A stretch of 64,000 nucleotides of DNA from positions 1,152,001-1,216,000 of the forward strand of contig OZ241855.1 of the NCBI GenBank assembly GCA_965202785.1, in the 5' to 3' direction. A program made the translations under genes and the position numbers. This DNA is from Thermodesulfobacteriota bacterium. GTDB taxonomy: Bacteria; Desulfobacterota_D; UBA1144; Nemesobacterales; Nemesobacteraceae. The number at the start of each line of letters is the position of its first letter. The stretch's first letter is position 1. Positions 1 to 64,000 of this stretch are shown piece after piece. The notes under the pieces are model-generated. The model saw nothing but the letters and a program-made list of their open reading frames with translations. It was not told the DNA's origin and did no database searches.

Positions 1-1
1 T

Positions 2-1135
2 CCCGTAGTTCTCATACACGTAGGTGCAGAAATCCTTTACTATCTGTATCCTGACTTCGGAGGGATGGTACTCATCGCGCAGGATCGATGCGGGATCTCT
101 GTAGGGAAACGGGTTATCTTCTTTCCAGAATTCCCCTCTTACCTCCAGGAACCTGTCGACAGCTTCACCCATGTCCGCCACGTAGGGAGGGCAGAGGGAT
201 TCGAAAACTCCGTCCCTTCCGACGGGGTAAGGCGGGTTTGTGCTCCTGACGCTTTCCTCCGGCTGGACGAACCGGAACCCGAGTCCCTTGTGGGAAGGGT
301 CGACCCCGAGTGCGTAATGGGGAAGCAGTCCCGTAAAAGTCCAGCCTCCGAGACCCAGGGCCTGCAGCGCGAGATTCATGTTCTGGCTTATGAATGCCTG
401 CTCCACGTTAAGCGTTGTCAGCACCCTTAGTTCCAGATCAAACAGTGAAAGCCTGACGTCGTTTCTTATGTAGCCTTTCTCTATCCACTTATCAAGGCCG
501 CACGATCTTCCCCCGTTGAGTTCGTCAATGATGTTAAAGCCGTACTTGGCTCCGAAATATATGAACAGAAGCACCATGTACTCGACTGTGGTGTTGGTTA
601 CCGGGATGAAGAAGGTCGTTCCCGGCTTGTTTGTGTTCCACGCGTTAAAGTCGAAAAGGCCGGGTTCTCCCTTCGGAAGGTCCGCCCTTTGGTTCTCAAG
701 GGTAATTCTGCTTGCCCTGAAAAGCTCGACTATTTTTTCAAGCTGTTTTTCTCTGTCAAGCGACATAAAGATAGAGGTGTCGGGGGGTATGAGGTCAAAA
801 AGCCGTACCATGTAAACACCTTCATCGTTTGTGTAGAAAAGTTCGGTCGAATGGGAATTGCAGGAGCACGGCCAGCTTCTGCCGGTCCACTGGAAAAGCC
901 ATGATATGCCGGTTCTCGGAAGGTCCCCCAGAGAAAGACCCGTGGTTCCCGTGCCCGCCCAGATCAAAAAAGCCTCTTCGAGTTCGGAAAGGGGGACTGG
1001 GTCGTGAGCCGAACTGTAGGCAAGGTTTCCTTCGGGAATTTCCATCCCGAGACCGAAACGGCGCGACCTTCTTGAGAATATGGAATCCAGAAGACTGAAG
1101 TTTATGGCTCGTTCAAAGCCTTGGGGGATTTTCAT
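2..1135 (-). CDS. Nitroreductase-like protein, 3' end truncated by window edge (not in supplied ORF track)
   Basis: Manual translation from ATG at 1135 (MKIPQGFERAINFSLLDSIFSRRSRRFGLG...) stays open to position 2. It has an N-terminal RRSRR FMN-binding-like motif and QNMNLALQALGLGGW, typical of the nitroreductase fold. Confidence 0.7.
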   Translation of the reverse strand, partial: MKIPQGFERAINFSLLDSIFSRRSRRFGLGMEIPEGNLAYSSAHDPVPLSELEEAFLIWAGTGTTGLSLGDLPRTGISWLFQWTGRSWPCSCNSHSTELFYTNDEGVYMVRLFDLIPPDTSIFMSLDREKQLEKIVELFRASRITLENQRADLPKGEPGLFDFNAWNTNKPGTTFFIPVTNTTVEYMVLLFIYFGAKYGFNIIDELNGGRSCGLDKWIEKGYIRNDVRLSLFDLELRVLTTLNVEQAFISQNMNLALQALGLGGWTFTGLLPHYALGVDPSHKGLGFRFVQPEESVRSTNPPYPVGRDGVFESLCPPYVADMGEAVDRFLEVRGEFWKEDNPFPYRDPASILRDEYHPSEVRIQIVKDFCTYVYENYG

Positions 1136-1181
1136 TTTTCCGCTTTTTTAGGCGGCCTTGCGAGAGGTGGCCCAGATCCGG

Positions 1182-1631
1182 TCAGTTGTTAAGGGTTTTG
1201 CATTCCTCGCAGATTCCGCTGAAAAGCACCGAGTATCCAAGAATTTTGTAATTATCTATTTGCGGGTCAAGTTCCGAGTAAGCTATGGAATCGTCGTAGA
1301 TGTCCTCTATTTTTTTGCATTTTACACATACGACGTGGTGGTGAGGTTCCATGTTGGCGTCGTATCTTGCCGCGTGATACAGGGTGTTGACTACTGATAT
1401 AAGTCCCATCCTCTCGAATGTCTCAAGCGTTCTGTACACGGTGGTAAGGGATATGTTCGGATAGTAGTCCTTTATGTTCTTATAGATCATCTCGGTGCTG
1501 GGATGCTGCATGCTTCCCGCAAGCTCCCTGTATATCGCTATTCTCTGAGGAGTTACCTTAAGCCCCAGTTCTTTGCTTCTTTTTATGAATTGCGATATCT
1601 TGTTTTCAGTTCCGAGTTCCGAATTCTTCAT
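1182..1631 (-). CDS. Fur family transcriptional regulator (PerR-like)
   Basis: TPQRIAI, HPSTEMIY, SLTTVYRTL, HHHVVCVKC and C-terminal CEEC motifs. Confidence 0.92.
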   Translation of the reverse strand: MKNSELGTENKISQFIKRSKELGLKVTPQRIAIYRELAGSMQHPSTEMIYKNIKDYYPNISLTTVYRTLETFERMGLISVVNTLYHAARYDANMEPHHHVVCVKCKKIEDIYDDSIAYSELDPQIDNYKILGYSVLFSGICEECKTLNN

Positions 1632-1708
1632 AATCTGTCCCTTTAGGGGGATTAAAACAGGCCAGTCTCAGTGTACCTTAAAAGTCTTTAAGTCTCAAAC
1701 CGCATGCC

Positions 1709-2320
1709 ATGCAGAAAACTGTCATTGAGTTTATGAAGAAAAACAGGGTCGTGGCCGTTATCAGGTCCGCCAGTTACGAAAAATCTCTTGAATTCGCAAG
1801 GGGATGCGTTGACGGCGGGATAAGAATCATAGAAGTCATATCAATCTCTCCGGGTTCTGAAAGACTTCTTCGGGAGCTTGCCTCACAGGATGGAATATGC
1901 GTCGGAGCGGGTACGGTTCTTGACCGCGGTTCCGCCGAGCGGATGTCTGATTGCGGGGCCCGTTTCATAGTCTCTCCGCACACCAATCCCGGGATAATCG
2001 AGTATTGTCGGAAAAGCGGCATCACGGTGATCTCCGGCGCCTTTACATCCTCTGAGATGGTTAACGCCCGCAGCATCGGAGCGGACTTCGTAAAGATATT
2101 CCCCGCTTCGAGCTTCGGTCCGGGTTACGTGAAAGCCATAAAGGAGCCTCTCGGATTTATGGATATCATGGTCACCGGGGGAATTACCGCGGACAACATT
2201 CGGGATTATCTCTCGGCGGGAGCAGCGCTTGCCGGGGTGTCTACGGCGCTTTTGAGCGGAGGAGACGACTATCAGTCCATAAAACAAAGGGCCGAGGAGT
2301 TCTCCCGGTTCTCCACGTGA
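1709..2320 (+). CDS. eda: KDPG/KHG aldolase
   Basis: VVAVIR, GAGTVL, FIVSP, VKIFPA and TGGI motifs. Confidence 0.88.
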   Translation: MQKTVIEFMKKNRVVAVIRSASYEKSLEFARGCVDGGIRIIEVISISPGSERLLRELASQDGICVGAGTVLDRGSAERMSDCGARFIVSPHTNPGIIEYCRKSGITVISGAFTSSEMVNARSIGADFVKIFPASSFGPGYVKAIKEPLGFMDIMVTGGITADNIRDYLSAGAALAGVSTALLSGGDDYQSIKQRAEEFSRFST

Positions 2321-2688
2321 AAATGGATACAAAGCCGCAGGCAAGGCAGTTTTATCTTGATTCAATAGACGAGGTGTTTGCCGAGATCTTCTACCTTTTC
2401 GGCGGCGGCTTTGACGTCAGGATGGAGATTGCCTCCGAAACTTCGCTTGTAAGCGCTTCTTTTTCCCCCTGCATCTCGACGGTTAATCGAGAGGGGGCAG
2501 TCGACTTTGAGCTTTGTGCCTTTGAGTGTTCGGGTGTTTCTGCGGAGAATTTAGAGGAGTATCTCGGGGTTCCGGTGCATACCAGCAGCGCGCTTGAGTT
2601 CTTTGACTATGTTTTTTCCCAAAGATCTAAAGTTGTCTGCGGTGTGGATTTCGCGGGAAACAGCTGGATAATAACCGCTACTGACTGA
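2317..2688 (+). CDS. Hypothetical protein
   Basis: 123-aa ORF overlapping the eda stop (GTGA); no recognisable motif. Confidence 0.6.
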   Translation: MKMDTKPQARQFYLDSIDEVFAEIFYLFGGGFDVRMEIASETSLVSASFSPCISTVNREGAVDFELCAFECSGVSAENLEEYLGVPVHTSSALEFFDYVFSQRSKVVCGVDFAGNSWIITATD

Positions 2689-2753
2689 AAACGCTCATTA
2701 TTTTGGCTGTTTCTAGATATTGATTTTCCTTTCCGGGTTATTTTTTTGCGGGC

Positions 2754-3140
2754 TTGCTTAAAACCTGTTACTTTAGCAAAGTGAGGTTTTTACCGTTGTT
2801 GTTGATGTTGGTGACCGCGTTTTCGTTACCTGCTTATGCCCAAAGCGGGACGGGCCACGACTGGTATTCGGGGAATAGCTACTATTGGAATACAGATTCT
2901 AAGGGTAAGACGACCGTTCATGGCTTCGATACGAAAACAGGGGCGTACTGGAATGCGACTGTCGAACCAGATGGGGATATGAGGGGTTACGATAGTAATT
3001 ACAACCCTTGGAGTTACGACAGCCGGACGGGATATTACTATAATTTCGGTACTGGGGAGAACTGTATCGGAAAAGGCTATGTCCGGACATGTTATTGGGG
3101 AGGCGCGCTTAATGGTCCCATGGGCAGGGGCAATCAATGA
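2754..3140 (+). CDS. Small secreted Tyr/Trp/Gly-rich hypothetical protein
   Basis: Signal-peptide-like N-terminus (LLLMLVTAFSLPAYA-Q). True start may be GTG 2781. Confidence 0.65.
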   Translation: MLKTCYFSKVRFLPLLLMLVTAFSLPAYAQSGTGHDWYSGNSYYWNTDSKGKTTVHGFDTKTGAYWNATVEPDGDMRGYDSNYNPWSYDSRTGYYYNFGTGENCIGKGYVRTCYWGGALNGPMGRGNQ

Positions 3141-3213
3141 GCAAGCCGTTCACTTTGGGAGTGGACAGGAAAGGGAAGATTAGGATTGCCGTGGCAGGGG
3201 TAGGCGATAGCCT

Positions 3214-4293
3214 CTAGAACCGTTCCAGAATTTCGTAATAGGTATTTCTCTGCGCGGGGTTAAACCCGGCGCTTTTTATCATGTGAACGAGTTCGTCCAC
3301 AGTCGAGCGGATCTTGTTCTCAGCGCACCCCAGGACATTTTCATCGTAAAGGGTCCCGCCGAGGTCGCTCGCGCCGTAGTGCAGGGACATTGAACCCATT
3401 TTCTTTCCCTGGGTAAACCAAGAGCCCTGTACATGCTTGAAGTTATCAAGGAATATCCTGCATACCGAGAGAACCCTAAGGTATCTTTCTCCGCCGACTT
3501 CGTCCTTTATTCTTTTTTCAAGCAAGGTGTTTTTAGGTTTGAATGTCCAGGGGATAAACGCCAGGAAATTCCCCGTTTCATCCTGAAGCTCTCTTATCCT
3601 GAAGAGGTGCTCGATTATGTCCTCGTCATTCTCAAGGTGACCGAACATCATGGTCGCGGTTGTCTTGAAGCCCACAAGATGAGCTTCCCTGGTGATTCTC
3701 ATCCAGGTGTCGGCATCTATCTTGAGAGGGCTTATAGCCCTTCTCGCCCTGTTTGACAGCACCTCGGCTCCGCCTCCCGGTATTGTTCTTAGCCCCGCGT
3801 CCCAGAGGGTTTGCAGCACGTATCTCGTGTCTAGGTTTTCATACTTGGCAATGGCGGCTATCTCCGGGGCGGAGAATGCGTGGAGATGAAGATCTGGTAT
3901 CTCTTTCGTGGTCCTTTTTACGATTTCGATGTAATAATCAAGCTTCAGTTCCGGGTTATGGCCTCCCTGCAGAAGGACGGTAGTGGCGCCGTTATGGTAG
4001 GATGTGCGCATTATCTCAATCACTTTGTCGACGCTCATGGTGTAGGCGTCGTAGGCGCCCGGCGGTCTCCAGAAGGCGCAGAAAAGACATTCCGTGTCGC
4101 AGACGTTCGTGTAATTGGGGTTTGTGTCCGCGACGAAGGTCACTATGTTTTCCGGATTAAACCTTTTTCTTACTATATCGGCTAGGGAACCCAACTGGAG
4201 CAGGTCGGCCTTTCCGAGAAGCTGGGCGGCTTCGTCGGTCGATATCCGCTTACCTTCAAAAACCTTCGCGTAGATATTTTCAAGCGAATTCAT
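3214..4293 (-). CDS. mqnC: Cyclic dehypoxanthinyl futalosine synthase (radical SAM, CofH/MqnC family)
   Basis: NYTNVCDTECLFCAF CxxxCxxC motif, LLQGGHNP, IPGGGAE, TATMMFGH, FIPWTF. Start placed at ATG 4293. Confidence 0.88.
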   Translation of the reverse strand: MNSLENIYAKVFEGKRISTDEAAQLLGKADLLQLGSLADIVRKRFNPENIVTFVADTNPNYTNVCDTECLFCAFWRPPGAYDAYTMSVDKVIEIMRTSYHNGATTVLLQGGHNPELKLDYYIEIVKRTTKEIPDLHLHAFSAPEIAAIAKYENLDTRYVLQTLWDAGLRTIPGGGAEVLSNRARRAISPLKIDADTWMRITREAHLVGFKTTATMMFGHLENDEDIIEHLFRIRELQDETGNFLAFIPWTFKPKNTLLEKRIKDEVGGERYLRVLSVCRIFLDNFKHVQGSWFTQGKKMGSMSLHYGASDLGGTLYDENVLGCAENKIRSTVDELVHMIKSAGFNPAQRNTYYEILERF

Positions 4294-4549
4294 AGAGAAA
4301 ATTAATAAAGCTAATAGCGGAGGCAAAGTCAATTCCGCAAGCAGTGTTTCTGAAACCAACTTCGAAACGGGTGCGAACGGAAAATTCCTGCAGTTAAGAA
4401 AAAACGTATAATTTGGAAATTTGGTGTCTGTGCTTACGGGCTGGCAATGTGATAAAAGTTTAACAGCTCATTTGCGTGTAATTTTAAGGTTTTATCCAGA
4501 ACTCCGACCGCCAGCACTCCATATTTACCACTCAGCTATTTCATTTGAA

Positions 4550-4592
4550 TAAAAAAAGGAAGACTAAGCTACGGCAGCAACCTAGCCTTCCC
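4550..4592 (-). terminator. Putative intrinsic terminator
   Basis: Minus strand reads GGGAAGGCTAGG-TTGCTGCCGTAG-CTTAGTCTTCC-TTTTTTT: a long stem with G-U pairs followed by a U-tract. Confidence 0.6.
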
Positions 4593-4977
4593 ATTCAAAA
4601 CGCAAACACTTATAAGGGGCCTTGGCCCTCCCAAGGAGGTAACACAGATACAAGGCTGCGCTACCGAATAGTTAGTACCAATACCCAAAAACAGAGATGA
4701 TGTCAATCAGGGGGTTGGCGTCAACTTACCATTCAAGCACTACATACTGCCCATTACTTGCAGTATTGGTATTACATTTAAGAAGCTGGTAGTGTGAGGA
4801 TACACATTTTGATAGAAGGTCGGGAGCCTCAAACGGCTTGAACGGGAAACCGTAGCTGGGAACATTCCCCGCACCTACTGAGGTCGGAAGTTTCCTAGAA
4901 ACTTGAAGGAAGTCAAAGCGGGCGGGCTCTACTGGTTCCCCACCGGCTGTTTTTATGATGACATATAATGAGAAATA

Positions 4978-5853
4978 ATGGAGTTCATGGAATTAAAGAT
5001 GTTGTTCCCAAAAACTATATGCTCTGTACCTGTTCAGAGGTTTTGGATATCCATGGTCAAAATCTCAATTGCTGCCGTTTTGTGGATGCTGGTGACGGCA
5101 TGCTTCCCAAGTTCTCCGGTATCCCCACCTGCTGTTACTCCGCCTGATGCGTGCGGCGACAAGGCCCCGGTTGTCACTAGCGGACGTCTCGAACGAACTA
5201 GCGAGACTGATTCTGCGGTTCTAGCCCGTCGCGTCTTAGAAATCCCGGATTTTTCCGGACACGGTCTGATCGACGAGATAGAGCGGGTTTTGGGCATAAT
5301 ACGTTCTACATGGCCGGAGATGGCCGAGGTGAATGCGCGCCCAAGATGGGAACCCGGGACGCTGATTTTGCGTTTGGAACCGTTTTTGTTCGAAGCCGTG
5401 TCCGTCAGTCTGCCCGAAGAGGGTGTTTCAGCTCCTTTTTGTACAGGGCACCCGGAGTTTGACGCTCTTAATACGGCGTTTGGGCTGCGAGGCGTGGAAA
5501 TTCTTCCTTTTGAATATACGCGGGTCATCGTGATCGGGTTTGACCCGCGCGAGCACGTCTACTCCGCGGGCGCATCATATGAGAAAATAGAAGGAGTCAT
5601 TTACGCCAGGCCCGAGCCCATGTTGGGAGATGGTTCCGATATTGAAGTGCTGTGGTCGGAGGGGAAATGGTACGCGGTGTTTCGCAGGGCATGGGGCGAT
5701 TGTCCGGCCGGCTGTATCTTTTCAGAGCTTTATTTCTTTGTCGAACACGAAGGTGACGTCAAACGAATTGATCCGGAGCGCGCAGGGGAAATCGAGGAGT
5801 TTGCCAAGATCCTTGCGGAGCGCGGCTGGATGCAGCGGCCCGAAAGACAATAG
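4978..5853 (+). CDS. Putative lipoprotein, hypothetical
   Basis: Lipobox-like LVTAC, Pro-rich linker and C-terminal WGDCPAGC motif. True start is probably the later ATG (MVKISIAAV). Confidence 0.7.
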   Translation: MEFMELKMLFPKTICSVPVQRFWISMVKISIAAVLWMLVTACFPSSPVSPPAVTPPDACGDKAPVVTSGRLERTSETDSAVLARRVLEIPDFSGHGLIDEIERVLGIIRSTWPEMAEVNARPRWEPGTLILRLEPFLFEAVSVSLPEEGVSAPFCTGHPEFDALNTAFGLRGVEILPFEYTRVIVIGFDPREHVYSAGASYEKIEGVIYARPEPMLGDGSDIEVLWSEGKWYAVFRRAWGDCPAGCIFSELYFFVEHEGDVKRIDPERAGEIEEFAKILAERGWMQRPERQ

Positions 5854-6039
5854 CTATTGTCCGACTAACTTGATGCGCGGAAGCAGTCGGTGTTGTTTTC
5901 CTTTGCTGTGTATTTTGATCCATTTTTGTTATTCTGTTTGAGAAGGTTCTGCCCGGTGTATCTCGGCGGTTTTTCCTTTCGTAACCAGTACGCACTGGGG
6001 TTTCGGAACCGAGGATTGATATGTGCTTGGGTGCGTGGC

Positions 6040-7785
6040 TTGAAGAAATTTCCTGAAAAAAAGTTTTTTCTTCTTTTATTTCTGTTTCTCTGTCTTTCCT
6101 GCAGCGGTGCCGGACTTTTCGTTGACCCCGACCGGGGTCTTGAGAGCGTAGACCGGGAGGATGCGTATTATCATTTTGCGCTTTCAGCGCTATATCTGGA
6201 ACAAGGGGACCTGAAACGTGCGCTGCAGAGCCTTGAAGAGGCAGAACGGATTGATCCCCAGTCCTCTGAAATAAAATACCGTCTCGCTCTGATTTACACG
6301 GTTCTTAATATACGCGAGAAGGCCGTCGCCAAGTTCACCCAGTCCATCGTTCTTGACCCATCAAATTCCCCGGCATACAGGGACCTTGCCCGCATCTACC
6401 TTGCATATCCGGACGAAACCATGAAGAAAAGGGGCAAGAAATTCCTGCTCAAGGCGGTCGAGATCAATCCAGGGGACAAGGAAGCCTATCTGCTTCTTTG
6501 TGCGACTGAACTGTATTCCGGAAATCTTGAGAAAGCGCAGAAGTACGCCGAAAAGAGCCTTTCGGTAAGTCCTAAAGATGTCACGGGTCACTTCTACCTT
6601 GGAAGCATCGCCTCGAGAAGAAACGATCTGGATGCCGCGGTAAAGCACTACAAAAGGGCTCTTGAAATTCAACGGACATACTACCCCGCTTTCGCCGGGC
6701 TCGTTGAAACCCTTGAGAAAGCGAAAAGAATAGAAGAGGCAATAGAGCAGTACGAGTCGGCGATCAGGAAATTTGCTCCTTATCGCGATGTTTTTATTTC
6801 CTACGGGAACATGCTTTACCGCCAGCGCAGGTTCGAAGAGGCCATAAAGCAGTACCACAACGCAGAGGCTGCGGATCCGGAGAATCCCGAGATTAGCTTC
6901 AGAATCGGTCTCCTCTATCTTGAAAGCGGCAGTTACGAGGAAGCTATCGGAGAACTAAAACAGGTTTTCGAACGTCTGCCTGCACATTTTGGGGCAAAAT
7001 ACTACTCCGCCGTCGCCCACACCAAGCTCGGGCGGTATTCCCAATCAAGGATGCTTCTCGATTCCATACCCCAAACCTCTGATTTCCACGTAGACGCGGT
7101 TATTCATGGGGCATATATACATGAACTCGAGGGTTCAGCACCGAAGGCGATCAGGATACTGAAAGAGCTTCATGAGAAAAACCCGTACAATCCCAAGGCC
7201 GTGAATTCTCTTGGTGAAATCTACGGAAGGCAGGAGAGGCAGCAGGATTCGATCTCTTTGTACGACAGGTATCTTGAAAAGCACCCCGATGACGAATCCG
7301 TTCTGTATTCGCTTGGCGTTTCGTATTACTACAGCGACCGCATACCGGAAGCGCTCTCGGTAATGGAGGATATAATCAGCAGGAATCCGCAGAGTTTCGA
7401 TGCGATGAATTTCATCGGGTACACATACGCCGAGCGGGGAGAAAAACTTGATTACGCCGAGGAACTCATTAACAAGGCTCTTGAGCTTGCTCCCGGGCGG
7501 GCTTACATAATCGACAGCCTGGGGTGGGTTTACTATCAGAAGGGCGATTTCACCGGAGCCCTTGAGTATCTCCTTCGCGCCTCGGAGATCCCTCCTCCCG
7601 ATGCGGCCATTCTGGAGCACGTGGGTGATGTGTATGAGAAACTCGGCAAAAGAGAACTCGCGGCGGAGAATTACGCAAAAGCCCTTGAACTTTTGGATTC
7701 CAAGAAACTGGTTACCGTTGAAGACAGGAAAATCCGCACGAGGCTTCAAGAAAAGCTAAAGGAATTCAGGCGCAATGAGGCATAA
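6040..7785 (+). CDS. Tetratricopeptide-repeat lipoprotein
   Basis: Many TPRs, AMNFIGYTYAE/IIDSLGWVYYQ motifs and lipobox CLSC. Start placed at TTG 6040 (ORF open from 5890). Confidence 0.88.
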   Translation: MKKFPEKKFFLLLFLFLCLSCSGAGLFVDPDRGLESVDREDAYYHFALSALYLEQGDLKRALQSLEEAERIDPQSSEIKYRLALIYTVLNIREKAVAKFTQSIVLDPSNSPAYRDLARIYLAYPDETMKKRGKKFLLKAVEINPGDKEAYLLLCATELYSGNLEKAQKYAEKSLSVSPKDVTGHFYLGSIASRRNDLDAAVKHYKRALEIQRTYYPAFAGLVETLEKAKRIEEAIEQYESAIRKFAPYRDVFISYGNMLYRQRRFEEAIKQYHNAEAADPENPEISFRIGLLYLESGSYEEAIGELKQVFERLPAHFGAKYYSAVAHTKLGRYSQSRMLLDSIPQTSDFHVDAVIHGAYIHELEGSAPKAIRILKELHEKNPYNPKAVNSLGEIYGRQERQQDSISLYDRYLEKHPDDESVLYSLGVSYYYSDRIPEALSVMEDIISRNPQSFDAMNFIGYTYAERGEKLDYAEELINKALELAPGRAYIIDSLGWVYYQKGDFTGALEYLLRASEIPPPDAAILEHVGDVYEKLGKRELAAENYAKALELLDSKKLVTVEDRKIRTRLQEKLKEFRRNEA

Positions 7786-8527
7786 CTGGGTTTTTATTCC
7801 GTTTGTTTTTCTCCTTTTTTCCTGCGCTGGCCAACTTCCGCCCACTACTGTCGGCCACCCTGATCCTTCCGCCATATTGGCAAAGGCAAAACGCACTCAG
7901 ATGGGCTTCACTTCGATAAAAGCCAGGGCGAGGGTGTCGATAAAATCCCCACAGGGGAAAATTGTTTTCGATCAGGTAGGCACTGCCGTCCGCCCGGAGT
8001 TTCTGAGAGTTTCGGTTTTCGCTCCTTTCGGCGAGATGCTCGCGAGGGTGGTTTCCGACGGAGAAAGTGTGAGAATGAAGACCAGCTGGGAAGAGTTGAT
8101 CTTTGAGAATCCGGAAGATTTCAGACTTTCCTACCTTTATCCGGGACTCCCACCCCAGCTCGGAGTTGAGGAGATAGTAAACTTTCTGCTGGGGGGATCC
8201 CCGTTTGCCATCCCCAAGAAAAGTTACTCTGTGCAGGCCGGGGAGAAGGAAGGGGAAATAGTCTTCGTGTTTTCGGGAAGTACTCCCCTCCGGGTCACGG
8301 TCGATTCCCGGAGAAATTTCATAACCAGGGTAGAGGGTGCGCTTTCTGACGGAGAGAAGGCTAAAATTGAGTTCTCGTTGCTCAAACGGATTGACTCGGA
8401 TACCTATTTCCCGAGAAAGCTGCTTTTTGAGACCGCCGATTACAGCCTCAACGTGAATTATGACGAGAATTTACGGGTAAACTCAAAGACAGATATTTCT
8501 TTTTTCCGGTCCGCGGAGGAACGCTGA
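7775..8527 (+). CDS. LolB-like / DUF4292-like lipoprotein
   Basis: Lipobox LFSC, LRVSVFAPFG motif, coupled to the TPR gene. Confidence 0.65.
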   Translation: MRHNWVFIPFVFLLFSCAGQLPPTTVGHPDPSAILAKAKRTQMGFTSIKARARVSIKSPQGKIVFDQVGTAVRPEFLRVSVFAPFGEMLARVVSDGESVRMKTSWEELIFENPEDFRLSYLYPGLPPQLGVEEIVNFLLGGSPFAIPKKSYSVQAGEKEGEIVFVFSGSTPLRVTVDSRRNFITRVEGALSDGEKAKIEFSLLKRIDSDTYFPRKLLFETADYSLNVNYDENLRVNSKTDISFFRSAEER

Positions 8528-8528
8528 T

Positions 8529-8822
8529 TTGTCGCAGAAACCGCTTGTAAGAAACTTCGTAATAAGGAACCGTTTGGGTCTTCACGCCAGGGCGGCCGCG
8601 GTTCTGGTCGCCCTGACCAGCAGATTCAGTTCCAGTATAATGATAAGGAAAGACAGTTTCGAGATAGACGGAAAAAGCATACTGGGCGTTTTGTCCCTTG
8701 CGGCCATTTGTGGCACTAAAGTTGCCGTTACGATAGAGGGAGAAGACTCGGAGCTTGCGATGGAGGAAGTCTCCCGTCTGATTGAAAGCGGCTTCGGGGA
8801 AGGGATCGATCCGGAGAACTGA
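8529..8822 (+). CDS. ptsH: Phosphocarrier protein HPr
   Basis: GLHARAA (His15) and DGKSILGVLSL (Ser46). Confidence 0.93.
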   Translation: MSQKPLVRNFVIRNRLGLHARAAAVLVALTSRFSSSIMIRKDSFEIDGKSILGVLSLAAICGTKVAVTIEGEDSELAMEEVSRLIESGFGEGIDPEN

Positions 8823-8887
8823 GTTTGGGATATTCTGCAAACGGGATAAGCTGAATCGGTTCTTGGGGGAAAAGCACTGTTACAGCT

Positions 8888-10180
8888 ATGAAGATTATAA
8901 GGATAAATTCGAAAAATCTGGAAAGAAGGTCGAGAGAAATAGAGAAATCGGCCTCACATTTCGATCCGGAGCTTGTTTCGCAAACGGAAAAGATTGTAGA
9001 GGACGTCAGAAAACGGGGAGACTCGGCGCTTTTTCGCTACGCGAAGAAATTTGATGGGCCTTACGTAACTGCGAAAAACGTAAAGGTCACCGATCGCGAG
9101 TTTAAAGAGGCCAGAGCATCCGTCGCGCCTGGCATTGCGAGGGACCTTAAGAAGGCCGCTTCACGGATTCGCTCCTACCAGAAAAAGAAGCTTCCAAGGG
9201 CTGGATCCTACAAGGATTCGCTCGGAAACGAACTTGGCTGGCTGATAAGACCAATTGAGAAAGTGGGAGTGTATGTTCCGGGAGGCAAGGCTTCGTATCC
9301 TTCGACCGTGCTCATGACCGTTATCCCGGCGCGGGTTGCTGGAGCAATCGAAATAAGCGTTGTTACCCCATGTTCCGGGAAACGGGTGAATCCCGAGATT
9401 CTTCTGGCGTGCGAGATCGCCGGGGTGAGCAACGTCTACAAAATAGGCGGGGCCCACGCCATAGCGGCCATGGCCTTTGGAACTAGGAGCATACCGAAAG
9501 TGGACAAGGTAGTAGGTCCTGGGAACATCTACGTTACGATAGCCAAAAAACTGGTTTATGGTTTCTGCGACATTGACATGCTGGCAGGGCCGACCGAGGT
9601 TCTGATTATCGCCGACGGTTCGTGTCCGCCAGAATGGGTGGCTGCAGACCTGCTTGCTCAGGCCGAGCATGACGAAATGTCAATCCCGATTCTCGCGACC
9701 ACCAGCTACGATTATGCAAAAGAAGTGAGAAAGGAAGTGCTCTCGCAGCTAAGGGAGCTTGATAGGGAAGAAATCGCAGGCGCCGCGGTCTCAAACAACG
9801 GAAGAATCTACGTAACCGAGAACATGGAGCAGGCAGTGGTGCTTTCAAACGCAGTTGCTCCCGAGCACCTTGAGCTCTGTGTACGCTCCCCCAAATCTCT
9901 TCTCAAAGGCATAAAACACGCGGGAGCCGTGTTTTTGGGTTCTCTCTCGACCGAGCCGTTCGGCGATTACGTCTCGGGTCCTAGTCACGTTCTTCCGACG
10001 GGAGGGGCGGCGAGATTTTCTTCCCCTCTTAGCGTTTACGATTTCCTGAGGATGCCGAGCACCATATCGATGTCGAAAAAAGGTTTTTCGTCTCTCGGCG
10101 CGACCGTTATGAACCTTGCCTACGCCGAGGGGCTTTCGGGCCACGCATTTTCGGTAAAAAGACGGATTGAGGATTCCTGA
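8888..10180 (+). CDS. hisD: Histidinol dehydrogenase
   Basis: GVYVPGG, GPGNIYV, IDMLAGPTE, DLLAQAEH, APEHLEL. Confidence 0.97.
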   Translation: MKIIRINSKNLERRSREIEKSASHFDPELVSQTEKIVEDVRKRGDSALFRYAKKFDGPYVTAKNVKVTDREFKEARASVAPGIARDLKKAASRIRSYQKKKLPRAGSYKDSLGNELGWLIRPIEKVGVYVPGGKASYPSTVLMTVIPARVAGAIEISVVTPCSGKRVNPEILLACEIAGVSNVYKIGGAHAIAAMAFGTRSIPKVDKVVGPGNIYVTIAKKLVYGFCDIDMLAGPTEVLIIADGSCPPEWVAADLLAQAEHDEMSIPILATTSYDYAKEVRKEVLSQLRELDREEIAGAAVSNNGRIYVTENMEQAVVLSNAVAPEHLELCVRSPKSLLKGIKHAGAVFLGSLSTEPFGDYVSGPSHVLPTGGAARFSSPLSVYDFLRMPSTISMSKKGFSSLGATVMNLAYAEGLSGHAFSVKRRIEDS

Positions 10181-10217
10181 GTAATGTTCACGTTACTTTT
10201 TAGAGCGGGAGACGCCA

Positions 10218-11291
10218 GTGTCTGACTCAGGTTCGATTAAAAGCAGGATTTCTAAGAGCGTAAGGTCAATATCTGCTTACTCTGTGCCGAGGATCGACTG
10301 CTCGGTGAAACTTGACGGAAACGAAAGCCCTTACGATCTTGAAGGAGAAGAGAAGCTTGCCCTTTCCGAACGGCTGGCGAGACTTCCCGTAAATCGTTAT
10401 CCGGACCCCGAGGCCCTGGGAGTAAGAACTTCTCTTTCCCGCGCTCTAGGCTTCCCCGTAGATGGCATATTGCTTGGTAACGGCTCAGACGAGATCATAC
10501 AGATGATCGTCGAGGTGCTCGGGGGGAAAAGCGGCCGCGTGCTCGTGCCGTCCCCGACTTTCTCAATGTACAGGATCACGTCGCTTATTCTTGGGAGGCA
10601 GGTGACGGAGATTGAGCTTGATGAGAACTTTGACATAGATCTCGAACAGACCTTGGAGACGATTCACGCGCAGGACCCTGACATCGTTTTTCTCGCGACT
10701 CCGAACAATCCTACCGGGAATTCTTTTTCGGAAGAAAAAGTGCTCGAGATCCTGGAGGCAAGCGGTGGCGCGGTGGTTGTTGACGAAGCCTACTGCGATT
10801 TTTCGAAAAAAAGCTATATTCCCCATATAGATAAATACGAAAACCTGCTGGTACTGAGAACAATGTCCAAGATAGGGTTTGCGGGGGCGAGACTTGGAAT
10901 ATTCTTTGCACGACCGCAGATCGCAGACGAAGTGAACAAGGCGCGTCTTCCCTATAACATAAATTCTTTTAGTCAGGATGTGATGTCTTTTGCTCTTGAA
11001 AACCCAGAGGTTATTGAACGGAAGATAAGCCTTATATTGAGCGAAAGAGAAAGAGTTCGTGCGTCACTTGAGCGAATTAAGGGAATTCATGTTTATCCAA
11101 CGGACGCGAATTTTTTCTTGGTACGGGTTACGGACGCGGATTTTCTTTTCGAAGAGCTGGTCAAAAACGATATTCTGGTCCGTCGCTTCAAGGGAGAGGG
11201 ACGCCTTGCAAACTGCCTCAGGATCACGGTTGGAACCAGGGAGGAAAACGATCAGCTTATCCAAGCCCTAGTCAGCATATTTTCTTCCTAA
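10218..11291 (+). CDS. hisC: Histidinol-phosphate aminotransferase
   Basis: NRYPD, GNGSDE, PNNPTG, VDEAY, RTMSK. Confidence 0.95.
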   Translation: MSDSGSIKSRISKSVRSISAYSVPRIDCSVKLDGNESPYDLEGEEKLALSERLARLPVNRYPDPEALGVRTSLSRALGFPVDGILLGNGSDEIIQMIVEVLGGKSGRVLVPSPTFSMYRITSLILGRQVTEIELDENFDIDLEQTLETIHAQDPDIVFLATPNNPTGNSFSEEKVLEILEASGGAVVVDEAYCDFSKKSYIPHIDKYENLLVLRTMSKIGFAGARLGIFFARPQIADEVNKARLPYNINSFSQDVMSFALENPEVIERKISLILSERERVRASLERIKGIHVYPTDANFFLVRVTDADFLFEELVKNDILVRRFKGEGRLANCLRITVGTREENDQLIQALVSIFSS

Positions 11292-11309
11292 GTAGCTTTT
11301 CGCTACGAA
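11269..11309 (+). repeat. Direct repeat, left copy (41 bp), containing the hisC stop
   Basis: TAGTCAGCATATTTTCTTCCTAAGTAGCTTTTCGCTACGAA; 39/41 identical to 13543-13583. Confidence 0.92.
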
Positions 11310-11497
11310 AATTCTTGCTTAAAGCCGTTCTCTGCGTACCTGACTGGCTTCTTCTCTTTGAGGGAAAGTTCATACAATAAATATTCGAATTTTCGCCTGA
11401 AACGTGATTTATTGCATATGTAATATACTATTTTGCTTGAATGTGGATTTTAAGTAGTGTATATTTTAATATCAATAATTCACATTTTTGGTGATTT

Positions 11498-12319
11498 ATG
11501 GACAATAGAGTTATGCCACAAAGATCGATACCGCAAGGCAGACGCAAGCTTGCAGCCGTGATCAATGAGGCTGGTGACATCATTCGAATTGAAGATGTAG
11601 TCTCTGCGCTTCCGGTAAAGAGATCGGATGCCGCCAAGCTGCTTTCACGCTGGGCTAGCCAGGGCTGGCTAAGGCGTGTAGGGACGGGTGCCTATGTTGC
11701 TGTGCCTCTTGATTCTCTTGAAAGCGAGCGGGTCCTGGATGATCCCTGGATACTGGTTCCGGTTCTTTATGCGCCTGCCTATATTGGTGGGTGGACTGCC
11801 GCGGAACACTGGAACCTCACCGAGCAACTGTTCCGCCGAATTCTTGTCATGACCACGAAAACAGTGCGTAGAAAACACGAGATACGAGATGGGGCACAAT
11901 TCATGTTGCGTCATATAGAGGAACGGAAATTCTTCGGCACTAAGGCGGTCTGGCGCGGACGGTCCAAAATTCTGGTTTCTGACGTTCACCGGACGATTAT
12001 CGATATGCTTGATGAACCGTCCATCGGCGGGGGGAGTCAACACATGGCAGATTGCCTAGCTGTTTACCTGAAGTGTCCTGATCGAAATGATGAAATACTA
12101 ATAGACTACGCGAAAGCGCTTGACAACGGCGCGGTTTTCAAACGGCTAGGTTTCTTAGCTGAAAAATATCCCAATACCGAGATTTTAACCGAGGCCTGTC
12201 TGAAGCATATGACAAAAGGGAATGCCAAACTTGATCCCGCATTGAAATGTTCTCGCTTGGTCTCAAAATGGCGTCTTCGGGTTCCGTCGAACTGTAGAGC
12301 GGGAGGACGACATGATTAG
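11498..12319 (+). CDS. Type IV TA antitoxin / transcriptional regulator, AbiEi family
   Basis: N-terminal wHTH (LLSRWASQGWLRRVGTGAY), YIGGWTAAEHWNLTEQ and SDVHRTIIDML; 8-bp overlap with the downstream toxin. Confidence 0.85.
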   Translation: MDNRVMPQRSIPQGRRKLAAVINEAGDIIRIEDVVSALPVKRSDAAKLLSRWASQGWLRRVGTGAYVAVPLDSLESERVLDDPWILVPVLYAPAYIGGWTAAEHWNLTEQLFRRILVMTTKTVRRKHEIRDGAQFMLRHIEERKFFGTKAVWRGRSKILVSDVHRTIIDMLDEPSIGGGSQHMADCLAVYLKCPDRNDEILIDYAKALDNGAVFKRLGFLAEKYPNTEILTEACLKHMTKGNAKLDPALKCSRLVSKWRLRVPSNCRAGGRHD

Positions 12320-13505
12320 CAAGCGTGAGATCATTGATGCGGCGACAATTAAGGGACTCAATCCCCACATCGTCGAGAAGGACTATGTTCTTGGTTGGTT
12401 GCTGTGGGGGATATGTAATCATGAGATATTGGGTAAAAGCTGGCTTTTTAAGGGTGGCACCTGTCTGAAAAAATGCTTTTTTGAGACCTACAGGTTTTCC
12501 GAAGACCTCGATTTTACTCTTGTTGATTCCTCGCATATCGATGATGGTTTTCTTAAAACCGTGTTTGGGGAGATATGCGAACGCGTCTATGAACAGACCG
12601 GTATCGAACTGCCACTGCATTCTCACAAGTTTGACGTTTATCAAAACCCACGTGGCGGTAAATCCTGCCAAGCCCGGATAGGGTATCAGGGACCTGTGTC
12701 GCCACGTGGCAGAAGCATGCCGAGGGTTAAGCTTGATCTCACGGCTGATGAACTCGTGGTGCTGAGCCCGATTCAGTCACAGGTCTATCATCCTTACAGC
12801 GATGCCCCGAGCGGAGGTATCGCCATACGGTCATATGCATACGAAGAGGCGTTCGGTGAAAAGATAAGAGCACTTGCCGAACGGGGGCGACCTCGTGATT
12901 TGTACGATGTAGTTAACCTGTTCCGCAATCCTGAGGCACGGCCCTCTGCTGCGGTATTAGATGATCTGCTCCGTCAAAAGTGCGAGTTCAAGAATCTTGA
13001 TTTTCCTGTCTTCGCTCAACTTGAAATTAATAGACCTTTTCTAGAAAGCAGATGGGCGCAGATGCTGTCCCATCAGTTGCCTGCCTTGCCTCCGTTTGTA
13101 ACATTCTGGGACGAGCTACCTATTTTCTTTGAGTGGCTTCACGACGGAACTTTACCGCGGATTCCCGTCGCATATATTGGAGATGAAGGTGAAGAGGCTA
13201 TACGAGAACGCATGTTGCGCCTGCCGATTTCCGCCGTGACTCAATCCTATATCGAAATCATCCGTTTTGCCGCTTCCAGTCTGCTTTGCGTGGATCTAGA
13301 CTACGAAGGACATACAGACCGCGTTGAACCCTATTCGCTTCGCCGTACTAATAAGGGCAATCTGATCCTTAGGGCTTACAATGTGAATAAAAACGGACAC
13401 AGCAGCTATCTGGTCAGCGGTATTAAAGGAGCAAGGGTCACCGGTCAGGTTTTCAAGCCCCGTTTCGTAATTGAATTGACGCCTACCGGTCCAGTAGTTA
13501 TTTAG
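12312..13505 (+). CDS. AbiEii-family nucleotidyltransferase toxin with C-terminal WYL-like domain
   Basis: EKDYV, FKGGTCL, RFSEDLDF and EKIRAL..R.RPRDLYD. The last ~80 aa (VDLDYEGHTDRVEPYSLRR...LILRAY...IKGARVTGQVF) resemble a WYL domain. Confidence 0.88.
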   Translation: MISKREIIDAATIKGLNPHIVEKDYVLGWLLWGICNHEILGKSWLFKGGTCLKKCFFETYRFSEDLDFTLVDSSHIDDGFLKTVFGEICERVYEQTGIELPLHSHKFDVYQNPRGGKSCQARIGYQGPVSPRGRSMPRVKLDLTADELVVLSPIQSQVYHPYSDAPSGGIAIRSYAYEEAFGEKIRALAERGRPRDLYDVVNLFRNPEARPSAAVLDDLLRQKCEFKNLDFPVFAQLEINRPFLESRWAQMLSHQLPALPPFVTFWDELPIFFEWLHDGTLPRIPVAYIGDEGEEAIRERMLRLPISAVTQSYIEIIRFAASSLLCVDLDYEGHTDRVEPYSLRRTNKGNLILRAYNVNKNGHSSYLVSGIKGARVTGQVFKPRFVIELTPTGPVVI

Positions 13506-13541
13506 CTGATCTGAATTCAAGACGACCATGGATTCCTGTTG

Positions 13542-15125
13542 TTAGTCAGCATATTTTCTTCCTAGGTAGCTTTTCACTACGAAGAGAATTGTTGCCGCAA
13601 GGGCTATCCATGCGAAGATGTCTCCTACCCTCGAGTAGAGAGTTTCAAGTGAATCGATCAGAACTACCTCTCCCCTCAGGTTCTCCGTAGTGAATATCCC
13701 CGTGCGGGCCTCGATCTTCCCGGTAGGAGATACGATCGCGCTTACCCCGCTGTTTGTTGATCTTACCAGGTAACGTCGCGTTTCAACCGCCCTCGGAATT
13801 GAGAGGAGCAGATGCTGGTAGGGAGCGATGCTCCTTCCGAACCAGGCGTCGTTTGTGAGGTTAACGAGGAGGTTGGCTCCCATTTCCACATAGTCACTCG
13901 AAATCTTCGCCACTATGTCCTCATAGCATATAAGGGGCCCTATTCTCATATTTTTCCCCGGAATCTCAAGCACTCTGAGACCTTCCCCCGGGGTAAGGTC
14001 TCCCATCATGGGGAAGACCCTTTTCAGGAACTTAAGCTCCTCGTTTATCCAGGGGAAATATTCGCCCAGAAGAAAAAGCCGGGTCTTGCTGTAGTGGCCG
14101 AGGATATCACTTTGAGGATTGACCAGGAAGGCCGTGTTGTATTTTTTGTGATCCTCTTCATCCCAGCCGTCCTCAAGCAGAGCAGGGTCTTGGGTAAAGG
14201 AAAGTCCTCCGATGAGGAAGTGCGCTACGTGCCCCGTCGGCACTACATCTGTTTGGTCTTCGATTCTGTATGAGGATTTGTCTTTGGGGAACCAGTACTG
14301 AACCGATGTCTCCGGCCAGATCACGAGGTCTGCCCCCGGAAGTCTTCGCGACATCTCCCTGTGTTTTTCCGTTATGATCGGTTCATTGACGAGGTTTTTT
14401 TCCGCGTAATCAAAATTCGCCTGAACCATCCCGATTTTCACCCGGGGCTCTGTTTCAAGGAAATTCTCAATTTCGTTTATTCTGAAAGACCCGTAGCCGA
14501 GCACGATTACGATTATGGCAATCGAGATCGCGGGTGCGGCAAGCGCAGGTTTTTTTCTCCGCCGCAAGTCGTCAACGAGGTAGAAAACCGATACGTTTAC
14601 AAAAAACATCAGAAATCCCAGAAAGTTCACCCCGAGTGTATCAACCACCTGTATTACCTTTGGGTAATAGCCTTGGGAGACTCCTATTCCGTAGGGAAAG
14701 AGAACCGGGAAGAAAAACTCTGTAACCACCCAAGCAAAAGAGATCATAAGCGCGTTTGTGACACTTTTTCCTCGGCAGAGTCCAAATCTCGATATATACC
14801 AAGTGAAAATTCCGAACTGAAGCGATGAATACACGCAGAACAGTAACACGGCCGCCATGCTTGGGACCAAAGGGATTTCCCCGAACCTGTTGAGAGTTCC
14901 GACGAGCCAGTAAAGCGAGACGAGATTCATGGATGTCCCGGATATCATGCCCAGTCGAAGTGACTGTGAAGCGCTTTTCCCCTGAAGCGCCAGAAGCATT
15001 GGGGCAAAGCATACCCAGCCCAGTACGCCGAGAGTGCTTGAAAAAAGGGATGCGGAAAAAAGCACTCCGGATCCCGCGGCTAGGATTTCGTTTCCGGTCG
15101 GTTTGGTTATCCGGCTCGTTTTCAT
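13542..15125 (-). CDS. lnt: Apolipoprotein N-acyltransferase
   Basis: Multiple TM segments, VIWPET, ICYED, NLTNDAWFG, RSTNSGVSA. Start placed at ATG 15125. Confidence 0.95.
   Translation of the reverse strand: MKTSRITKPTGNEILAAGSGVLFSASLFSSTLGVLGWVCFAPMLLALQGKSASQSLRLGMISGTSMNLVSLYWLVGTLNRFGEIPLVPSMAAVLLFCVYSSLQFGIFTWYISRFGLCRGKSVTNALMISFAWVVTEFFFPVLFPYGIGVSQGYYPKVIQVVDTLGVNFLGFLMFFVNVSVFYLVDDLRRRKKPALAAPAISIAIIVIVLGYGSFRINEIENFLETEPRVKIGMVQANFDYAEKNLVNEPIITEKHREMSRRLPGADLVIWPETSVQYWFPKDKSSYRIEDQTDVVPTGHVAHFLIGGLSFTQDPALLEDGWDEEDHKKYNTAFLVNPQSDILGHYSKTRLFLLGEYFPWINEELKFLKRVFPMMGDLTPGEGLRVLEIPGKNMRIGPLICYEDIVAKISSDYVEMGANLLVNLTNDAWFGRSIAPYQHLLLSIPRAVETRRYLVRSTNSGVSAIVSPTGKIEARTGIFTTENLRGEVVLIDSLETLYSRVGDIFAWIALAATILFVVKSYLGRKYAD
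13543..13583 (+). repeat. Direct repeat, right copy (41 bp), containing the lnt 3' end
   Basis: TAGTCAGCATATTTTCTTCCTAGGTAGCTTTTCACTACGAA. Confidence 0.92.
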
Positions 15126-15147
15126 GCGTAGCGGAGAAATTGCGGGT

Positions 15148-15906
15148 TCAAGACGCTTCGGTGTGTTTGCGTAAAGATATGTATTTAAGCGCTCCGACAA
15201 GGATCAGTGCAATTGCCATTACCTGCGCTACCGAAAGGCCGGATATCGGGCTTTCAGTGGTGTTTCTTATGAACTCGATAAAGAACCTTTCAAGACCCGC
15301 GAGTCCCAGATATATGCTGGCGAGCCAGCCGACAGGTCTGTCCTTTTTCCTTATCTTCCACAGCACTAAGAACACAAGCGACATTATGATCGTTTCATAA
15401 ATCTGAGTTGGATGAACCGCCTCAAGTGTCGGGGGGGAACCCTTTGGAAACGGCATCGCCCAGGGGAGTGTGGAGGCGATTCCGTAATCGTCTCCAACTA
15501 GAAGACAGCCGACCCTTCCAGTCGCGTAGGCTATTGCGAGAGCCGGGGCGGTAGCGTCAAGAACCTTCCAGAAACTTTCTTTATGCTTTTTTGTTAGTAC
15601 GAAAAAGGCGAAGAGAGCCAGAAAAAATCCTCCGTAGAAGGTAAGTCCTCCCCTTAGAAGAAGATAGTGCATGGGGTAGGAGATAAGGTCGCTTAGGGGA
15701 ACGTTCTCGATCAGGAAAAGAAGCTTGGCCCCGAGTATGCCTCCCACAAGGCAGGCAAGAAAACCCTGTTCGTGAAGTCGCCTGGACATTCCTTTTCTTT
15801 CAAATTCCATCCCGGAAACCCAGAAAGCGACAAGAAAAGAGACGGCGACCATCGCCCCGAAGGATGTAATATGAAAATCGCCTATTCTGAGAAGTTCAGG
15901 GAACAT
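15148..15906 (-). CDS. lgt: Prolipoprotein diacylglyceryl transferase
   Basis: GGLTFYGG, GRVGCLL, HPTQIYE, RFFIEFIR. Confidence 0.95.
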   Translation of the reverse strand: MFPELLRIGDFHITSFGAMVAVSFLVAFWVSGMEFERKGMSRRLHEQGFLACLVGGILGAKLLFLIENVPLSDLISYPMHYLLLRGGLTFYGGFFLALFAFFVLTKKHKESFWKVLDATAPALAIAYATGRVGCLLVGDDYGIASTLPWAMPFPKGSPPTLEAVHPTQIYETIIMSLVFLVLWKIRKKDRPVGWLASIYLGLAGLERFFIEFIRNTTESPISGLSVAQVMAIALILVGALKYISLRKHTEAS

Positions 15907-16035
15907 TTATTTCTTCTCTCCTCCGGATTCAAGTTCTTTTTCCGCTTCGGAGTTTGATCTTACGAGAAGGAATATAGACAGAAAAAGTGCTATGCAGAGG
16001 ATTATCTGAATCAGCAGGTTGGTTTTCATTTCCAT
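15907..16035 (-). CDS. Putative 42-aa single-pass membrane microprotein (not in ORF track)
   Basis: MEMKTNLLIQIILCIALFLSIFLLVRSNSEAEKELESGGEKK; AGGAGG upstream; its TAA abuts the lgt ATG (TAAATG). Confidence 0.65.
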   Translation of the reverse strand: MEMKTNLLIQIILCIALFLSIFLLVRSNSEAEKELESGGEKK

Positions 16036-16150
16036 GTTAAGGGACTTCCTCCTAGTTGGGCGATGACAATTTTAACGAACAGTTAAGGAAAATAAAAGTA
16101 TCGTTGCGTGCTTGAATAACCCCCGCAAGCCGGTAAATTAGTCGGCTAAT

Positions 16151-16747
16151 ATGCTTCAGTCACCGGTACTGGTTTTGAACAGGTTCTTCGTCCCTGTCTC
16201 GGTAACAAGCCTTAAAAGGGCCTTTATTCTTCTTTACGGTGGTGCCGCAAAGGCTGTTAACAGGGAGTATGAGACCTTTGATTTCGATTCGTGGAAGGAT
16301 GTCCGTTCGGTCGATGCTGATGACTGCGTGAGAACCGTTACCAACGTTATAAAAGCTCCACGGGTGATAGTTCTCGTTCGGTATGAGGGGTATCACAGAA
16401 AGCAGCCTAAGTTCAACAGGATAAACATTTTCAGAAGGGACGCGGACACATGCCAGTACTGTGCGAAAGCTTTTCCGAAAAGAGATCTTACCCTTGACCA
16501 TGTGATTCCGCGGTCAATGGGCGGAAGAAGTACCTGGGACAACATAGTGTGCTGTTGTGTTAAGTGCAACAGGAAAAAGGGAGGAAAAACTCCCGAGCAG
16601 GCGAACATGAAGCTGCTCGCCAAACCTGTGAAGCCCGCTGCCAGTATTTTTTCCAACCTCCATTTCAAGACCGTGAGATATGAGGAGTGGGAGCCTTTTC
16701 TGAGCTTTGTCGATATGTCTTACTGGAACGTTGAACTGATTGACTGA
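16151..16747 (+). CDS. HNH endonuclease (McrA-like)
   Basis: CQYC, TLDHVIPRSMGG, NIVCCCVKCNRKKG. Confidence 0.9.
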   Translation: MLQSPVLVLNRFFVPVSVTSLKRAFILLYGGAAKAVNREYETFDFDSWKDVRSVDADDCVRTVTNVIKAPRVIVLVRYEGYHRKQPKFNRINIFRRDADTCQYCAKAFPKRDLTLDHVIPRSMGGRSTWDNIVCCCVKCNRKKGGKTPEQANMKLLAKPVKPAASIFSNLHFKTVRYEEWEPFLSFVDMSYWNVELID

Positions 16748-16819
16748 AGGTTTGTCTCAGGTGTGCCCTTGCCGCGAGATCATTATCCGTTCGCGGTCTC
16801 GGGGCTTGGAAAGAAAGAA

Positions 16820-18085
16820 ATGAGATCAACGCTTGCGGTTTTCTTTACGCTCTTGTTTATTCCCTGCTTGGCGACCGCGCAGATACAGCTTCCCCCGGTT
16901 GCTTCTCCGATAAAAAAAATACCGATCGCCATCGCGGTGCTTAAGGCCAAGGGGGATTTAAGCGTATACGGGAAAAATTTCACTGATGTCCTGAAAAACG
17001 ATCTTACCAACGCGGCCCTTTTTGATGTCCGCCAGGTGAACATCCTGTTTTCATCCCCTTTTGAAGATATAGATTTCGAGTATTTAGATGCTCAGAAAAC
17101 CAGATATCTGGTGAGCGGAAATTTCGATGTTTCGCCTCGGGAGGTCTCTTACGATCTCATAGTTTATGATGTGCTAGGCAGACAGGAGCGTATGAGAAAG
17201 AGATACGTGGCGTCTCCGCGCCACATAAGGAACGTGGTGCACAAGTTTGCGGGCGAGCTTATGAGGGAGCTTGCCGGCCTCGACGGGTTTTTTGACTCCG
17301 AGATCGTGTTTGTCAGGAGGGACGGCCATGGAAGTGATCTCTTTATCATGGATTACGACGGGCACAACGCAAAAAGACTTACCAATCACGGATCTTCGGT
17401 TCTCTCTCCTGACTGTTCGCCTGACGGAAGGCAAGTGGTTTTCACTTCCGACAGAAGCTGGGACCATGACGTCTACTCGCTGAACTTCAAGGCCACCCGC
17501 CTTCCCGCCGGGGGCAAGAGAATAACCCGGGGCATTCACCTCGATAATTCTCCGAGCTGGTCCCCAGACGGCAGGCGTGTGGCGTTTAGCCGTAACGGGG
17601 ACATATACATAGCTTCGTCCTCGGGGGAAATACTCAAGCGACTTACCAAATCCCCCTCAATAGATATTTCCCCAACCTGGTCTCCCGACAGCAGAAAAAT
17701 TGCCTTTGTGTCGGATCGTGCGGGAGCGCCGAACATATACGTGATAAGTTCCGAGGGGGGTCGAGCGATAAGAATTACTTCGGAGGGTTACAATACCGAC
17801 CCGGTCTGGTCTCCAAACCCCTTAGTTAACCGTATAGCGTTTGTGAAAGTAAAAAAATCCGAGGCCGACATCTACGCCGTAGGACCTGACGGCCGGGGTC
17901 AGCAGAGGCTTACTTCTTCGGGAAGAAACGAGCATCCCTCGTGGTCTCCCGATGGTCACTACATCACTTTCTCTTCAAAGAGGCTGGGGAAAAGGCGGAT
18001 ATATATCATGTACTTAAACGGTGAAAACAAGCTTCCGCTTTCCCGGGGCAAAAATGATTCGTTTTCCACTTGGTGCGTGAAGTAG
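16820..18085 (+). CDS. tolB: Tol-Pal beta-propeller protein TolB
   Basis: Signal peptide, TolB N-domain (IPIAI), MDYDG and repeated SPSWSPDG (PD40) repeats. Start placed at ATG 16820. Confidence 0.88.
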   Translation: MRSTLAVFFTLLFIPCLATAQIQLPPVASPIKKIPIAIAVLKAKGDLSVYGKNFTDVLKNDLTNAALFDVRQVNILFSSPFEDIDFEYLDAQKTRYLVSGNFDVSPREVSYDLIVYDVLGRQERMRKRYVASPRHIRNVVHKFAGELMRELAGLDGFFDSEIVFVRRDGHGSDLFIMDYDGHNAKRLTNHGSSVLSPDCSPDGRQVVFTSDRSWDHDVYSLNFKATRLPAGGKRITRGIHLDNSPSWSPDGRRVAFSRNGDIYIASSSGEILKRLTKSPSIDISPTWSPDSRKIAFVSDRAGAPNIYVISSEGGRAIRITSEGYNTDPVWSPNPLVNRIAFVKVKKSEADIYAVGPDGRGQQRLTSSGRNEHPSWSPDGHYITFSSKRLGKRRIYIMYLNGENKLPLSRGKNDSFSTWCVK

Positions 18086-18651
18086 CGGATAGGGAGGCTT
18101 TGCTCTTGAGACTTTTTATCGCGGCCTTTCTTCCCGAGGAGACAAAAGATGTGCTTTTTCACTATGTTCAATCGCTTAGAAGCCTTGTTCGAGGCGTGAG
18201 GTGGGAGCCGAAAGAGAAACTCCACGTCACGCTCAGGTTTCTTGGAGAGGTTGATGAATCGTGCCTTGAAAACATATCAGCCGATGTAGGTTCAGCAGTT
18301 TGCGGTTCGGGGAGCATTGAGTCTGGATTTGACAATTTTTGCCTGTTTCCGGGCTCGAGAAATCCCAGAGTATTGGCCTTGGGTCTTGTGAAAAGCGAGC
18401 GATTCCGGTCTCTTTCTGATAAAGTGCAGAGTGCGGTACTGAAGAACGGATTTAAGATGGAAAGAAGAAAATTCATCCCGCACGTGACTCTGGGAAGGAT
18501 CAGAGGGGATTTCGAGGGGATCAGGAAAATTCCTCGACCGGATAGAACGGAGTTCTCCATTACAAGAGTCGGGCTTGTTCAAAGTGAACTTGGACCCCGG
18601 GGGTCCCGCTACACCAGCCTCAGGACATGGAATCTTCGGGATGGCATTTGA
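18070..18651 (+). CDS. thpR: RNA 2',3'-cyclic phosphodiesterase (2H family)
   Basis: RLFIA, LHVTLRFLG and PHVTLGR (two HxT motifs). Confidence 0.92.
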   Translation: MVREVADREALLLRLFIAAFLPEETKDVLFHYVQSLRSLVRGVRWEPKEKLHVTLRFLGEVDESCLENISADVGSAVCGSGSIESGFDNFCLFPGSRNPRVLALGLVKSERFRSLSDKVQSAVLKNGFKMERRKFIPHVTLGRIRGDFEGIRKIPRPDRTEFSITRVGLVQSELGPRGSRYTSLRTWNLRDGI

Positions 18652-18677
18652 CAAAGGAATTTTCTAACAGGCAAAAT
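18648..18677 (+). promoter_or_regulatory. Putative sigma70 promoter of rplU-rpmA
   Basis: TTGACA-N18-CAAAAT upstream of rplU. Confidence 0.4.
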
Positions 18678-18705
18678 AGTGCTTCCATAAAGTGCGGAGG
18701 ATGTT

Positions 18706-19020
18706 ATGCACGCTGTTATAAAAACCGGTGGAAAACAGTATATAGTCAAACCGGGTGACGTTATTGATATAGAAAAAATCTCCGGCGAACCCGGCGAAGA
18801 AGTGAACTTTGAGGAAGTCCTGCTTGTGTCCGCTGACGGAGAGGATGTTAAGGTGGGCAGCCCTGTTGTTGAAAGTGCCAGGGTTGAGGGTAAAATAGTA
18901 AAACAGAAGAAAGGCGATAAGATAGTAGTCTTCAAGTTCAAAAGAAGGAAAGGGTACAGGAAAAAGGCGGGCCATCGCCAGAACCTGACCAGCGTTGAGA
19001 TTACGAGCATAAGCGCTTGA
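18706..19020 (+). CDS. rplU: 50S ribosomal protein L21
   Basis: [27 protein letters not shown]. Confidence 0.98.
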
Positions 19021-19039
19021 TTCGCGGAGGCGAGTAAGC

Positions 19040-19294
19040 ATGTCAACCAAAAAAGGCGGCGGAAGTTCCAAAAACGGAAGGGATTCAATAGGCAGAAGGC
19101 TTGGCGTAAAGAAATTCGGAGGCCAGCCGGTTGTCAAGGGAAACATAATAGTAAGGCAGCGTGGTACCAGCATTAAGCCTGGTCTGAACGTGGGGCTTGG
19201 AAAGGATTACACGATATTCGCAATGTCTGATGGGGTTGTGAAATTTCAGAAATCCGGAAAAGGCAGAACAAAGGTTTCCGTAGTTCCCGCCTGA
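19040..19294 (+). CDS. rpmA: 50S ribosomal protein L27
   Basis: [20 protein letters not shown]. Confidence 0.98.
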
Positions 19295-19396
19295 GCGATT
19301 CCCCGTAAAACTAGTTTTTTGTTTTTCTCCTATTATAATTACTTAATACTTTTACCGGCATGTTGTCCTTCTGGATGAGTTAGGCGGAAATTTACC

Positions 19397-20818
19397 TTGA
19401 GTCCTTTGAAAAACCGGAAAAAATCTTTCAATCTAGTTCCATTCTTTCCCGTATTTATTTTCTGTCTCTTACTTTCATTTTTGGCGATCTTTGCGTTCCA
19501 GTACTTTTATTTCCCGGAGAGATATGCCGACCTAAGAGTTGTGGAGATGGAAGAAGTGTTCAGCGAGGAGGGGCTTTTCGCTGATCGCGCAAGAAGCGTT
19601 CTTGATACGAGGAGCGATGTAGGGTACGTAAGGCTCCTTGATCATAACGGGGTGCTTGAGAAGAGTTTCGGTTTTCAGGATGACAAGGGTTTTGAGAAGT
19701 TCACTCTCAAGGGGCCTGAGGGAAAGACTGTCCTTTTGGGCCTGAGAAGCTCTGTTGGCGGGAAGTTCCACATTGATGCTTTGCTCTGGAGCCTCATTTT
19801 CGCTTCCCTGATGGCAGTTGTTTTTACTTCCCTGATACGTTTTATAAGTGATCGGGCCTTCCGTTTCCTGGGGGAATTCTCTGAAGCTGTAGGTTCTGTT
19901 GCCAGTGGAGATTACTCGGTTCGTCTGGATGGACGATCTTCGCTCATTGCGGGGGCAGGGGTTCAGTGGATCTGCCGTGAATTCAACGAAATGGCCTCCT
20001 CCCTTGAAGGCGGGTCGGTCGACCGGGATGACACGGAGGATGTGGATGATGTGGACTTTGACCGTTCCGATGAACTGCCGACGGATTTCCGCCCGAAGAT
20101 AGTCTTAAGCCAAGAGCAATCTTCTGATGTTTCTCCATTTCAGGCCCCCGAAGATTCCTTTGATGAGGGCTTGGTGGAAATCGTGGATGTTTCTGATGAG
20201 GAGGATGCCGAACCTGAACAAGAGACTTCCTCTGCCGTTACCGAGATTGCGGATTCCGATGGAGACAAGATAGATGTCAGCATACTCGTCGTAAAGATCG
20301 CGGATTTTGAAAGCCTGATTGAAGATGTTTCGCCATCCAGCGTCAACTCTCTTACGGCCGATTACAGAAAATCCGTTTCAACCACTATAGCCTCCTTCGG
20401 AGGAACCATAGAAGCCGTATTTCGCGATGAGGTCGTGGCTTTTTTCACCAACTCCGGTCCCGGACCCGCTGCGAAGCTCAACTGCGTATGCTGCGCGGTT
20501 GAGATGATGCAGCTTTTCGTCGGGGTGGTCGATGGTCAGAAAGTCTCTACTGGGTCGGATATAAAGCTTAAGATGGGCATTTCCTCGGCGTGTTTGTCGG
20601 TATCAGATGAATCGGACGTTTTTGCGCTTGCAAAACCCTTTGTGGACGAGGCTAAGGCTCTTTGCGATGGAGCGAGGACTTGGAGTGTATTTGTTACGAC
20701 CGGTTTCCGCGAAGGCGCAAGCGATTATCTCGAAGTGAGACGTGAAAAGCTCGATGGGAATCTCTGTTACGCCGTTACCGGAGTTGAGGAAGAAGCGTTG
20801 CAGCGGACCGGAAAATAG
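19397..20818 (+). CDS. Membrane protein with HAMP-like and degenerate class III nucleotide-cyclase-like domains
   Basis: Two TM segments, VASGDYSVRL...EFNEMASSL HAMP pattern, acidic linker, cyclase-like SILVVKIADF and FGGTIEAVFRDEVVAFF. Confidence 0.7.
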   Translation: MSPLKNRKKSFNLVPFFPVFIFCLLLSFLAIFAFQYFYFPERYADLRVVEMEEVFSEEGLFADRARSVLDTRSDVGYVRLLDHNGVLEKSFGFQDDKGFEKFTLKGPEGKTVLLGLRSSVGGKFHIDALLWSLIFASLMAVVFTSLIRFISDRAFRFLGEFSEAVGSVASGDYSVRLDGRSSLIAGAGVQWICREFNEMASSLEGGSVDRDDTEDVDDVDFDRSDELPTDFRPKIVLSQEQSSDVSPFQAPEDSFDEGLVEIVDVSDEEDAEPEQETSSAVTEIADSDGDKIDVSILVVKIADFESLIEDVSPSSVNSLTADYRKSVSTTIASFGGTIEAVFRDEVVAFFTNSGPGPAAKLNCVCCAVEMMQLFVGVVDGQKVSTGSDIKLKMGISSACLSVSDESDVFALAKPFVDEAKALCDGARTWSVFVTTGFREGASDYLEVRREKLDGNLCYAVTGVEEEALQRTGK

Positions 20819-20952
20819 CACTCTTTTCTTACTTTGCTACGCTCTTTCAATTCAGTTTTTTACCATTCCTGTTATATTTTCTCTTCTTGGCTGAAAACCG
20901 GCTTCTCAGCCAGTAGCGGTTCACCGTACTGTGTGCTTGGGGTTTTTGTTAA

Positions 20953-23571
20953 ATGAAAGGATACGAGGTTAGAAGAGAATTTATCGAGTATTTCTCCGAA
21001 AGGGGACACGAACCGGTGCGCAGTTCCACTCTTATACCGGAGAACGATCCGACCCTCCTTTTTACCAACGCCGGGATGGTTCAGTTTAAAAATGTTTTCA
21101 CTGGGAATGAAACTAGGGATTTTAAAAGAGCGGTCTCTTCCCAGAAGTGCCTCAGGGCCGGAGGAAAGCACAACGATCTTGACAATGTCGGGTATACGGC
21201 GAGACATCACACTTTTTTTGAAATGCTCGGGAATTTTTCCTTTGGCGATTATTTCAAGGAAGGAGCCATCAGTTATGGATGGGACCTTATTACCAATGTT
21301 TACGGGCTTCCCAAGGAAAAACTCTGGGTCACCGTTTATAAGGACGACGACGAGGCTTTTGAGATCTGGAACAAAGATATCGGTGTTGCCAAGAAAAGGA
21401 TCGTGAGGATGGGGGAGAAAGACAATTTCTGGTCAATGGGAGATACGGGTCCGTGCGGTCCGTGTTCCGAAATACTGATAGATCAGGGAGAATCGCTTGG
21501 CTGCGGGAAAGCGGGGTGCGCCGTCGGATGCGAGTGCGATCGTTACCTTGAGCTCTGGAATCTCGTGTTCATGCAGTTTGAGAGAGACCAGAAAGGAGAG
21601 ATGACCCCTCTTCCTCGTCCCAGCATCGACACGGGGCTTGGGCTTGAAAGAATTACAGCGGTTCTTCAGGGAGTGCCGAGCAACTATGAGACCGACCTTT
21701 TAAGAGGGATAATAAGCAAGATAGAGGAGCTTTCCGGAAGAGATTATTCCACCGACCGCTCGACCGAGGTTGCGATGAGGGTTATAGCGGATCATTCAAG
21801 AGCGCTCGCCTTTCTCATCTCGGACGGAGTATTCCCGTCAAACGAAGGTAGGGGATACGTTCTTAGAAGAATACTCAGAAGAGCGGTCCGCCACTCCAAG
21901 TTTCTTGGAATAGACGAACCTTTTATCTACAGGGTCCTGCCCGCGGTTGAGGGGATCATGGCGGATTTCTATCCTGAGATCAGGGAGAAGGGGGATTTTG
22001 TATCTCAGGTTGTAAAAAGCGAGGAGGAGAGATTCCTCGAGACGGTGGACAGGGGACTTGAACTTCTTAACCAGGAAATTGCAAAGCTTGGGAAAAAGAA
22101 AAAGCTCTCTGGAAAAGTGGTTTTCAGTCTCTACGATACATACGGGTTCCCCGTCGATCTAACCGAAGACATAACTAGAACCGAGGGCATAGATATTGAC
22201 CTCCGGGGCTTTGAGAAGGAAATGGAGAGACAGAGGACCAAGTCAAGAAAAGCCCGTGGCGGAGGAGAAAACGGTCTTACATCTGTTTTGCTTGAACTCG
22301 CCGGAGAGATGGCGACAGAGTTTGTTGGATACAAGACTATCTCTTCTGAAGGCGCGGTTACTGGAATAATAAGTCAGGGAGAGATTTCCGACACGGCTTG
22401 GGAGGGTCAGGAAGCCCAGATAATTACTGACATCACCCCTTTTTACGGGGAGTCGGGCGGACAGATCGGGGACAGGGGTGAAATTGCCGGGGCAGGATTT
22501 CACGCGAAGGTCCTCGATACGAAAAAGCTCACCCCCACGTTTTTCATTCACAATGTCATTGTCGAGAAGGGGAATGCGCAGGTCGGTGACACGGTGCACA
22601 TGGAGGTTGACCCCGTGTTCAGACAGGGAGTTACGGCTCACCACACCTCAACACATCTACTTCACGCCGTTTTAAAGGAAGTCCTAGGCAATCACGTTAA
22701 CCAGGCAGGATCGTTCGTCGGGCCCGACAGACTCAGGTTTGATTTTAGCCACTATTCCTCGATCGAGAGGCAGCAGCTCGACTCCATAGAACAGATTATT
22801 AACGAGAGGATAAGGCGTGACGACCAGGTCGTGACAAAAGAAGATGTTTCGTACGACGAGGCCATAAAGGACGGGGCTACCGCTATATTCGAAGAGAAAT
22901 ACGGCGACAGGGTTAGGGTGGTAATGATAGGGGACTACAGCAAGGAGCTTTGCGGCGGTACCCATGTCAGGGCCTCGGGTGAGATAGGAATGGTGAAGAT
23001 AGTGTCGGAGAGCGCGTCTTCTGCGGGAGTAAGGAGGATCGAGGCCGTAAGCGGTCAGGCGGCATGGAATTACATGAAAGGTCAGGAAAATATCCTGAAC
23101 GAATTCTCCACCACTCTTAACGCTCCCCGCTCCGAACTTCTTTCTAGACTTGCCGGAGTGATTGATGAAAACGCCCGGCTCCAAGCGGAAATCGAGTCTT
23201 TCAGGGCGAGGACTCTTGTAGAAACGGCCTCCGGGCTGATTGACAAAGTTGAGGATGTGGGAGGAGTTAATCTGCTTCGGGTCAAAGTTTCTGTTTCGAA
23301 ACCTGCAGAACTGCGTTCTCTTTGGGATTACTTAAAGGGGAGAATGAATAACGGCATCGCTGTACTTGTCGCTGAGAACAGAAGCCAGGTTTTTATTCTT
23401 GTGGGTATTACCAAGGATCTTGTCGGCAGTTATCACGCTGGAAAAATCGTAAAGGAGCTTGCCGAAATTGTAGGCGGAAAAGGGGGCGGAGGTGCCGAGA
23501 TGGCGCAGGCGGGCGGAAATATGCCTGGAAATATACCGAAGATGCTTGGCCACTTGGGAGATCTCATATGA
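20953..23571 (+). CDS. alaS: Alanine--tRNA ligase
   Basis: DPTLLFTNAGM, HHTFFEMLGNFS, HTSTHLLH, ELCGGTH, GGKGGG. Confidence 0.99.
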   Translation: MKGYEVRREFIEYFSERGHEPVRSSTLIPENDPTLLFTNAGMVQFKNVFTGNETRDFKRAVSSQKCLRAGGKHNDLDNVGYTARHHTFFEMLGNFSFGDYFKEGAISYGWDLITNVYGLPKEKLWVTVYKDDDEAFEIWNKDIGVAKKRIVRMGEKDNFWSMGDTGPCGPCSEILIDQGESLGCGKAGCAVGCECDRYLELWNLVFMQFERDQKGEMTPLPRPSIDTGLGLERITAVLQGVPSNYETDLLRGIISKIEELSGRDYSTDRSTEVAMRVIADHSRALAFLISDGVFPSNEGRGYVLRRILRRAVRHSKFLGIDEPFIYRVLPAVEGIMADFYPEIREKGDFVSQVVKSEEERFLETVDRGLELLNQEIAKLGKKKKLSGKVVFSLYDTYGFPVDLTEDITRTEGIDIDLRGFEKEMERQRTKSRKARGGGENGLTSVLLELAGEMATEFVGYKTISSEGAVTGIISQGEISDTAWEGQEAQIITDITPFYGESGGQIGDRGEIAGAGFHAKVLDTKKLTPTFFIHNVIVEKGNAQVGDTVHMEVDPVFRQGVTAHHTSTHLLHAVLKEVLGNHVNQAGSFVGPDRLRFDFSHYSSIERQQLDSIEQIINERIRRDDQVVTKEDVSYDEAIKDGATAIFEEKYGDRVRVVMIGDYSKELCGGTHVRASGEIGMVKIVSESASSAGVRRIEAVSGQAAWNYMKGQENILNEFSTTLNAPRSELLSRLAGVIDENARLQAEIESFRARTLVETASGLIDKVEDVGGVNLLRVKVSVSKPAELRSLWDYLKGRMNNGIAVLVAENRSQVFILVGITKDLVGSYHAGKIVKELAEIVGGKGGGGAEMAQAGGNMPGNIPKMLGHLGDLI

Positions 23572-23606
23572 AAAATATTATCGATCTATTTGCAAATCTC
23601 GTTTTG

Positions 23607-24398
23607 ATGAAGACTTGTAGAGCAAAGTTTTTGGCCGCCAGTTTAGCAGTCTTTCTGTCGGTTTCTTTGATCATTCCGAATGCCGTTTTTGCGGGTGGCG
23701 TGCCGGATAATCCCCCGCAGAACGAAGGGCCTATACACTTCGACAAATACGCTGGGATCTTTATCGGTCCCGGTTTTATGGAGAACCGGATAACAGATGT
23801 TGATGGTTTTGCTGACTGGGGCAATCCCGGTTCGGTTTCCAAATATGACGATACGGGCTTTGTCGGTGGTGTTATTGTAGGAAAAAAATTCGATGTTAGT
23901 GTCTTGACCTTGAGAATGGAGCTTGACGGTATGTTGACCAACGTGTCGGCATCAACCGACAAACTTGATCCCGAAGGTTTGGATGAAACTGCCGAATCGG
24001 AATTTTCGTGGATCGTTTCTGCACGCGGGGGAGTTGAACAAGCGATTGGTCGCGCAACGGTCTTTGTAACCGCGGGACTGGCTTTTGCCGACATCAGCAA
24101 CTCGGTGACCGATATTGATTCCAGTGATTCTGGCTCCATGGTGGATCCCGACGATTCTTTCAGTAAGGATTCAACGGAAATGGGTTGGGTGATCGGAGCT
24201 GGCGCGGAAGCCGCGTTGTCCGACGCTTGGGCTTTGAGGCTCGAAGGCTTGTATCTGGATTTTGGAGAGAGTACTCATCTTGTCAACCGCTCCGCGAACA
24301 ACCGCTGCTGCGGACCCGAAACTCCCAGAAGGGCCGCATCCTACGAAGTTGAAAACAGAATTTCCATTGCCCGCTTGGCAATAATTCGCCGGTTCTGA
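23607..24398 (+). CDS. Outer-membrane beta-barrel protein (Omp25/opacity-like)
   Basis: Signal peptide, GWVIGAGAE, WALRLEGLYLDFG, C-terminal Phe. Start placed at ATG 23607. Confidence 0.8.
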   Translation: MKTCRAKFLAASLAVFLSVSLIIPNAVFAGGVPDNPPQNEGPIHFDKYAGIFIGPGFMENRITDVDGFADWGNPGSVSKYDDTGFVGGVIVGKKFDVSVLTLRMELDGMLTNVSASTDKLDPEGLDETAESEFSWIVSARGGVEQAIGRATVFVTAGLAFADISNSVTDIDSSDSGSMVDPDDSFSKDSTEMGWVIGAGAEAALSDAWALRLEGLYLDFGESTHLVNRSANNRCCGPETPRRAASYEVENRISIARLAIIRRF

Positions 24399-24588
24399 GT
24401 TCAATAAATCCATCAGACTGTCTTGTGAATTCCAAGTACGCTTTGAAGAGTTGCTCTTTGCAGTGTTCAGGCTGTCCGGGCAAAGAAGTTCATTTCTACT
24501 CAGAAAATTCATGGAAGGGGATGGATGTTGAGTGTTTAAAGGTCCCGGGGGAGGCGATTGTAAGAATGAAACTCAGATTTTTTGCTCA

Positions 24589-24695
24589 AGCGGGGTCGAG
24601 GACCCCCTATGAATTCACGGTGACCGGCCCTATGCCTTCATCGCTAGATGAAGTCACCGCCATGTCCCACAGACTATAAGGGACCTCGATCCGCT
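24589..24695. repeat. Nested imperfect inverted repeat (~107 bp)
   Basis: AGCGGGGTCGAGGACCCCCTAT pairs with ATAAGGGACCTCGATCCGCT and encloses CGGTGAC/GTCACCG and CTTCATC/GATGAAG stems. Confidence 0.65.
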
Positions 24696-24729
24696 AGACT
24701 TTTTCCGCTTCGCTTGGAGAAAACGGAAA

Positions 24730-25665
24730 TCAGAACGCATATTTCATTACCAGACTGACTCCGAATGCGCTTAAGTCGTCAGTCTCAATTGTATACTCAA
24801 CTGTGTTCGTTCCCGGGCCATTATTTGGGGCGTGACCGCGCAACTGGTCCCATACATCTCCGCCGCTGAACTTGGCGTACTGGACCCAGCGTCCCTTGAC
24901 TCCGATTGAAGCACTATCGGTCAGCATGTAATCTACTCCGACCACCGCCTGGTAACCGAACACCGTATCTTCGAGAGTATGGCTCGCCGTGCTCGTGACG
25001 CCAGCAATTCTTTGATGTAGAGCTTGGCGGTCCTCTTCTTCGTTGCCGGAACCCAGATACTCCGCATCGTCCGCGGTCGTAATTACATCCGGGTTTATAT
25101 TGCGGGCCCAGACAGCGTCAAATTCCACTTCGGCCATTCCGAAACCCACCCCACCTCCGATGTAAGGACGGAGTTGCCCGGGAACCGGAAGGTCATAGTA
25201 AACGTTTACAAACAGACTGTTTATATTTACCGCTCCTATGCGCTCATCAGAACGGACAAGCTCCTGATTTGCTTTATCCGCAATATCCTGACCTCCTCCA
25301 ACAACCGAGGATGTCGTATCGTATTGCGCGCCGAAGTTAAAATACTCGGCTTCAATTCTCGCGCCAAAATCTGTGCTGACGCCTAAAGCGGCGCCGGCGA
25401 TTATTCCAGTTGCACCGTCAAAGCTGTTATTCCAGACTGATGTCCCGGAAGAACATACACCAGATGCAAAATGGTTATCGTCCGCCGGATTGTTTAAGTG
25501 TTGATCGCACAGCGTGCTGAAATCAGTATCACTGGCGTCGGTATCCAGAGAACTCCCGATACCGAATCCCAATTCAGTACTTATATACAACTGCTGGGCG
25601 TTTGATGAGAAAGAGATCAGTATCAGAACAAGTAAAAAAGAGGTAAAGGTTAGATATCTACTCAT
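24730..25665 (-). CDS. Outer-membrane beta-barrel protein (opacity/Msp2-like) with long loops
   Basis: Signal peptide, RIEAEY, NVYYD, RPYIGGGVG, FGYQAVVGVDY, C-terminal YAF; AGGAGG RBS before ATG 25665. Confidence 0.82.
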   Translation of the reverse strand: MSRYLTFTSFLLVLILISFSSNAQQLYISTELGFGIGSSLDTDASDTDFSTLCDQHLNNPADDNHFASGVCSSGTSVWNNSFDGATGIIAGAALGVSTDFGARIEAEYFNFGAQYDTTSSVVGGGQDIADKANQELVRSDERIGAVNINSLFVNVYYDLPVPGQLRPYIGGGVGFGMAEVEFDAVWARNINPDVITTADDAEYLGSGNEEEDRQALHQRIAGVTSTASHTLEDTVFGYQAVVGVDYMLTDSASIGVKGRWVQYAKFSGGDVWDQLRGHAPNNGPGTNTVEYTIETDDLSAFGVSLVMKYAF

Positions 25666-25856
25666 TTCATACCTCCTATAAATTGCTGTGTAGGAATAAA
25701 GAACCACACCACCTACTAAAGAACATATTATAATTCGGGCACTAATTCAATTAAAATTTGCGGTTGCAATTGAAAAACAAAAGATTCGTAAATAGTTAGA
25801 GATTTCAGTATGTTATGGGAAAGAATCCCTTCGGGCCTATACTTGTTCCGGGAATT

Positions 25857-26747
25857 CTATACATGAAAATGTTCTTTTTGGAATTCCTTCCTGATCTTGT
25901 TAAGAGCGTTTTTTTCTATCTGTCTTACACGTTCTCTTGAGATGCCGAATTTACGGGAAAGCTTTTCAAGAGTTTCGGGAGAATCGGTGAGAATCCGTCT
26001 TTCGATAATGTATCTTTCCCTGTCTTTTAGGTTCGCCAGGGCTTCTTTTATCTTCTTGGCCACAAGCGGGCGGGTTTGGGAATCTTCGAGGAACTGCTCC
26101 TGATCAAACGTGTCCCCCAGCATGTCAATGTAGGTGCGTTCCGTGCTGCCTTCTATGTTCGCGTCAAGAGACAGGTCTTTTCCGGACATTATCCGATCCA
26201 TCTCAATTACCTGGCTGTCCGGCACGTCAAGCTCCTTGGCTATCTCGGAGTAAATATCCTCCTCCATCTCAACTCCTGTGGCTTCGATTCTGCTCTTCGT
26301 TGACCTAAGTTTGTAGAAGAGCTTTCTTTGCGACTGGTTCGTCCCGACTTTTACCAGGCTCCAGGTTCTCATTATGTGGTTCTGTATGTAAGCCCTTATC
26401 CACCAGACCGCATATGAGATGAGCCTGTATCCCTTGGTAGGATCAAAGCCTTTTACGGCCTTCATGAGTCCTATGTTGCCTTCCTGGATAAGGTCCAAGG
26501 TGTTTACGTTATAGTTTTTGTATTCGTTTGCAATACGCACGACGAACTTCAGGTTTGATACTATCAGTTTTCTAGCGGCTTCAAGATCACCCGTTTCCCT
26601 GTGCCTCATCGCGAGTTCGTATTCTTCTTCCCTGCTCAAGACAGGGTAGTCCCTGATCTGTGCCAGATAGCTTTGCAGGGAGTTTGAAAGTGCGGGAAGA
26701 GATGAACTCACTTCCTCCGGCTTCTTTTCTTCTTTTTTTTCGGCCAT
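25857..26747 (-). CDS. rpoH: RNA polymerase sigma-32 factor
   Basis: DLIQEGNIGLMKAV, SYAVWWIRA and the RpoH box QRKLFYKLR. Confidence 0.92.
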   Translation of the reverse strand: MAEKKEEKKPEEVSSSLPALSNSLQSYLAQIRDYPVLSREEEYELAMRHRETGDLEAARKLIVSNLKFVVRIANEYKNYNVNTLDLIQEGNIGLMKAVKGFDPTKGYRLISYAVWWIRAYIQNHIMRTWSLVKVGTNQSQRKLFYKLRSTKSRIEATGVEMEEDIYSEIAKELDVPDSQVIEMDRIMSGKDLSLDANIEGSTERTYIDMLGDTFDQEQFLEDSQTRPLVAKKIKEALANLKDRERYIIERRILTDSPETLEKLSRKFGISRERVRQIEKNALNKIRKEFQKEHFHV

Positions 26748-26831
26748 TTTTACTTGGTATTAGATTTGTTGACTGTTCTTCTTATCTATATAAAATTAAC
26801 TACTCCTTGGGTTTTTTCTATTTTCTACAGT

Positions 26832-26907
26832 TCCGGCGTAGCTCAGTTGGCAGAGCAGATGACTGTTAATCATCGGGTCGCAGGTTCGAGCCCTGCCGCC
26901 GGAGCCA
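26832..26907 (+). tRNA. tRNA-Asn (GTT)
   Basis: Cloverleaf with acceptor stem TCCGGCG/CGCCGGA, anticodon arm GATGA-CTGTTAA-TCATC, GGTTCGA T-loop and encoded CCA. Confidence 0.97.
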
Positions 26908-26918
26908 AATTCCTGTTC

Positions 26919-28088
26919 CTAAAAATCTGTTTCATGCAGTTTATGCCAGGGAACGATATTTCCGTCCGCACGTTTCTGAAATTGATCACCGCCATAGACT
27001 ATGATGGTGTCACACGGACTGGGTAATTCGGTTAAATGCCGGCGGACGCGCCGTACCCCGCTGAACAGACTGGACGATGCCGTTGCAGTGGATTTTGCAT
27101 CGACAAGAATAATGCGGGAGGGAGACTCAATGATAAGATCTCCTTCCGCCCCGTTACGGTCTCGGTAAAACGACAGACCTCTCGTTTCACCCCTGTTGCT
27201 TCGATGTTTTTTTATCTCGGAGATTGCCCAGGTTTCGAAGATTGGCCCGCGGAGTGGATGTGAGTGCAGTTGCTCGGGCGTACGGATGCCTAGAAGCCAG
27301 CAGACAAGCCCAGTGTCGTAGAAATGCAGTTTCGGCATTTTCACAAGCCTCTTGCGCAGATTCGAGTGAAACGGCGGAAGACGGAAAACGATAAAACTCG
27401 TCTCAAGTATGTTAAGCCAGGCTTTCGCGCTCGGTTGTGATATACCGCAGTCATCAGCCAGTGACGAATAGTTAAGCAACTGCGCTGTACGGCCGGCACA
27501 CAGTTGGATAAACCGTTGGAATGTCGCGATATCGGCCACATTGCTGATTGTCCGCACGTCACGTTCTATGTAAGCGGTAACATACGAGCGGAACCAGTCT
27601 GCCGGGTCAAGATCAAGATCAAATATGCGTGGGTATCCACCGGCAAAAAGGGTCTCTTCAAGGTTCCCGGGATATTTATCAAACCGCGTAATTTCCTCAC
27701 GTGCTAGAGGAAACAGGTTGTATACCGCGGTCCGCCCCGCTAACGACTGACTGACCGACTTGAGTAAAGAGAAGTTCTGTGAGCCCGTTAGAATCCAACG
27801 CCCGGGTGCCGGGTCCTCGTCGATTATACCTTGCAGATAGGAAAGAAGATCAGGCACGCGCTGCACCTCGTCGATAATACAGCCTTTTGGAAATTGAGCC
27901 AGAAAAGCCCGCGGGTCTTCCATCGCGAAAGCTCGTACATCCGGAGCTTCGAGGCTTGAGTACGGGTGACGCGGGAACAAGGATTTGCACAGGGTGGTCT
28001 TACCGCTTTGCCGAGGTCCCGTAAGCGTTATGCAGGGGAGCTTCCGTGCCGCTTCAATAAGCTTTGGTGCCAGATCGCGATCAATCAT
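26919..28088 (-). CDS. AAA-family ATPase with DUF4143-type C-terminus
   Basis: GPRQSGKT, IIDEVQ, ILTGS, SLAGR, GGYP, PKLHFYDTGL, YRDRNGAEGDLII. Confidence 0.88.
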   Translation of the reverse strand: MIDRDLAPKLIEAARKLPCITLTGPRQSGKTTLCKSLFPRHPYSSLEAPDVRAFAMEDPRAFLAQFPKGCIIDEVQRVPDLLSYLQGIIDEDPAPGRWILTGSQNFSLLKSVSQSLAGRTAVYNLFPLAREEITRFDKYPGNLEETLFAGGYPRIFDLDLDPADWFRSYVTAYIERDVRTISNVADIATFQRFIQLCAGRTAQLLNYSSLADDCGISQPSAKAWLNILETSFIVFRLPPFHSNLRKRLVKMPKLHFYDTGLVCWLLGIRTPEQLHSHPLRGPIFETWAISEIKKHRSNRGETRGLSFYRDRNGAEGDLIIESPSRIILVDAKSTATASSSLFSGVRRVRRHLTELPSPCDTIIVYGGDQFQKRADGNIVPWHKLHETDF

Positions 28089-28168
28089 AATGAGTCGCAG
28101 TCTAACGGATAAATTAGGCTATTTCAAATTTCTTTTTTAAAACAGCCTAGAATTGTTTCGGGAGTTCT

Positions 28169-28516
28169 CTAGATCAGGTAGTAAATCAACATGAAGAGGT
28201 ACCGCATGTTCGGGCTTGAGTTGTGAGTCTCAAGCCTCGCCGAGAGATCCCCTATGCCGCCGAAAAATGAGTCGTTATAGACTTCCGCCACTCTTTTGAA
28301 CTCGTCGAACTTGATAAGCGGTGGTTCGCGAACGGCAAGCGGCCTCACGTTTTTCTCTGCGGAAGTTATCCTGATTCCGTCACCTTCAGTAGTGGCCAAG
28401 AACCATCGCTGGGAGTCTTCGAGCATAAGCTCTATGCCGCCTTCGGTTTTCTGTCTAAGGATTTCCCACTCTTCTTCTTTGGATTCGCTGAAAGGTATTT
28501 TTCTGTCTGCAAGCAT
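28169..28516 (-). CDS. Hypothetical protein
   Basis: 115-aa ORF downstream of uvrA with GGAG upstream; no motif recognised. Confidence 0.65.
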   Translation of the reverse strand: MLADRKIPFSESKEEEWEILRQKTEGGIELMLEDSQRWFLATTEGDGIRITSAEKNVRPLAVREPPLIKFDEFKRVAEVYNDSFFGGIGDLSARLETHNSSPNMRYLFMLIYYLI

Positions 28517-28584
28517 TTTTTCTCTCCGACAAGATTATTTTTAAGGTTTTATTCTACCCCATGTCGAAAAAATATATAACCCGG

Positions 28585-31332
28585 CTAACCGAGAAGCGGT
28601 CTCAGATGTTCTCCCGTGTAGGAGTTTTTTACAGAAGCAACCTGCTCCGGAGTGCCGGAAGCCACTATGCGTCCCCCGTTGTCTCCTCCCTCAGGTCCGA
28701 GGTCAACTACATAATCCGCGCATTTTATCATCTCAAGGTTGTGCTCTATGACTATTACATTGTTGCCGGCGTCGACAAGCCTGTTAAGAACGTCGAGGAG
28801 TTTTCCTATGTCGTCGATGTGAAGTCCGACCGTGGGCTCGTCAAGAATGTAGAGGATGTTGTTTTTTTCTTTTTTCGAGAGTTCCCTGGCTATCTTTATT
28901 CTCTGCGCCTCTCCTCCCGACAGCGTCGTTGCGGGCTGTCCGAGTCTCAGGTAACCGCATCCGACATCCTTTAGAATCTTGAGTTTCCTGGTAACGGCCG
29001 GGCTTCCCGAGAAGAAATCCATAGCCTGATCGACGGTGAGGTTAAGTATGTCGTCTATGCTTTTCCCCTTGTATCTGTAGGCCAGAACCTCTTTTCCGAA
29101 CCTTTTGCCCCCGCATTCCTCGCACGTCACCATGACGTCGGCGAGAAAGTGCATCTCGACCCTGTGGCTTCCCTCGCCCATACATTTCTCGCAGCGGCCT
29201 CCCCTCACGTTGAAGGAAAAATGTGACGGGGTGAGCTTGCGGAGTTTAGCCTGATAGTGTCCGGCGAGGATTTTGCGTATGTCGTCGTAAACCTTTATGT
29301 AAGTGGCGGGATTTGATCTTGAGGTTCTTCCTATGCTCGCCTGATCAAGAATTATCACGTCGTCTATATGCTCTGTGCCTTCTATGCGTTCGTGTTTTCC
29401 GACCCTTTCAGTTTTCCTTCTGAATTTTCTCAGAAGGGCGTTATACAGGATGTCGTTTACAAGCGAGCTTTTGCCCGAACCCGATACCCCGGTTACACAC
29501 GTGAGAGTTCCAAGGGGGAAGCGGACGTCTATGTTCTTAAGGTTGTTTTCGCTCGCGCCGATTACGTTTATTGAATTGCCTGTGGTCTTTCTGCGGGAAC
29601 CGGGAACTTCTATTTTCTTTTCGTTTGCGAGGTATTTCTTCGTGGTTGAGTTTTTCGCCGAACGCAGAAAACTCTTCAGGGTCCCCTGATACACGACTTC
29701 TCCCCCGCCGTCTCCCGCCCGGGGACCAAGTTCCACTATATAGTCAGCGGACTTTACGGTGTCAAGATCGTGCTCTATGAGTATGATGGTGTTATTTCTT
29801 CCCCGCAGATCTCTTATCAGCGAATTGAGCCGGTTCATGTCCCTTGCGTGCAGACCGATCGAGGGTTCGTCCAAAATATACAGGGTCTCGGTAAGCCGCG
29901 AACTCATCTGACAGGCAAGGTTTATCCTCTGCGCTTCTCCGCCCGAGAGGGTGCGGGTGAGCCTCGAGAGAGTCAGGTAATCGAGTCCCACGTGGATAAG
30001 AAAGTCCAGCCGTGAGTTTATTTCCTTCATTATGTCGGAAGCAATCTCCAGTTCATGAGCGGACAGGGTCAAGCAGTTAGACCAGGATTTTAGATCCTTT
30101 ACGGACATCTGGGAGAGATGGAATATGTTTTTCCCTTCTATACGCACGTTAAGCGCTTTTTCCTTGAGTCTGCTTCCTCCGCAGTCCTCGCAGGTAAAGG
30201 CGGAACGGTATCTCGAGAGAAAAACTCTTATGTGGGTTTTGTAATTTTTCCGCTCAAGCCTTTTGAAATATCCTTTCACGCCGTGGTAATAATCGTTTCC
30301 GTTTAAGACTAGGCTTTTCTCCCTTGCCGAAAGTTCCGAGAAGGGCTTTTCCGTGTCTATTTCCACCTCCTCGGCGAAGGCAAGCAGCTTTCTCATCTGC
30401 CTTCTGTAGGAAGTTTTCGTAAAAGGTTCTATCGCTCCTTCGGCGAGGCTGAGACTGGGGTCCGGAACGAGGAGTTCGGGGTCGATTTCAAGGTTTCTTC
30501 CGAATCCGCTGCATCGCTCGCAGGCCCCGTAGGGGCTGTTAAAGGAAAATGTGTTCGGGATGGGTTTTTCAAACGCAATGTCGCAAACATCACAGCGAAG
30601 TTCTCTTGAGAAACGCAGGCTCTGCCCTGAAACGATGTGTACAAACGCCCGGCTGCTTTCGGAAAAAGCAGCTTCGAGTGCTTCTGTAATTCTTGATTTC
30701 GACCGCTTGCCTATAATGGTTCTCGCGGTGACTATCTGGGTCTTTGCGTCCGGGTCTCCCATGCTTTCTTCCATCTCCCGGGTTTTTCCGTCCCGGTAGG
30801 TGCGCGAGTAGCCTTTTTTCATGTATTGCGAGAGATCTGCGCCCTCTTCGGTCTCAAAGCAGATGACGGCTCTTTTCTCCGGGAATTTTTCGAGCAGCAG
30901 GCGAGTGAGGGACTGGGGAGAGTGCTCAATCACTTCTTCTTCACATCCTGGGCAGCGGGTTTTTCCGATTTTCGCGAACAGAAGTCTCATGTAGTCGTAT
31001 ATTTCGGTTGTGGTGCCTACTGTGGAACGGGAATTTATGACATTGTTTCGGCTTTCAATAGCTATCGGGGTTGGAAGACCTTCTATGTCGTCCATCGCGG
31101 GGCGCTCGACTTTCTCTATGAACTGTCTTGCGTAGGTTGAAAGGCAGTCGATGTACCTTCTGAGTCCTTCCTTGTAAACGGTGTCAAGCACGAGGGATGA
31201 CTTGCCCGAACCGCTGAGACCAGTCACCACCGTGAATCTGTTCTGAGGGATTCGGACGTCTATGTTCTTCAGGTTGTTTTCCCTGGCGCCTTTTATCTCT
31301 ATGTATCCGTTTCGTTTCTCGGTCTTCGCCAT
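28585..31332 (-). CDS. uvrA: Excinuclease ABC subunit A
   Basis: Two ABC cassettes (GLSGSGKSS, GVSGSGKSS, LSGGEAQR twice) and Zn fingers. Start placed at ATG 31332. Confidence 0.95.
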   Translation of the reverse strand: MAKTEKRNGYIEIKGARENNLKNIDVRIPQNRFTVVTGLSGSGKSSLVLDTVYKEGLRRYIDCLSTYARQFIEKVERPAMDDIEGLPTPIAIESRNNVINSRSTVGTTTEIYDYMRLLFAKIGKTRCPGCEEEVIEHSPQSLTRLLLEKFPEKRAVICFETEEGADLSQYMKKGYSRTYRDGKTREMEESMGDPDAKTQIVTARTIIGKRSKSRITEALEAAFSESSRAFVHIVSGQSLRFSRELRCDVCDIAFEKPIPNTFSFNSPYGACERCSGFGRNLEIDPELLVPDPSLSLAEGAIEPFTKTSYRRQMRKLLAFAEEVEIDTEKPFSELSAREKSLVLNGNDYYHGVKGYFKRLERKNYKTHIRVFLSRYRSAFTCEDCGGSRLKEKALNVRIEGKNIFHLSQMSVKDLKSWSNCLTLSAHELEIASDIMKEINSRLDFLIHVGLDYLTLSRLTRTLSGGEAQRINLACQMSSRLTETLYILDEPSIGLHARDMNRLNSLIRDLRGRNNTIILIEHDLDTVKSADYIVELGPRAGDGGGEVVYQGTLKSFLRSAKNSTTKKYLANEKKIEVPGSRRKTTGNSINVIGASENNLKNIDVRFPLGTLTCVTGVSGSGKSSLVNDILYNALLRKFRRKTERVGKHERIEGTEHIDDVIILDQASIGRTSRSNPATYIKVYDDIRKILAGHYQAKLRKLTPSHFSFNVRGGRCEKCMGEGSHRVEMHFLADVMVTCEECGGKRFGKEVLAYRYKGKSIDDILNLTVDQAMDFFSGSPAVTRKLKILKDVGCGYLRLGQPATTLSGGEAQRIKIARELSKKEKNNILYILDEPTVGLHIDDIGKLLDVLNRLVDAGNNVIVIEHNLEMIKCADYVVDLGPEGGDNGGRIVASGTPEQVASVKNSYTGEHLRPLLG

Positions 31333-31599
31333 TACAGTGGCCACTTCCCGTGTTTATCTTCTCCCAGAAGAATTTTCCGTTACATCGATCAGCGTTTATA
31401 ACGAAATTGAGGTTTCCGGGGCATTCGGTATTCTTTTCCTCGGGAAAGATGAATATCCCGTGGCTTCTCACTTTAAATTTACACAATTATCGTGTGACTT
31501 TTTTCCGGAATGCTGGATTACCGACGGGTCGCCGTGCCGGACGGCGCTTGGTCCAGAGGGGCCATCTTCTAAATACTTTTCTTGTTTCGAGGTGAACAG

Positions 31600-32850
31600 A
31601 TGAGTCATCTAATGGGGGTTGATGAGCAGATAGCGGAAGTTGTCCGCATGGAAACGCAGCGCCAGGAATGGAAGCTCGAGATGATAGCGTCCGAGAACTA
31701 CGTGAGCGACGCCGTCATGGAGGCCATGGGGTCTGTGCTTACTAACAAGTATGCTGAAGGGCTCCCCGGAAGGCGTTATTACGGGGGATGCGAATTCGTT
31801 GACGTGGCCGAGGACCTTGCGCGCGAGAGGGCCCTTGAGCTTTTCGGGGCGGACGCCGTTAATGTGCAGCCGCACTCGGGCGCCCAGGCGAACATGGCCG
31901 TGTTTTTCGCCGCTCTTAAGCCTGGAGAGACGGTTTTGGGCATGAGGCTTGACCACGGAGGACATCTTACCCACGGACACCCCGTTAATTTTTCGGGACG
32001 GCTCTACAACGTCGTTGCCTACGGAGTTTCAAAAGAAACGGGAACGATCGATTACGATGAGGTGAGGGAGCTTGCCTTGGAACATTCCCCAGGACTCATA
32101 ATCGCCGGCTGGAGCGCTTACCCGAGGGATGTGGACTATGCGAAATTCAGAAGCATAGCGGATGAGTGCGGGGCGCTTTTGCTGGCCGACATAGCGCATC
32201 CGGCGGGACTTGTGGTCGCCGGACTTCACTCGGATCCTGTGCCTCACTGTGATTTCGTAACGACTACCACCCATAAAACGCTTCGGGGACCGCGAGGCGG
32301 AATGGTAATGATGAAGGAGCGGCATGCGAAGACCGTAAACAGCAGGGTTTTCCCAGGGACTCAGGGCGGTCCGCTGATGCATGTGATAGCGGCCAAGGCC
32401 GTTGCGTTCAAGGAAGCTCTTGCGCCCGAGTTCTTAGAATACCAGCGCCAGATAGTGAAAAACGCACAGCGTCTCGGGGAAAATCTCGTAAACGCGGGTC
32501 TTAAGCTTGTCTCGGGCGGAACCGATAACCACTTGGTGCTGGTTGATCTCACGGAAACCGAGTTTACGGGTCAGGTTGTTGAACAGACCCTGGAGAAGGC
32601 GGGCATAACGGTCAATAAAAACACTATTCCCTTCGACCCCCGTCCTCCGATGGTCACAAGCGGCGTAAGGATCGGAACCCCCGCGATTACCACAAGGGGG
32701 ATGAAGGAACCGGAAATCGACGTGATATCGGGCTTCATAATGGAGGCTTTTAACAATCATGAGAACGAAAAGATTCTCGGTAGAATAAAGGAAGACGTAA
32801 AGGAACTGTGCCTGCGGTTTCCCGTTTACGGTCACAGGCTCGGCGGATGA
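31600..32850 (+). CDS. glyA: Serine hydroxymethyltransferase
   Basis: [34 protein letters not shown]. Confidence 0.98.
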
Positions 32851-32853
32851 GAA

Positions 32854-33312
32854 ATGAAGTGCCCTTTCTGCAAATCTGATGACACCAGAGTAGTTGATTC
32901 AAGAGAAGGGAAAGACGGTCTTTCCGTCAGAAGACGCAGGGAGTGCAACGACTGCCAGGAGAGATTTACCACCTACGAAAGAGTCCACCACGCCGAGGTG
33001 ATGGTGGTGAAAAAGGACGGCCGCAGGGAAGAGTTTGACCGCAACAAGATAATAGCCGGGATGCGCAAGGCGTGCGAGAAAAGGCCGGTAAGCACCGAAA
33101 TCATAGAGGATTTTGTTTCCGGTCTCGAAAAGGAGCTTCTCGAGAGGGGAGAGCGGGAGATATCGAGCGAAGAGATAGGGGAGAAGCTGATAGACAAGCT
33201 TTATGATATCGATCAGGTCGCGTACGTAAGGTTCGCTTCGGTCTACAGGTCGTTTAAGGACGTAAACGAGTTTCTCAACGAGGTAACGGGTCTCCTTAAG
33301 GAGAAGAAATAG
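32854..33312 (+). CDS. nrdR: Transcriptional repressor NrdR
   Basis: [18 protein letters not shown] cone, AYVRFASVY. Confidence 0.97.
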
Positions 33313-33317
33313 GCCGC

Positions 33318-34100
33318 ATGCTGGTTGATTCCCACGCCCATCTGCTTAGCATTGAAGACCCCGTGGGTGCCGTGTCAAGGGCTGCGACCGAGGGAGTCGG
33401 GAAGATCATATCCATCGGGACTGGAATTGAGTCCTCCCTTTCGACCATAGAGCTTTCAAGGAGATACAGGGGAGTTTACGTGTCGGTGGGAATCCACCCG
33501 CACTCCGCTTCCAGTTTCAATGAAGGGGTGATGCGGGAATTTGAGGGAATGGTCGAAGACCCGAAAGTAGTGGCGATTGGAGAAACCGGACTTGATTATC
33601 ACTACATGAATTCTCCCAGGGAAGATCAGATAAGGTCGTTTGAAGCGCATATGGAGCTTGCGAGAAGACACGACCTTCCTTTCGTTGTTCACGTAAGGGA
33701 TGCGGAAGAGGAACTGCTTTCGATGCTCCGGGAGACCGACCTTGGTCCGAGGCCCGGGGTTATTCACTGTTTTTCAGGGGATTACGAAACGGCGAAGAAG
33801 TATCTTGATCTCGGTTTTTTCATCTCCTTCTCGGGCATAGTGACTTTCAAGAGGGCCGAGGAGGTAAGGGACGCGGCGGCCAGAATACCCATTGAGAGGC
33901 TTCTTTACGAGACGGATTCTCCTTACTTGGCGCCGGTGCCCCAGAGGGGAAAACCGAATGAGCCGTGCAATGTCATTCATGTGGCTAGGCTTATTTCGAA
34001 GCTCCGGGGACTGTCTCTTGAGGAATTTACTCAAATTGTTTTTGAGAACGTGACGGAGCTTTTCCCAAAAGTATCGAAAGACAAAGACGGTCTTATCTAA
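33318..34100 (+). CDS. tatD: TatD family deoxyribonuclease
   Basis: DSHAH, GIHPH, IGETGLD, HCFSG, ETDSPYLAP. Confidence 0.93.
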   Translation: MLVDSHAHLLSIEDPVGAVSRAATEGVGKIISIGTGIESSLSTIELSRRYRGVYVSVGIHPHSASSFNEGVMREFEGMVEDPKVVAIGETGLDYHYMNSPREDQIRSFEAHMELARRHDLPFVVHVRDAEEELLSMLRETDLGPRPGVIHCFSGDYETAKKYLDLGFFISFSGIVTFKRAEEVRDAAARIPIERLLYETDSPYLAPVPQRGKPNEPCNVIHVARLISKLRGLSLEEFTQIVFENVTELFPKVSKDKDGLI

Positions 34101-34126
34101 CTGAAGAGAAATCAAGAGGTGTTTTA

Positions 34127-35077
34127 GTGAGCGGAAAATCAAAAATAGCTGTAACGATGGGAGATCCGAACGGGATAGGCCCAGAGGTCTGCATAAGGGC
34201 TTTTTACGACGGTTTTTTCGAGGATATATACGATATCGTGTTTGTCGGAAGCGAACCGGTGCTGCATAGGGCTAACGGTGAGTTCGGAAAAGGCGGTCCC
34301 CTGTCGATTATAGATCCTACGGATTTTTCCTTGGCAGATATTGAGGCGGGCGTGAGATCTGAAAAAGCGGGGAGGGCATCTGTTGTGTGCATAGAAAAGG
34401 CCGTGGCCATGGCCCTTTCGGGAGAAGTTGACGCCATAGTTACGGCTCCCATAAGCAAGAGATCCATACACATGGCCGGTTCTACTTACCCGGGACACAC
34501 GGAAATGCTTATGGACCTTACGGGTTCTGAAAACGTGGTAATGCTTTTTGAAGGAACGAGGTTCCGCGTCGCGCCCGTGACGATACATGTTCCCCTTCGC
34601 GAAGTTCCGGACATGATTACGGAGGAAAGCGTTTATGTGACCGTCTCCATATCCGCCCGGGAACTCAAAAAAAGATTCGGCGTCGAAGATCCCAAGATAG
34701 TTGTCTGCGGGCTCAACCCGCACGCCGGAGAGTCGGGGTCTTTCGGAAACGAGGAGCAGGAGCATATAATTCCGGCTCTTGAGAGGGCGAGAGCCGAAGG
34801 AATATCTGTCGAGGGACCACTCCCCGCGGACACTCTTTTCTACGACGCTCTTCGCGGCAAGTGGGACCTTGTGGTCGCCATGTACCACGACCAAGGCTTC
34901 GTGCCCTTCAAGATGCTTTCTTTCGATACCGGAGTTAACGTAACTCTGGGACTGCCTATACTGCGGACTTCTCCTGACCACGGGACCGCTTTTGACATAG
35001 CGTGGAAGGGCGCGGCGCGCCCCGAGAGCATGATTCAGGCGATAAAAGTAGCCATGGAGATATGCGACCTAAGGTAA
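34127..35077 (+). CDS. pdxA: 4-hydroxythreonine-4-phosphate dehydrogenase
   Basis: TMGDPNGIGPE, GHTE, NPHAGE, MYHDQG, RTSPDHGTAFDIA. Confidence 0.96.
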   Translation: MSGKSKIAVTMGDPNGIGPEVCIRAFYDGFFEDIYDIVFVGSEPVLHRANGEFGKGGPLSIIDPTDFSLADIEAGVRSEKAGRASVVCIEKAVAMALSGEVDAIVTAPISKRSIHMAGSTYPGHTEMLMDLTGSENVVMLFEGTRFRVAPVTIHVPLREVPDMITEESVYVTVSISARELKKRFGVEDPKIVVCGLNPHAGESGSFGNEEQEHIIPALERARAEGISVEGPLPADTLFYDALRGKWDLVVAMYHDQGFVPFKMLSFDTGVNVTLGLPILRTSPDHGTAFDIAWKGAARPESMIQAIKVAMEICDLR

Positions 35078-35322
35078 TAAGGCGCATCGGCGACGCAGTA
35101 ACGGATTTCAGAAGGCAGAAAATATAGACCTCTGTTTTCATCGGGGATCAGGTTGCTGTAACCTTGCCTGGGCGCCTTAGCAGGGAGTCATTACTTTGGC
35201 CCAGGCGGACTTTTCTACGCAATCCGGAGTTTTTCCTATCCAGAACCGGTAATTTTTCTTTACATTGCCGGGATAAGCAGTTTTTTAGAGTCTGAAAGGC
35301 GACCGGTTCCGCCACTACTAGT

Positions 35323-36777
35323 TTAATCCACAATCTTAAGTGGCATCATGGGAGGCCATATCTCAGTAATATCAGGAGATTCTGGTTGATTTGAACTTGA
35401 AGGAGCTTTTGGGTCTCCTGCGGAAATCCTTGCTTGTGCGGAAGCAGAAGAACACTCACCAGTGAGCATATAAGTGATAGCCTCCCTCAAACGGGCCTCT
35501 TGGGGGTCGCCAAGCTGATGTAGCACACCATCTCCCGCCCTGCAGGTTGGCCGGAAACCATCTTCATAACTGCCGAACCCCTTATCATTTACTCCCCTGA
35601 ATTGAATTAAGGAGTAGGTAGTACCGCAATTGTCTTCCGGAATAGAACCGTAGGGTTTGCCACAAGTGGTTGCACCGATCAAAACGACCTCGACATCAAT
35701 CCCCCGCAAACCATTAATAATAGCCTCGCTTGCTGAGCAGGTATTAGGGCCGGTTAAAATAAATACTCGCTCTAAATCAAGACTTGGCAAGGGAAGGTCG
35801 TTTGTACTCTGAGAAATAAACGGAAATGGATCTATAGGGGGGAGCTTGCCGTTATGGACAAGTGCGTCGAAGACTTTGTTTTCGGTAGCACGTGGGCCCG
35901 CGATCATGAACGCAAGCCGACTTGCGATAGTAACAAGGCCGCCGCCGTTATAGCGAAGGTCGAGCACCATCTCGTCAATATCTTGAGAAGCAAAGTTCCT
36001 AACGGCATTTATCAACCCTGCTTCCGCGGGGGAGATATGCTCGTTAAAAAGCATATAGCCAACCCGATGACCGGAAATGCGGTTTTCCAGCACCTTCCAC
36101 AGAACAGGGGTTTTAACTATCTCTGCGGATGTCATAGTTACAGAGCGTGCCTGTGATTCTCCGAACATTCTGATAGTAAACTCATGCCTTTCAGGGGCAG
36201 ATGGGAATAAGGCAGAAATCAACTGCTCATCTGGGATGCTATCAGTTGGGATGCCGTCGATCTCAGAAACAAGCATGCCGCGTCTCAAACCCGCCTTGTC
36301 TGCTGGTGAGTTTGGCTCCACGTGAAGTATAAAGATTCCTTCTTCATATCGTCTTAAAATAAAACCATATCCGAAGTCCAAGCCTCTTTGGGAATCTATG
36401 AATTCGCTAGTATTTACTGAGAAATGAAACTGGTCTTTAGGGTTGCCTGAGGAGGTCATCTCCAAGGTCTTCATCAGTTCAAAGTATTCAGGCGTACTGC
36501 AACATGCCGGGTCCGTGTCCACAACTTCATCATACCAAAGATAGGTTTCGTTAGTGAACGATCGCAACCAGTTGTTTTCATCCACGTATGTTCCTTGGAC
36601 GGCGGTTTCCTGGTCATAGGCCTTGCTTGGATCAGCGCAGACTTGATGGAAATTGTCACTAGGAGGAAATACTCCTTCTTGCCATGTGGCTGGTGATGTT
36701 TGTCCATCATCATCACCCCCGCCGCCACAACCGACCACCGTAAGCAAAAACAACGCAAGAATAGATATTCTAAGCAT
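35323..36777 (-). CDS. S41-family peptidase lipoprotein with PDZ domain
   Basis: Lipobox VVGC, SPADKAGL (PDZ), LDLRYNGGG, TCSASE, TCGKPYG. Confidence 0.9.
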   Translation of the reverse strand: MLRISILALFLLTVVGCGGGGDDDGQTSPATWQEGVFPPSDNFHQVCADPSKAYDQETAVQGTYVDENNWLRSFTNETYLWYDEVVDTDPACCSTPEYFELMKTLEMTSSGNPKDQFHFSVNTSEFIDSQRGLDFGYGFILRRYEEGIFILHVEPNSPADKAGLRRGMLVSEIDGIPTDSIPDEQLISALFPSAPERHEFTIRMFGESQARSVTMTSAEIVKTPVLWKVLENRISGHRVGYMLFNEHISPAEAGLINAVRNFASQDIDEMVLDLRYNGGGLVTIASRLAFMIAGPRATENKVFDALVHNGKLPPIDPFPFISQSTNDLPLPSLDLERVFILTGPNTCSASEAIINGLRGIDVEVVLIGATTCGKPYGSIPEDNCGTTYSLIQFRGVNDKGFGSYEDGFRPTCRAGDGVLHQLGDPQEARLREAITYMLTGECSSASAQARISAGDPKAPSSSNQPESPDITEIWPPMMPLKIVD

Positions 36778-37029
36778 TAAATGCTCCTTGGTTCACCGAA
36801 AGAATTTTCCTGAAAACGAATCATGTGCAACCAGAACGGTTGGTACTGTAACATAGAGATGCTGAGGATTCAAAAAAGAGTTATGGGAATAATATATCAT
36901 GTCAGTCAAAAGGTAATATGAATATGAGAAAAGAACGACGTGCAGAGGCGCCTGATTTTTCTAAGTCCTCGTGAATTTTTTTGGGTGGATTCTCTCATCC
37001 GGGATCCGGAGACCCGGCCTGATTTTTTG

Positions 37030-37785
37030 TTACATGCGGTTTCTGGAGGTTTCGGATTCCACGAGGAGGGGTAGGACCTCTCCCGATTTACCCATCACGC
37101 TTGCGTCGTAAAGCCCCGTACCGGGGGTCACGTCAATATTGATTTCCACTACGGGTTTTTTGCTTTTTTTCGCTATAAGCCCCATTGAAGCCGCGGGTTC
37201 GACCACTCCCGAGGTTCCCACTATCAGAAGAAGATCGCATTGCTCTATTGCGAACAGGCACCTGTCTATTCTCTCCATCGGAATGATTTCTCCGAACAGC
37301 ACGGTGTTCGGCTTCATTATGGCGTCGCAGGCGCTACACTTGGGGGGGAGTTCCGGAATAGGCACCTGGTAGTTCTTTTCCACTTTTTCGCATTCCGTTT
37401 CCGTGCATTTAATTTCCCAGAGGCTTCCGTGAAGCTCTATTACGTTTCGGGTTCCGGCCGCGAAGTGGAGGCCGTCTACATTTTGCGTTATGAGCGTGAA
37501 ATCCCTTTTTTCTTTTTCAAGGGCGGTTATGGCGAAGTGACCTGGGTTGGGCTTGGCATTTTTCATTATGGCTCTTCTTGAGTCATACCACTCCCATACG
37601 AGCTTGGGATTTTTGAAAAAGGCTTCGGGCGTCGCAAGTTCGTGGGGATCGTAATTCCTCCAGAGCCCTTCTTCTCCCCTGTATGTGGGAATGCCGCTTT
37701 CAGCAGAGATTCCCGCTCCCGTGAGGACGACGATTTCGTTGGAACCGCTTATAAGTTCATACGCTTTTGCGATATCTTTTTCCAT
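37030..37785 (-). CDS. cobB: NAD-dependent protein deacylase (sirtuin)
   Basis: GAGISAESGIPTYRG, TQNVDGLH, ELHGS, VGTSG. Confidence 0.95.
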   Translation of the reverse strand: MEKDIAKAYELISGSNEIVVLTGAGISAESGIPTYRGEEGLWRNYDPHELATPEAFFKNPKLVWEWYDSRRAIMKNAKPNPGHFAITALEKEKRDFTLITQNVDGLHFAAGTRNVIELHGSLWEIKCTETECEKVEKNYQVPIPELPPKCSACDAIMKPNTVLFGEIIPMERIDRCLFAIEQCDLLLIVGTSGVVEPAASMGLIAKKSKKPVVEINIDVTPGTGLYDASVMGKSGEVLPLLVESETSRNRM

Positions 37786-37874
37786 GTTCGGGCAACCCGG
37801 GATATGTTAACCGTTTTACGGGTTTTTTCCCATTACTCACCGTAAAAACATGGTTGGGGGAACGGGAGATTTTC

Positions 37875-37902
37875 TTGACAATTCATCCCCTGATACTAAC
37901 CT
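37875..37902 (+). promoter_or_regulatory. Putative sigma70 promoter of nuoABCD
   Basis: TTGACA-N16-TAACCT just upstream of nuoA. Confidence 0.4.
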
Positions 37903-37912
37903 TGTTTGTGTT

Positions 37913-38272
37913 GTGTTAGAGCAGTATGTTCCCGTCCTCCTGATAATAGTAATAGCGATCGTTCTGGCCGCGGCGCTTCTGTCCGTTTCCTATCTGCTCG
38001 GTCCGAAAAGATACGGAAGCTGGCGCAAGCTGATTCCGTATGAATCGGGAATGATTCCCAAGGGAGATGCGAGGGAGAAGATTTCGCTCAAGTATTACCT
38101 TATAGGAGCCCTTTTTATACTGTTTGACATAGAAATCGTGTTCCTTGTAGCCTGGGCGGTTGTGTTCAGAGAGCTTGGGATGGTGGCACTTATTGAGGTG
38201 CTGGCATTCCTTGTTGTTGTAATAGGCGGGTACTTTTACGTTCTCAAGAAAGGAGCTTTGGAATGGGAGTAA
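37913..38272 (+). CDS. nuoA: NADH-quinone oxidoreductase subunit A
   Basis: PYESG, FILFDIE, KGALEW. Start placed at GTG 37913. Confidence 0.95.
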
Positions 38273-38748
38273 GCAGCGGACCACTTCTCGGCGGAGACGG
38301 TTTTCTCACGACCAAGATCTCAGCGGTTGCCAACTGGGGAAGAAAGAACAGCCTCTGGCCCATGGCTTTCGGAACCGCCTGCTGCGCTATTGAGATGATG
38401 GGGACTTTTTCCTCGAGGTTCGATATCGCGAGGTTCGGGGCCGAAGCCGTGAGGTTCTCGCCGAGGCAGGCGGATCTGATGATAGTTTCGGGGACCATAA
38501 CCTACAAGATGGCGTCGGTTTGCAGAAGGATCTACGAGCAGATGCCCGAGCCCAAGTGGGTAATAGCGATGGGGTCGTGCACGTGCGGTGGCGGACCTTT
38601 TGACAGTTACGCTGTTGTTCAGGGAATAGACGAGTTTCTTCCGGTGGATGTTTACGTCGGTGGCTGTCCGCCGAGACCCGAAGCCCTTATTGACGCCGTG
38701 ATGAAAATCCAGAAGAAAATAGATAACGAGGGCCCCCCGATCGTATGA
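38263..38748 (+). CDS. nuoB: NADH-quinone oxidoreductase subunit B
   Basis: ACCAIEM, SPRQAD, GCPPRPE. Confidence 0.97.
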
Positions 38749-39263
38749 CCGCCCCACCTGACCCTGTCGATCAAATAAGGGAACAAATAAGCGGGTACAT
38801 CCTTTCGGAGAGCGAATTCCGCGGGGAGACCACCTTTACCGTAAAGGCAGAATCGATAGTCGAGTGCTGTTCGCTTCTGAAAAACACCCTCGGTTTTACT
38901 TACCTTGTGGACGTTACGGTTGTTGACTACCTGACCGTTAAATTCCCGAGGTACGAGGTTGTCTACCTCCTTCACCGTTTTGGTGAGAACTACGAAGAGA
39001 ACATGAGAATAAGGCTCAAGGCTGCTCTTGAGCAGGATAACCCCGCAATTGATTCCGTAACGTCGGTGTGGTCCGGGGCGAACTGGCTTGAGAGAGAGGC
39101 CTACGATATGTTCGGGATAACTTTCAGGGGACATCCCGACCCGAGAAGAATACTTATGCCCGAGGATTACGATCAGTTTCCGCTGAGAAAGGATTTCGAC
39201 GTGAGAGACAGGGAATCTTCAAAGAGATCTTTCGAGCGGGCTCTTGATGAAGGGCTTGATTGA
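38745..39263 (+). CDS. nuoC: NADH-quinone oxidoreductase subunit C
   Basis: [21 protein letters not shown]. Confidence 0.96.
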
Positions 39264-40489
39264 TGGAAAGAGTAGAGATTGTCACAGAAGAACTTGGCAC
39301 TGAGGCCGACGGCACGAGAAAGCAGACCATGATGCTTAACATGGGGCCGCAGCATCCGTCAACCCACGGGGTTCTGCGGGTGGTTCTTTATCTTGACGGA
39401 GAGAGAGTCAAGGAGGCCGTTCCTCATATCGGTTACCTGCACAGGGGAATAGAGAAGCTCTGCGAGGACATTACCTATCAGAAATGTCTTCCGTATACCG
39501 ACAGGATGGATTACCTGGCCTCGATATGCAACAACATAGGCTTCATACTGGCCGTTGAGAAGCTCCTTGGGATTGAGGATGAAATTCCCGAAAGAGCCAA
39601 GGTCGCCGAGGTGATAATGTTTGAGCTCGGAAGAATCGAGTCCCACCTCATAGGCATAGGCGCAAACGCGATGGATCTCGGCGCTATGACCGCCTTTCTT
39701 TTCTGTTTCAAGGAGAGGGAGCGTATCTACGAGATTCTCGAGATGGTGTGCGGAGCGAGACTCACGACTTCCTACCCCAGGGTGGGGGGGCTCCCCATGG
39801 ATCTTCCCGAAGATTTCTCAGACACGATAAGGAATTTTCTTAAGATATTCCCTGGGACTTTAAGCGAGATAGACAGGCTTCTTACGAGAAACAAGATATG
39901 GATCGATCGCACTAAAGAAGTGGCGGTTATAAGCAAGGAGCAGGCGATTGATCTCGGGATTACCGGTCCCATACTGAGAGGAAGCGGCGTTCCGTACGAT
40001 GTGAGAAAAGCCGTTCCCTACCTTGATTACGAAAACTACGAGTTCGACGTACCGGTCGCCAATGAAGGAGACGCGTACGCCAGGTACCTCTGCAGAATGG
40101 AGGAGATGAGACAGAGCCTTCGCATAATCGAGCAGGCTCTTGACAATCTTCCCGACGGCCCCTACATAGCCGACCTTCCCGATATCGTCTTGCCCGAAAA
40201 AGAGCTTGTCTACACTAAAATGGAATCCCTGATCAGGCATTTCGTGCTGGTCTACAGCGGTTTTGAGACTCCTCCGGGGGAGATATACCACGCCGTGGAG
40301 AACCCCAAGGGGGAGCTTGGTTACTACATAGTAAGCGACGGTACGGGAAAACCCTACAGGATGCGGGTTCGTGGGCCGTCGTTTGTGAACCTGCAGGCCC
40401 TTCCGGATATGGTAAAGGGGGGATTCGTCTCCGATGTCGTTGCCGCAATAGGCAGCATCGACATAGTGCTCGGGGAAGTTGACCGCTGA
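39260..40489 (+). CDS. nuoD: NADH-quinone oxidoreductase subunit D
   Basis: NMGPQHPSTHGVLR, GYLHRG, DIVLGEVDR. Confidence 0.97.
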   Translation: MMERVEIVTEELGTEADGTRKQTMMLNMGPQHPSTHGVLRVVLYLDGERVKEAVPHIGYLHRGIEKLCEDITYQKCLPYTDRMDYLASICNNIGFILAVEKLLGIEDEIPERAKVAEVIMFELGRIESHLIGIGANAMDLGAMTAFLFCFKERERIYEILEMVCGARLTTSYPRVGGLPMDLPEDFSDTIRNFLKIFPGTLSEIDRLLTRNKIWIDRTKEVAVISKEQAIDLGITGPILRGSGVPYDVRKAVPYLDYENYEFDVPVANEGDAYARYLCRMEEMRQSLRIIEQALDNLPDGPYIADLPDIVLPEKELVYTKMESLIRHFVLVYSGFETPPGEIYHAVENPKGELGYYIVSDGTGKPYRMRVRGPSFVNLQALPDMVKGGFVSDVVAAIGSIDIVLGEVDR

Positions 40490-40697
40490 TTAAATCAGGA
40501 AAGACTGCCACTATCCCTGACGCTACGGGATCATCCCCGGACCTGTCGTAGTCGTTTAAGTCTTCATGGCCGCGGCAGAAAACAGCAACCTTTGGGCTGT
40601 CCACGTCTCTCTCCATTGACTGAGTGCTCATTTGACGCAATCTCGGAACACCAGCTACTCTTTACGCCAGCGATGAAACCTGACTCGGAGGTTTGGC

Positions 40698-42446
40698 TTG
40701 GCTTCAACCCCTATAAACGATCACATCCGCTATGAGCCGGACGAAAAATGCACGCCGCTCTCTTCCTTCGTCGTCGCCATACAGGGCATCGTGCTTGTGC
40801 TGCCGCTCGCAGTCTCGATAGTGGTTATCAATGTTCTGGCGACCGGCCAGGATGAAGCATATCTGACTTGGTCCGTATTTTCGGCGCTGATAATCGTAGG
40901 GATAGTCACTGCGCTGCAAGCCTCCAGGATAAGCCGATTTGGCGCGGGACATCTGGTCGTTATGGGAGTGACGCCCAACTACATCCCGCTGTCGGTACTT
41001 GCCCTGCATGAGGGAGGGCCAGCGATGCTGGCCAGTCTGATGGTCGTGTCTGCGCTCTTTTTCTTTGCGATAGCGACAAGGCTTCCGCAGCTGCGGCGCG
41101 TGATAACGCCGACTGTGTCAGGCACGGTGCTTATGCTGATAGCCGTGATGGTGCTGCCCATCTGTTTGGATCGATTCGGGGAAGTGCCGGAGGGTGGGTC
41201 GGCATTCGCCGGGCTGTGCGTGGCTGCGGTAACGCTTGTGGTATCCACGGTGCTGATACTGCGCGCCCCGCGGCGCTGGCGCCCGTGGTCCATACTGATC
41301 GGATTCGTGTCCGGCTGCGTGGTCGCCGTCCTCCTGGGAGTGTATGACCTGGAGCCATTGTACGCAGCGCCATGGGTAGGCATTCCCCAAGTCGGTTTCC
41401 AGGGGCTGGACCTTACATTGGCTGCCGGATTCTGGGCGCTGCTGCCGATGTTCCTGATTGTCACTCTGGTGCAGGCGATCAAAGGCATTGGGGACAACGT
41501 GGTGATCCAGCGGGTGTCGCGGCGCAGACCGAGGACGACCGATTTTCGGCTGCTGCAAGGCTCACTCTACTCAAATGGGCTGGGTGTTTTGCTATCAGGT
41601 CTTGCCGGAACGCCTCCTGCGTCGCCATACTCGTCATTCACGGCGTCGGTCGTGAACATGACGGGAGTCGCTGCCCGCAATGTGGGATACGTCATAGCGG
41701 TCATGCTTCTGGTACTGGCATTGCTGCCAAAGTTCACGGGCGCGCTGCTCACCATACCCAGTCCGGTGATGGGGGCATTTCTCTTGATTGCTGTGGGGAT
41801 ATTTTTTGTTGAGGGAGTACAGACTATCGTGCGTGACGGACTCGACTTTCAAAAGACCATTGTGGTAGGCGTGTCGTTCGCGCTTGGTGCCGGGTTCGAG
41901 CAACAGAACATTCTTGAGAACTTGCTCGTGCACCCGTGGGGCACACTGCTTGGCAATGGCATCACAGTGGGCGCGGCAACGGCGATTGCGCTCAACATCT
42001 TCCTGAATGTAACCAGTCCGCGGTCACGGAAACTCGAGGTTCGACTGGACTTTTCCGACCTGCCGCGAATCGACGCTTTCATGCAGGAAGTTGCAGCCAA
42101 TATGCACTGGAGCGAGGAGGCGACCCGGCGGCTGCGTTCGGCGGGCGAGGAGACGCTCTCGAGCCTGCTGCAGCCGGACAGCGAGTATCCCGCGGATAGC
42201 AGGCCGGACAAGACGCCGCGCCTGATCATAGCCGTGCGTCCCGACGGCAGGGCGGTGGAGATGGAATTCATCTCGACGCTTGAGGACGAGGAGAACCTGG
42301 AAGACCGTCTCGCGTATCTTAACGAAGAGGACGAAAGCGTGGACGAGAGGGAAGTATCGTTCCGCCTGCTGCGTCATTATGCCTCATCGGTGCGCCACCG
42401 GAAATATCAGGGGATGGATATCGTCGCGGTGCGGGTCGAAGCGTAA
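40698..42446 (+). CDS. NCS2 (xanthine/uracil) family permease with extra C-terminal domain (SupE-like)
   Basis: Many TM segments, TALQASR, ITPTVSGTV, NMTGVAAR, IPSPVMG; GGAGG RBS before TTG. Confidence 0.85.
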   Translation: MASTPINDHIRYEPDEKCTPLSSFVVAIQGIVLVLPLAVSIVVINVLATGQDEAYLTWSVFSALIIVGIVTALQASRISRFGAGHLVVMGVTPNYIPLSVLALHEGGPAMLASLMVVSALFFFAIATRLPQLRRVITPTVSGTVLMLIAVMVLPICLDRFGEVPEGGSAFAGLCVAAVTLVVSTVLILRAPRRWRPWSILIGFVSGCVVAVLLGVYDLEPLYAAPWVGIPQVGFQGLDLTLAAGFWALLPMFLIVTLVQAIKGIGDNVVIQRVSRRRPRTTDFRLLQGSLYSNGLGVLLSGLAGTPPASPYSSFTASVVNMTGVAARNVGYVIAVMLLVLALLPKFTGALLTIPSPVMGAFLLIAVGIFFVEGVQTIVRDGLDFQKTIVVGVSFALGAGFEQQNILENLLVHPWGTLLGNGITVGAATAIALNIFLNVTSPRSRKLEVRLDFSDLPRIDAFMQEVAANMHWSEEATRRLRSAGEETLSSLLQPDSEYPADSRPDKTPRLIIAVRPDGRAVEMEFISTLEDEENLEDRLAYLNEEDESVDEREVSFRLLRHYASSVRHRKYQGMDIVAVRVEA

Positions 42447-42489
42447 CGACGGCTTGGGTCGGCGAGCCAACGCAAGGGAAGAGTCGAGT

Positions 42490-43395
42490 TTACGTAGCGA
42501 TAATCGGCTCGATGAACTCAAGCATGGACCTGACGCATTCCTGTGGCTTTTCCAAAAGAAGAAAGTGGGTAGCGTCGGGCAGGAAGTCGTAATCTACGCT
42601 GGACATGTCACTCAGGTTGAGCGTCGGCAGGTATGAGTATGGCAGGGTCGGGTCAGCCCCGATGACCTTTGTCGGGGAGAGGAGAGACTGAAGGTCCACG
42701 AGTACGGCAAAGGTGCCGGCGTACTCTATCATCTGCGCCTGGTACTCAGGAGGACAGCAAAGTTCATACCCCTCTCCGTCCGCACGTTCACGCAGGGTTG
42801 TTCTTGCAAAAAGATCGAATACCCCCGGCACCACGTGCTGGAAGTCTGGAATGTAAGGAAGAATGTCCGCAAGTTCCTGCGTGGTTTGAAATCGATTCGC
42901 GCTTTGACGGATCCTTTTGGCCATACGTTTTGCGATATCTTCATAATCCTTAAAGCTCCGGCCGGGCTTGCAGAGAGGCGGGTCGAACAGAACCCGCGCC
43001 GCAAAGTCGCTGCCCTTTTTGGGTGATAGCAGAGTCGCCAGGGCTGAAACTGAGTGGAACACACCTATTCTGGGCTTTGCTCCGTAGTGGTGGTCGATAG
43101 CTTCAACAATGGTGTCGTTGTCCTGAACCAATGTTGGAAGACTATGGTTTTGAAGATCGCCTACCGGATTCCAGCCGTGGTTTCTGAGGTCGTAGATTAC
43201 TAGGTCGAAATCGTCGGTGAGAAGCGACCAGAACGGATAATACAGGTCGACTGCGAGGCCGTTGCCGTGGCTCATAACGAGTCGCGGCCCTGACGGGTTT
43301 CCATGTTGCCGTAGCGTAATGACGGTGTTGTCGTCCACGCGGACATCGTGAGTGGAAAGAGGCTCAGGCAACTCCCATACGATTTCTGAAGTCAC
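42490..43395 (-). CDS. Alpha/beta hydrolase (SupD-like)
   Basis: MSHGNG, YDLRNHG, FHSVS elbow, LFDPP, THFLLLEKP. Confidence 0.85.
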   Translation of the reverse strand: MTSEIVWELPEPLSTHDVRVDDNTVITLRQHGNPSGPRLVMSHGNGLAVDLYYPFWSLLTDDFDLVIYDLRNHGWNPVGDLQNHSLPTLVQDNDTIVEAIDHHYGAKPRIGVFHSVSALATLLSPKKGSDFAARVLFDPPLCKPGRSFKDYEDIAKRMAKRIRQSANRFQTTQELADILPYIPDFQHVVPGVFDLFARTTLRERADGEGYELCCPPEYQAQMIEYAGTFAVLVDLQSLLSPTKVIGADPTLPYSYLPTLNLSDMSSVDYDFLPDATHFLLLEKPQECVRSMLEFIEPIIAT

Positions 43396-44165
43396 TGGCG
43401 AACTCCTCGTTTTTCTGATACGTCACCGTTTTGCCGCTGTAATGACTGGTTGCTCAATTGGGACGGGACAAGCTCGTATGCAATGGCTGCTGAGAAATCC
43501 TCGTTGCCAATGTATTCGACGCGCCAGTGTACTTCCGGCAGCTGTGGGAAGCGAAATATGCCTATTCTCCCCTGATACAGGGCTGGCGGCACTTCAAACT
43601 GAGACACATCAAGGGTAAAACCTAGACCAAGAGCCTTGATTAGGGCTTCCTTGATGGTCCAGAACCTAAAGAATAACTGAATCCTGTCGCGTCCACGTAC
43701 GCATGCGAGGGCGGATTGTTCATGAGGACCAAACACGGCTCCGCTCAGTTCGTCAAAATCCTTTCGGGGGATACGTTCCTCTACATCCACGCCCAGCCGT
43801 CCATGGGGAACAAGAGCTATCAAACCATGCTTTCCGCTGTGACTGAGGTTGAAGCTGATGGCTGCCGGTGCTTCGTCTACCAGTACGAACAGCTTTCCAT
43901 AGTCAGATGAACTGAAGCTGAGGCGTTCATTGCTGCAGCCGAGTTGGCGACAGATGATAGCCCGAAGCGCAGCACGACACAGAGCAAATCTGCGACGAGA
44001 ACCTGAGAGCGGATATTGGCGACGGCGCACCTGCTCTTCCTCGTTGAGCCACAATAAAGATGATGCCTCACAACTGGCGTTAGGCCTCAAATCTACATGC
44101 ATGACGGTAGCGGAACCGGCCTTACGGAAGGAACTCCACCAGCACCTTGCAGCAGAAGTGGACAT
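43392..44165 (-). CDS. 4'-phosphopantetheinyl transferase, Sfp type (SupC-like)
   Basis: FNLSHS, LGVDVE, FWTIKEALIKALG. Confidence 0.93.
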   Translation of the reverse strand: MSTSAARCWWSSFRKAGSATVMHVDLRPNASCEASSLLWLNEEEQVRRRQYPLSGSRRRFALCRAALRAIICRQLGCSNERLSFSSSDYGKLFVLVDEAPAAISFNLSHSGKHGLIALVPHGRLGVDVEERIPRKDFDELSGAVFGPHEQSALACVRGRDRIQLFFRFWTIKEALIKALGLGFTLDVSQFEVPPALYQGRIGIFRFPQLPEVHWRVEYIGNEDFSAAIAYELVPSQLSNQSLQRQNGDVSEKRGVRQ

Positions 44166-44197
44166 CAGATGTTGGTTACCTCTACAGGCGTGAGGGG

Positions 44198-44443
44198 TTA
44201 AGAACTGTTGGCGTCCAGGTACGCTATCAATTCTCCAATATTCCCTATCTCCCCGACCTGTTCGGGAAGGAGGGAGACATTGAACTCCTGTTCGAGTACT
44301 TTGGCGAATGCCACTGCGTCCATAGAGGAAACACCCAGGTCAGCAAGGCTCTTGCCCGGATCCAGCAAATTGCCTATCGGCTGTCCATCTACCTCCAGGT
44401 TTTCGTCCGCAAGCTGTCTTAGTCTCTCTTCAGTTGAAGCCAT
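44198..44443 (-). CDS. Stand-alone acyl carrier protein (SupB-like)
   Basis: Acidic 81-aa protein with LADLGVSSMDAV; AAGGAGG RBS before ATG 44443. Confidence 0.88.
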   Translation of the reverse strand: MASTEERLRQLADENLEVDGQPIGNLLDPGKSLADLGVSSMDAVAFAKVLEQEFNVSLLPEQVGEIGNIGELIAYLDANSS

Positions 44444-44554
44444 AATATACAATCCTCCTTTTAGGAATTTAGAATAATACAGTGGAGTATACAATACGGT
44501 AGGTATTTAGGTCAATCGATTTTTCTGAAGTTTTTTCGTGACACGGCACCCCGA

Positions 44555-47500
44555 TTACACCCAGTGACGCCTGCGCTGGAACGGATAGCTCGGCAGCGAG
44601 ATGCGGCGGCGCGACTCCCCGGCGAACATGCCCTCAAAGGAAGGTGCCAATCCTGCCTCGTATGCCTCTGCAACCGCCTCCACAAAACCAGTACTGCTCT
44701 CATCTTCTTCCTCGTCGGATGGTCGCATCAGGCTCGCAAGCACGAGTGGTGAAGCGGTAGTTTCCTCTCCGTCCGACGAGTCTGGCCACTGGAGACTCAC
44801 CTGCGGCCCCAGTACCGCGCCGGGGCCAATTTCTACCACTGCACCCACTCCCAAGTCAGCAAGAGTGGAGATACCTGCGTCAAATGTCGCAGTCTCGCAC
44901 GCCTGCGTACGCCAGTACGCCCCGTCGAGTGGATTGTCCGAATCCATAACTAGCCCCGTAACGCCGCTCACCAGAGTCAGGGATGGAGGCGAGACCGCAC
45001 TCTCTGCGAATGCCGCTTCCAGACCTTTAAGAGATTGATCTGGGTCTACTCCCGGCAGCGCTGCCATCAACGTGCCACGAGTCAAGGCAAAGCGCAATCC
45101 GTCCTCTAAGGTGAAGACCCCCGCAGCCCGTGCCGCGGCGACCTCACCGGTGCCGTACCCCAGTGTGACGTTCGGTTGGATCCCAACACTTGCCCACAGT
45201 GCCGTCAGCGCGCACTCCAGTGCATAGAGAGCCGGCTGTGCCCAGGCTGCATCGTTCAAATCGCCCGTTGTTTCGGCGCGCTCGAACATCACATCGAGCA
45301 GCGATGCGCCTCTCTCTGTGCGCACCACGGTGTCACAGTAGTCCAAAACAGCACGCACGACTGGTTCGCTGTTGTACAGCGCCTCGCCCATACCAACCCA
45401 CTGGTTGCCCTCGCCTGTGTACACGAATGCTACCCTTGTTACAGGCTGCGGAGCTGGCTTATCAGGCGTAGCGTCGGTCTCCGCGAGTTTCGTCAGCCCT
45501 GCACGCAGAGACTGCGTATCTCCGAACACTACAGCGGCGCGATGATCAAAATGGCTACGTCCGACACTCGCCGTCCACGCTATGTCAGCAAGTGCAGGTG
45601 CTTCGGGGGAGGACTCAGCGATGTGCTTGTCGAGCCACGACAGGTACTGTCCTATCATGTTCCGCAGGGCACCTTCCGACTTGCCCGATAGCGGCAGGAG
45701 ACGCATTGTGCGCTCCGTTAATCCGTCCATGGCCAGCGGCAGATCCGCAATGGGCTCTGGCAGAGAAACGGGCACCTGCCGTGCGGCACCCCTAAACGAC
45801 TGCACTCCGGCACTTGCGCTGTCACCCTCTGTCGCGATTCCGTAGCCTTCCACCACCATATGCGCGTTTGTACCTGACATGCTGAACGCGCTTACTGCCG
45901 CGCGCGGCGGCTTGTCAGAATGGGCTGGCCAGACGGTCTTTTCAGAAGTCACCTGCACGGGCAGTCGGTCCCAGTCGATTTGTGGATTCGGTTCCTTGAA
46001 GTGCAGATGTTTCGGAATGACACCCTGCTTCATCGCCAGCACAGCCTTTATCAGACCTGCAACGCCCGCCGCCGTCTCCAGATGTCCGATATTTGACTTT
46101 ACGGTGCCTATCAGCAGCGGACGGTCAGCATCGCGCCCTCTTCCGTACACCGAGCCGACTGCGTGTACCTCAATCGCGTCGCCCAATTGGGAGCCTGCCG
46201 CGTGCGCTTCGAGATAGTCAACATCCGTCCCAGCGAGGCCCGCCTGAACAAGCGCCGCCTCCATAACACGCTCCTGTGCTGGGCCGTTCGGGACGGTCAA
46301 CCCCGTGCTTGTCCAGTTCTGGTTAATGGCAGAACCCTTGATGACGCCCCATATTCGGTCGCCGTCAACCTCCGCCTCGCTCAGCCGTTTCAGAAGGAGT
46401 ATTCCGCAGCCCTCGCCTCGTACATGGCCATCCGCAGACGCATCGAAGGGGCGAGACTGTCCACTCGGCGACAACATTCCCACATCCAGCATGAATTTGG
46501 AAATGTTGCGCGACAGCGCCGCATGTGCGCCTCCGGCGAGAGCTAGATCCACCTCGCCCCGCTGTAGCGCAGCAACGGCTTGATGTACCGCAGCCAATGC
46601 CGAGGCGCAGGCCATATCGATGGCCATTGCCGGGCCTTCCAGACCCAGTGCCGACGCGACCCTCCCGACGGTGATGCTGGCCGCCGTGCCGAGTTGACTG
46701 CCAGCCTTACCGCTGGCTTCAATCAAATGTCGGTATTCGCTGGCGGTGACTCCGGCATACACTCCGGTGCGACTGCCCCGTAGGCTGTCGGGAGCAATTC
46801 CGGCGTCTTCGACAGCTTCCCAACTCGTCTCCAACATCATTCTCTGTTGTGGGTCCATCATCCGCGCTTCTATCGGCGCAATGTGGAAGAAGCGTGAGTC
46901 AAACCACTCTATACCCTCGACAAACGCACCGCGCAGGTGGGCGGTGTTCTCGGAGTCTGGGTCTTCGGCAGCGTTCCCCTGCGAATCGCCAGCCTGGCGT
47001 CCGTCAGTCACTGCGTCAGTGCCCGATTCCATGAGGTGCCAGTATTCCGAAAGGTTTTTCGCACCTGGGAAGCGACACGCCATGCCGACTATCGCTATGT
47101 CGTCATCCTCAGTAGCGACGGACGGGCGCGGTGGGGGTGCGGCTGTCTCGGGCGTTGGAGCCGTCCCACTGTCCCCGCCCAGTTGACCGAGTTCACCCGC
47201 CAGATAGTGGGCTAAGGTAGTAATGTCGGGGTAGTCGAAGACGGCCGTGTTGGAGACGACATACTCGCCCGCGAATGCGCGGTTAAGCCGGTTTCTCAGT
47301 TCTACTGCCATCAATGAGTCCATCCCCAGATCGAAGAAGCCGATCGAGTTTGAAGGCGGGCTGGGCAGCCTCATCACTGCCTGGAGTTCCTTTTGCAGGA
47401 ACGACACCAGGATACTCTCCGACTCGGTTTGCGACGAGACGCGCAACTGAGACAACACGTCTTCCGAAGATTCCGACGTTTCGTCCATATCATCTGCGGA

Positions 47501-50500
47501 TGACAGCTCCTCCAGGAATGGCGGAAGATCATCGTGAGCCGTCGCGAAGGTCGGCCAGTCCACTGACGCGACCATACCGGCCGGAGCATCCTGTCGCATC
47601 AGCGTTTCAAGCGCTCTTAGCCCCTGCTGCGGCGTAATCCAGCCCGTGCCCGTCGCCTCCAGCTGGCTTTCGATGCGCTCTCGCTGCTCCTCTGCTTCGC
47701 CAAGCCCCGACCAGGCTCCCCACGCGATCGTCTGCCCGGGCAGTCCGAACGCGCGCCGATGGGCTGCGAGTTGATCCAGAAATGCGTTAGCCGCTGCATG
47801 GTTCGCCTGACCCGCGTTGCCCAGAACGCCCGCCACGCTGGAGAACAGAACGAACATATCCAAATCCCTGTGCATGGTCGCGCGGTGCAGATGCCATGCG
47901 CCAAGCATCTTTGGCCAGAGCACCTGCTGGAAACTGTCCCAACTCTGGTTCGCCAGTACGGCGTCCGACAGCACTCCCACGCTGTGTATAACACCAGCGA
48001 GAGGCGGTAGAGTCGCATTGATGCGCTCCAGCATCGCGTCCACCGCTGCCGTGTCCGTCACGTCCGCGATCTCCACCTGCACTGTCGCGCCGCGTCCGCG
48101 TAACGTGTCGATAGTTTCTATGGCCTCGGGATCGGGGTCGCGTCGGCCGTTCAGCACGATTGCGCCCGCGCCCCGGTCTGCCAGCCAGCTGGCCAGAGCA
48201 CAGCCAATACCGCCCAGTCCGCCGGTCACCAGGTAGGTTCTGTCCCCCCGCAGCCGTCCCGTCTCCAGCGGCGAATTTGTAAGAACGATCTTGCCGATGT
48301 GCCGCGCCGCGCGCATGAACTGCATCGCGGAGATGGCTTCCGCCATCGACCACCTGCTGTGGACAAGCGGCGTCAGTTCTCCTGCCTCAAACCGTTTCAT
48401 CACGGTCTTAAGAGCCGCTCCCGGCTGCTCCGGGTTCTGCTCTTTCAGGGTATCCTGTTCAAAGATGTGGTAGTCCACATCCGGGCGCGCGGCGGCCATT
48501 TCTTCCTCGGTGTAGATGTTCACTCCGGCCAACTCGATGAATCTGCCGCCATGCGCGAGGCAGGACAGGCTCGCCTCGATAAAGCCCTCTCCAGTCAGGC
48601 TGTTCAGCACCACATGAACACCTTCGTCGCCGGTGGCTTCGAGGATCTCCTGCCCGAACCGGGTCTGTCTGCTGTCGAAGACATGCTTCACGCCTAGCGA
48701 GCGTACATACTCCTGTTTCGACACGCTGGCCGTGGCGAACACTTCCGCGCCCGCGGCGTGCGCAAGCTGGATAGCTGCCGATCCTACGCCGCCGGCGCCC
48801 GCGTGAACAAGCACCCGCTCGCCCGCTTTCAATTTCGCCAGATCGTATGACAATGCGGCACAAACGAACACGGTCGGTATAGTGGCAAGCTGCGAAGTCG
48901 GGACACCCGGCGGCGCAAGCGCAACCATCTCCTCCCTCATGACCGCTTCTGAACCGAAAGTACCGAATGCCAGCGCAACTACGCGGTCACCAATCGACAC
49001 ACTCGTTACATCGGAACCGACTTCAAGAACATGTCCGCACGTCTCGCCACCCAAAACACCCTCATCGATAAGGCCAAGAGAACGGAACACATCCCAGAAG
49101 TTCAATCCGGAAGCCTCCACAGCCACGCGAACTTCTCTCGGTTCGAGTGAACGCTCCGGCGAGTCCAGCACCTGCAGTTCTTCAAGCGCACCGCCCGCGT
49201 CCGGCTCCAGGAACCAGCGCGACCCTTCCGGCAGGGTCAACTGCTCCGTATCAGCACCGGCACGAACGAGACGCGCAGCCCGACGGAATCCCAGACGGTA
49301 GGCGATGTGAGTCTCAGAGTCCGGGTACATCAGTTCATTGACGAGGTCAGATAGCGGCACAGTATTGGCGGGGTCAAGGTCGATCATCTTCGGTTGCAGA
49401 TGGGGCGCTTCCAGTGCCGCTACCTTGCCAAAGCCCCATAGCAGTGCGCCGGTCAGTTGTCCGAGATGCTCCCGCTCTAGGACCTGCCCGCCGCGCGTGA
49501 TAAACCACATGCCCTTTGCGGGCGCAGCATCGGCATCGCCCATCCCCTGCACGAGCGCCAGGGCGCTTGCGCCCACCTGCCTGATATCCTCGCCCAACTC
49601 TTCGGTGGTGGCGTCTGCGCCGCGACCGTCAAGCGCCGCGAGATGTACAATGCCGCTGAGCGGCACCTCCGCAGGCAGACCTTCGAGTAACGAGTGCCAC
49701 GATTCGCGGTTCTGCATCTCCACGGTCGCCTTGATCACTGCCCGATCTTTTTCTGATGATTCCCCGTCTGACTGAGCGCGGTCGCTCACCAGCACGACGG
49801 TCTGGTTGCGTGCTGCCAGTTCCGCTGCCAGCTCATCTGCCACACCGCATTGATCACCCGCGAGAACCCATATTCCTGCCGTCTCCTTCACCTCCGCAGG
49901 TCCTTGCGCCAGTATCACACCTTTCTCCGGTGTGCTGGTCGTGTCAGATTTGCTTCCTCCCAAGACCTCCACTTCACCGAAGCCCGCGTCGCCGAGCGCC
50001 TGTCGCCAGACCGCGGGGCCGATCATTGCGTGATGCGTACGGTAGTCGTCGGCAAAGCGCCACCAACCGTCCAACTGCCCAAAAGTCATGTCCTGCCAGT
50101 CCAGACCACAAAGGTTCTCAAGTGCCACCAACTGGCCCGATGGCGCGAGCAGCATGCGGCAGTGAGTCAGTGTCTCGTTCAGGTAGCGTGTGCCGTGCAG
50201 CACATTGGAGGCAATGACCAGGTCATAGCCATGAAGATCAAAGCCCTGCTCGATAGGGTCCTTTTCGATATCCAGGGCACGGTATTCGATTGACTCGTCG
50301 CTTCCGCCAAAACGCTTTTCTGCTTCTGAGAAGAAGCCGGCCGATATGTCAGTATATGTGTAATTATAGCGACCGGCCGGCAGCTCAGGCATCACCGCCG
50401 CCGTGCCCGCTCCCGTACCGGCGCCGACCTCCAGCACGCGCAGTCTTCGGTCTTTCGGCAGCGTGTCCAGGAGTGCCGCAACCGCATCCCCCAGCATTTG

Positions 50501-53500
50501 GTTCGCCATACGTCCAGCCGGCGATTTCAAGTACAGGTCGCCGGCGGTTGGCTCTCCGCTGCCGAACAGCAGCGTCAGCGGGTCCGCTCGACCAACGAGC
50601 GCATCAGCGAAAGCGGCAGCGCACCGCCTGAATAGTCCAATTTCGTTCGTACCGTGCCAGTATCGCGCACTCATCTGGTCTGCAAACTCATCGGGATTGT
50701 GCGGCATATGATCCGGCAGCGGGTCGTCCTGCCCAACCTTCACGACAAATCCATCGCCCGCTTCTTCCACCACCTTCGCTTTGACGAGCAGTTCAAACAT
50801 ACGGCGGAACATACGCTGGTGTTTTGGCGGGACATCCAGTCTTTCCCGCACGGCTTCCGGCTCGACGAATTCACCGACCTTGCGTTCCCACCCCAGTTGC
50901 TCCAGTGCCATGAGCGCATAGAGCCACGACAACCGCTCAAGGTCATTCAGCAACTCAACGCGCTCGTCGGCTTCTACGCTTTCACCTGCCAGATACTCGG
51001 TGAACGGTATCGAGCGGTCAGCAACGCCTGTCGGACTCGTAAGGAAATCGGCCGATAGCATCCCATCCGCAAGGGCGCGGTCGCGCCAGACGATTTCGTA
51101 TAGGAGGTCGTGCAGCTCTTCGGTCTCCGAGAGCAACGCCGCGCGAGTGGCGCGCTTCACAATGTATCCGCTCAATCCGCCGAGCTCGATGCCGTCCGGC
51201 GTGTAGAACAGGAGGTCGCCGCTCAGCACTTCCGATGTCTCGCTTTGCTCCTCGTCCCGCTCTTTGTCGCGGACGTTCTCGCGCAGACGGGCGTGACAGA
51301 TGAGGCGTTCCGGAAGCATCTCCCTCAGCCAAAAGCGCTCCCATCCGAAAGGCAGGTAGGTTATCTCGTCTTCGCCTCTGGCGGAATGCCACGCCGCCGA
51401 AAAGACTTGGAAACAACCGTCGAGCAGAATCGGATGCAGGTCGATGTCGCTGCTCGAAACGGCTTCCGGCAGGGCCACCTCGCCAACCGCCTCGCCATTC
51501 GCCGCACACAGGTCCTGAAGCGTGCGGAACGATGGTCCGAGGTGGATGCCGGCTTCTGCCCGCGTGCGATAGAACGCCGCCACATCCTGCGACTCCATAC
51601 CCGACTTCAATCCGTCCAAATCGACGCGGTTGACAGTCCCGCGCGTTCCGCCTCCAAGCGAAACCCCGCCCTCGGCATGAAGCGTCCAGCCATCTTCGGA
51701 CTCGCCCTTGCTGAATATCTCTATATGCCGTGTGTTCCCGTTCTCGGATGTGCTCAGCACGGCCTGGATTTTTCGCCCGGCTTGCGTGGTGTCGTCAGCG
51801 CTATCGTCCTCCGCAAAGACCAGTGCGCTGTGCAGTTGCATGTCCTCCACATCCACCGATTGCGCCCCTTCGGATAGGGCCGCCGTCGCTGCCATAACGC
51901 CATACAACGCGCCCGGCATTACTGCCCGCCCGAAGACGCGATGGTCGTTCAGCCAAGACGGGTCGGAAGGAAACATCTCCGTCTCGAGCATCACATCACC
52001 GCGTGGCGACTCGTGTCTTGTACCCAGCAGAGGATGCCCAGCGGCTGCGCGCCTACGTCTTGGTGCGTCAACCCAGTGCCGTGCACGCTGGAAGGGATAG
52101 CCCGGCAGCTCAATCCTGCGCCGCTCCTCCCCCGCGAACAGTCCGTCGAATGCAAGCGTCAGCCCCGCCTCGTATGCTCCCGCAACGGCGTCCATGAAGC
52201 CATTGTCATGGTCTTGCGGAAGGACATCGTCCTTTGATGGACGCAGCATACTCTCAAGGACGATGGGGTCTTTTGCCTCATCCGTCACGTCAGACCAGAC
52301 AAGAGACACCAATGGGCCGAGCACGGCGTGTGGACCCACCTCTATAACCAGGTCAGTGCCCAGTTCCGCCAGAGTTCCGACGCCTCTGCGAAACTGCACG
52401 GGCTCTCGCGCGTGACGGCGCCAGTGTTTGCCGTCAAGAATCTCGTCCGGCGCCACAACACTGCCCGTTACATTGCTCACCAGAGCCACGGACGGCGGCG
52501 AGGCTGCAACATCCTCCTGATATACTTCTTCTAATGCATCCAGTGCGGGTTCCACCAGAGCGCTGTGGAACGCCTGATTTCTGCTCAACGGCCTTACGGT
52601 AATCTCTTCGGCCTCGAAACGCTCCGATACCGCCTGAACTGCTGCTACGGGGCCGCTAATGACCTGATGAATGCCGTTGTCAACGGCGATGCTCAAGCCC
52701 GGGCTGTCGGATGACGCATTGTACTCATCAACCGCCGCCGCCACTTGATCCTCTGGAGCGAACACCGCCGCCATTGTGCCCAACTCAGGAACTGACGAAA
52801 GCAGGACGCCGCGTTTTGCAACGAATCTCAGACCCTCTTCCAACCCGAACACGCCGGCAGCCTGCGCCGCCGCGAATTCACCGAGGCTGTGTCCGATTAC
52901 CACGCTCGGTTCAACTCCGATACTGCGCCACAATGCGGTCAGAGCACACCCCAAGGCATAGACGGCGGGCTGCGCCCAAGCTGCATCATTCAAATCGCCC
53001 GTTGCTTCGCCGCGCCCGAACATCACATCCAGCAGCGAAGTGCCTCGCTCCTCCAATATAAGCCGCTCACACCTGTCGAGAACGGCACGCACTACTGGCT
53101 CCTGCTCGTACAGGGACTTGCCCATGCCTACCCACTGGCCGCCCTGTCCCGTGTACACGAAAGCCACTTTCGTGGTTGCTGCCGCCTCCGCACCCCGGTC
53201 ACCCTCCGCAACCACCTTCAGCCCGGCGCGCAGCGACTCAGCGTCCCTGAAAGCGACGCCCGCGCGGTGAGCGAATTGGCTGCGCCCGACGCCTGCCGTC
53301 CACGCCATGTCCGGTAGGAAAGGGGAGGCGGCCGAGTCCGTGGGTTCCAGGTCCACAGAGCGCTCGTCAAGCCACGCAAGGTAGTGTTCCGCCAGTTCCC
53401 GCAGGGCATTGTCCGTCTTGCCTGACAGAGGTAGCAGCCGCGTGGCACGCGTAGCGGGTGCTTCCGCCGCCCCCTCCGAGGCTGCCTTTGGCACAGAGAT

Positions 53501-54946
53501 GGCTACATGCTTCGGAGAACCCGCAGGCCACTTCATGTCGCGCAATTCGTTAGAGGCGCGCGATGGCGTGCCATAGCCCTCCACCACGATATGCGCGTTT
53601 GTGCCGGACCAGCCAAAACCGCTCACGCCAGCCAGCGGGGCTCGGTCGGATACGAGAGGCCACTCGGTTGTCGTCGAAGTAACACGCAAGGGGAGCTGCC
53701 GCCAATCGACTGCCGGTGTCGGATTGCGAAAATTCAAGTGCTTCGGGATTATGCCCCGGTTCATCGCCAGCAGTACCTTCATCATCCCGGCAACGCCTGC
53801 CGCAGGTTCCAGATGTCCAAAGTTCGTCTTCACTGAGCCAATGAGCAGCGGTCGTTTGGCCGGACGGTCTTTGCAGTATGCGGCCGTCACTGCCTCCAGT
53901 TCGATAGGGTCGCCCACCGGTGTTCCCGTGCCGTGCGCTTCTACATAGTCCACCTGTGACGGCAGTACGCCCGCCTTGAGCAATGCCGCTTTGATGACTT
54001 GTTCCTGTGCCTTCGCATTCGGCACGGTAAGCCCTGTGCTCGCACCGTCCTGATTCACCGCGGAGCCGCGGATGATGCCCCAGATTCGGTCGCCGTCCGC
54101 TTCCGCATCACTCAGCCGCTTAAGAACCAGTACCCCGCAGCCTTCGCCGCGCACATAACCATCGGCGTCGGCATCGAAAGTCTTGCAGCGCCCGTCCGGC
54201 GCCAGCATGCCGGCATTAGCCCGCAGTTCTAGAAGCCGTCCCGACAGGATGGCGTTGACCCCTCCCGCCAGTGCAAGGTCGGCCTCACCCCGCTGCAAGC
54301 CGGTTACCGCCTGATGCACAGCCACGAGTGATGAAGAGCAGGCAGTGTCCACTGCAATCGCCGGTCCTTGTAAGCCAAGCGCGAAGGAGACTCGTCCGAT
54401 GGCCGTGTTGTAGGAAGTGCCGCTGACCGTGTAGAGGCTTGAGGCCGGTTCAGCAGTGTCGCTGGCTTCCAGTATGACCCCCCGGTAGTCGTTATTGCTG
54501 ATGCCGGCATACACTCCGGTTCGGCTGTTCTTCAGCCCGTCAGGGTCTATTCCCGCGTCTTCGAGCGCCTGCCAGCTCGTTTCCAGCATCAGTCGCTGCT
54601 GCGGGTCAAGGTGCTGCGCCTCGACCGGCGAAATGCGGAAAAAAGGGGCGTCGAACCGGTCAACGTTGTCTATGAGACCGATGAAACGACATGCCTCTGC
54701 CTGAGGCGTGGCGTCCTGGAAAAGCTCGCCGACACGCCCAACGCCGGAACCCGGAACGCCCTCGCTGACCGCATTCTCACCTGCTTCCAGAAGACGCCAG
54801 AACGCCGAAACACCATTTGCGCCAGGGAATCGGCATGCCATGCCGACGATTGCTATCGGCTCTTCGGATTGTGAACCCGGGCGATTCCGAATATCCGGCT
54901 CAGCCGCCGCAGTTTGAGAATAATCAACAGACCGCTTTTTACTCAT
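44555..54946 (-). CDS. supA: Type I polyketide synthase KS-AT-DH-MT-ER-KR-ACP-KS-AT0 (SupA-like)
   Basis: KS1 DTACSSS/HGTGT/NFGH; AT1 GHSLG...QAFHS; DH HRVFGRAVMP; MT LEVGAGTG; ER LVHAGAGGVG; KR TGGLGGIG; ACP DLGMDSL; KS2 DMACASA; AT2 GYGTG. Neighbours match the sup gene set. Confidence 0.88.
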   Translation of the reverse strand: MSKKRSVDYSQTAAAEPDIRNRPGSQSEEPIAIVGMACRFPGANGVSAFWRLLEAGENAVSEGVPGSGVGRVGELFQDATPQAEACRFIGLIDNVDRFDAPFFRISPVEAQHLDPQQRLMLETSWQALEDAGIDPDGLKNSRTGVYAGISNNDYRGVILEASDTAEPASSLYTVSGTSYNTAIGRVSFALGLQGPAIAVDTACSSSLVAVHQAVTGLQRGEADLALAGGVNAILSGRLLELRANAGMLAPDGRCKTFDADADGYVRGEGCGVLVLKRLSDAEADGDRIWGIIRGSAVNQDGASTGLTVPNAKAQEQVIKAALLKAGVLPSQVDYVEAHGTGTPVGDPIELEAVTAAYCKDRPAKRPLLIGSVKTNFGHLEPAAGVAGMMKVLLAMNRGIIPKHLNFRNPTPAVDWRQLPLRVTSTTTEWPLVSDRAPLAGVSGFGWSGTNAHIVVEGYGTPSRASNELRDMKWPAGSPKHVAISVPKAASEGAAEAPATRATRLLPLSGKTDNALRELAEHYLAWLDERSVDLEPTDSAASPFLPDMAWTAGVGRSQFAHRAGVAFRDAESLRAGLKVVAEGDRGAEAAATTKVAFVYTGQGGQWVGMGKSLYEQEPVVRAVLDRCERLILEERGTSLLDVMFGRGEATGDLNDAAWAQPAVYALGCALTALWRSIGVEPSVVIGHSLGEFAAAQAAGVFGLEEGLRFVAKRGVLLSSVPELGTMAAVFAPEDQVAAAVDEYNASSDSPGLSIAVDNGIHQVISGPVAAVQAVSERFEAEEITVRPLSRNQAFHSALVEPALDALEEVYQEDVAASPPSVALVSNVTGSVVAPDEILDGKHWRRHAREPVQFRRGVGTLAELGTDLVIEVGPHAVLGPLVSLVWSDVTDEAKDPIVLESMLRPSKDDVLPQDHDNGFMDAVAGAYEAGLTLAFDGLFAGEERRRIELPGYPFQRARHWVDAPRRRRAAAGHPLLGTRHESPRGDVMLETEMFPSDPSWLNDHRVFGRAVMPGALYGVMAATAALSEGAQSVDVEDMQLHSALVFAEDDSADDTTQAGRKIQAVLSTSENGNTRHIEIFSKGESEDGWTLHAEGGVSLGGGTRGTVNRVDLDGLKSGMESQDVAAFYRTRAEAGIHLGPSFRTLQDLCAANGEAVGEVALPEAVSSSDIDLHPILLDGCFQVFSAAWHSARGEDEITYLPFGWERFWLREMLPERLICHARLRENVRDKERDEEQSETSEVLSGDLLFYTPDGIELGGLSGYIVKRATRAALLSETEELHDLLYEIVWRDRALADGMLSADFLTSPTGVADRSIPFTEYLAGESVEADERVELLNDLERLSWLYALMALEQLGWERKVGEFVEPEAVRERLDVPPKHQRMFRRMFELLVKAKVVEEAGDGFVVKVGQDDPLPDHMPHNPDEFADQMSARYWHGTNEIGLFRRCAAAFADALVGRADPLTLLFGSGEPTAGDLYLKSPAGRMANQMLGDAVAALLDTLPKDRRLRVLEVGAGTGAGTAAVMPELPAGRYNYTYTDISAGFFSEAEKRFGGSDESIEYRALDIEKDPIEQGFDLHGYDLVIASNVLHGTRYLNETLTHCRMLLAPSGQLVALENLCGLDWQDMTFGQLDGWWRFADDYRTHHAMIGPAVWRQALGDAGFGEVEVLGGSKSDTTSTPEKGVILAQGPAEVKETAGIWVLAGDQCGVADELAAELAARNQTVVLVSDRAQSDGESSEKDRAVIKATVEMQNRESWHSLLEGLPAEVPLSGIVHLAALDGRGADATTEELGEDIRQVGASALALVQGMGDADAAPAKGMWFITRGGQVLEREHLGQLTGALLWGFGKVAALEAPHLQPKMIDLDPANTVPLSDLVNELMYPDSETHIAYRLGFRRAARLVRAGADTEQLTLPEGSRWFLEPDAGGALEELQVLDSPERSLEPREVRVAVEASGLNFWDVFRSLGLIDEGVLGGETCGHVLEVGSDVTSVSIGDRVVALAFGTFGSEAVMREEMVALAPPGVPTSQLATIPTVFVCAALSYDLAKLKAGERVLVHAGAGGVGSAAIQLAHAAGAEVFATASVSKQEYVRSLGVKHVFDSRQTRFGQEILEATGDEGVHVVLNSLTGEGFIEASLSCLAHGGRFIELAGVNIYTEEEMAAARPDVDYHIFEQDTLKEQNPEQPGAALKTVMKRFEAGELTPLVHSRWSMAEAISAMQFMRAARHIGKIVLTNSPLETGRLRGDRTYLVTGGLGGIGCALASWLADRGAGAIVLNGRRDPDPEAIETIDTLRGRGATVQVEIADVTDTAAVDAMLERINATLPPLAGVIHSVGVLSDAVLANQSWDSFQQVLWPKMLGAWHLHRATMHRDLDMFVLFSSVAGVLGNAGQANHAAANAFLDQLAAHRRAFGLPGQTIAWGAWSGLGEAEEQRERIESQLEATGTGWITPQQGLRALETLMRQDAPAGMVASVDWPTFATAHDDLPPFLEELSSADDMDETSESSEDVLSQLRVSSQTESESILVSFLQKELQAVMRLPSPPSNSIGFFDLGMDSLMAVELRNRLNRAFAGEYVVSNTAVFDYPDITTLAHYLAGELGQLGGDSGTAPTPETAAPPPRPSVATEDDDIAIVGMACRFPGAKNLSEYWHLMESGTDAVTDGRQAGDSQGNAAEDPDSENTAHLRGAFVEGIEWFDSRFFHIAPIEARMMDPQQRMMLETSWEAVEDAGIAPDSLRGSRTGVYAGVTASEYRHLIEASGKAGSQLGTAASITVGRVASALGLEGPAMAIDMACASALAAVHQAVAALQRGEVDLALAGGAHAALSRNISKFMLDVGMLSPSGQSRPFDASADGHVRGEGCGILLLKRLSEAEVDGDRIWGVIKGSAINQNWTSTGLTVPNGPAQERVMEAALVQAGLAGTDVDYLEAHAAGSQLGDAIEVHAVGSVYGRGRDADRPLLIGTVKSNIGHLETAAGVAGLIKAVLAMKQGVIPKHLHFKEPNPQIDWDRLPVQVTSEKTVWPAHSDKPPRAAVSAFSMSGTNAHMVVEGYGIATEGDSASAGVQSFRGAARQVPVSLPEPIADLPLAMDGLTERTMRLLPLSGKSEGALRNMIGQYLSWLDKHIAESSPEAPALADIAWTASVGRSHFDHRAAVVFGDTQSLRAGLTKLAETDATPDKPAPQPVTRVAFVYTGEGNQWVGMGEALYNSEPVVRAVLDYCDTVVRTERGASLLDVMFERAETTGDLNDAAWAQPALYALECALTALWASVGIQPNVTLGYGTGEVAAARAAGVFTLEDGLRFALTRGTLMAALPGVDPDQSLKGLEAAFAESAVSPPSLTLVSGVTGLVMDSDNPLDGAYWRTQACETATFDAGISTLADLGVGAVVEIGPGAVLGPQVSLQWPDSSDGEETTASPLVLASLMRPSDEEEDESSTGFVEAVAEAYEAGLAPSFEGMFAGESRRRISLPSYPFQRRRHWV

Positions 54947-55177
54947 AGTGTGCTTCTCCCGTCGTGGCCTGTCGCCAGCAGGCGCATGGTTTTCAAGAGT
55001 TTGTGTAAATACTGATTTTCGGCATAAAAATCCTGAAAAAATGATATCATAGCCTACCCTTAAAGGGAAGAAACAGGGGGGCGGGAACAGACGTTCAATG
55101 GGAACGAAAAAACGGGGTTTTGGCGGTCGCGCTCGTTGGATGTGTTGACTGGGACAATGCCTAGGAATTTCAGCGCC

Positions 55178-55837
55178 TCAGGGGAAAGTCACTATCCCTG
55201 CTCCCTCCGGTTTTCTGAATGTGAAAAACGAATCGGGAATGCCCGAGTTAACTTCCGCCGTGCCCAGTTCTATAATCGTCGTGTTTCCGAAGAGGTCGCC
55301 GATTATGATTCGCCTCAGCGTATAGGTCTTTGGATCGACCGCTATCGTTACCTGTTTTGCCTGTTCCTGCTGTTTCTGTTTTAAGTCAAGGAGAATGTTG
55401 CCCTGTTCATCCTTGCTCCCAGCGCCTATGCGGACATCGAAAAGACGATCAAGATCCTCCAGTATGGAAATAACGGTGTAAGAGCCGAGGGAGCCTGCCC
55501 AGACGCTGTCAAATTCCGTTTCGGCAACCTGATTTTCCTGGCTGTCAAAATACCAGACCTTTTTTCCGTCAGAGACTATCGTATCTTTCCACGGTTCTTC
55601 GTACTGCCATTTCATCATCGCCGGTTTCTTGAACCATACCTTTCCCGAGGATGAGATTTTCTCCTCAAGATCTTTTATCCGGGTCACCTGCGTGAAAGGG
55701 GATTTAAGATCGTTTATGGGAGCGTATTTTTTCTGGATGTTGCTTACAACAGCGGCTGCGTCCTGGGACCTCGCGGGCTGCGCGGTAAAAAGAAGGGTGG
55801 TGGCAAAAAACGCTGCCGCAAGCGCGATTTTTTTCAA
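55178..55837 (-). CDS. lolA: Outer-membrane lipoprotein carrier protein LolA
   Basis: Signal peptide, FTQ, GKVWFKKPAMMKWQY, IVSDGKKVW; downstream of ftsK. Confidence 0.9.
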   Translation of the reverse strand: MKKIALAAAFFATTLLFTAQPARSQDAAAVVSNIQKKYAPINDLKSPFTQVTRIKDLEEKISSSGKVWFKKPAMMKWQYEEPWKDTIVSDGKKVWYFDSQENQVAETEFDSVWAGSLGSYTVISILEDLDRLFDVRIGAGSKDEQGNILLDLKQKQQEQAKQVTIAVDPKTYTLRRIIIGDLFGNTTIIELGTAEVNSGIPDSFFTFRKPEGAGIVTFP

Positions 55838-58044
55838 TCCGGGTTTCCTCTGTCCGCTTTGATCATGTTCACATAGACTTCTCTCGGTTTGCCGGCAGCT
55901 CCCTGAGGGCCTATAAGACCTTCTTTTTCCATTGTCTCAACGATCCTGGCCGCGCGGTTATATCCTATCTTGAGCCTTCTCTGTATCATGGAGATGGATG
56001 CCTGTCCCGTTTCGGCTATTATGCCGAGCGCGGTTTCGTAAAGCTCGTCTTTTTCGTCTTCGCTGACCCCCGCGCTCTCGTCGTCCGGGTCGTCTTTTGT
56101 TATCTCTTCTATGTAGACCGGGTCTGCCTGGGATCTCAGAAAATCCGTTACCCGTTTTCTCTCATCGTCGGATATAAGCGCGCCCTGCAGTCTTAAGAGG
56201 TTGCTCCCCCCGGATGCGAGAAAGAGCATGTCCCCCCTTCCGAGCAGGGTCTCTGCTCCCCCGGTGTCAAGAATGATTCTTGAATCCACTTTTGAAGATA
56301 CGAGAAAGGATATGCGCGCCGGGAAGTTGGCCTTTATGAGTCCCGCCACCACATCCGCCGAGGGGCGCTGTGTGGAAACTATTATATGAATTCCCGCTGC
56401 CCTGGCTTTCTGCGCGAGCCTTATTATCGAGTCCTTGACGTCGGTCGGGGAAACCATCATCAGGTCGGCAAGCTCATCTATGATAACGACTATGTAGGGA
56501 AGCCACCTGAGCTGTTTCTCCTCAATTTCAAGCGCCTCAAGCTTCCTGTTATAGCTGTCTATGTCCCTTACCCCCTCTTCAGAGAGCATCCTGTATCTGG
56601 AATCCATTTCCCCGACCAGCCACTTAAGGGCGGCCACGGCTTTTCTCGATTCGGTTACCACCGGGTGGAGCAGGTGGGGAATGTCTTCGTATATGGAGAG
56701 CTCGAGCATCTTCGGGTCTATCATTATCATCTTTAGCTCATAAGGGGTCGCCCTGTAGAGCAGGCTCGTGATCGCGGCGTTTAGTAGCACGCTTTTCCCC
56801 GAGCCGGTTGTTCCGGCGATCATAAGGTGCGGAGCGGTCTGAAGGTCCATGTAGCGCGGTTTTCCGGATATGTCTTTTCCGAGGGCAATGGTGAGCATCG
56901 ATTTTTTCTCGGTAAACGAGCTGCTCTCGAAAAGTTCCCGCAGTACCACTATCTCCCTGCTTTCGTTCGGCACCTCTATTCCGACCACGTCTTTTCCCGG
57001 TATGGGGGCTATGATTCTTATGCTCAGCGCCTTAAGACCCATTGCCAGATCGCCTTCAAGAGACGATATCTTGTTTATTTTTATCCCCGGGGCGGGCTTG
57101 TACTCGAACATTGTGATAACCGGGCCGGGACGTATCTCCATGACCTTTCCGGTTACTCCGAAGTCCGCAAGCTTTTCTTCGATCAAGGTGGCCTTCTGGT
57201 ACATGGCTTCCTTGTCTATTTCTACCGACGTGTCGATTTTCGGGTCAAGCAGATCAATTGAGGGCAAGGAGAAGTCAAGCCATTTGCTCTCGGATGCGGC
57301 AGGGGACGGCTCGTCTTTCTTGTCGGGGACGGGAGGAGTGAAGACTATCTGCGGTTCCGTGTCGGCTTTTCCATCGCGTACTTGCTTGTGTTCCGCGGCC
57401 GGGGTTTTTGGCGCGCTGGGGGTCGCCTTCGGTATGTCTTGCTTTTTTCTTCCTCGGGCGCTCCTTCGTGCGGCGGCGCGTCTTAGCGCACCGATCGGCG
57501 CAGAAATTCCTTTTAACGCACCTGAGAACAGCAGGCGGATGATTCTCACTACGGTGGCAATCTTGGTTTCCGTTGTTATTATCACGGAGAGGAATATGAC
57601 GATTATGACGACAATGTATGTTCCAAAGGTTCCCAGGATGTTCTGCGCGAATTCCCTGGAGATCGCAAGACCCAGCCATCCCCCGGCCGGCGAGTAGCCG
57701 AGAAGGGAACTTTTTCCGTAAACGAGCCCGAGCAGTGTGGTCGAGGAGAGAAGGAAAGTAATCGTGGAGAAAAGCTTCCAGTATATTTTCTGGGCGGGCT
57801 GCTTTCTCAGAATCACGTATGATGCATAGAACATCAGCACGGGAAATACAAAGGAAAGCGTGCCGAAGGAACTTCCAAGGGACTGCGACACGTAAAGGCC
57901 CGCGCCTCCCATTGCGCCTTTTACGTCGATTTCAAGCAGGTTGCTGAAGACCAGAAGACTCACAAAGGTGAATACGCCGAGGGCGAAGAAAAAAACCGCC
58001 ATCACATCTATGAATACGCCTTGAGTGTCCTTGCCTTTCTCCAT
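55834..58044 (-). CDS. ftsK: DNA translocase FtsK
   Basis: N-terminal TMs, AGTTGSGKS, IIDELADLM, QRRLKIGYNRAAR gamma domain. Confidence 0.97.
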   Translation of the reverse strand: MEKGKDTQGVFIDVMAVFFFALGVFTFVSLLVFSNLLEIDVKGAMGGAGLYVSQSLGSSFGTLSFVFPVLMFYASYVILRKQPAQKIYWKLFSTITFLLSSTTLLGLVYGKSSLLGYSPAGGWLGLAISREFAQNILGTFGTYIVVIIVIFLSVIITTETKIATVVRIIRLLFSGALKGISAPIGALRRAAARRSARGRKKQDIPKATPSAPKTPAAEHKQVRDGKADTEPQIVFTPPVPDKKDEPSPAASESKWLDFSLPSIDLLDPKIDTSVEIDKEAMYQKATLIEEKLADFGVTGKVMEIRPGPVITMFEYKPAPGIKINKISSLEGDLAMGLKALSIRIIAPIPGKDVVGIEVPNESREIVVLRELFESSSFTEKKSMLTIALGKDISGKPRYMDLQTAPHLMIAGTTGSGKSVLLNAAITSLLYRATPYELKMIMIDPKMLELSIYEDIPHLLHPVVTESRKAVAALKWLVGEMDSRYRMLSEEGVRDIDSYNRKLEALEIEEKQLRWLPYIVVIIDELADLMMVSPTDVKDSIIRLAQKARAAGIHIIVSTQRPSADVVAGLIKANFPARISFLVSSKVDSRIILDTGGAETLLGRGDMLFLASGGSNLLRLQGALISDDERKRVTDFLRSQADPVYIEEITKDDPDDESAGVSEDEKDELYETALGIIAETGQASISMIQRRLKIGYNRAARIVETMEKEGLIGPQGAAGKPREVYVNMIKADRGNPD

Positions 58045-58061
58045 TTCCTAGATTCTGAAAT

Positions 58062-58087
58062 AAAAACCCTTCGCGCTCGGGCGAAGG
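58062..58087 (-). terminator. Putative intrinsic terminator after nuoN
   Basis: Minus strand CCTTCGC-CCGAGC-GCGAAGG followed by GTTTTT. Confidence 0.55.
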
Positions 58088-58103
58088 AAAAACCCCCTGC
58101 CGT

Positions 58104-59561
58104 CTAAAAGGCGATCGCGGCGAGAAGAGTGTTTGAGGCCTGAGCTGCTAGATCCCATGACAAGAAAGGAAATATACCGAAAAAAACCGTGACTGCGGTA
58201 AGTACTGCAATTGTAGCCCCCGAGAGCGGTTTGTTTGCGCTTGCCCCGTAGCTGTCTTCCCTCATAAACGCGTAGACGAGCACCTTGAGGTAATAATACG
58301 CGGAGATTACGCTTGTTATTATTCCTATTACTGCAAGCGGCGTCAGATTGGCGTCGACCGCAGCTAAAAACACCCTGTATTTCCCGAAAAATCCTATAGT
58401 TGGCGGGATTCCCGCAAGCGAGAACATAAATACTCCAAGTGCGAGCGATGCCGCCGGTTTCCTGCTCCAGAGTCCCGATATCCTCTCAAAAGTGTCACAG
58501 TCGTTTCCCTCCCTGCTCGCGTAGGCGAGGATTCCGAAAGCTCCGAGGTTCATAAAGGTGTAGGCAAACAGATAGTAAAGAACGCTTCCGCTTCCGACCG
58601 AAGAGTCTGAGAGAACCGCCGCCACCCCGACTAGGGCGTATCCCGCGTGCGCCACACTTGAGTAGGCAAGCATCCTCTTTACACTTTTTTGATATATGGC
58701 AGCTATGTTTCCTACTATCATGGTCAGCACAGCCGCAATCTGTACGGCGACCGTCATGTAGTTTTCAAACCCGGGAGCGGAACCGAGAAATATCCTCAGC
58801 AGTAGCACGAAAGCCGCCGCTTTTACCGCAACGGACATGTATCCTGTAACGGTGAGGGGGGCTCCGTCGTAGATATCGGGCACCCACTGGTGAAGCGGCA
58901 CGGCTCCTATCTTGAAAATGACTCCCACTGCCACAAAAGCGGCTCCGCAGACATACATCGGGAGATTCCCCGGATTTCTTAGGATCTCCTCAAGAAAAGT
59001 GGAACCGGTAGCCCCGTAGAGAAGGGCGATTCCAAAAAGCAGCACCGCGGAAGAGAATCCGCCCAGAACAAGATATTTTACGCCTGATTCTGTCGAGTCG
59101 AGAGACTTGCTTCTGAACCCCGAGAGTATGTAGACGGCTATTGACATAATTTCGAATCCCACGAAAAGCGTCATGAGTTCGACCGAGGAGGCGAGAATCA
59201 TCATCCCGCTCGTGCAGAAAAGCACAAGCGCGTAGAACTCCTCAAGCCATTGCGAGCGTTTCTCGAGGTGATCTTTTGAAAAAAGAATGGTCGCAAGCGC
59301 CGCCAGAAGGAAAAGGGAGTTGAAATAGGCGGAGAAGGAATCGATTACCAGCGCACCGGAAAACGCGGAACTTTCTCCGGAGAATCTGGAGAAGTTAAGG
59401 ATGAGTGAGAGCACTGTGGCAGCGACCGCAAGGAGAAAAAGTGACCCTGTCCATCTTTTCTTCAAAACAGGGGCGCAGATAAGTATAAGCAGGGCTGCGA
59501 GTATGAGTACGCACTCGGGAAGGATAGCCAGCGTACTTTGAAATAGCACCTGCATATTCAT
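58104..59561 (-). CDS. nuoN: NADH-quinone oxidoreductase subunit N
   Basis: ESGVKY, FKIGAVPLHQWVPDIYDGAP, KRMLAYSSVAHAGY, SLAGIPP. Confidence 0.95.
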   Translation of the reverse strand: MNMQVLFQSTLAILPECVLILAALLILICAPVLKKRWTGSLFLLAVAATVLSLILNFSRFSGESSAFSGALVIDSFSAYFNSLFLLAALATILFSKDHLEKRSQWLEEFYALVLFCTSGMMILASSVELMTLFVGFEIMSIAVYILSGFRSKSLDSTESGVKYLVLGGFSSAVLLFGIALLYGATGSTFLEEILRNPGNLPMYVCGAAFVAVGVIFKIGAVPLHQWVPDIYDGAPLTVTGYMSVAVKAAAFVLLLRIFLGSAPGFENYMTVAVQIAAVLTMIVGNIAAIYQKSVKRMLAYSSVAHAGYALVGVAAVLSDSSVGSGSVLYYLFAYTFMNLGAFGILAYASREGNDCDTFERISGLWSRKPAASLALGVFMFSLAGIPPTIGFFGKYRVFLAAVDANLTPLAVIGIITSVISAYYYLKVLVYAFMREDSYGASANKPLSGATIAVLTAVTVFFGIFPFLSWDLAAQASNTLLAAIAF

Positions 59562-59621
59562 AGTAGCGTTTCTCCCTGTATGTGGAGGTTTCTACGGGTT
59601 TTGGTTATCTCTTTCATTGCA

Positions 59622-60089
59622 TCAGCCGGGGTCTTTAACCACTTCGAACTTTCTTTCTTCAAACTGGAAATCTTGCTCGTCAATGTACCATATTCTCGCG
59701 TCGGCGAGCTTCCCGCGATTTACCGAGAAAATTATATACGCCCATCCGGGTGATGCCACCTGTCTGTCCGTCTCCGAAGGTACCGAAGGGTGGTCTGGAT
59801 GCGAGTGGTATATGCCGAGAATCTCAAGACCGTTCTCCCTCGCCCACGAATCCGCCTCTATGTAGGAGCGCGGATCAAGCTCGAAACGGTCTTTTAACCG
59901 CTTGCTGTCAATGTTTGATGTTTCCTTAAACGCCGTTTCGGATTCGTCGTCAGCGACCAGATTGTCGCATTTGCGGAAGTGAGTGACGGTGTCTTCTTTC
60001 CCGATCATCACTCCGCATACCTCGTAAGGATAACCGGATTCTGCGTCCCGTGTCATGCCCAGATAGGCCGATCTGTATATCTTTACCAC
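59622..60089 (-). CDS. JAMM/MPN+ metallopeptidase (Mec-like)
   Basis: EVCG and YHSHPDHPSVPSETD (HxHx7Sx2D). Confidence 0.9.
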   Translation of the reverse strand: MVKIYRSAYLGMTRDAESGYPYEVCGVMIGKEDTVTHFRKCDNLVADDESETAFKETSNIDSKRLKDRFELDPRSYIEADSWARENGLEILGIYHSHPDHPSVPSETDRQVASPGWAYIIFSVNRGKLADARIWYIDEQDFQFEERKFEVVKDPG

Positions 60090-61024
60090 CAGAGTCTTTC
60101 GCTCAGGTACCTTCTGCCCGAGTCGGGAAGAATCGTCACGAGCACTCCTTCTTTCAGTTTTTTCGCGTACTCAAGCGTTACGCAGACCGCGGCTCCTCCC
60201 GAGTGGCCCACGAATATTCCCTCGGTATCCATCAGCCGCTCCATCATTTCATACGCTTTCTCAGTCGAGATGAAGACAACATCGTCGGCCGCTTCCTCGT
60301 CGTATATGCCTGGAACTATTGAAGTGGGCATATGTTTCATGCCCTCAAGTCCGTGAAGACTTTCTTCAGGCTGAATCGCGATTGTCTTTATATCGGGATT
60401 GTATTCTTTAAGCCTTTTCCCGGTTCCCATGAAGGTTCCCGATGTGCCGAGTCCCGCGAGAAAATGGGTCACGTCACCCTTTGTCTGCTCCCAGATCTCG
60501 GGCGCAGTCGTTTCGTAGTGAGCCAGGAGATTGTTAATGTTGTTGTACTGGTCCGGCATGAAATATTTCTCGGGATTATCCGCTTTTAGCCTGTGAGCCA
60601 TTCTTATCGCTCCGTCGGAACCTTCAAGAGGGTTTGAGAAGGTTATTTTCGCTCCGTAGGCCTCGATTGCTTTTTTTCTCTCGGTGTTTACGTTCTCAGG
60701 CGTTACGATTTCAACCTCGTACCCGAGTGCGGCCCCAAGCATCGCGTACGCGATCGCTGTATTCCCGGAAGAAGAGTCCATAATGACCTTGTCTTTTGTG
60801 AGTTCGCCGGAGCGGATGGCTTCCAGGATCATTCTGCGGGCGGGGCGGTCTTTTATTGAGCCTCCCGGGTTAAACCACTCGGCCTTTGCGTAAATACTGA
60901 CCCCCGGAGAGCATTCCTTTGCCGTTTCGGAAAGTTCCAAAAGAGGGGTGTTGCCTATAAGGTCAACCACCGATTCGACTCTTGAACCTCCGGCGGCGGA
61001 GGTTCCGGCTTCGGATCTAGACAT
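60083..61024 (-). CDS. cysM: PLP-dependent cysteine synthase (CysM-like)
   Basis: GNTPL, NPGGSIKDR, SSGNT, GLGTSGT, DSGRRYLS. Confidence 0.88.
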   Translation of the reverse strand: MSRSEAGTSAAGGSRVESVVDLIGNTPLLELSETAKECSPGVSIYAKAEWFNPGGSIKDRPARRMILEAIRSGELTKDKVIMDSSSGNTAIAYAMLGAALGYEVEIVTPENVNTERKKAIEAYGAKITFSNPLEGSDGAIRMAHRLKADNPEKYFMPDQYNNINNLLAHYETTAPEIWEQTKGDVTHFLAGLGTSGTFMGTGKRLKEYNPDIKTIAIQPEESLHGLEGMKHMPTSIVPGIYDEEAADDVVFISTEKAYEMMERLMDTEGIFVGHSGGAAVCVTLEYAKKLKEGVLVTILPDSGRRYLSERLWW

Positions 61025-61263
61025 TAGCAGCGCTCGATGATTACCTTGTGGTAGCGGCCGTCTTCTTTCTCTATGGAGAGAACCCTGTGACCTTCCTGTT
61101 CCACGCTTCTCGGGAGATTGGAGAGAGGCTCTCCTTCGCAGAGCCTTACTTCAAGGACTTCCCCGCGCTTCATTTGCTCAAGCTTGAGCTTGGTTTTGAC
61201 AAAGGTCATCGGACAGATGTAGTCCGTTATGTCTATTCTTTCCTTGCTCTGCGTGTTGTCCAT
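61024..61263 (-). CDS. TusA/SirA-family sulfurtransferase
   Basis: DITDYICPMTFVKTKLKL...GEVLEV fold pattern; overlaps the cysM start by 1 bp. Confidence 0.88.
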   Translation of the reverse strand: MDNTQSKERIDITDYICPMTFVKTKLKLEQMKRGEVLEVRLCEGEPLSNLPRSVEQEGHRVLSIEKEDGRYHKVIIERC

Positions 61264-61318
61264 TTTAAACTCTCGTGCGCGCGATTTCCCGTTAAGACTA
61301 ACACAGTCTGTGTTTTAC

Positions 61319-62032
61319 TCAAATGGCTTTTCCGTCGGCATTCCGGGACTCTATCCACGATATTGCGGATTCAAACATTTTTCTGCCGTCCTCTGAACCT
61401 AGCAGGCTCTCGAAACTGCGCTCGGGATGAGGCATCATCCCGAGTACATTGCCCCGGTTATTGGCGATTCCTGCTATGTTGTCCTCGGCACCGCTTGGAT
61501 TCGCTTCGGCACTGAGCTCTCCCCCTTGCTCGCAGTAGCGCAAAACTATTCTCCGCTCCGAGACATTGTCCCCGTCCGGGGGCAGCACGAAATTGCCTTG
61601 GGCGTTTGCGACTGGCAGTTTCAGCACTTCTCCCCTGCGGAGAAGGCAAGTAAAGGGCGTATCGGTATCCTCGACCCTTACGTTTGTCCATCTGCAGACG
61701 AATTTCAGCGAGGAGTTGTGTATGAATGCCCCGGGAAGAAGTCCCGATTCAACAAGAATCTGAAACCCGTTGCATATTCCTATTACCGGGACTCCGGTTG
61801 CGGCAAGTTCCCTGAGAGGACTTACCACCGGAGAGAACTGCGATATAGCTCCCGCCCGAAGGTAGTCTCCGTAGGAAAACCCCCCTGGTATCACGATGCA
61901 GTCGATTCCCTCTAGGGAAGTTTCCTCGTGCCATATGAGTTCGCAGGGCCGGCCCAGGATTTTTTTTATGGCATGGTAGCAGTCGTGGTCGCAGTTGGAC
62001 CCCGGAAAGAACAAAACTCCGAAATTTGGCAT
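61319..62032 (-). CDS. purQ: FGAM synthase glutaminase subunit
   Basis: FPGSNCD, PGGFSYGDYLRAG, GICNGFQ, MMPHPER. Confidence 0.96.
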   Translation of the reverse strand: MPNFGVLFFPGSNCDHDCYHAIKKILGRPCELIWHEETSLEGIDCIVIPGGFSYGDYLRAGAISQFSPVVSPLRELAATGVPVIGICNGFQILVESGLLPGAFIHNSSLKFVCRWTNVRVEDTDTPFTCLLRRGEVLKLPVANAQGNFVLPPDGDNVSERRIVLRYCEQGGELSAEANPSGAEDNIAGIANNRGNVLGMMPHPERSFESLLGSEDGRKMFESAISWIESRNADGKAI

Positions 62033-62033
62033 C

Positions 62034-62288
62034 TTACTTCTCCGTTATCTCTACAGAAGAATCTTCAATTACGGGATTGGAGAGGAGCTTCCGGCACATT
62101 TCATCCGCTCTGCGGCCTACCTCATCGGCGGACTCCCCTTCCATGGTGAGTTCCACGACCTTTCCTACCCTCGCGTCGGAGACCCCGCTGAACCCCAGGC
62201 CACTGAGCGCATTAAGCACCGCTTTGCCCTGGGGGTCGAGCACCACGGGTTTGAGCTTAACCTCTATTTTCACAGAAAACTGTTTCAT
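62034..62288 (-). CDS. purS: FGAM synthase subunit PurS
   Basis: LDPQG, RVGK, LLSNPVIE. Confidence 0.95.
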   Translation of the reverse strand: MKQFSVKIEVKLKPVVLDPQGKAVLNALSGLGFSGVSDARVGKVVELTMEGESADEVGRRADEMCRKLLSNPVIEDSSVEITEK

Positions 62289-62326
62289 CTCTTGTTTCCT
62301 TGCTCCGGTGTGAATTTCGCGGGATG

Positions 62327-63184
62327 TTACCCGCGCGAGAGCAGCATGCCGATGATTCTCTCAAGCTCCTCGGGAGAATAGTATTCTATCTCTATTTTCC
62401 CCTTTGTCTTGTTGCGGCTTATTCTTACCTTGGTTGAGAATTTCCCGGCAAGCTCTTCGGTAAGTTCTCTGGTGAATATATCTTCTTCTGGCTCCTCTGA
62501 GGGTGGTTCAGCGGACGGTCCGGCACCTCTGTTTTGCTTTTTTACAAGCGCTTCGGTTCTCCTTACCGTAAGATCCTTTCTCAGCACTTCGCCTAGAAGG
62601 AAATCCATTTCCTCAAGGGATGGGGCGCCAAGAAGCGCCCTTGCGTGTCCCGCCGTTACAGCGCCCGAAACAAGCGCTTCTTTAGCTTTATCAGATAGCT
62701 TGAGAAGCCTCAGCTGGTTTGTGATGACAGAGCGGTTTTTCCCCGTTTTTCTGGCTATATCGTCATGGGTAAGCCCGAAGCGCTCTGAGAGCTTTTCATA
62801 AGCCTCGGCCTCTTCAATGGGGTTTAAGTCCTCTCTTTGTATGTTTTCTATTAACGTGAGTTCCGCCACGTCCTGGTCGGTAGCGTCTCTTATAACTACG
62901 GGCAGTTTCTCGAGCTTGGCAATTTTCGCCGCTCTCCACCTGCGTTCCCCGGCCACTATTTCGAAGCCGCCGTTTTCCTTCCTGACTACAAGCGGCTGTA
63001 TGACCCCGTTTTCCTTTATGGACTCTGCGAGTTCCTCGAGCGCACCCTGTTCAAACTGCTTTCTCGGTTGCGAGGGATTCGGCTTAAGCAGATCCGTACT
63101 TACCATCTGGTACCCGGTGGATTCTGTTTCCGGCTTCTTCGGAATAAGAGAGTCGAGTCCCCTTCCCAGGCTTCGTCTTTTCAC
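62327..63184 (-). CDS. parB: Chromosome partitioning protein ParB
   Basis: LGRGL, QPRK, AGERRWRA, ENIQREDL, GHARALL. Confidence 0.96.
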   Translation of the reverse strand: MKRRSLGRGLDSLIPKKPETESTGYQMVSTDLLKPNPSQPRKQFEQGALEELAESIKENGVIQPLVVRKENGGFEIVAGERRWRAAKIAKLEKLPVVIRDATDQDVAELTLIENIQREDLNPIEEAEAYEKLSERFGLTHDDIARKTGKNRSVITNQLRLLKLSDKAKEALVSGAVTAGHARALLGAPSLEEMDFLLGEVLRKDLTVRRTEALVKKQNRGAGPSAEPPSEEPEEDIFTRELTEELAGKFSTKVRISRNKTKGKIEIEYYSPEELERIIGMLLSRG

Positions 63185-63185
63185 G

Positions 63186-63974
63186 TCAGTTAACCTCCAC
63201 CGCCCTGCTTATTATCTCATTTGCGAGTTTCATGTAGTTCTGAGCTCCGCTTGACTTGATTTCGTAAAGTAAAAGTGGTTTTCCGTGGCTTGGCGCTTCG
63301 GCGAGCTTCACGTTTCTGCTTATTACGGTGTTGAAGGTCTTTTCGCCGAAGTGGTTCCTTACGTCCTCGGCCACTGAATGACATATGTTATTACGGGAAT
63401 CGAACATCGTCAAAAGATAACCCTCCACCTCGAGCGAAGGATTGAGTCTCTGCTTGGCGAGGGATATGGTCGTCTGCAGCTGGCCTATTCCTTCAAGAGC
63501 GTAGTATTCGCACTGAACGGGTATTAGCACCCGGTCGGCCGCGGCAAGCGCGTTTATGGTGAGCAGACTGAGAGACGGCGGGGCGTCTATGAATATGTAA
63601 TCGTACTCGGCCCTTATTTCGTCAATAACTTTCTTGAGACGGTATTCCCTGTTTTCGGTCTCTATAAGGTGTATCTCGGCCCCGGTGAGTTCGTGGTTTG
63701 CCGGACACAGGTGCAGGTAACCGTTCAGAAGCTCAGGATAAATGTCAATTGTGGTGTCCGGGAGCTTTACTTCTCCCAGTATAACGCTGCAGATGTTTTT
63801 CGAATTAACCGAATCCTTGTCAATGCCGAGCCCTCCGGTTGCATTTCCCTGCGAATCAAGATCTATTAGAAGCGTGCGGCGGTTTGCGACCGCCAGAGAG
63901 GCTGAAAGGTTTACCGCGGTTGTGGTTTTACCGACTCCCCCTTTCTGATTTACCACGCATATTACTTTTGACAT
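63186..63974 (-). CDS. parA: Chromosome partitioning ATPase ParA/Soj
   Basis: NQKGGVGKTTT, DSQGNAT, PVQCEYYALEG, EAPSHG. Confidence 0.96.
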   Translation of the reverse strand: MSKVICVVNQKGGVGKTTTAVNLSASLAVANRRTLLIDLDSQGNATGGLGIDKDSVNSKNICSVILGEVKLPDTTIDIYPELLNGYLHLCPANHELTGAEIHLIETENREYRLKKVIDEIRAEYDYIFIDAPPSLSLLTINALAAADRVLIPVQCEYYALEGIGQLQTTISLAKQRLNPSLEVEGYLLTMFDSRNNICHSVAEDVRNHFGEKTFNTVISRNVKLAEAPSHGKPLLLYEIKSSGAQNYMKLANEIISRAVEVN

Positions 63975-64000
63975 TTGGCTGTAAAAAAATGATAAACTTG

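Follow-up and report, generated by a model that had tools for sequence, protein, structure and literature searches.

The window, a 64,000-nt stretch from the small (1.64-Mb) genome of a Thermodesulfobacteriota bacterium, carries an insertion unit of 2,274 bp between the convergent genes hisC and lnt. This locus is a 2.27-kb accessory cassette with a toxin-antitoxin / abortive-infection module of the AbiE family (COG5340 antitoxin and DUF1814 toxin), and its features, in window coordinates, are the following.

11269-11309, no strand: left copy of a 41-nt direct repeat (target-site duplication), found by repeat search, 39/41 identical to 13543-13583
11437-11465, plus strand: candidate promoter TTGAAT-17-TATATT, from a consensus scan (9/12 matches)
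11440-11449 and 11477-11486, plus strand: inverted repeat, overlapping the candidate promoter
11442-11453 and 11458-11469, plus strand: direct repeat, overlapping the candidate promoter
11498-12319, plus strand: abiEi antitoxin gene, 273 aa, COG5340-type with an N-terminal wHTH-like region (PADLOC PDLC02271)
12312-13505, plus strand: abiEii toxin gene, 397 aa (Pfam PF08843, PADLOC PDLC02317)
12312-13103, plus strand: AbiEii nucleotidyltransferase (NTase) domain, aa 1-264 (Pfam PF08843)
12450-12461, 12498-12515 and 12888-12908, plus strand: NTase motifs KGGT, SEDLDF and RPRDLYD
13104-13232, plus strand: linker, aa 265-307, two short helices and then an extended stretch (AF2, pLDDT blocks 65-91)
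13233-13505, plus strand: degenerate WYL domain (aa 308-380, from structure searches), a short C-terminal strand and the stop
13543-13583, no strand: right copy of the 41-nt direct repeat, with the lnt stop (minus strand) inside

The left repeat contains the hisC stop together with a remnant of the lnt 3' end, and its counterpart at the empty sites of two genomes of the genus (G017 and G015), to which it can be aligned, is the 3' overlap of hisC and lnt, present there in single copy. The hisC-lnt site was empty in 5/5 examined genus genomes that lack the AbiE module, whose distribution within the genus is accessory. At the other end, 37 nt separate the abiEii stop from the right repeat. The cassette is a clean example of a 2.3-kb toxin-antitoxin insertion that separates two housekeeping genes and is flanked by a 41-nt duplication. 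A search of positions 10500-14500 against Rfam (E up to 1) gave no match, and tblastn against phage records (E up to 1e-5) found no match.

An earlier note on this DNA, made from the letters alone, had described a coupled abiEi-abiEii pair at 11498-13505, and both open reading frames lie there and match PADLOC models for AbiEi and AbiEii, the PADLOC comparison being one that the note had itself proposed. The upstream protein matches PDLC02271 with an E of 2.7e-123 over aa 8-265; its match to Pfam AbiEi_4 reaches only E 0.0046, below the cutoff, and it scores far below the cutoff of the NCBIfam AbiEi equivalog. An alternative abiEi start at the ATG at 11513 is possible. The two genes overlap by 8 nt (ATGATTAG), a GGGAGGA stands at 12301-12307, 5' of the abiEii ATG, and the pair is translationally coupled. 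An abiEi homologue lies directly upstream of the toxin gene in 79/80 related loci, and AbiEi is 79-93% identical in genomes with syntenic toxin orthologues. A prediction of the AbiEi-AbiEii complex, with both proteins entered as alignments and run without controls, scored 0.02 against a mark of 0.32. Upstream of abiEi, the promoter consensus scan was weak: it gave 6 sites here, where shuffled sequence gave 2.9 +/- 1.7. AbiEi autoregulates in known AbiE systems, and by analogy with these the promoter and repeats at 11437-11486 are possibly an AbiEi operator.

The N-terminal part of the toxin is an intact AbiEii nucleotidyltransferase domain. It matches PF08843 over aa 35-264 with an E of 1.7e-36 (126.8 bits, cutoff 22.5), and the 396-position PADLOC model PDLC02317 covers aa 1-396 at E 3.7e-177; an NCBIfam search with the toxin matched no model. 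The GG(S/T) loop, DxD, catalytic Lys and R.RD.YD signature are complete, with RPRDLYD at aa 193-199, confirming the reading of the motifs (GGT, RFSEDLDF, RDLYD) as intact; they are moreover near-invariant among 77 relatives, where the KGGT loop (K47, G48, G49 and T50) is kept in 76/77, D65 in 74/77, D67 in 76/77, and K184, R195, D196 and D199 in all 77. Across five syntenic orthologues the dN/dS of this part is 0.10-0.14. A Foldseek search with the first 300 residues returned MenT3/TglT (6j7p/6y5u) as the best match (E 1.1e-6, TM 0.64-0.66 by target), with MenT4 and JHP933 also matched and 6y56 at 22% identity. The AF2 model of the full-length toxin has a pLDDT of 86 and a pTM of 0.82.

The C-terminal part, in which a WYL pattern had been noticed earlier, is predicted by AF2 to form one helix (308-322) and five strands (325-380) within aa 308-397, at pLDDT 86-89. 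In an all-against-all structure search PafBC, CapW, BrxR and DriD took all of the top 9 places among 48,161 PDB chains (VIA Z 9.7-12.3), with generic Sm/Hfq/SH3 barrels trailing these WYL regulators at Z no higher than 7.7, and superposition on solved WYL regulators gave an rmsd of 2.9-4.0 over 83-93 residues. Foldseek agreed, the best 17 matches listed for the domain all being WYL regulators (E 2.8e-5 to 1.5e-2). Sequence profiles detect the domain less readily. PF13280 scored aa 310-397 at E 0.19 and 12.2 bits, under the cutoff of 21.8, and found no match in the full-length toxin at E up to 1, nor anything in three tested members of its subclade (described below). The same profile passed its cutoff in full-length homologues of 63-73% identity (6/10 tested; 26.9-32.6 bits, aa ~313-376), with a seventh at 20.6 bits. 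When a 50-member family profile and a canonical member were searched against PDB sequences, they retrieved only MenT4 and chance matches, and no WYL protein. On the predicted model, the toxin C-terminus is a WYL domain by fold and descent, and the refutation named in the earlier note, absence of a WYL/Sm-like fold, does not come about. The toxin has neither an HTH nor a WCX dimerisation domain, its N-terminus being the NTase and its chain ending just 17 residues after the final WYL strand; it shares a domain with the wHTH-WYL-WCX regulators and stands outside that family.

The nucleotides at 13401-13424 encode SSYLVSGI where the family consensus is RSYRVDRI, bearing out the observation that the signature residues have diverged. 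The window toxin thus has S364, L367 and G370 at the positions of the three conserved arginines and lacks the R-x-aromatic-R-x-D-R motif. We surveyed 80 related loci, in 77 of which the WYL region could be aligned, and this alignment-based tally found R364 in 70/77, R367 in 60/77 and R370 in 58/77, with all three together in 52/77. A basic linker and a zinc-finger-like Cys/His tail follow the WYL domain in 51/77 relatives. All three arginines are missing in 4/77 loci, each of which also lacks the tail, and the same combination (0/3 arginines, no tail) is seen in the window toxin and its four syntenic orthologues (75-97% identical), which form the subclade. We considered a pseudogenised zinc-finger tail 3' of the stop and rejected it, as a search for a tail remnant in the DNA that follows the stop, both here and in four orthologues, matched only a shared ELTP segment. 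Loss of the tail by cutting at the insertion boundary was likewise rejected, as the stop and the right repeat are only 37 nt apart and close relatives with other downstream DNA are equally short.

The WYL domain also changes faster in this subclade, with a dN/dS of 0.23-0.67 compared to 0.10-0.14 for the NTase. The ratio of dN in the WYL domain to dN in the NTase has a median of 3.0 there (10 pairs, 1.46-5.74) and of 0.95 in arginine-keeping lineages (26 pairs, 0.21-1.82), these pairs being non-independent and the WYL region only 76 codons long. Instead of relaxation, diversifying selection could lie behind this higher rate. With a dN/dS that stays below 1, the domain still experiences some purifying selection and is not free to decay. 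In a tree of the NTase and linker, the subclade is supported (SH-aLRT 98) and sister to a tail-less R-Q-R form (100), and the two together are nested in a group dominated by forms with R-R-R and the tail. This was a quick, midpoint-rooted IQ-TREE analysis with SH-aLRT support, in which the direction of change is a matter of parsimony. Taking motif, tail and rate of change together, the window copy is a derived, eroded form of the family. The fallback offered in the earlier note, that the domain has altered specificity or is decaying, fits the three lost arginines, the missing tail and the relaxed constraint.

The fusion itself is a widespread and already catalogued architecture. Makarova et al. 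(2014; PMC4012209), in the passages of that paper that concern the fusion, list WYL fused to a DUF1814 nucleotidyltransferase ('AbiGII-like nucleotidyltransferase (DUF1814)') and already infer that WYL senses ligands to regulate Abi systems. PADLOC has a dedicated profile of 396 positions for the full-length architecture, RefSeq routinely names such proteins (on plasmids) AbiEii/AbiGii family toxin, and 99 of the best 120 matches are annotated PF08843+PF13280 (AbiEii+WYL). The fusion is therefore not new. A survey of the architecture across genomes, which the earlier note had suggested, found relatives in many phyla, with 534 relative-encoding stretches in species genomes. At the same time, the note's statement that no system with this fusion has been characterised holds within our literature searches: combining WYL with AbiEii, DUF1814, AbiGii, nucleotidyltransferase or toxin-antitoxin returned no experimental study of the fused form, and 'WYL' had 0 mentions in the MenT/AbiEii mechanism papers searched, including a 2026 preprint.

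We consider it probable, at roughly 0.6, that the cassette encodes a functional AbiE toxin under antitoxin control, with a WYL domain that is vestigial or re-purposed, and not a canonical nucleic-acid-gated switch. AbiEii is a MenT-like nucleotidyltransferase that, by homology, should add nucleotides to tRNA 3' ends and stop translation. Repression of the operon is probably the work of the AbiEi wHTH; AbiEi would also bind the toxin and neutralise it, probably by making it auto-phosphorylate the KGGT threonine, putatively T50, which we equated with the known phospho-acceptors via the GG(S/T) loop (MenT4 alignment) and the published conservation of S/T at this site. According to the published work consulted on these toxins, AbiEii auto-phosphorylates at T65 when AbiEi binds to it and induces the reaction, and this site is homologous to S78 in MenT3 and T39 in MenT1. 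Considering that the WYL surface arginines are conserved in the subfamily, the ancestral AbiEii-WYL protein most likely bound single-stranded nucleic acid; in the window lineage this binding apparatus would have eroded (arginines replaced, tail gone) with the WYL fold retained. Canonical nucleic-acid gating is less likely for the window copy because the arginines are replaced, the tail is gone and constraint is relaxed, and such erosion, with the fold and some purifying selection kept, points to a vestigial or re-purposed domain.

WYL domains in transcription factors are well understood as ssDNA sensors. As the earlier note proposed, the window domain could be a functional sensor: single-stranded nucleic acid from phage or from damage would bind to it, perhaps with altered specificity, and the domain would then either switch the fused toxin on allosterically or free it from AbiEi control. 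Such a sensor would agree with the true WYL fold and its retention in frame at a dN/dS below 1, with the ssDNA-driven allostery reported in the published work consulted on solved WYL regulators, and with the family-wide inference made in 2014 in the relevant passages of PMC4012209. Moreover, the other half of the putative pocket (Y341, R344, R345 and Y366) is kept and the domain has a net charge of +5 (canonical range 0 to +7; other subclade relatives -4 to +4), because of which some nucleic-acid binding may survive; R354, on the WYL-motif strand, is found in both the window toxin and its closest relative. However, R354 is not conserved within the subclade, which varies widely at the arginine positions and in charge (-4 to +5), and amino-acid changes build up in the WYL domain at about 3 times the rate of the enzyme part, unlike in canonical lineages. 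The three replaced RSYRVDRI arginines correspond, matched by motif alone and not by superposition, to residues that contact ssDNA in the published accounts of DriD (R204/R207) and CapW (R164/R168/R184), and binding is reported to be abolished in E. coli CapW R200A. The toxin also has no WCX domain, which those accounts describe as forming part of the ssDNA crevice in WYL regulators. On balance, we regard a working sensor in the window toxin as quite unlikely.

The loss of arginines and tail together, as if they were one unit (all 4 survey and 5 subclade loci without the arginines are tail-less), would suit a different role, in which the family's WYL domain, with its basic linker and zinc-finger-like tail, is a module that recruits the substrate and not a signal sensor: it would grip single-stranded portions of the target tRNA/RNA and set target specificity or processivity, the window form being weakened. 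A basic linker and a Cys/His finger, as found in the 51/77 loci, are typical nucleic-acid-binding add-ons, and the full-length pTM of 0.82 suggests a fixed placement of the WYL domain on the enzyme in the predicted model. The published work consulted further describes the targets of MenT and AbiEii toxins as single-stranded tRNA 3' ends, with tRNA specificity differing between toxins, and WYL pockets as accommodating 3-4 single-stranded nt irrespective of the bases. On the other hand, characterised AbiEii and MenT toxins work without such a domain, and in one clade, of 10 loci, the tail is present although R367, R370 or both have changed, so that we think recruitment improbable. Least probable is that nothing in the module is active any more, the cassette being domesticated or in decay and without toxin activity: the small genome, the accessory distribution within the genus and the eroded C-terminal domain could all be read that way, but both open reading frames are intact and coupled, all NTase motif residues are present, the NTase is held at a dN/dS of 0.10-0.14 across the five syntenic orthologues, and AbiEi stays 79-93% identical in genomes carrying toxin orthologues.

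For the wider family there is a speculative proposal that we hold with little confidence, namely that AbiEii-WYL-(zinc-finger) proteins are single-chain sensor-effector toxins in which single-stranded nucleic acid at the arginine pocket overrides AbiEi-induced auto-phosphorylation and turns tRNA nucleotidylation on. On that view, pocket-dead, tail-less toxins back under plain antitoxin control would have arisen naturally in the window lineage and in one or more other, independent lineages, and these would offer a ready-made evolutionary loss-of-function comparison. Alternatively, the fast-evolving WYL surface in this genus could have been retuned to another trigger, for example a phage protein. 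Building the sensor into the toxin would make for a compact form of abortive infection. The window finding does not open the question of enzyme-fused WYL domains, since the fusion has been listed since 2014 (in the relevant passages of PMC4012209) and is covered by defence-system profiles, and the window copy is a poor model of sensing because the presumed sensing residues are lost. In practice the window copy can serve as a natural negative control to set against canonical relatives, and its own genus contains two of these with arginines and tail complete.

Compared with known systems, the window toxin has exactly the architecture listed by Makarova, Anantharaman, Grishin, Koonin and Aravind in 2014 (PMC4012209), whose term-matched passages contain no experiment and refer neither to the zinc-finger-like tail nor to degenerate-pocket lineages. 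The module resembles the COG5340-DUF1814 AbiE systems of Lactococcus lactis and Streptococcus agalactiae in having two overlapping genes with the antitoxin first, in the PF08843 domain and all catalytic motifs of its toxin and in the AbiEi profiles matched by its antitoxin, but the toxin has ~130 extra residues (linker and WYL), and descriptions of characterised AbiEii proteins include no WYL domain. The MenT1, MenT3/TglT and MenT4 structures are the best structural matches of the NTase, at only 11-22% identity, and MenT4, the sole PDB sequence match, shares FKGGT..K and RFS.DLDF with the window toxin; MenT toxins, in contrast, lack a WYL domain and are paired with diverse antitoxins. The likeness to the wHTH-WYL-WCX regulators (PafBC, DriD, CapW and BrxR) lies in the WYL fold of the toxin C-terminus, and canonical AbiEii-WYL members, like the ssDNA-contacting strand of these regulators, keep the R-x-aromatic-R-x-D-R motif, whereas the window WYL domain is fused to an enzyme instead of a DNA-binding domain and has S, L and G in place of the arginines.

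Profile matches identified the two genes of the cassette as an abiEi-abiEii pair, at exactly the coordinates that the earlier note had read from the sequence:

11498-12319, plus strand: abiEi antitoxin ORF, 273 aa (PADLOC AbiEi model PDLC02271, E 2.7e-123)
12312-13505, plus strand: abiEii toxin ORF, 397 aa (Pfam AbiEii PF08843 at aa 35-264, E 1.7e-36)

The co-oriented genes overlap by 8 nt (ATGATTAG), and GGGAGGA lies at 12301-12307, shortly upstream of the abiEii start. The catalytic motifs of the AbiEii nucleotidyltransferase (NTase) are intact, and the N-terminal part of the toxin resembles MenT3/TglT, MenT4 and JHP933 (Foldseek, E about 1e-6). By analogy with its family, the toxin would nucleotidylate tRNA 3' ends and so block translation, as passages on MenT toxins and S. 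agalactiae AbiEii describe, while AbiEi would bind the toxin and lead to auto-phosphorylation of a conserved loop threonine. Such auto-phosphorylation is reported, in the passages concerned, at AbiEii T65, MenT3 S78 and MenT1 T39, with AbiE reclassified by the authors as type VII; the invariant T50 of KGGT is a candidate site on the same analogy. A weak promoter-like site lies upstream of abiEi, with an inverted repeat and a direct repeat across it; this may be an AbiEi operator.

The genome, a single contig of 1.64 Mb, has one abiEii copy. Among 24 other genomes of the genus, 13 have an AbiEii match and seven a full-length relative. In the window and in genome G003 the module separates hisC from lnt, and it adjoins hisC in G019 and lnt in G018 and G022; five module-free genomes have hisC and lnt converging and abutting (hisC 93-95% identical in two of them). 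The cassette is bounded by a repeat:

11269-11309 and 13543-13583: 41-nt direct repeat, 39/41 identical, flanking abiEi-abiEii

This repeat equals the hisC/lnt 3' overlap found as a single copy in the empty sites, which marks the cassette as a 2,274-bp insertion with target duplication; it contains no integrase, transposase or other recombinase. Elsewhere in the window, the minus strand at 44555-54946 holds a single ORF for a 3,463-aa type I polyketide synthase (Pfam KS, AT, DH, methyltransferase, ER, KR, ACP and a second KS region) at a GC of about 0.60 versus about 0.50 elsewhere, neighboured by lolA (55178-55837) and ftsK (55834-58044), in a genome of such small size.

The C-terminus of the toxin is a WYL domain, a matter settled by its homologues, with the structure model in agreement. 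Residues 310-397 themselves score below threshold against Pfam WYL (E 0.19, 12.2 bits versus a cutoff of 21.8). Of ten homologues scanned, six pass that cutoff (26.9-32.6 bits, residues ~313-376), a seventh reaches 20.6, and three belonging to the window subclade (the window toxin and its four syntenic orthologues) gave no match; in a search of 5.8 billion proteins, 99 of the 120 best matches already carried both PF08843 and PF13280 annotations. AlphaFold2, run on a 50-sequence alignment, modelled the full-length toxin with pLDDT 86 and pTM 0.82, predicting a helix at 308-322 and then five strands spanning 325-380; residues 300-397 modelled alone gave pLDDT 88.9. When compared by a Foldseek-independent method with 48,161 PDB chains, the nine best were WYL-domain regulators (PafBC, CapW, BrxR, DriD; Z 9.7-12.3, 83-93 residues aligned), below which Z drops to designed SH3 barrels, Cas13d accessory WYL1 (Z 7.4) and Hfq/Sm (Z 7.7 or less). 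In Foldseek, all matches listed to rank 28 were WYL regulators (best E 2.8e-5), with DriD at an rmsd of 1.6-2.6 over 78-80 columns. The WYL-like C-terminus proposed from sequence is thus borne out, and the lack of a WYL/Sm-like fold, which would have spoken against it, is not what the structure searches returned.

The fusion itself is not new but a catalogued architecture. The earlier note had presented it as lacking any characterised example; however, the combination of WYL with an 'AbiGII-like nucleotidyltransferase (DUF1814)' is already listed in passages of Makarova, Anantharaman, Grishin, Koonin and Aravind 2014 (PMC4012209). Moreover, a single PADLOC AbiEii model (PDLC02317, 396 positions) matches across toxin residues 1-396 (E 3.7e-177), so the 'extra' C-terminus is part of a profiled subfamily and no one-off, and RefSeq names full-length relatives on Rhizobium and Thiodictyon plasmids (57-59% identity) 'nucleotidyl transferase AbiEii/AbiGii toxin family protein'. 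As a statement about characterisation the remark stands: literature searches on WYL with AbiEii, DUF1814, AbiGii or nucleotidyltransferase toxin-antitoxin systems yielded no experiment on the fused form, only the listing in those PMC4012209 passages, and three MenT/AbiEii mechanism papers mention 'WYL' zero times.

This family has many members in many phyla. Of 8,000 candidates scored with the toxin as query, 7,913 were significant, and contigs from one genome per species held at least 534 stretches encoding relatives, the best 80 of which represent Alpha-, Beta- and Gammaproteobacteria, Acidobacteriota, Desulfobacterota, Nitrospirota, Chloroflexota, Planctomycetota, Bacteroidota, Elusimicrobiota, Gracilibacteria, WOR-3, Calditrichota and further groups. 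The WYL piece alone matched 449 proteins (E up to 1e-3) among 1.84 billion cluster representatives; nine of ten shorter matches scanned hold a partial AbiEii domain and appear to be AbiEii-WYL proteins cut short at the N-terminus rather than other contexts. The toxin tree often pairs sisters from different phyla, a sign that the module is frequently transferred horizontally; in the L012/L014 pair, for instance, a toxin from a Hyphomonas (Alphaproteobacteria) MAG and one from an Acidobacteria MAG are 82% identical.

Within this family, the WYL pocket of the window copy is eroded. The fourth-strand consensus R364-S-Y366-R367-V-D-R370-I reads S-S-Y-L-V-S-G-I in the window. Of the 77 loci with an alignable WYL region, 70 have R364, 60 have R367, 58 have R370 and 52 have all three; only four lack all three, and none of the four has the C-terminal tail described below. 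The window toxin and its four syntenic same-genus orthologues (75-97% identical) have neither tail nor any of the three arginines. In passages on the regulators, DriD K202/R204/W206/R207 and CapW R164/R168/R184 contact ssDNA on a comparable strand, to which we equate the family arginines by motif, not superposition, and R200A abolished ssDNA binding by E. coli CapW. Most relatives (about 465-495 aa in the alignment) extend beyond WYL: a low-complexity basic linker comes first, then a Cys/His motif of ~45 residues, Y.C..CGK.F.RK.....L..HK...G..C.G, which is conserved and occurs in 51 of 77 loci, for example:

L006, 1498-2895, minus strand of the locus: related toxin with tail
L013: related locus with tail
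P0016, aa 398-483: tail of a related protein

Zinc-finger and zinc-ribbon matches of this motif in Pfam are sub-threshold, with no family above cutoff, and the literature passages on WYL/AbiEii hold no description of it. The window toxin ends 17 residues past its last WYL strand, and no tail remnant was found 3' of the stop in it or its four orthologues.

In a quick IQ-TREE tree of the NTase and linker only (midpoint root, four fragmentary rows dropped), the window subclade is supported (SH-aLRT 98), has an R-Q-R tail-less form as sister (SH-aLRT 100) and is nested in a group that is mostly R-R-R with tail; full arginine loss has at least two origins on the starred branches. Genomes G001 and G021 (loci L006 and L007) carry a canonical form of 466 aa that has both the arginines and the tail and is 59% identical to the window toxin; its place among alphaproteobacterial forms suggests that this architecture entered the genus on a separate occasion. 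In a supported clade of ten (L027, L030-L033, L035-L039), which has the tail and R364, the motif was remodelled independently a second time, with R367, R370 or both changed: eight have Leu367 with Ser/Asn370 (e.g. RSYLVDSIL), two retain R370 and one R367.

Nei-Gojobori dN/dS across the five syntenic orthologues is 0.10-0.14 in the NTase, which is under purifying selection, and 0.23-0.67 in the WYL part, at similar dS. The median ratio of dN(WYL) to dN(NTase) is 3.0 (range 1.46-5.74, 10 pairs) in the window subclade versus 0.95 (0.21-1.82) in 26 control pairs, 72-88% identical, from lineages keeping all three arginines; the pairs are non-independent and the WYL region is short, yet the contrast is consistent. 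We therefore favour, with a probability of about 0.6, a vestigial or re-purposed remnant as the role of WYL in this copy. An allosteric nucleic-acid sensor, proposed in the earlier note and also in the 2014 passages (PMC4012209), has its model in the ssDNA contacts of DriD and CapW, at arginines that this copy has lost; a substrate-recruiting RNA-binding module would work with the basic linker and the tail, the latter missing here. Both come second to the remnant for this copy, while for the wider family they are candidate roles. Y341, R344, R345 and Y366 are kept, the net charge of +5 falls inside the 0 to +7 of canonical forms (with values down to -4 in subclade relatives), and WYL dN/dS is below 1 in the subclade, all of which count against full decay.

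The feature was thus real and correctly recognised, though not as a new fusion. Compared with its relatives, the window copy is an eroded member of an architecture that is known and catalogued, and experimentally unstudied; it is of interest mainly as a natural control for work on the canonical forms.
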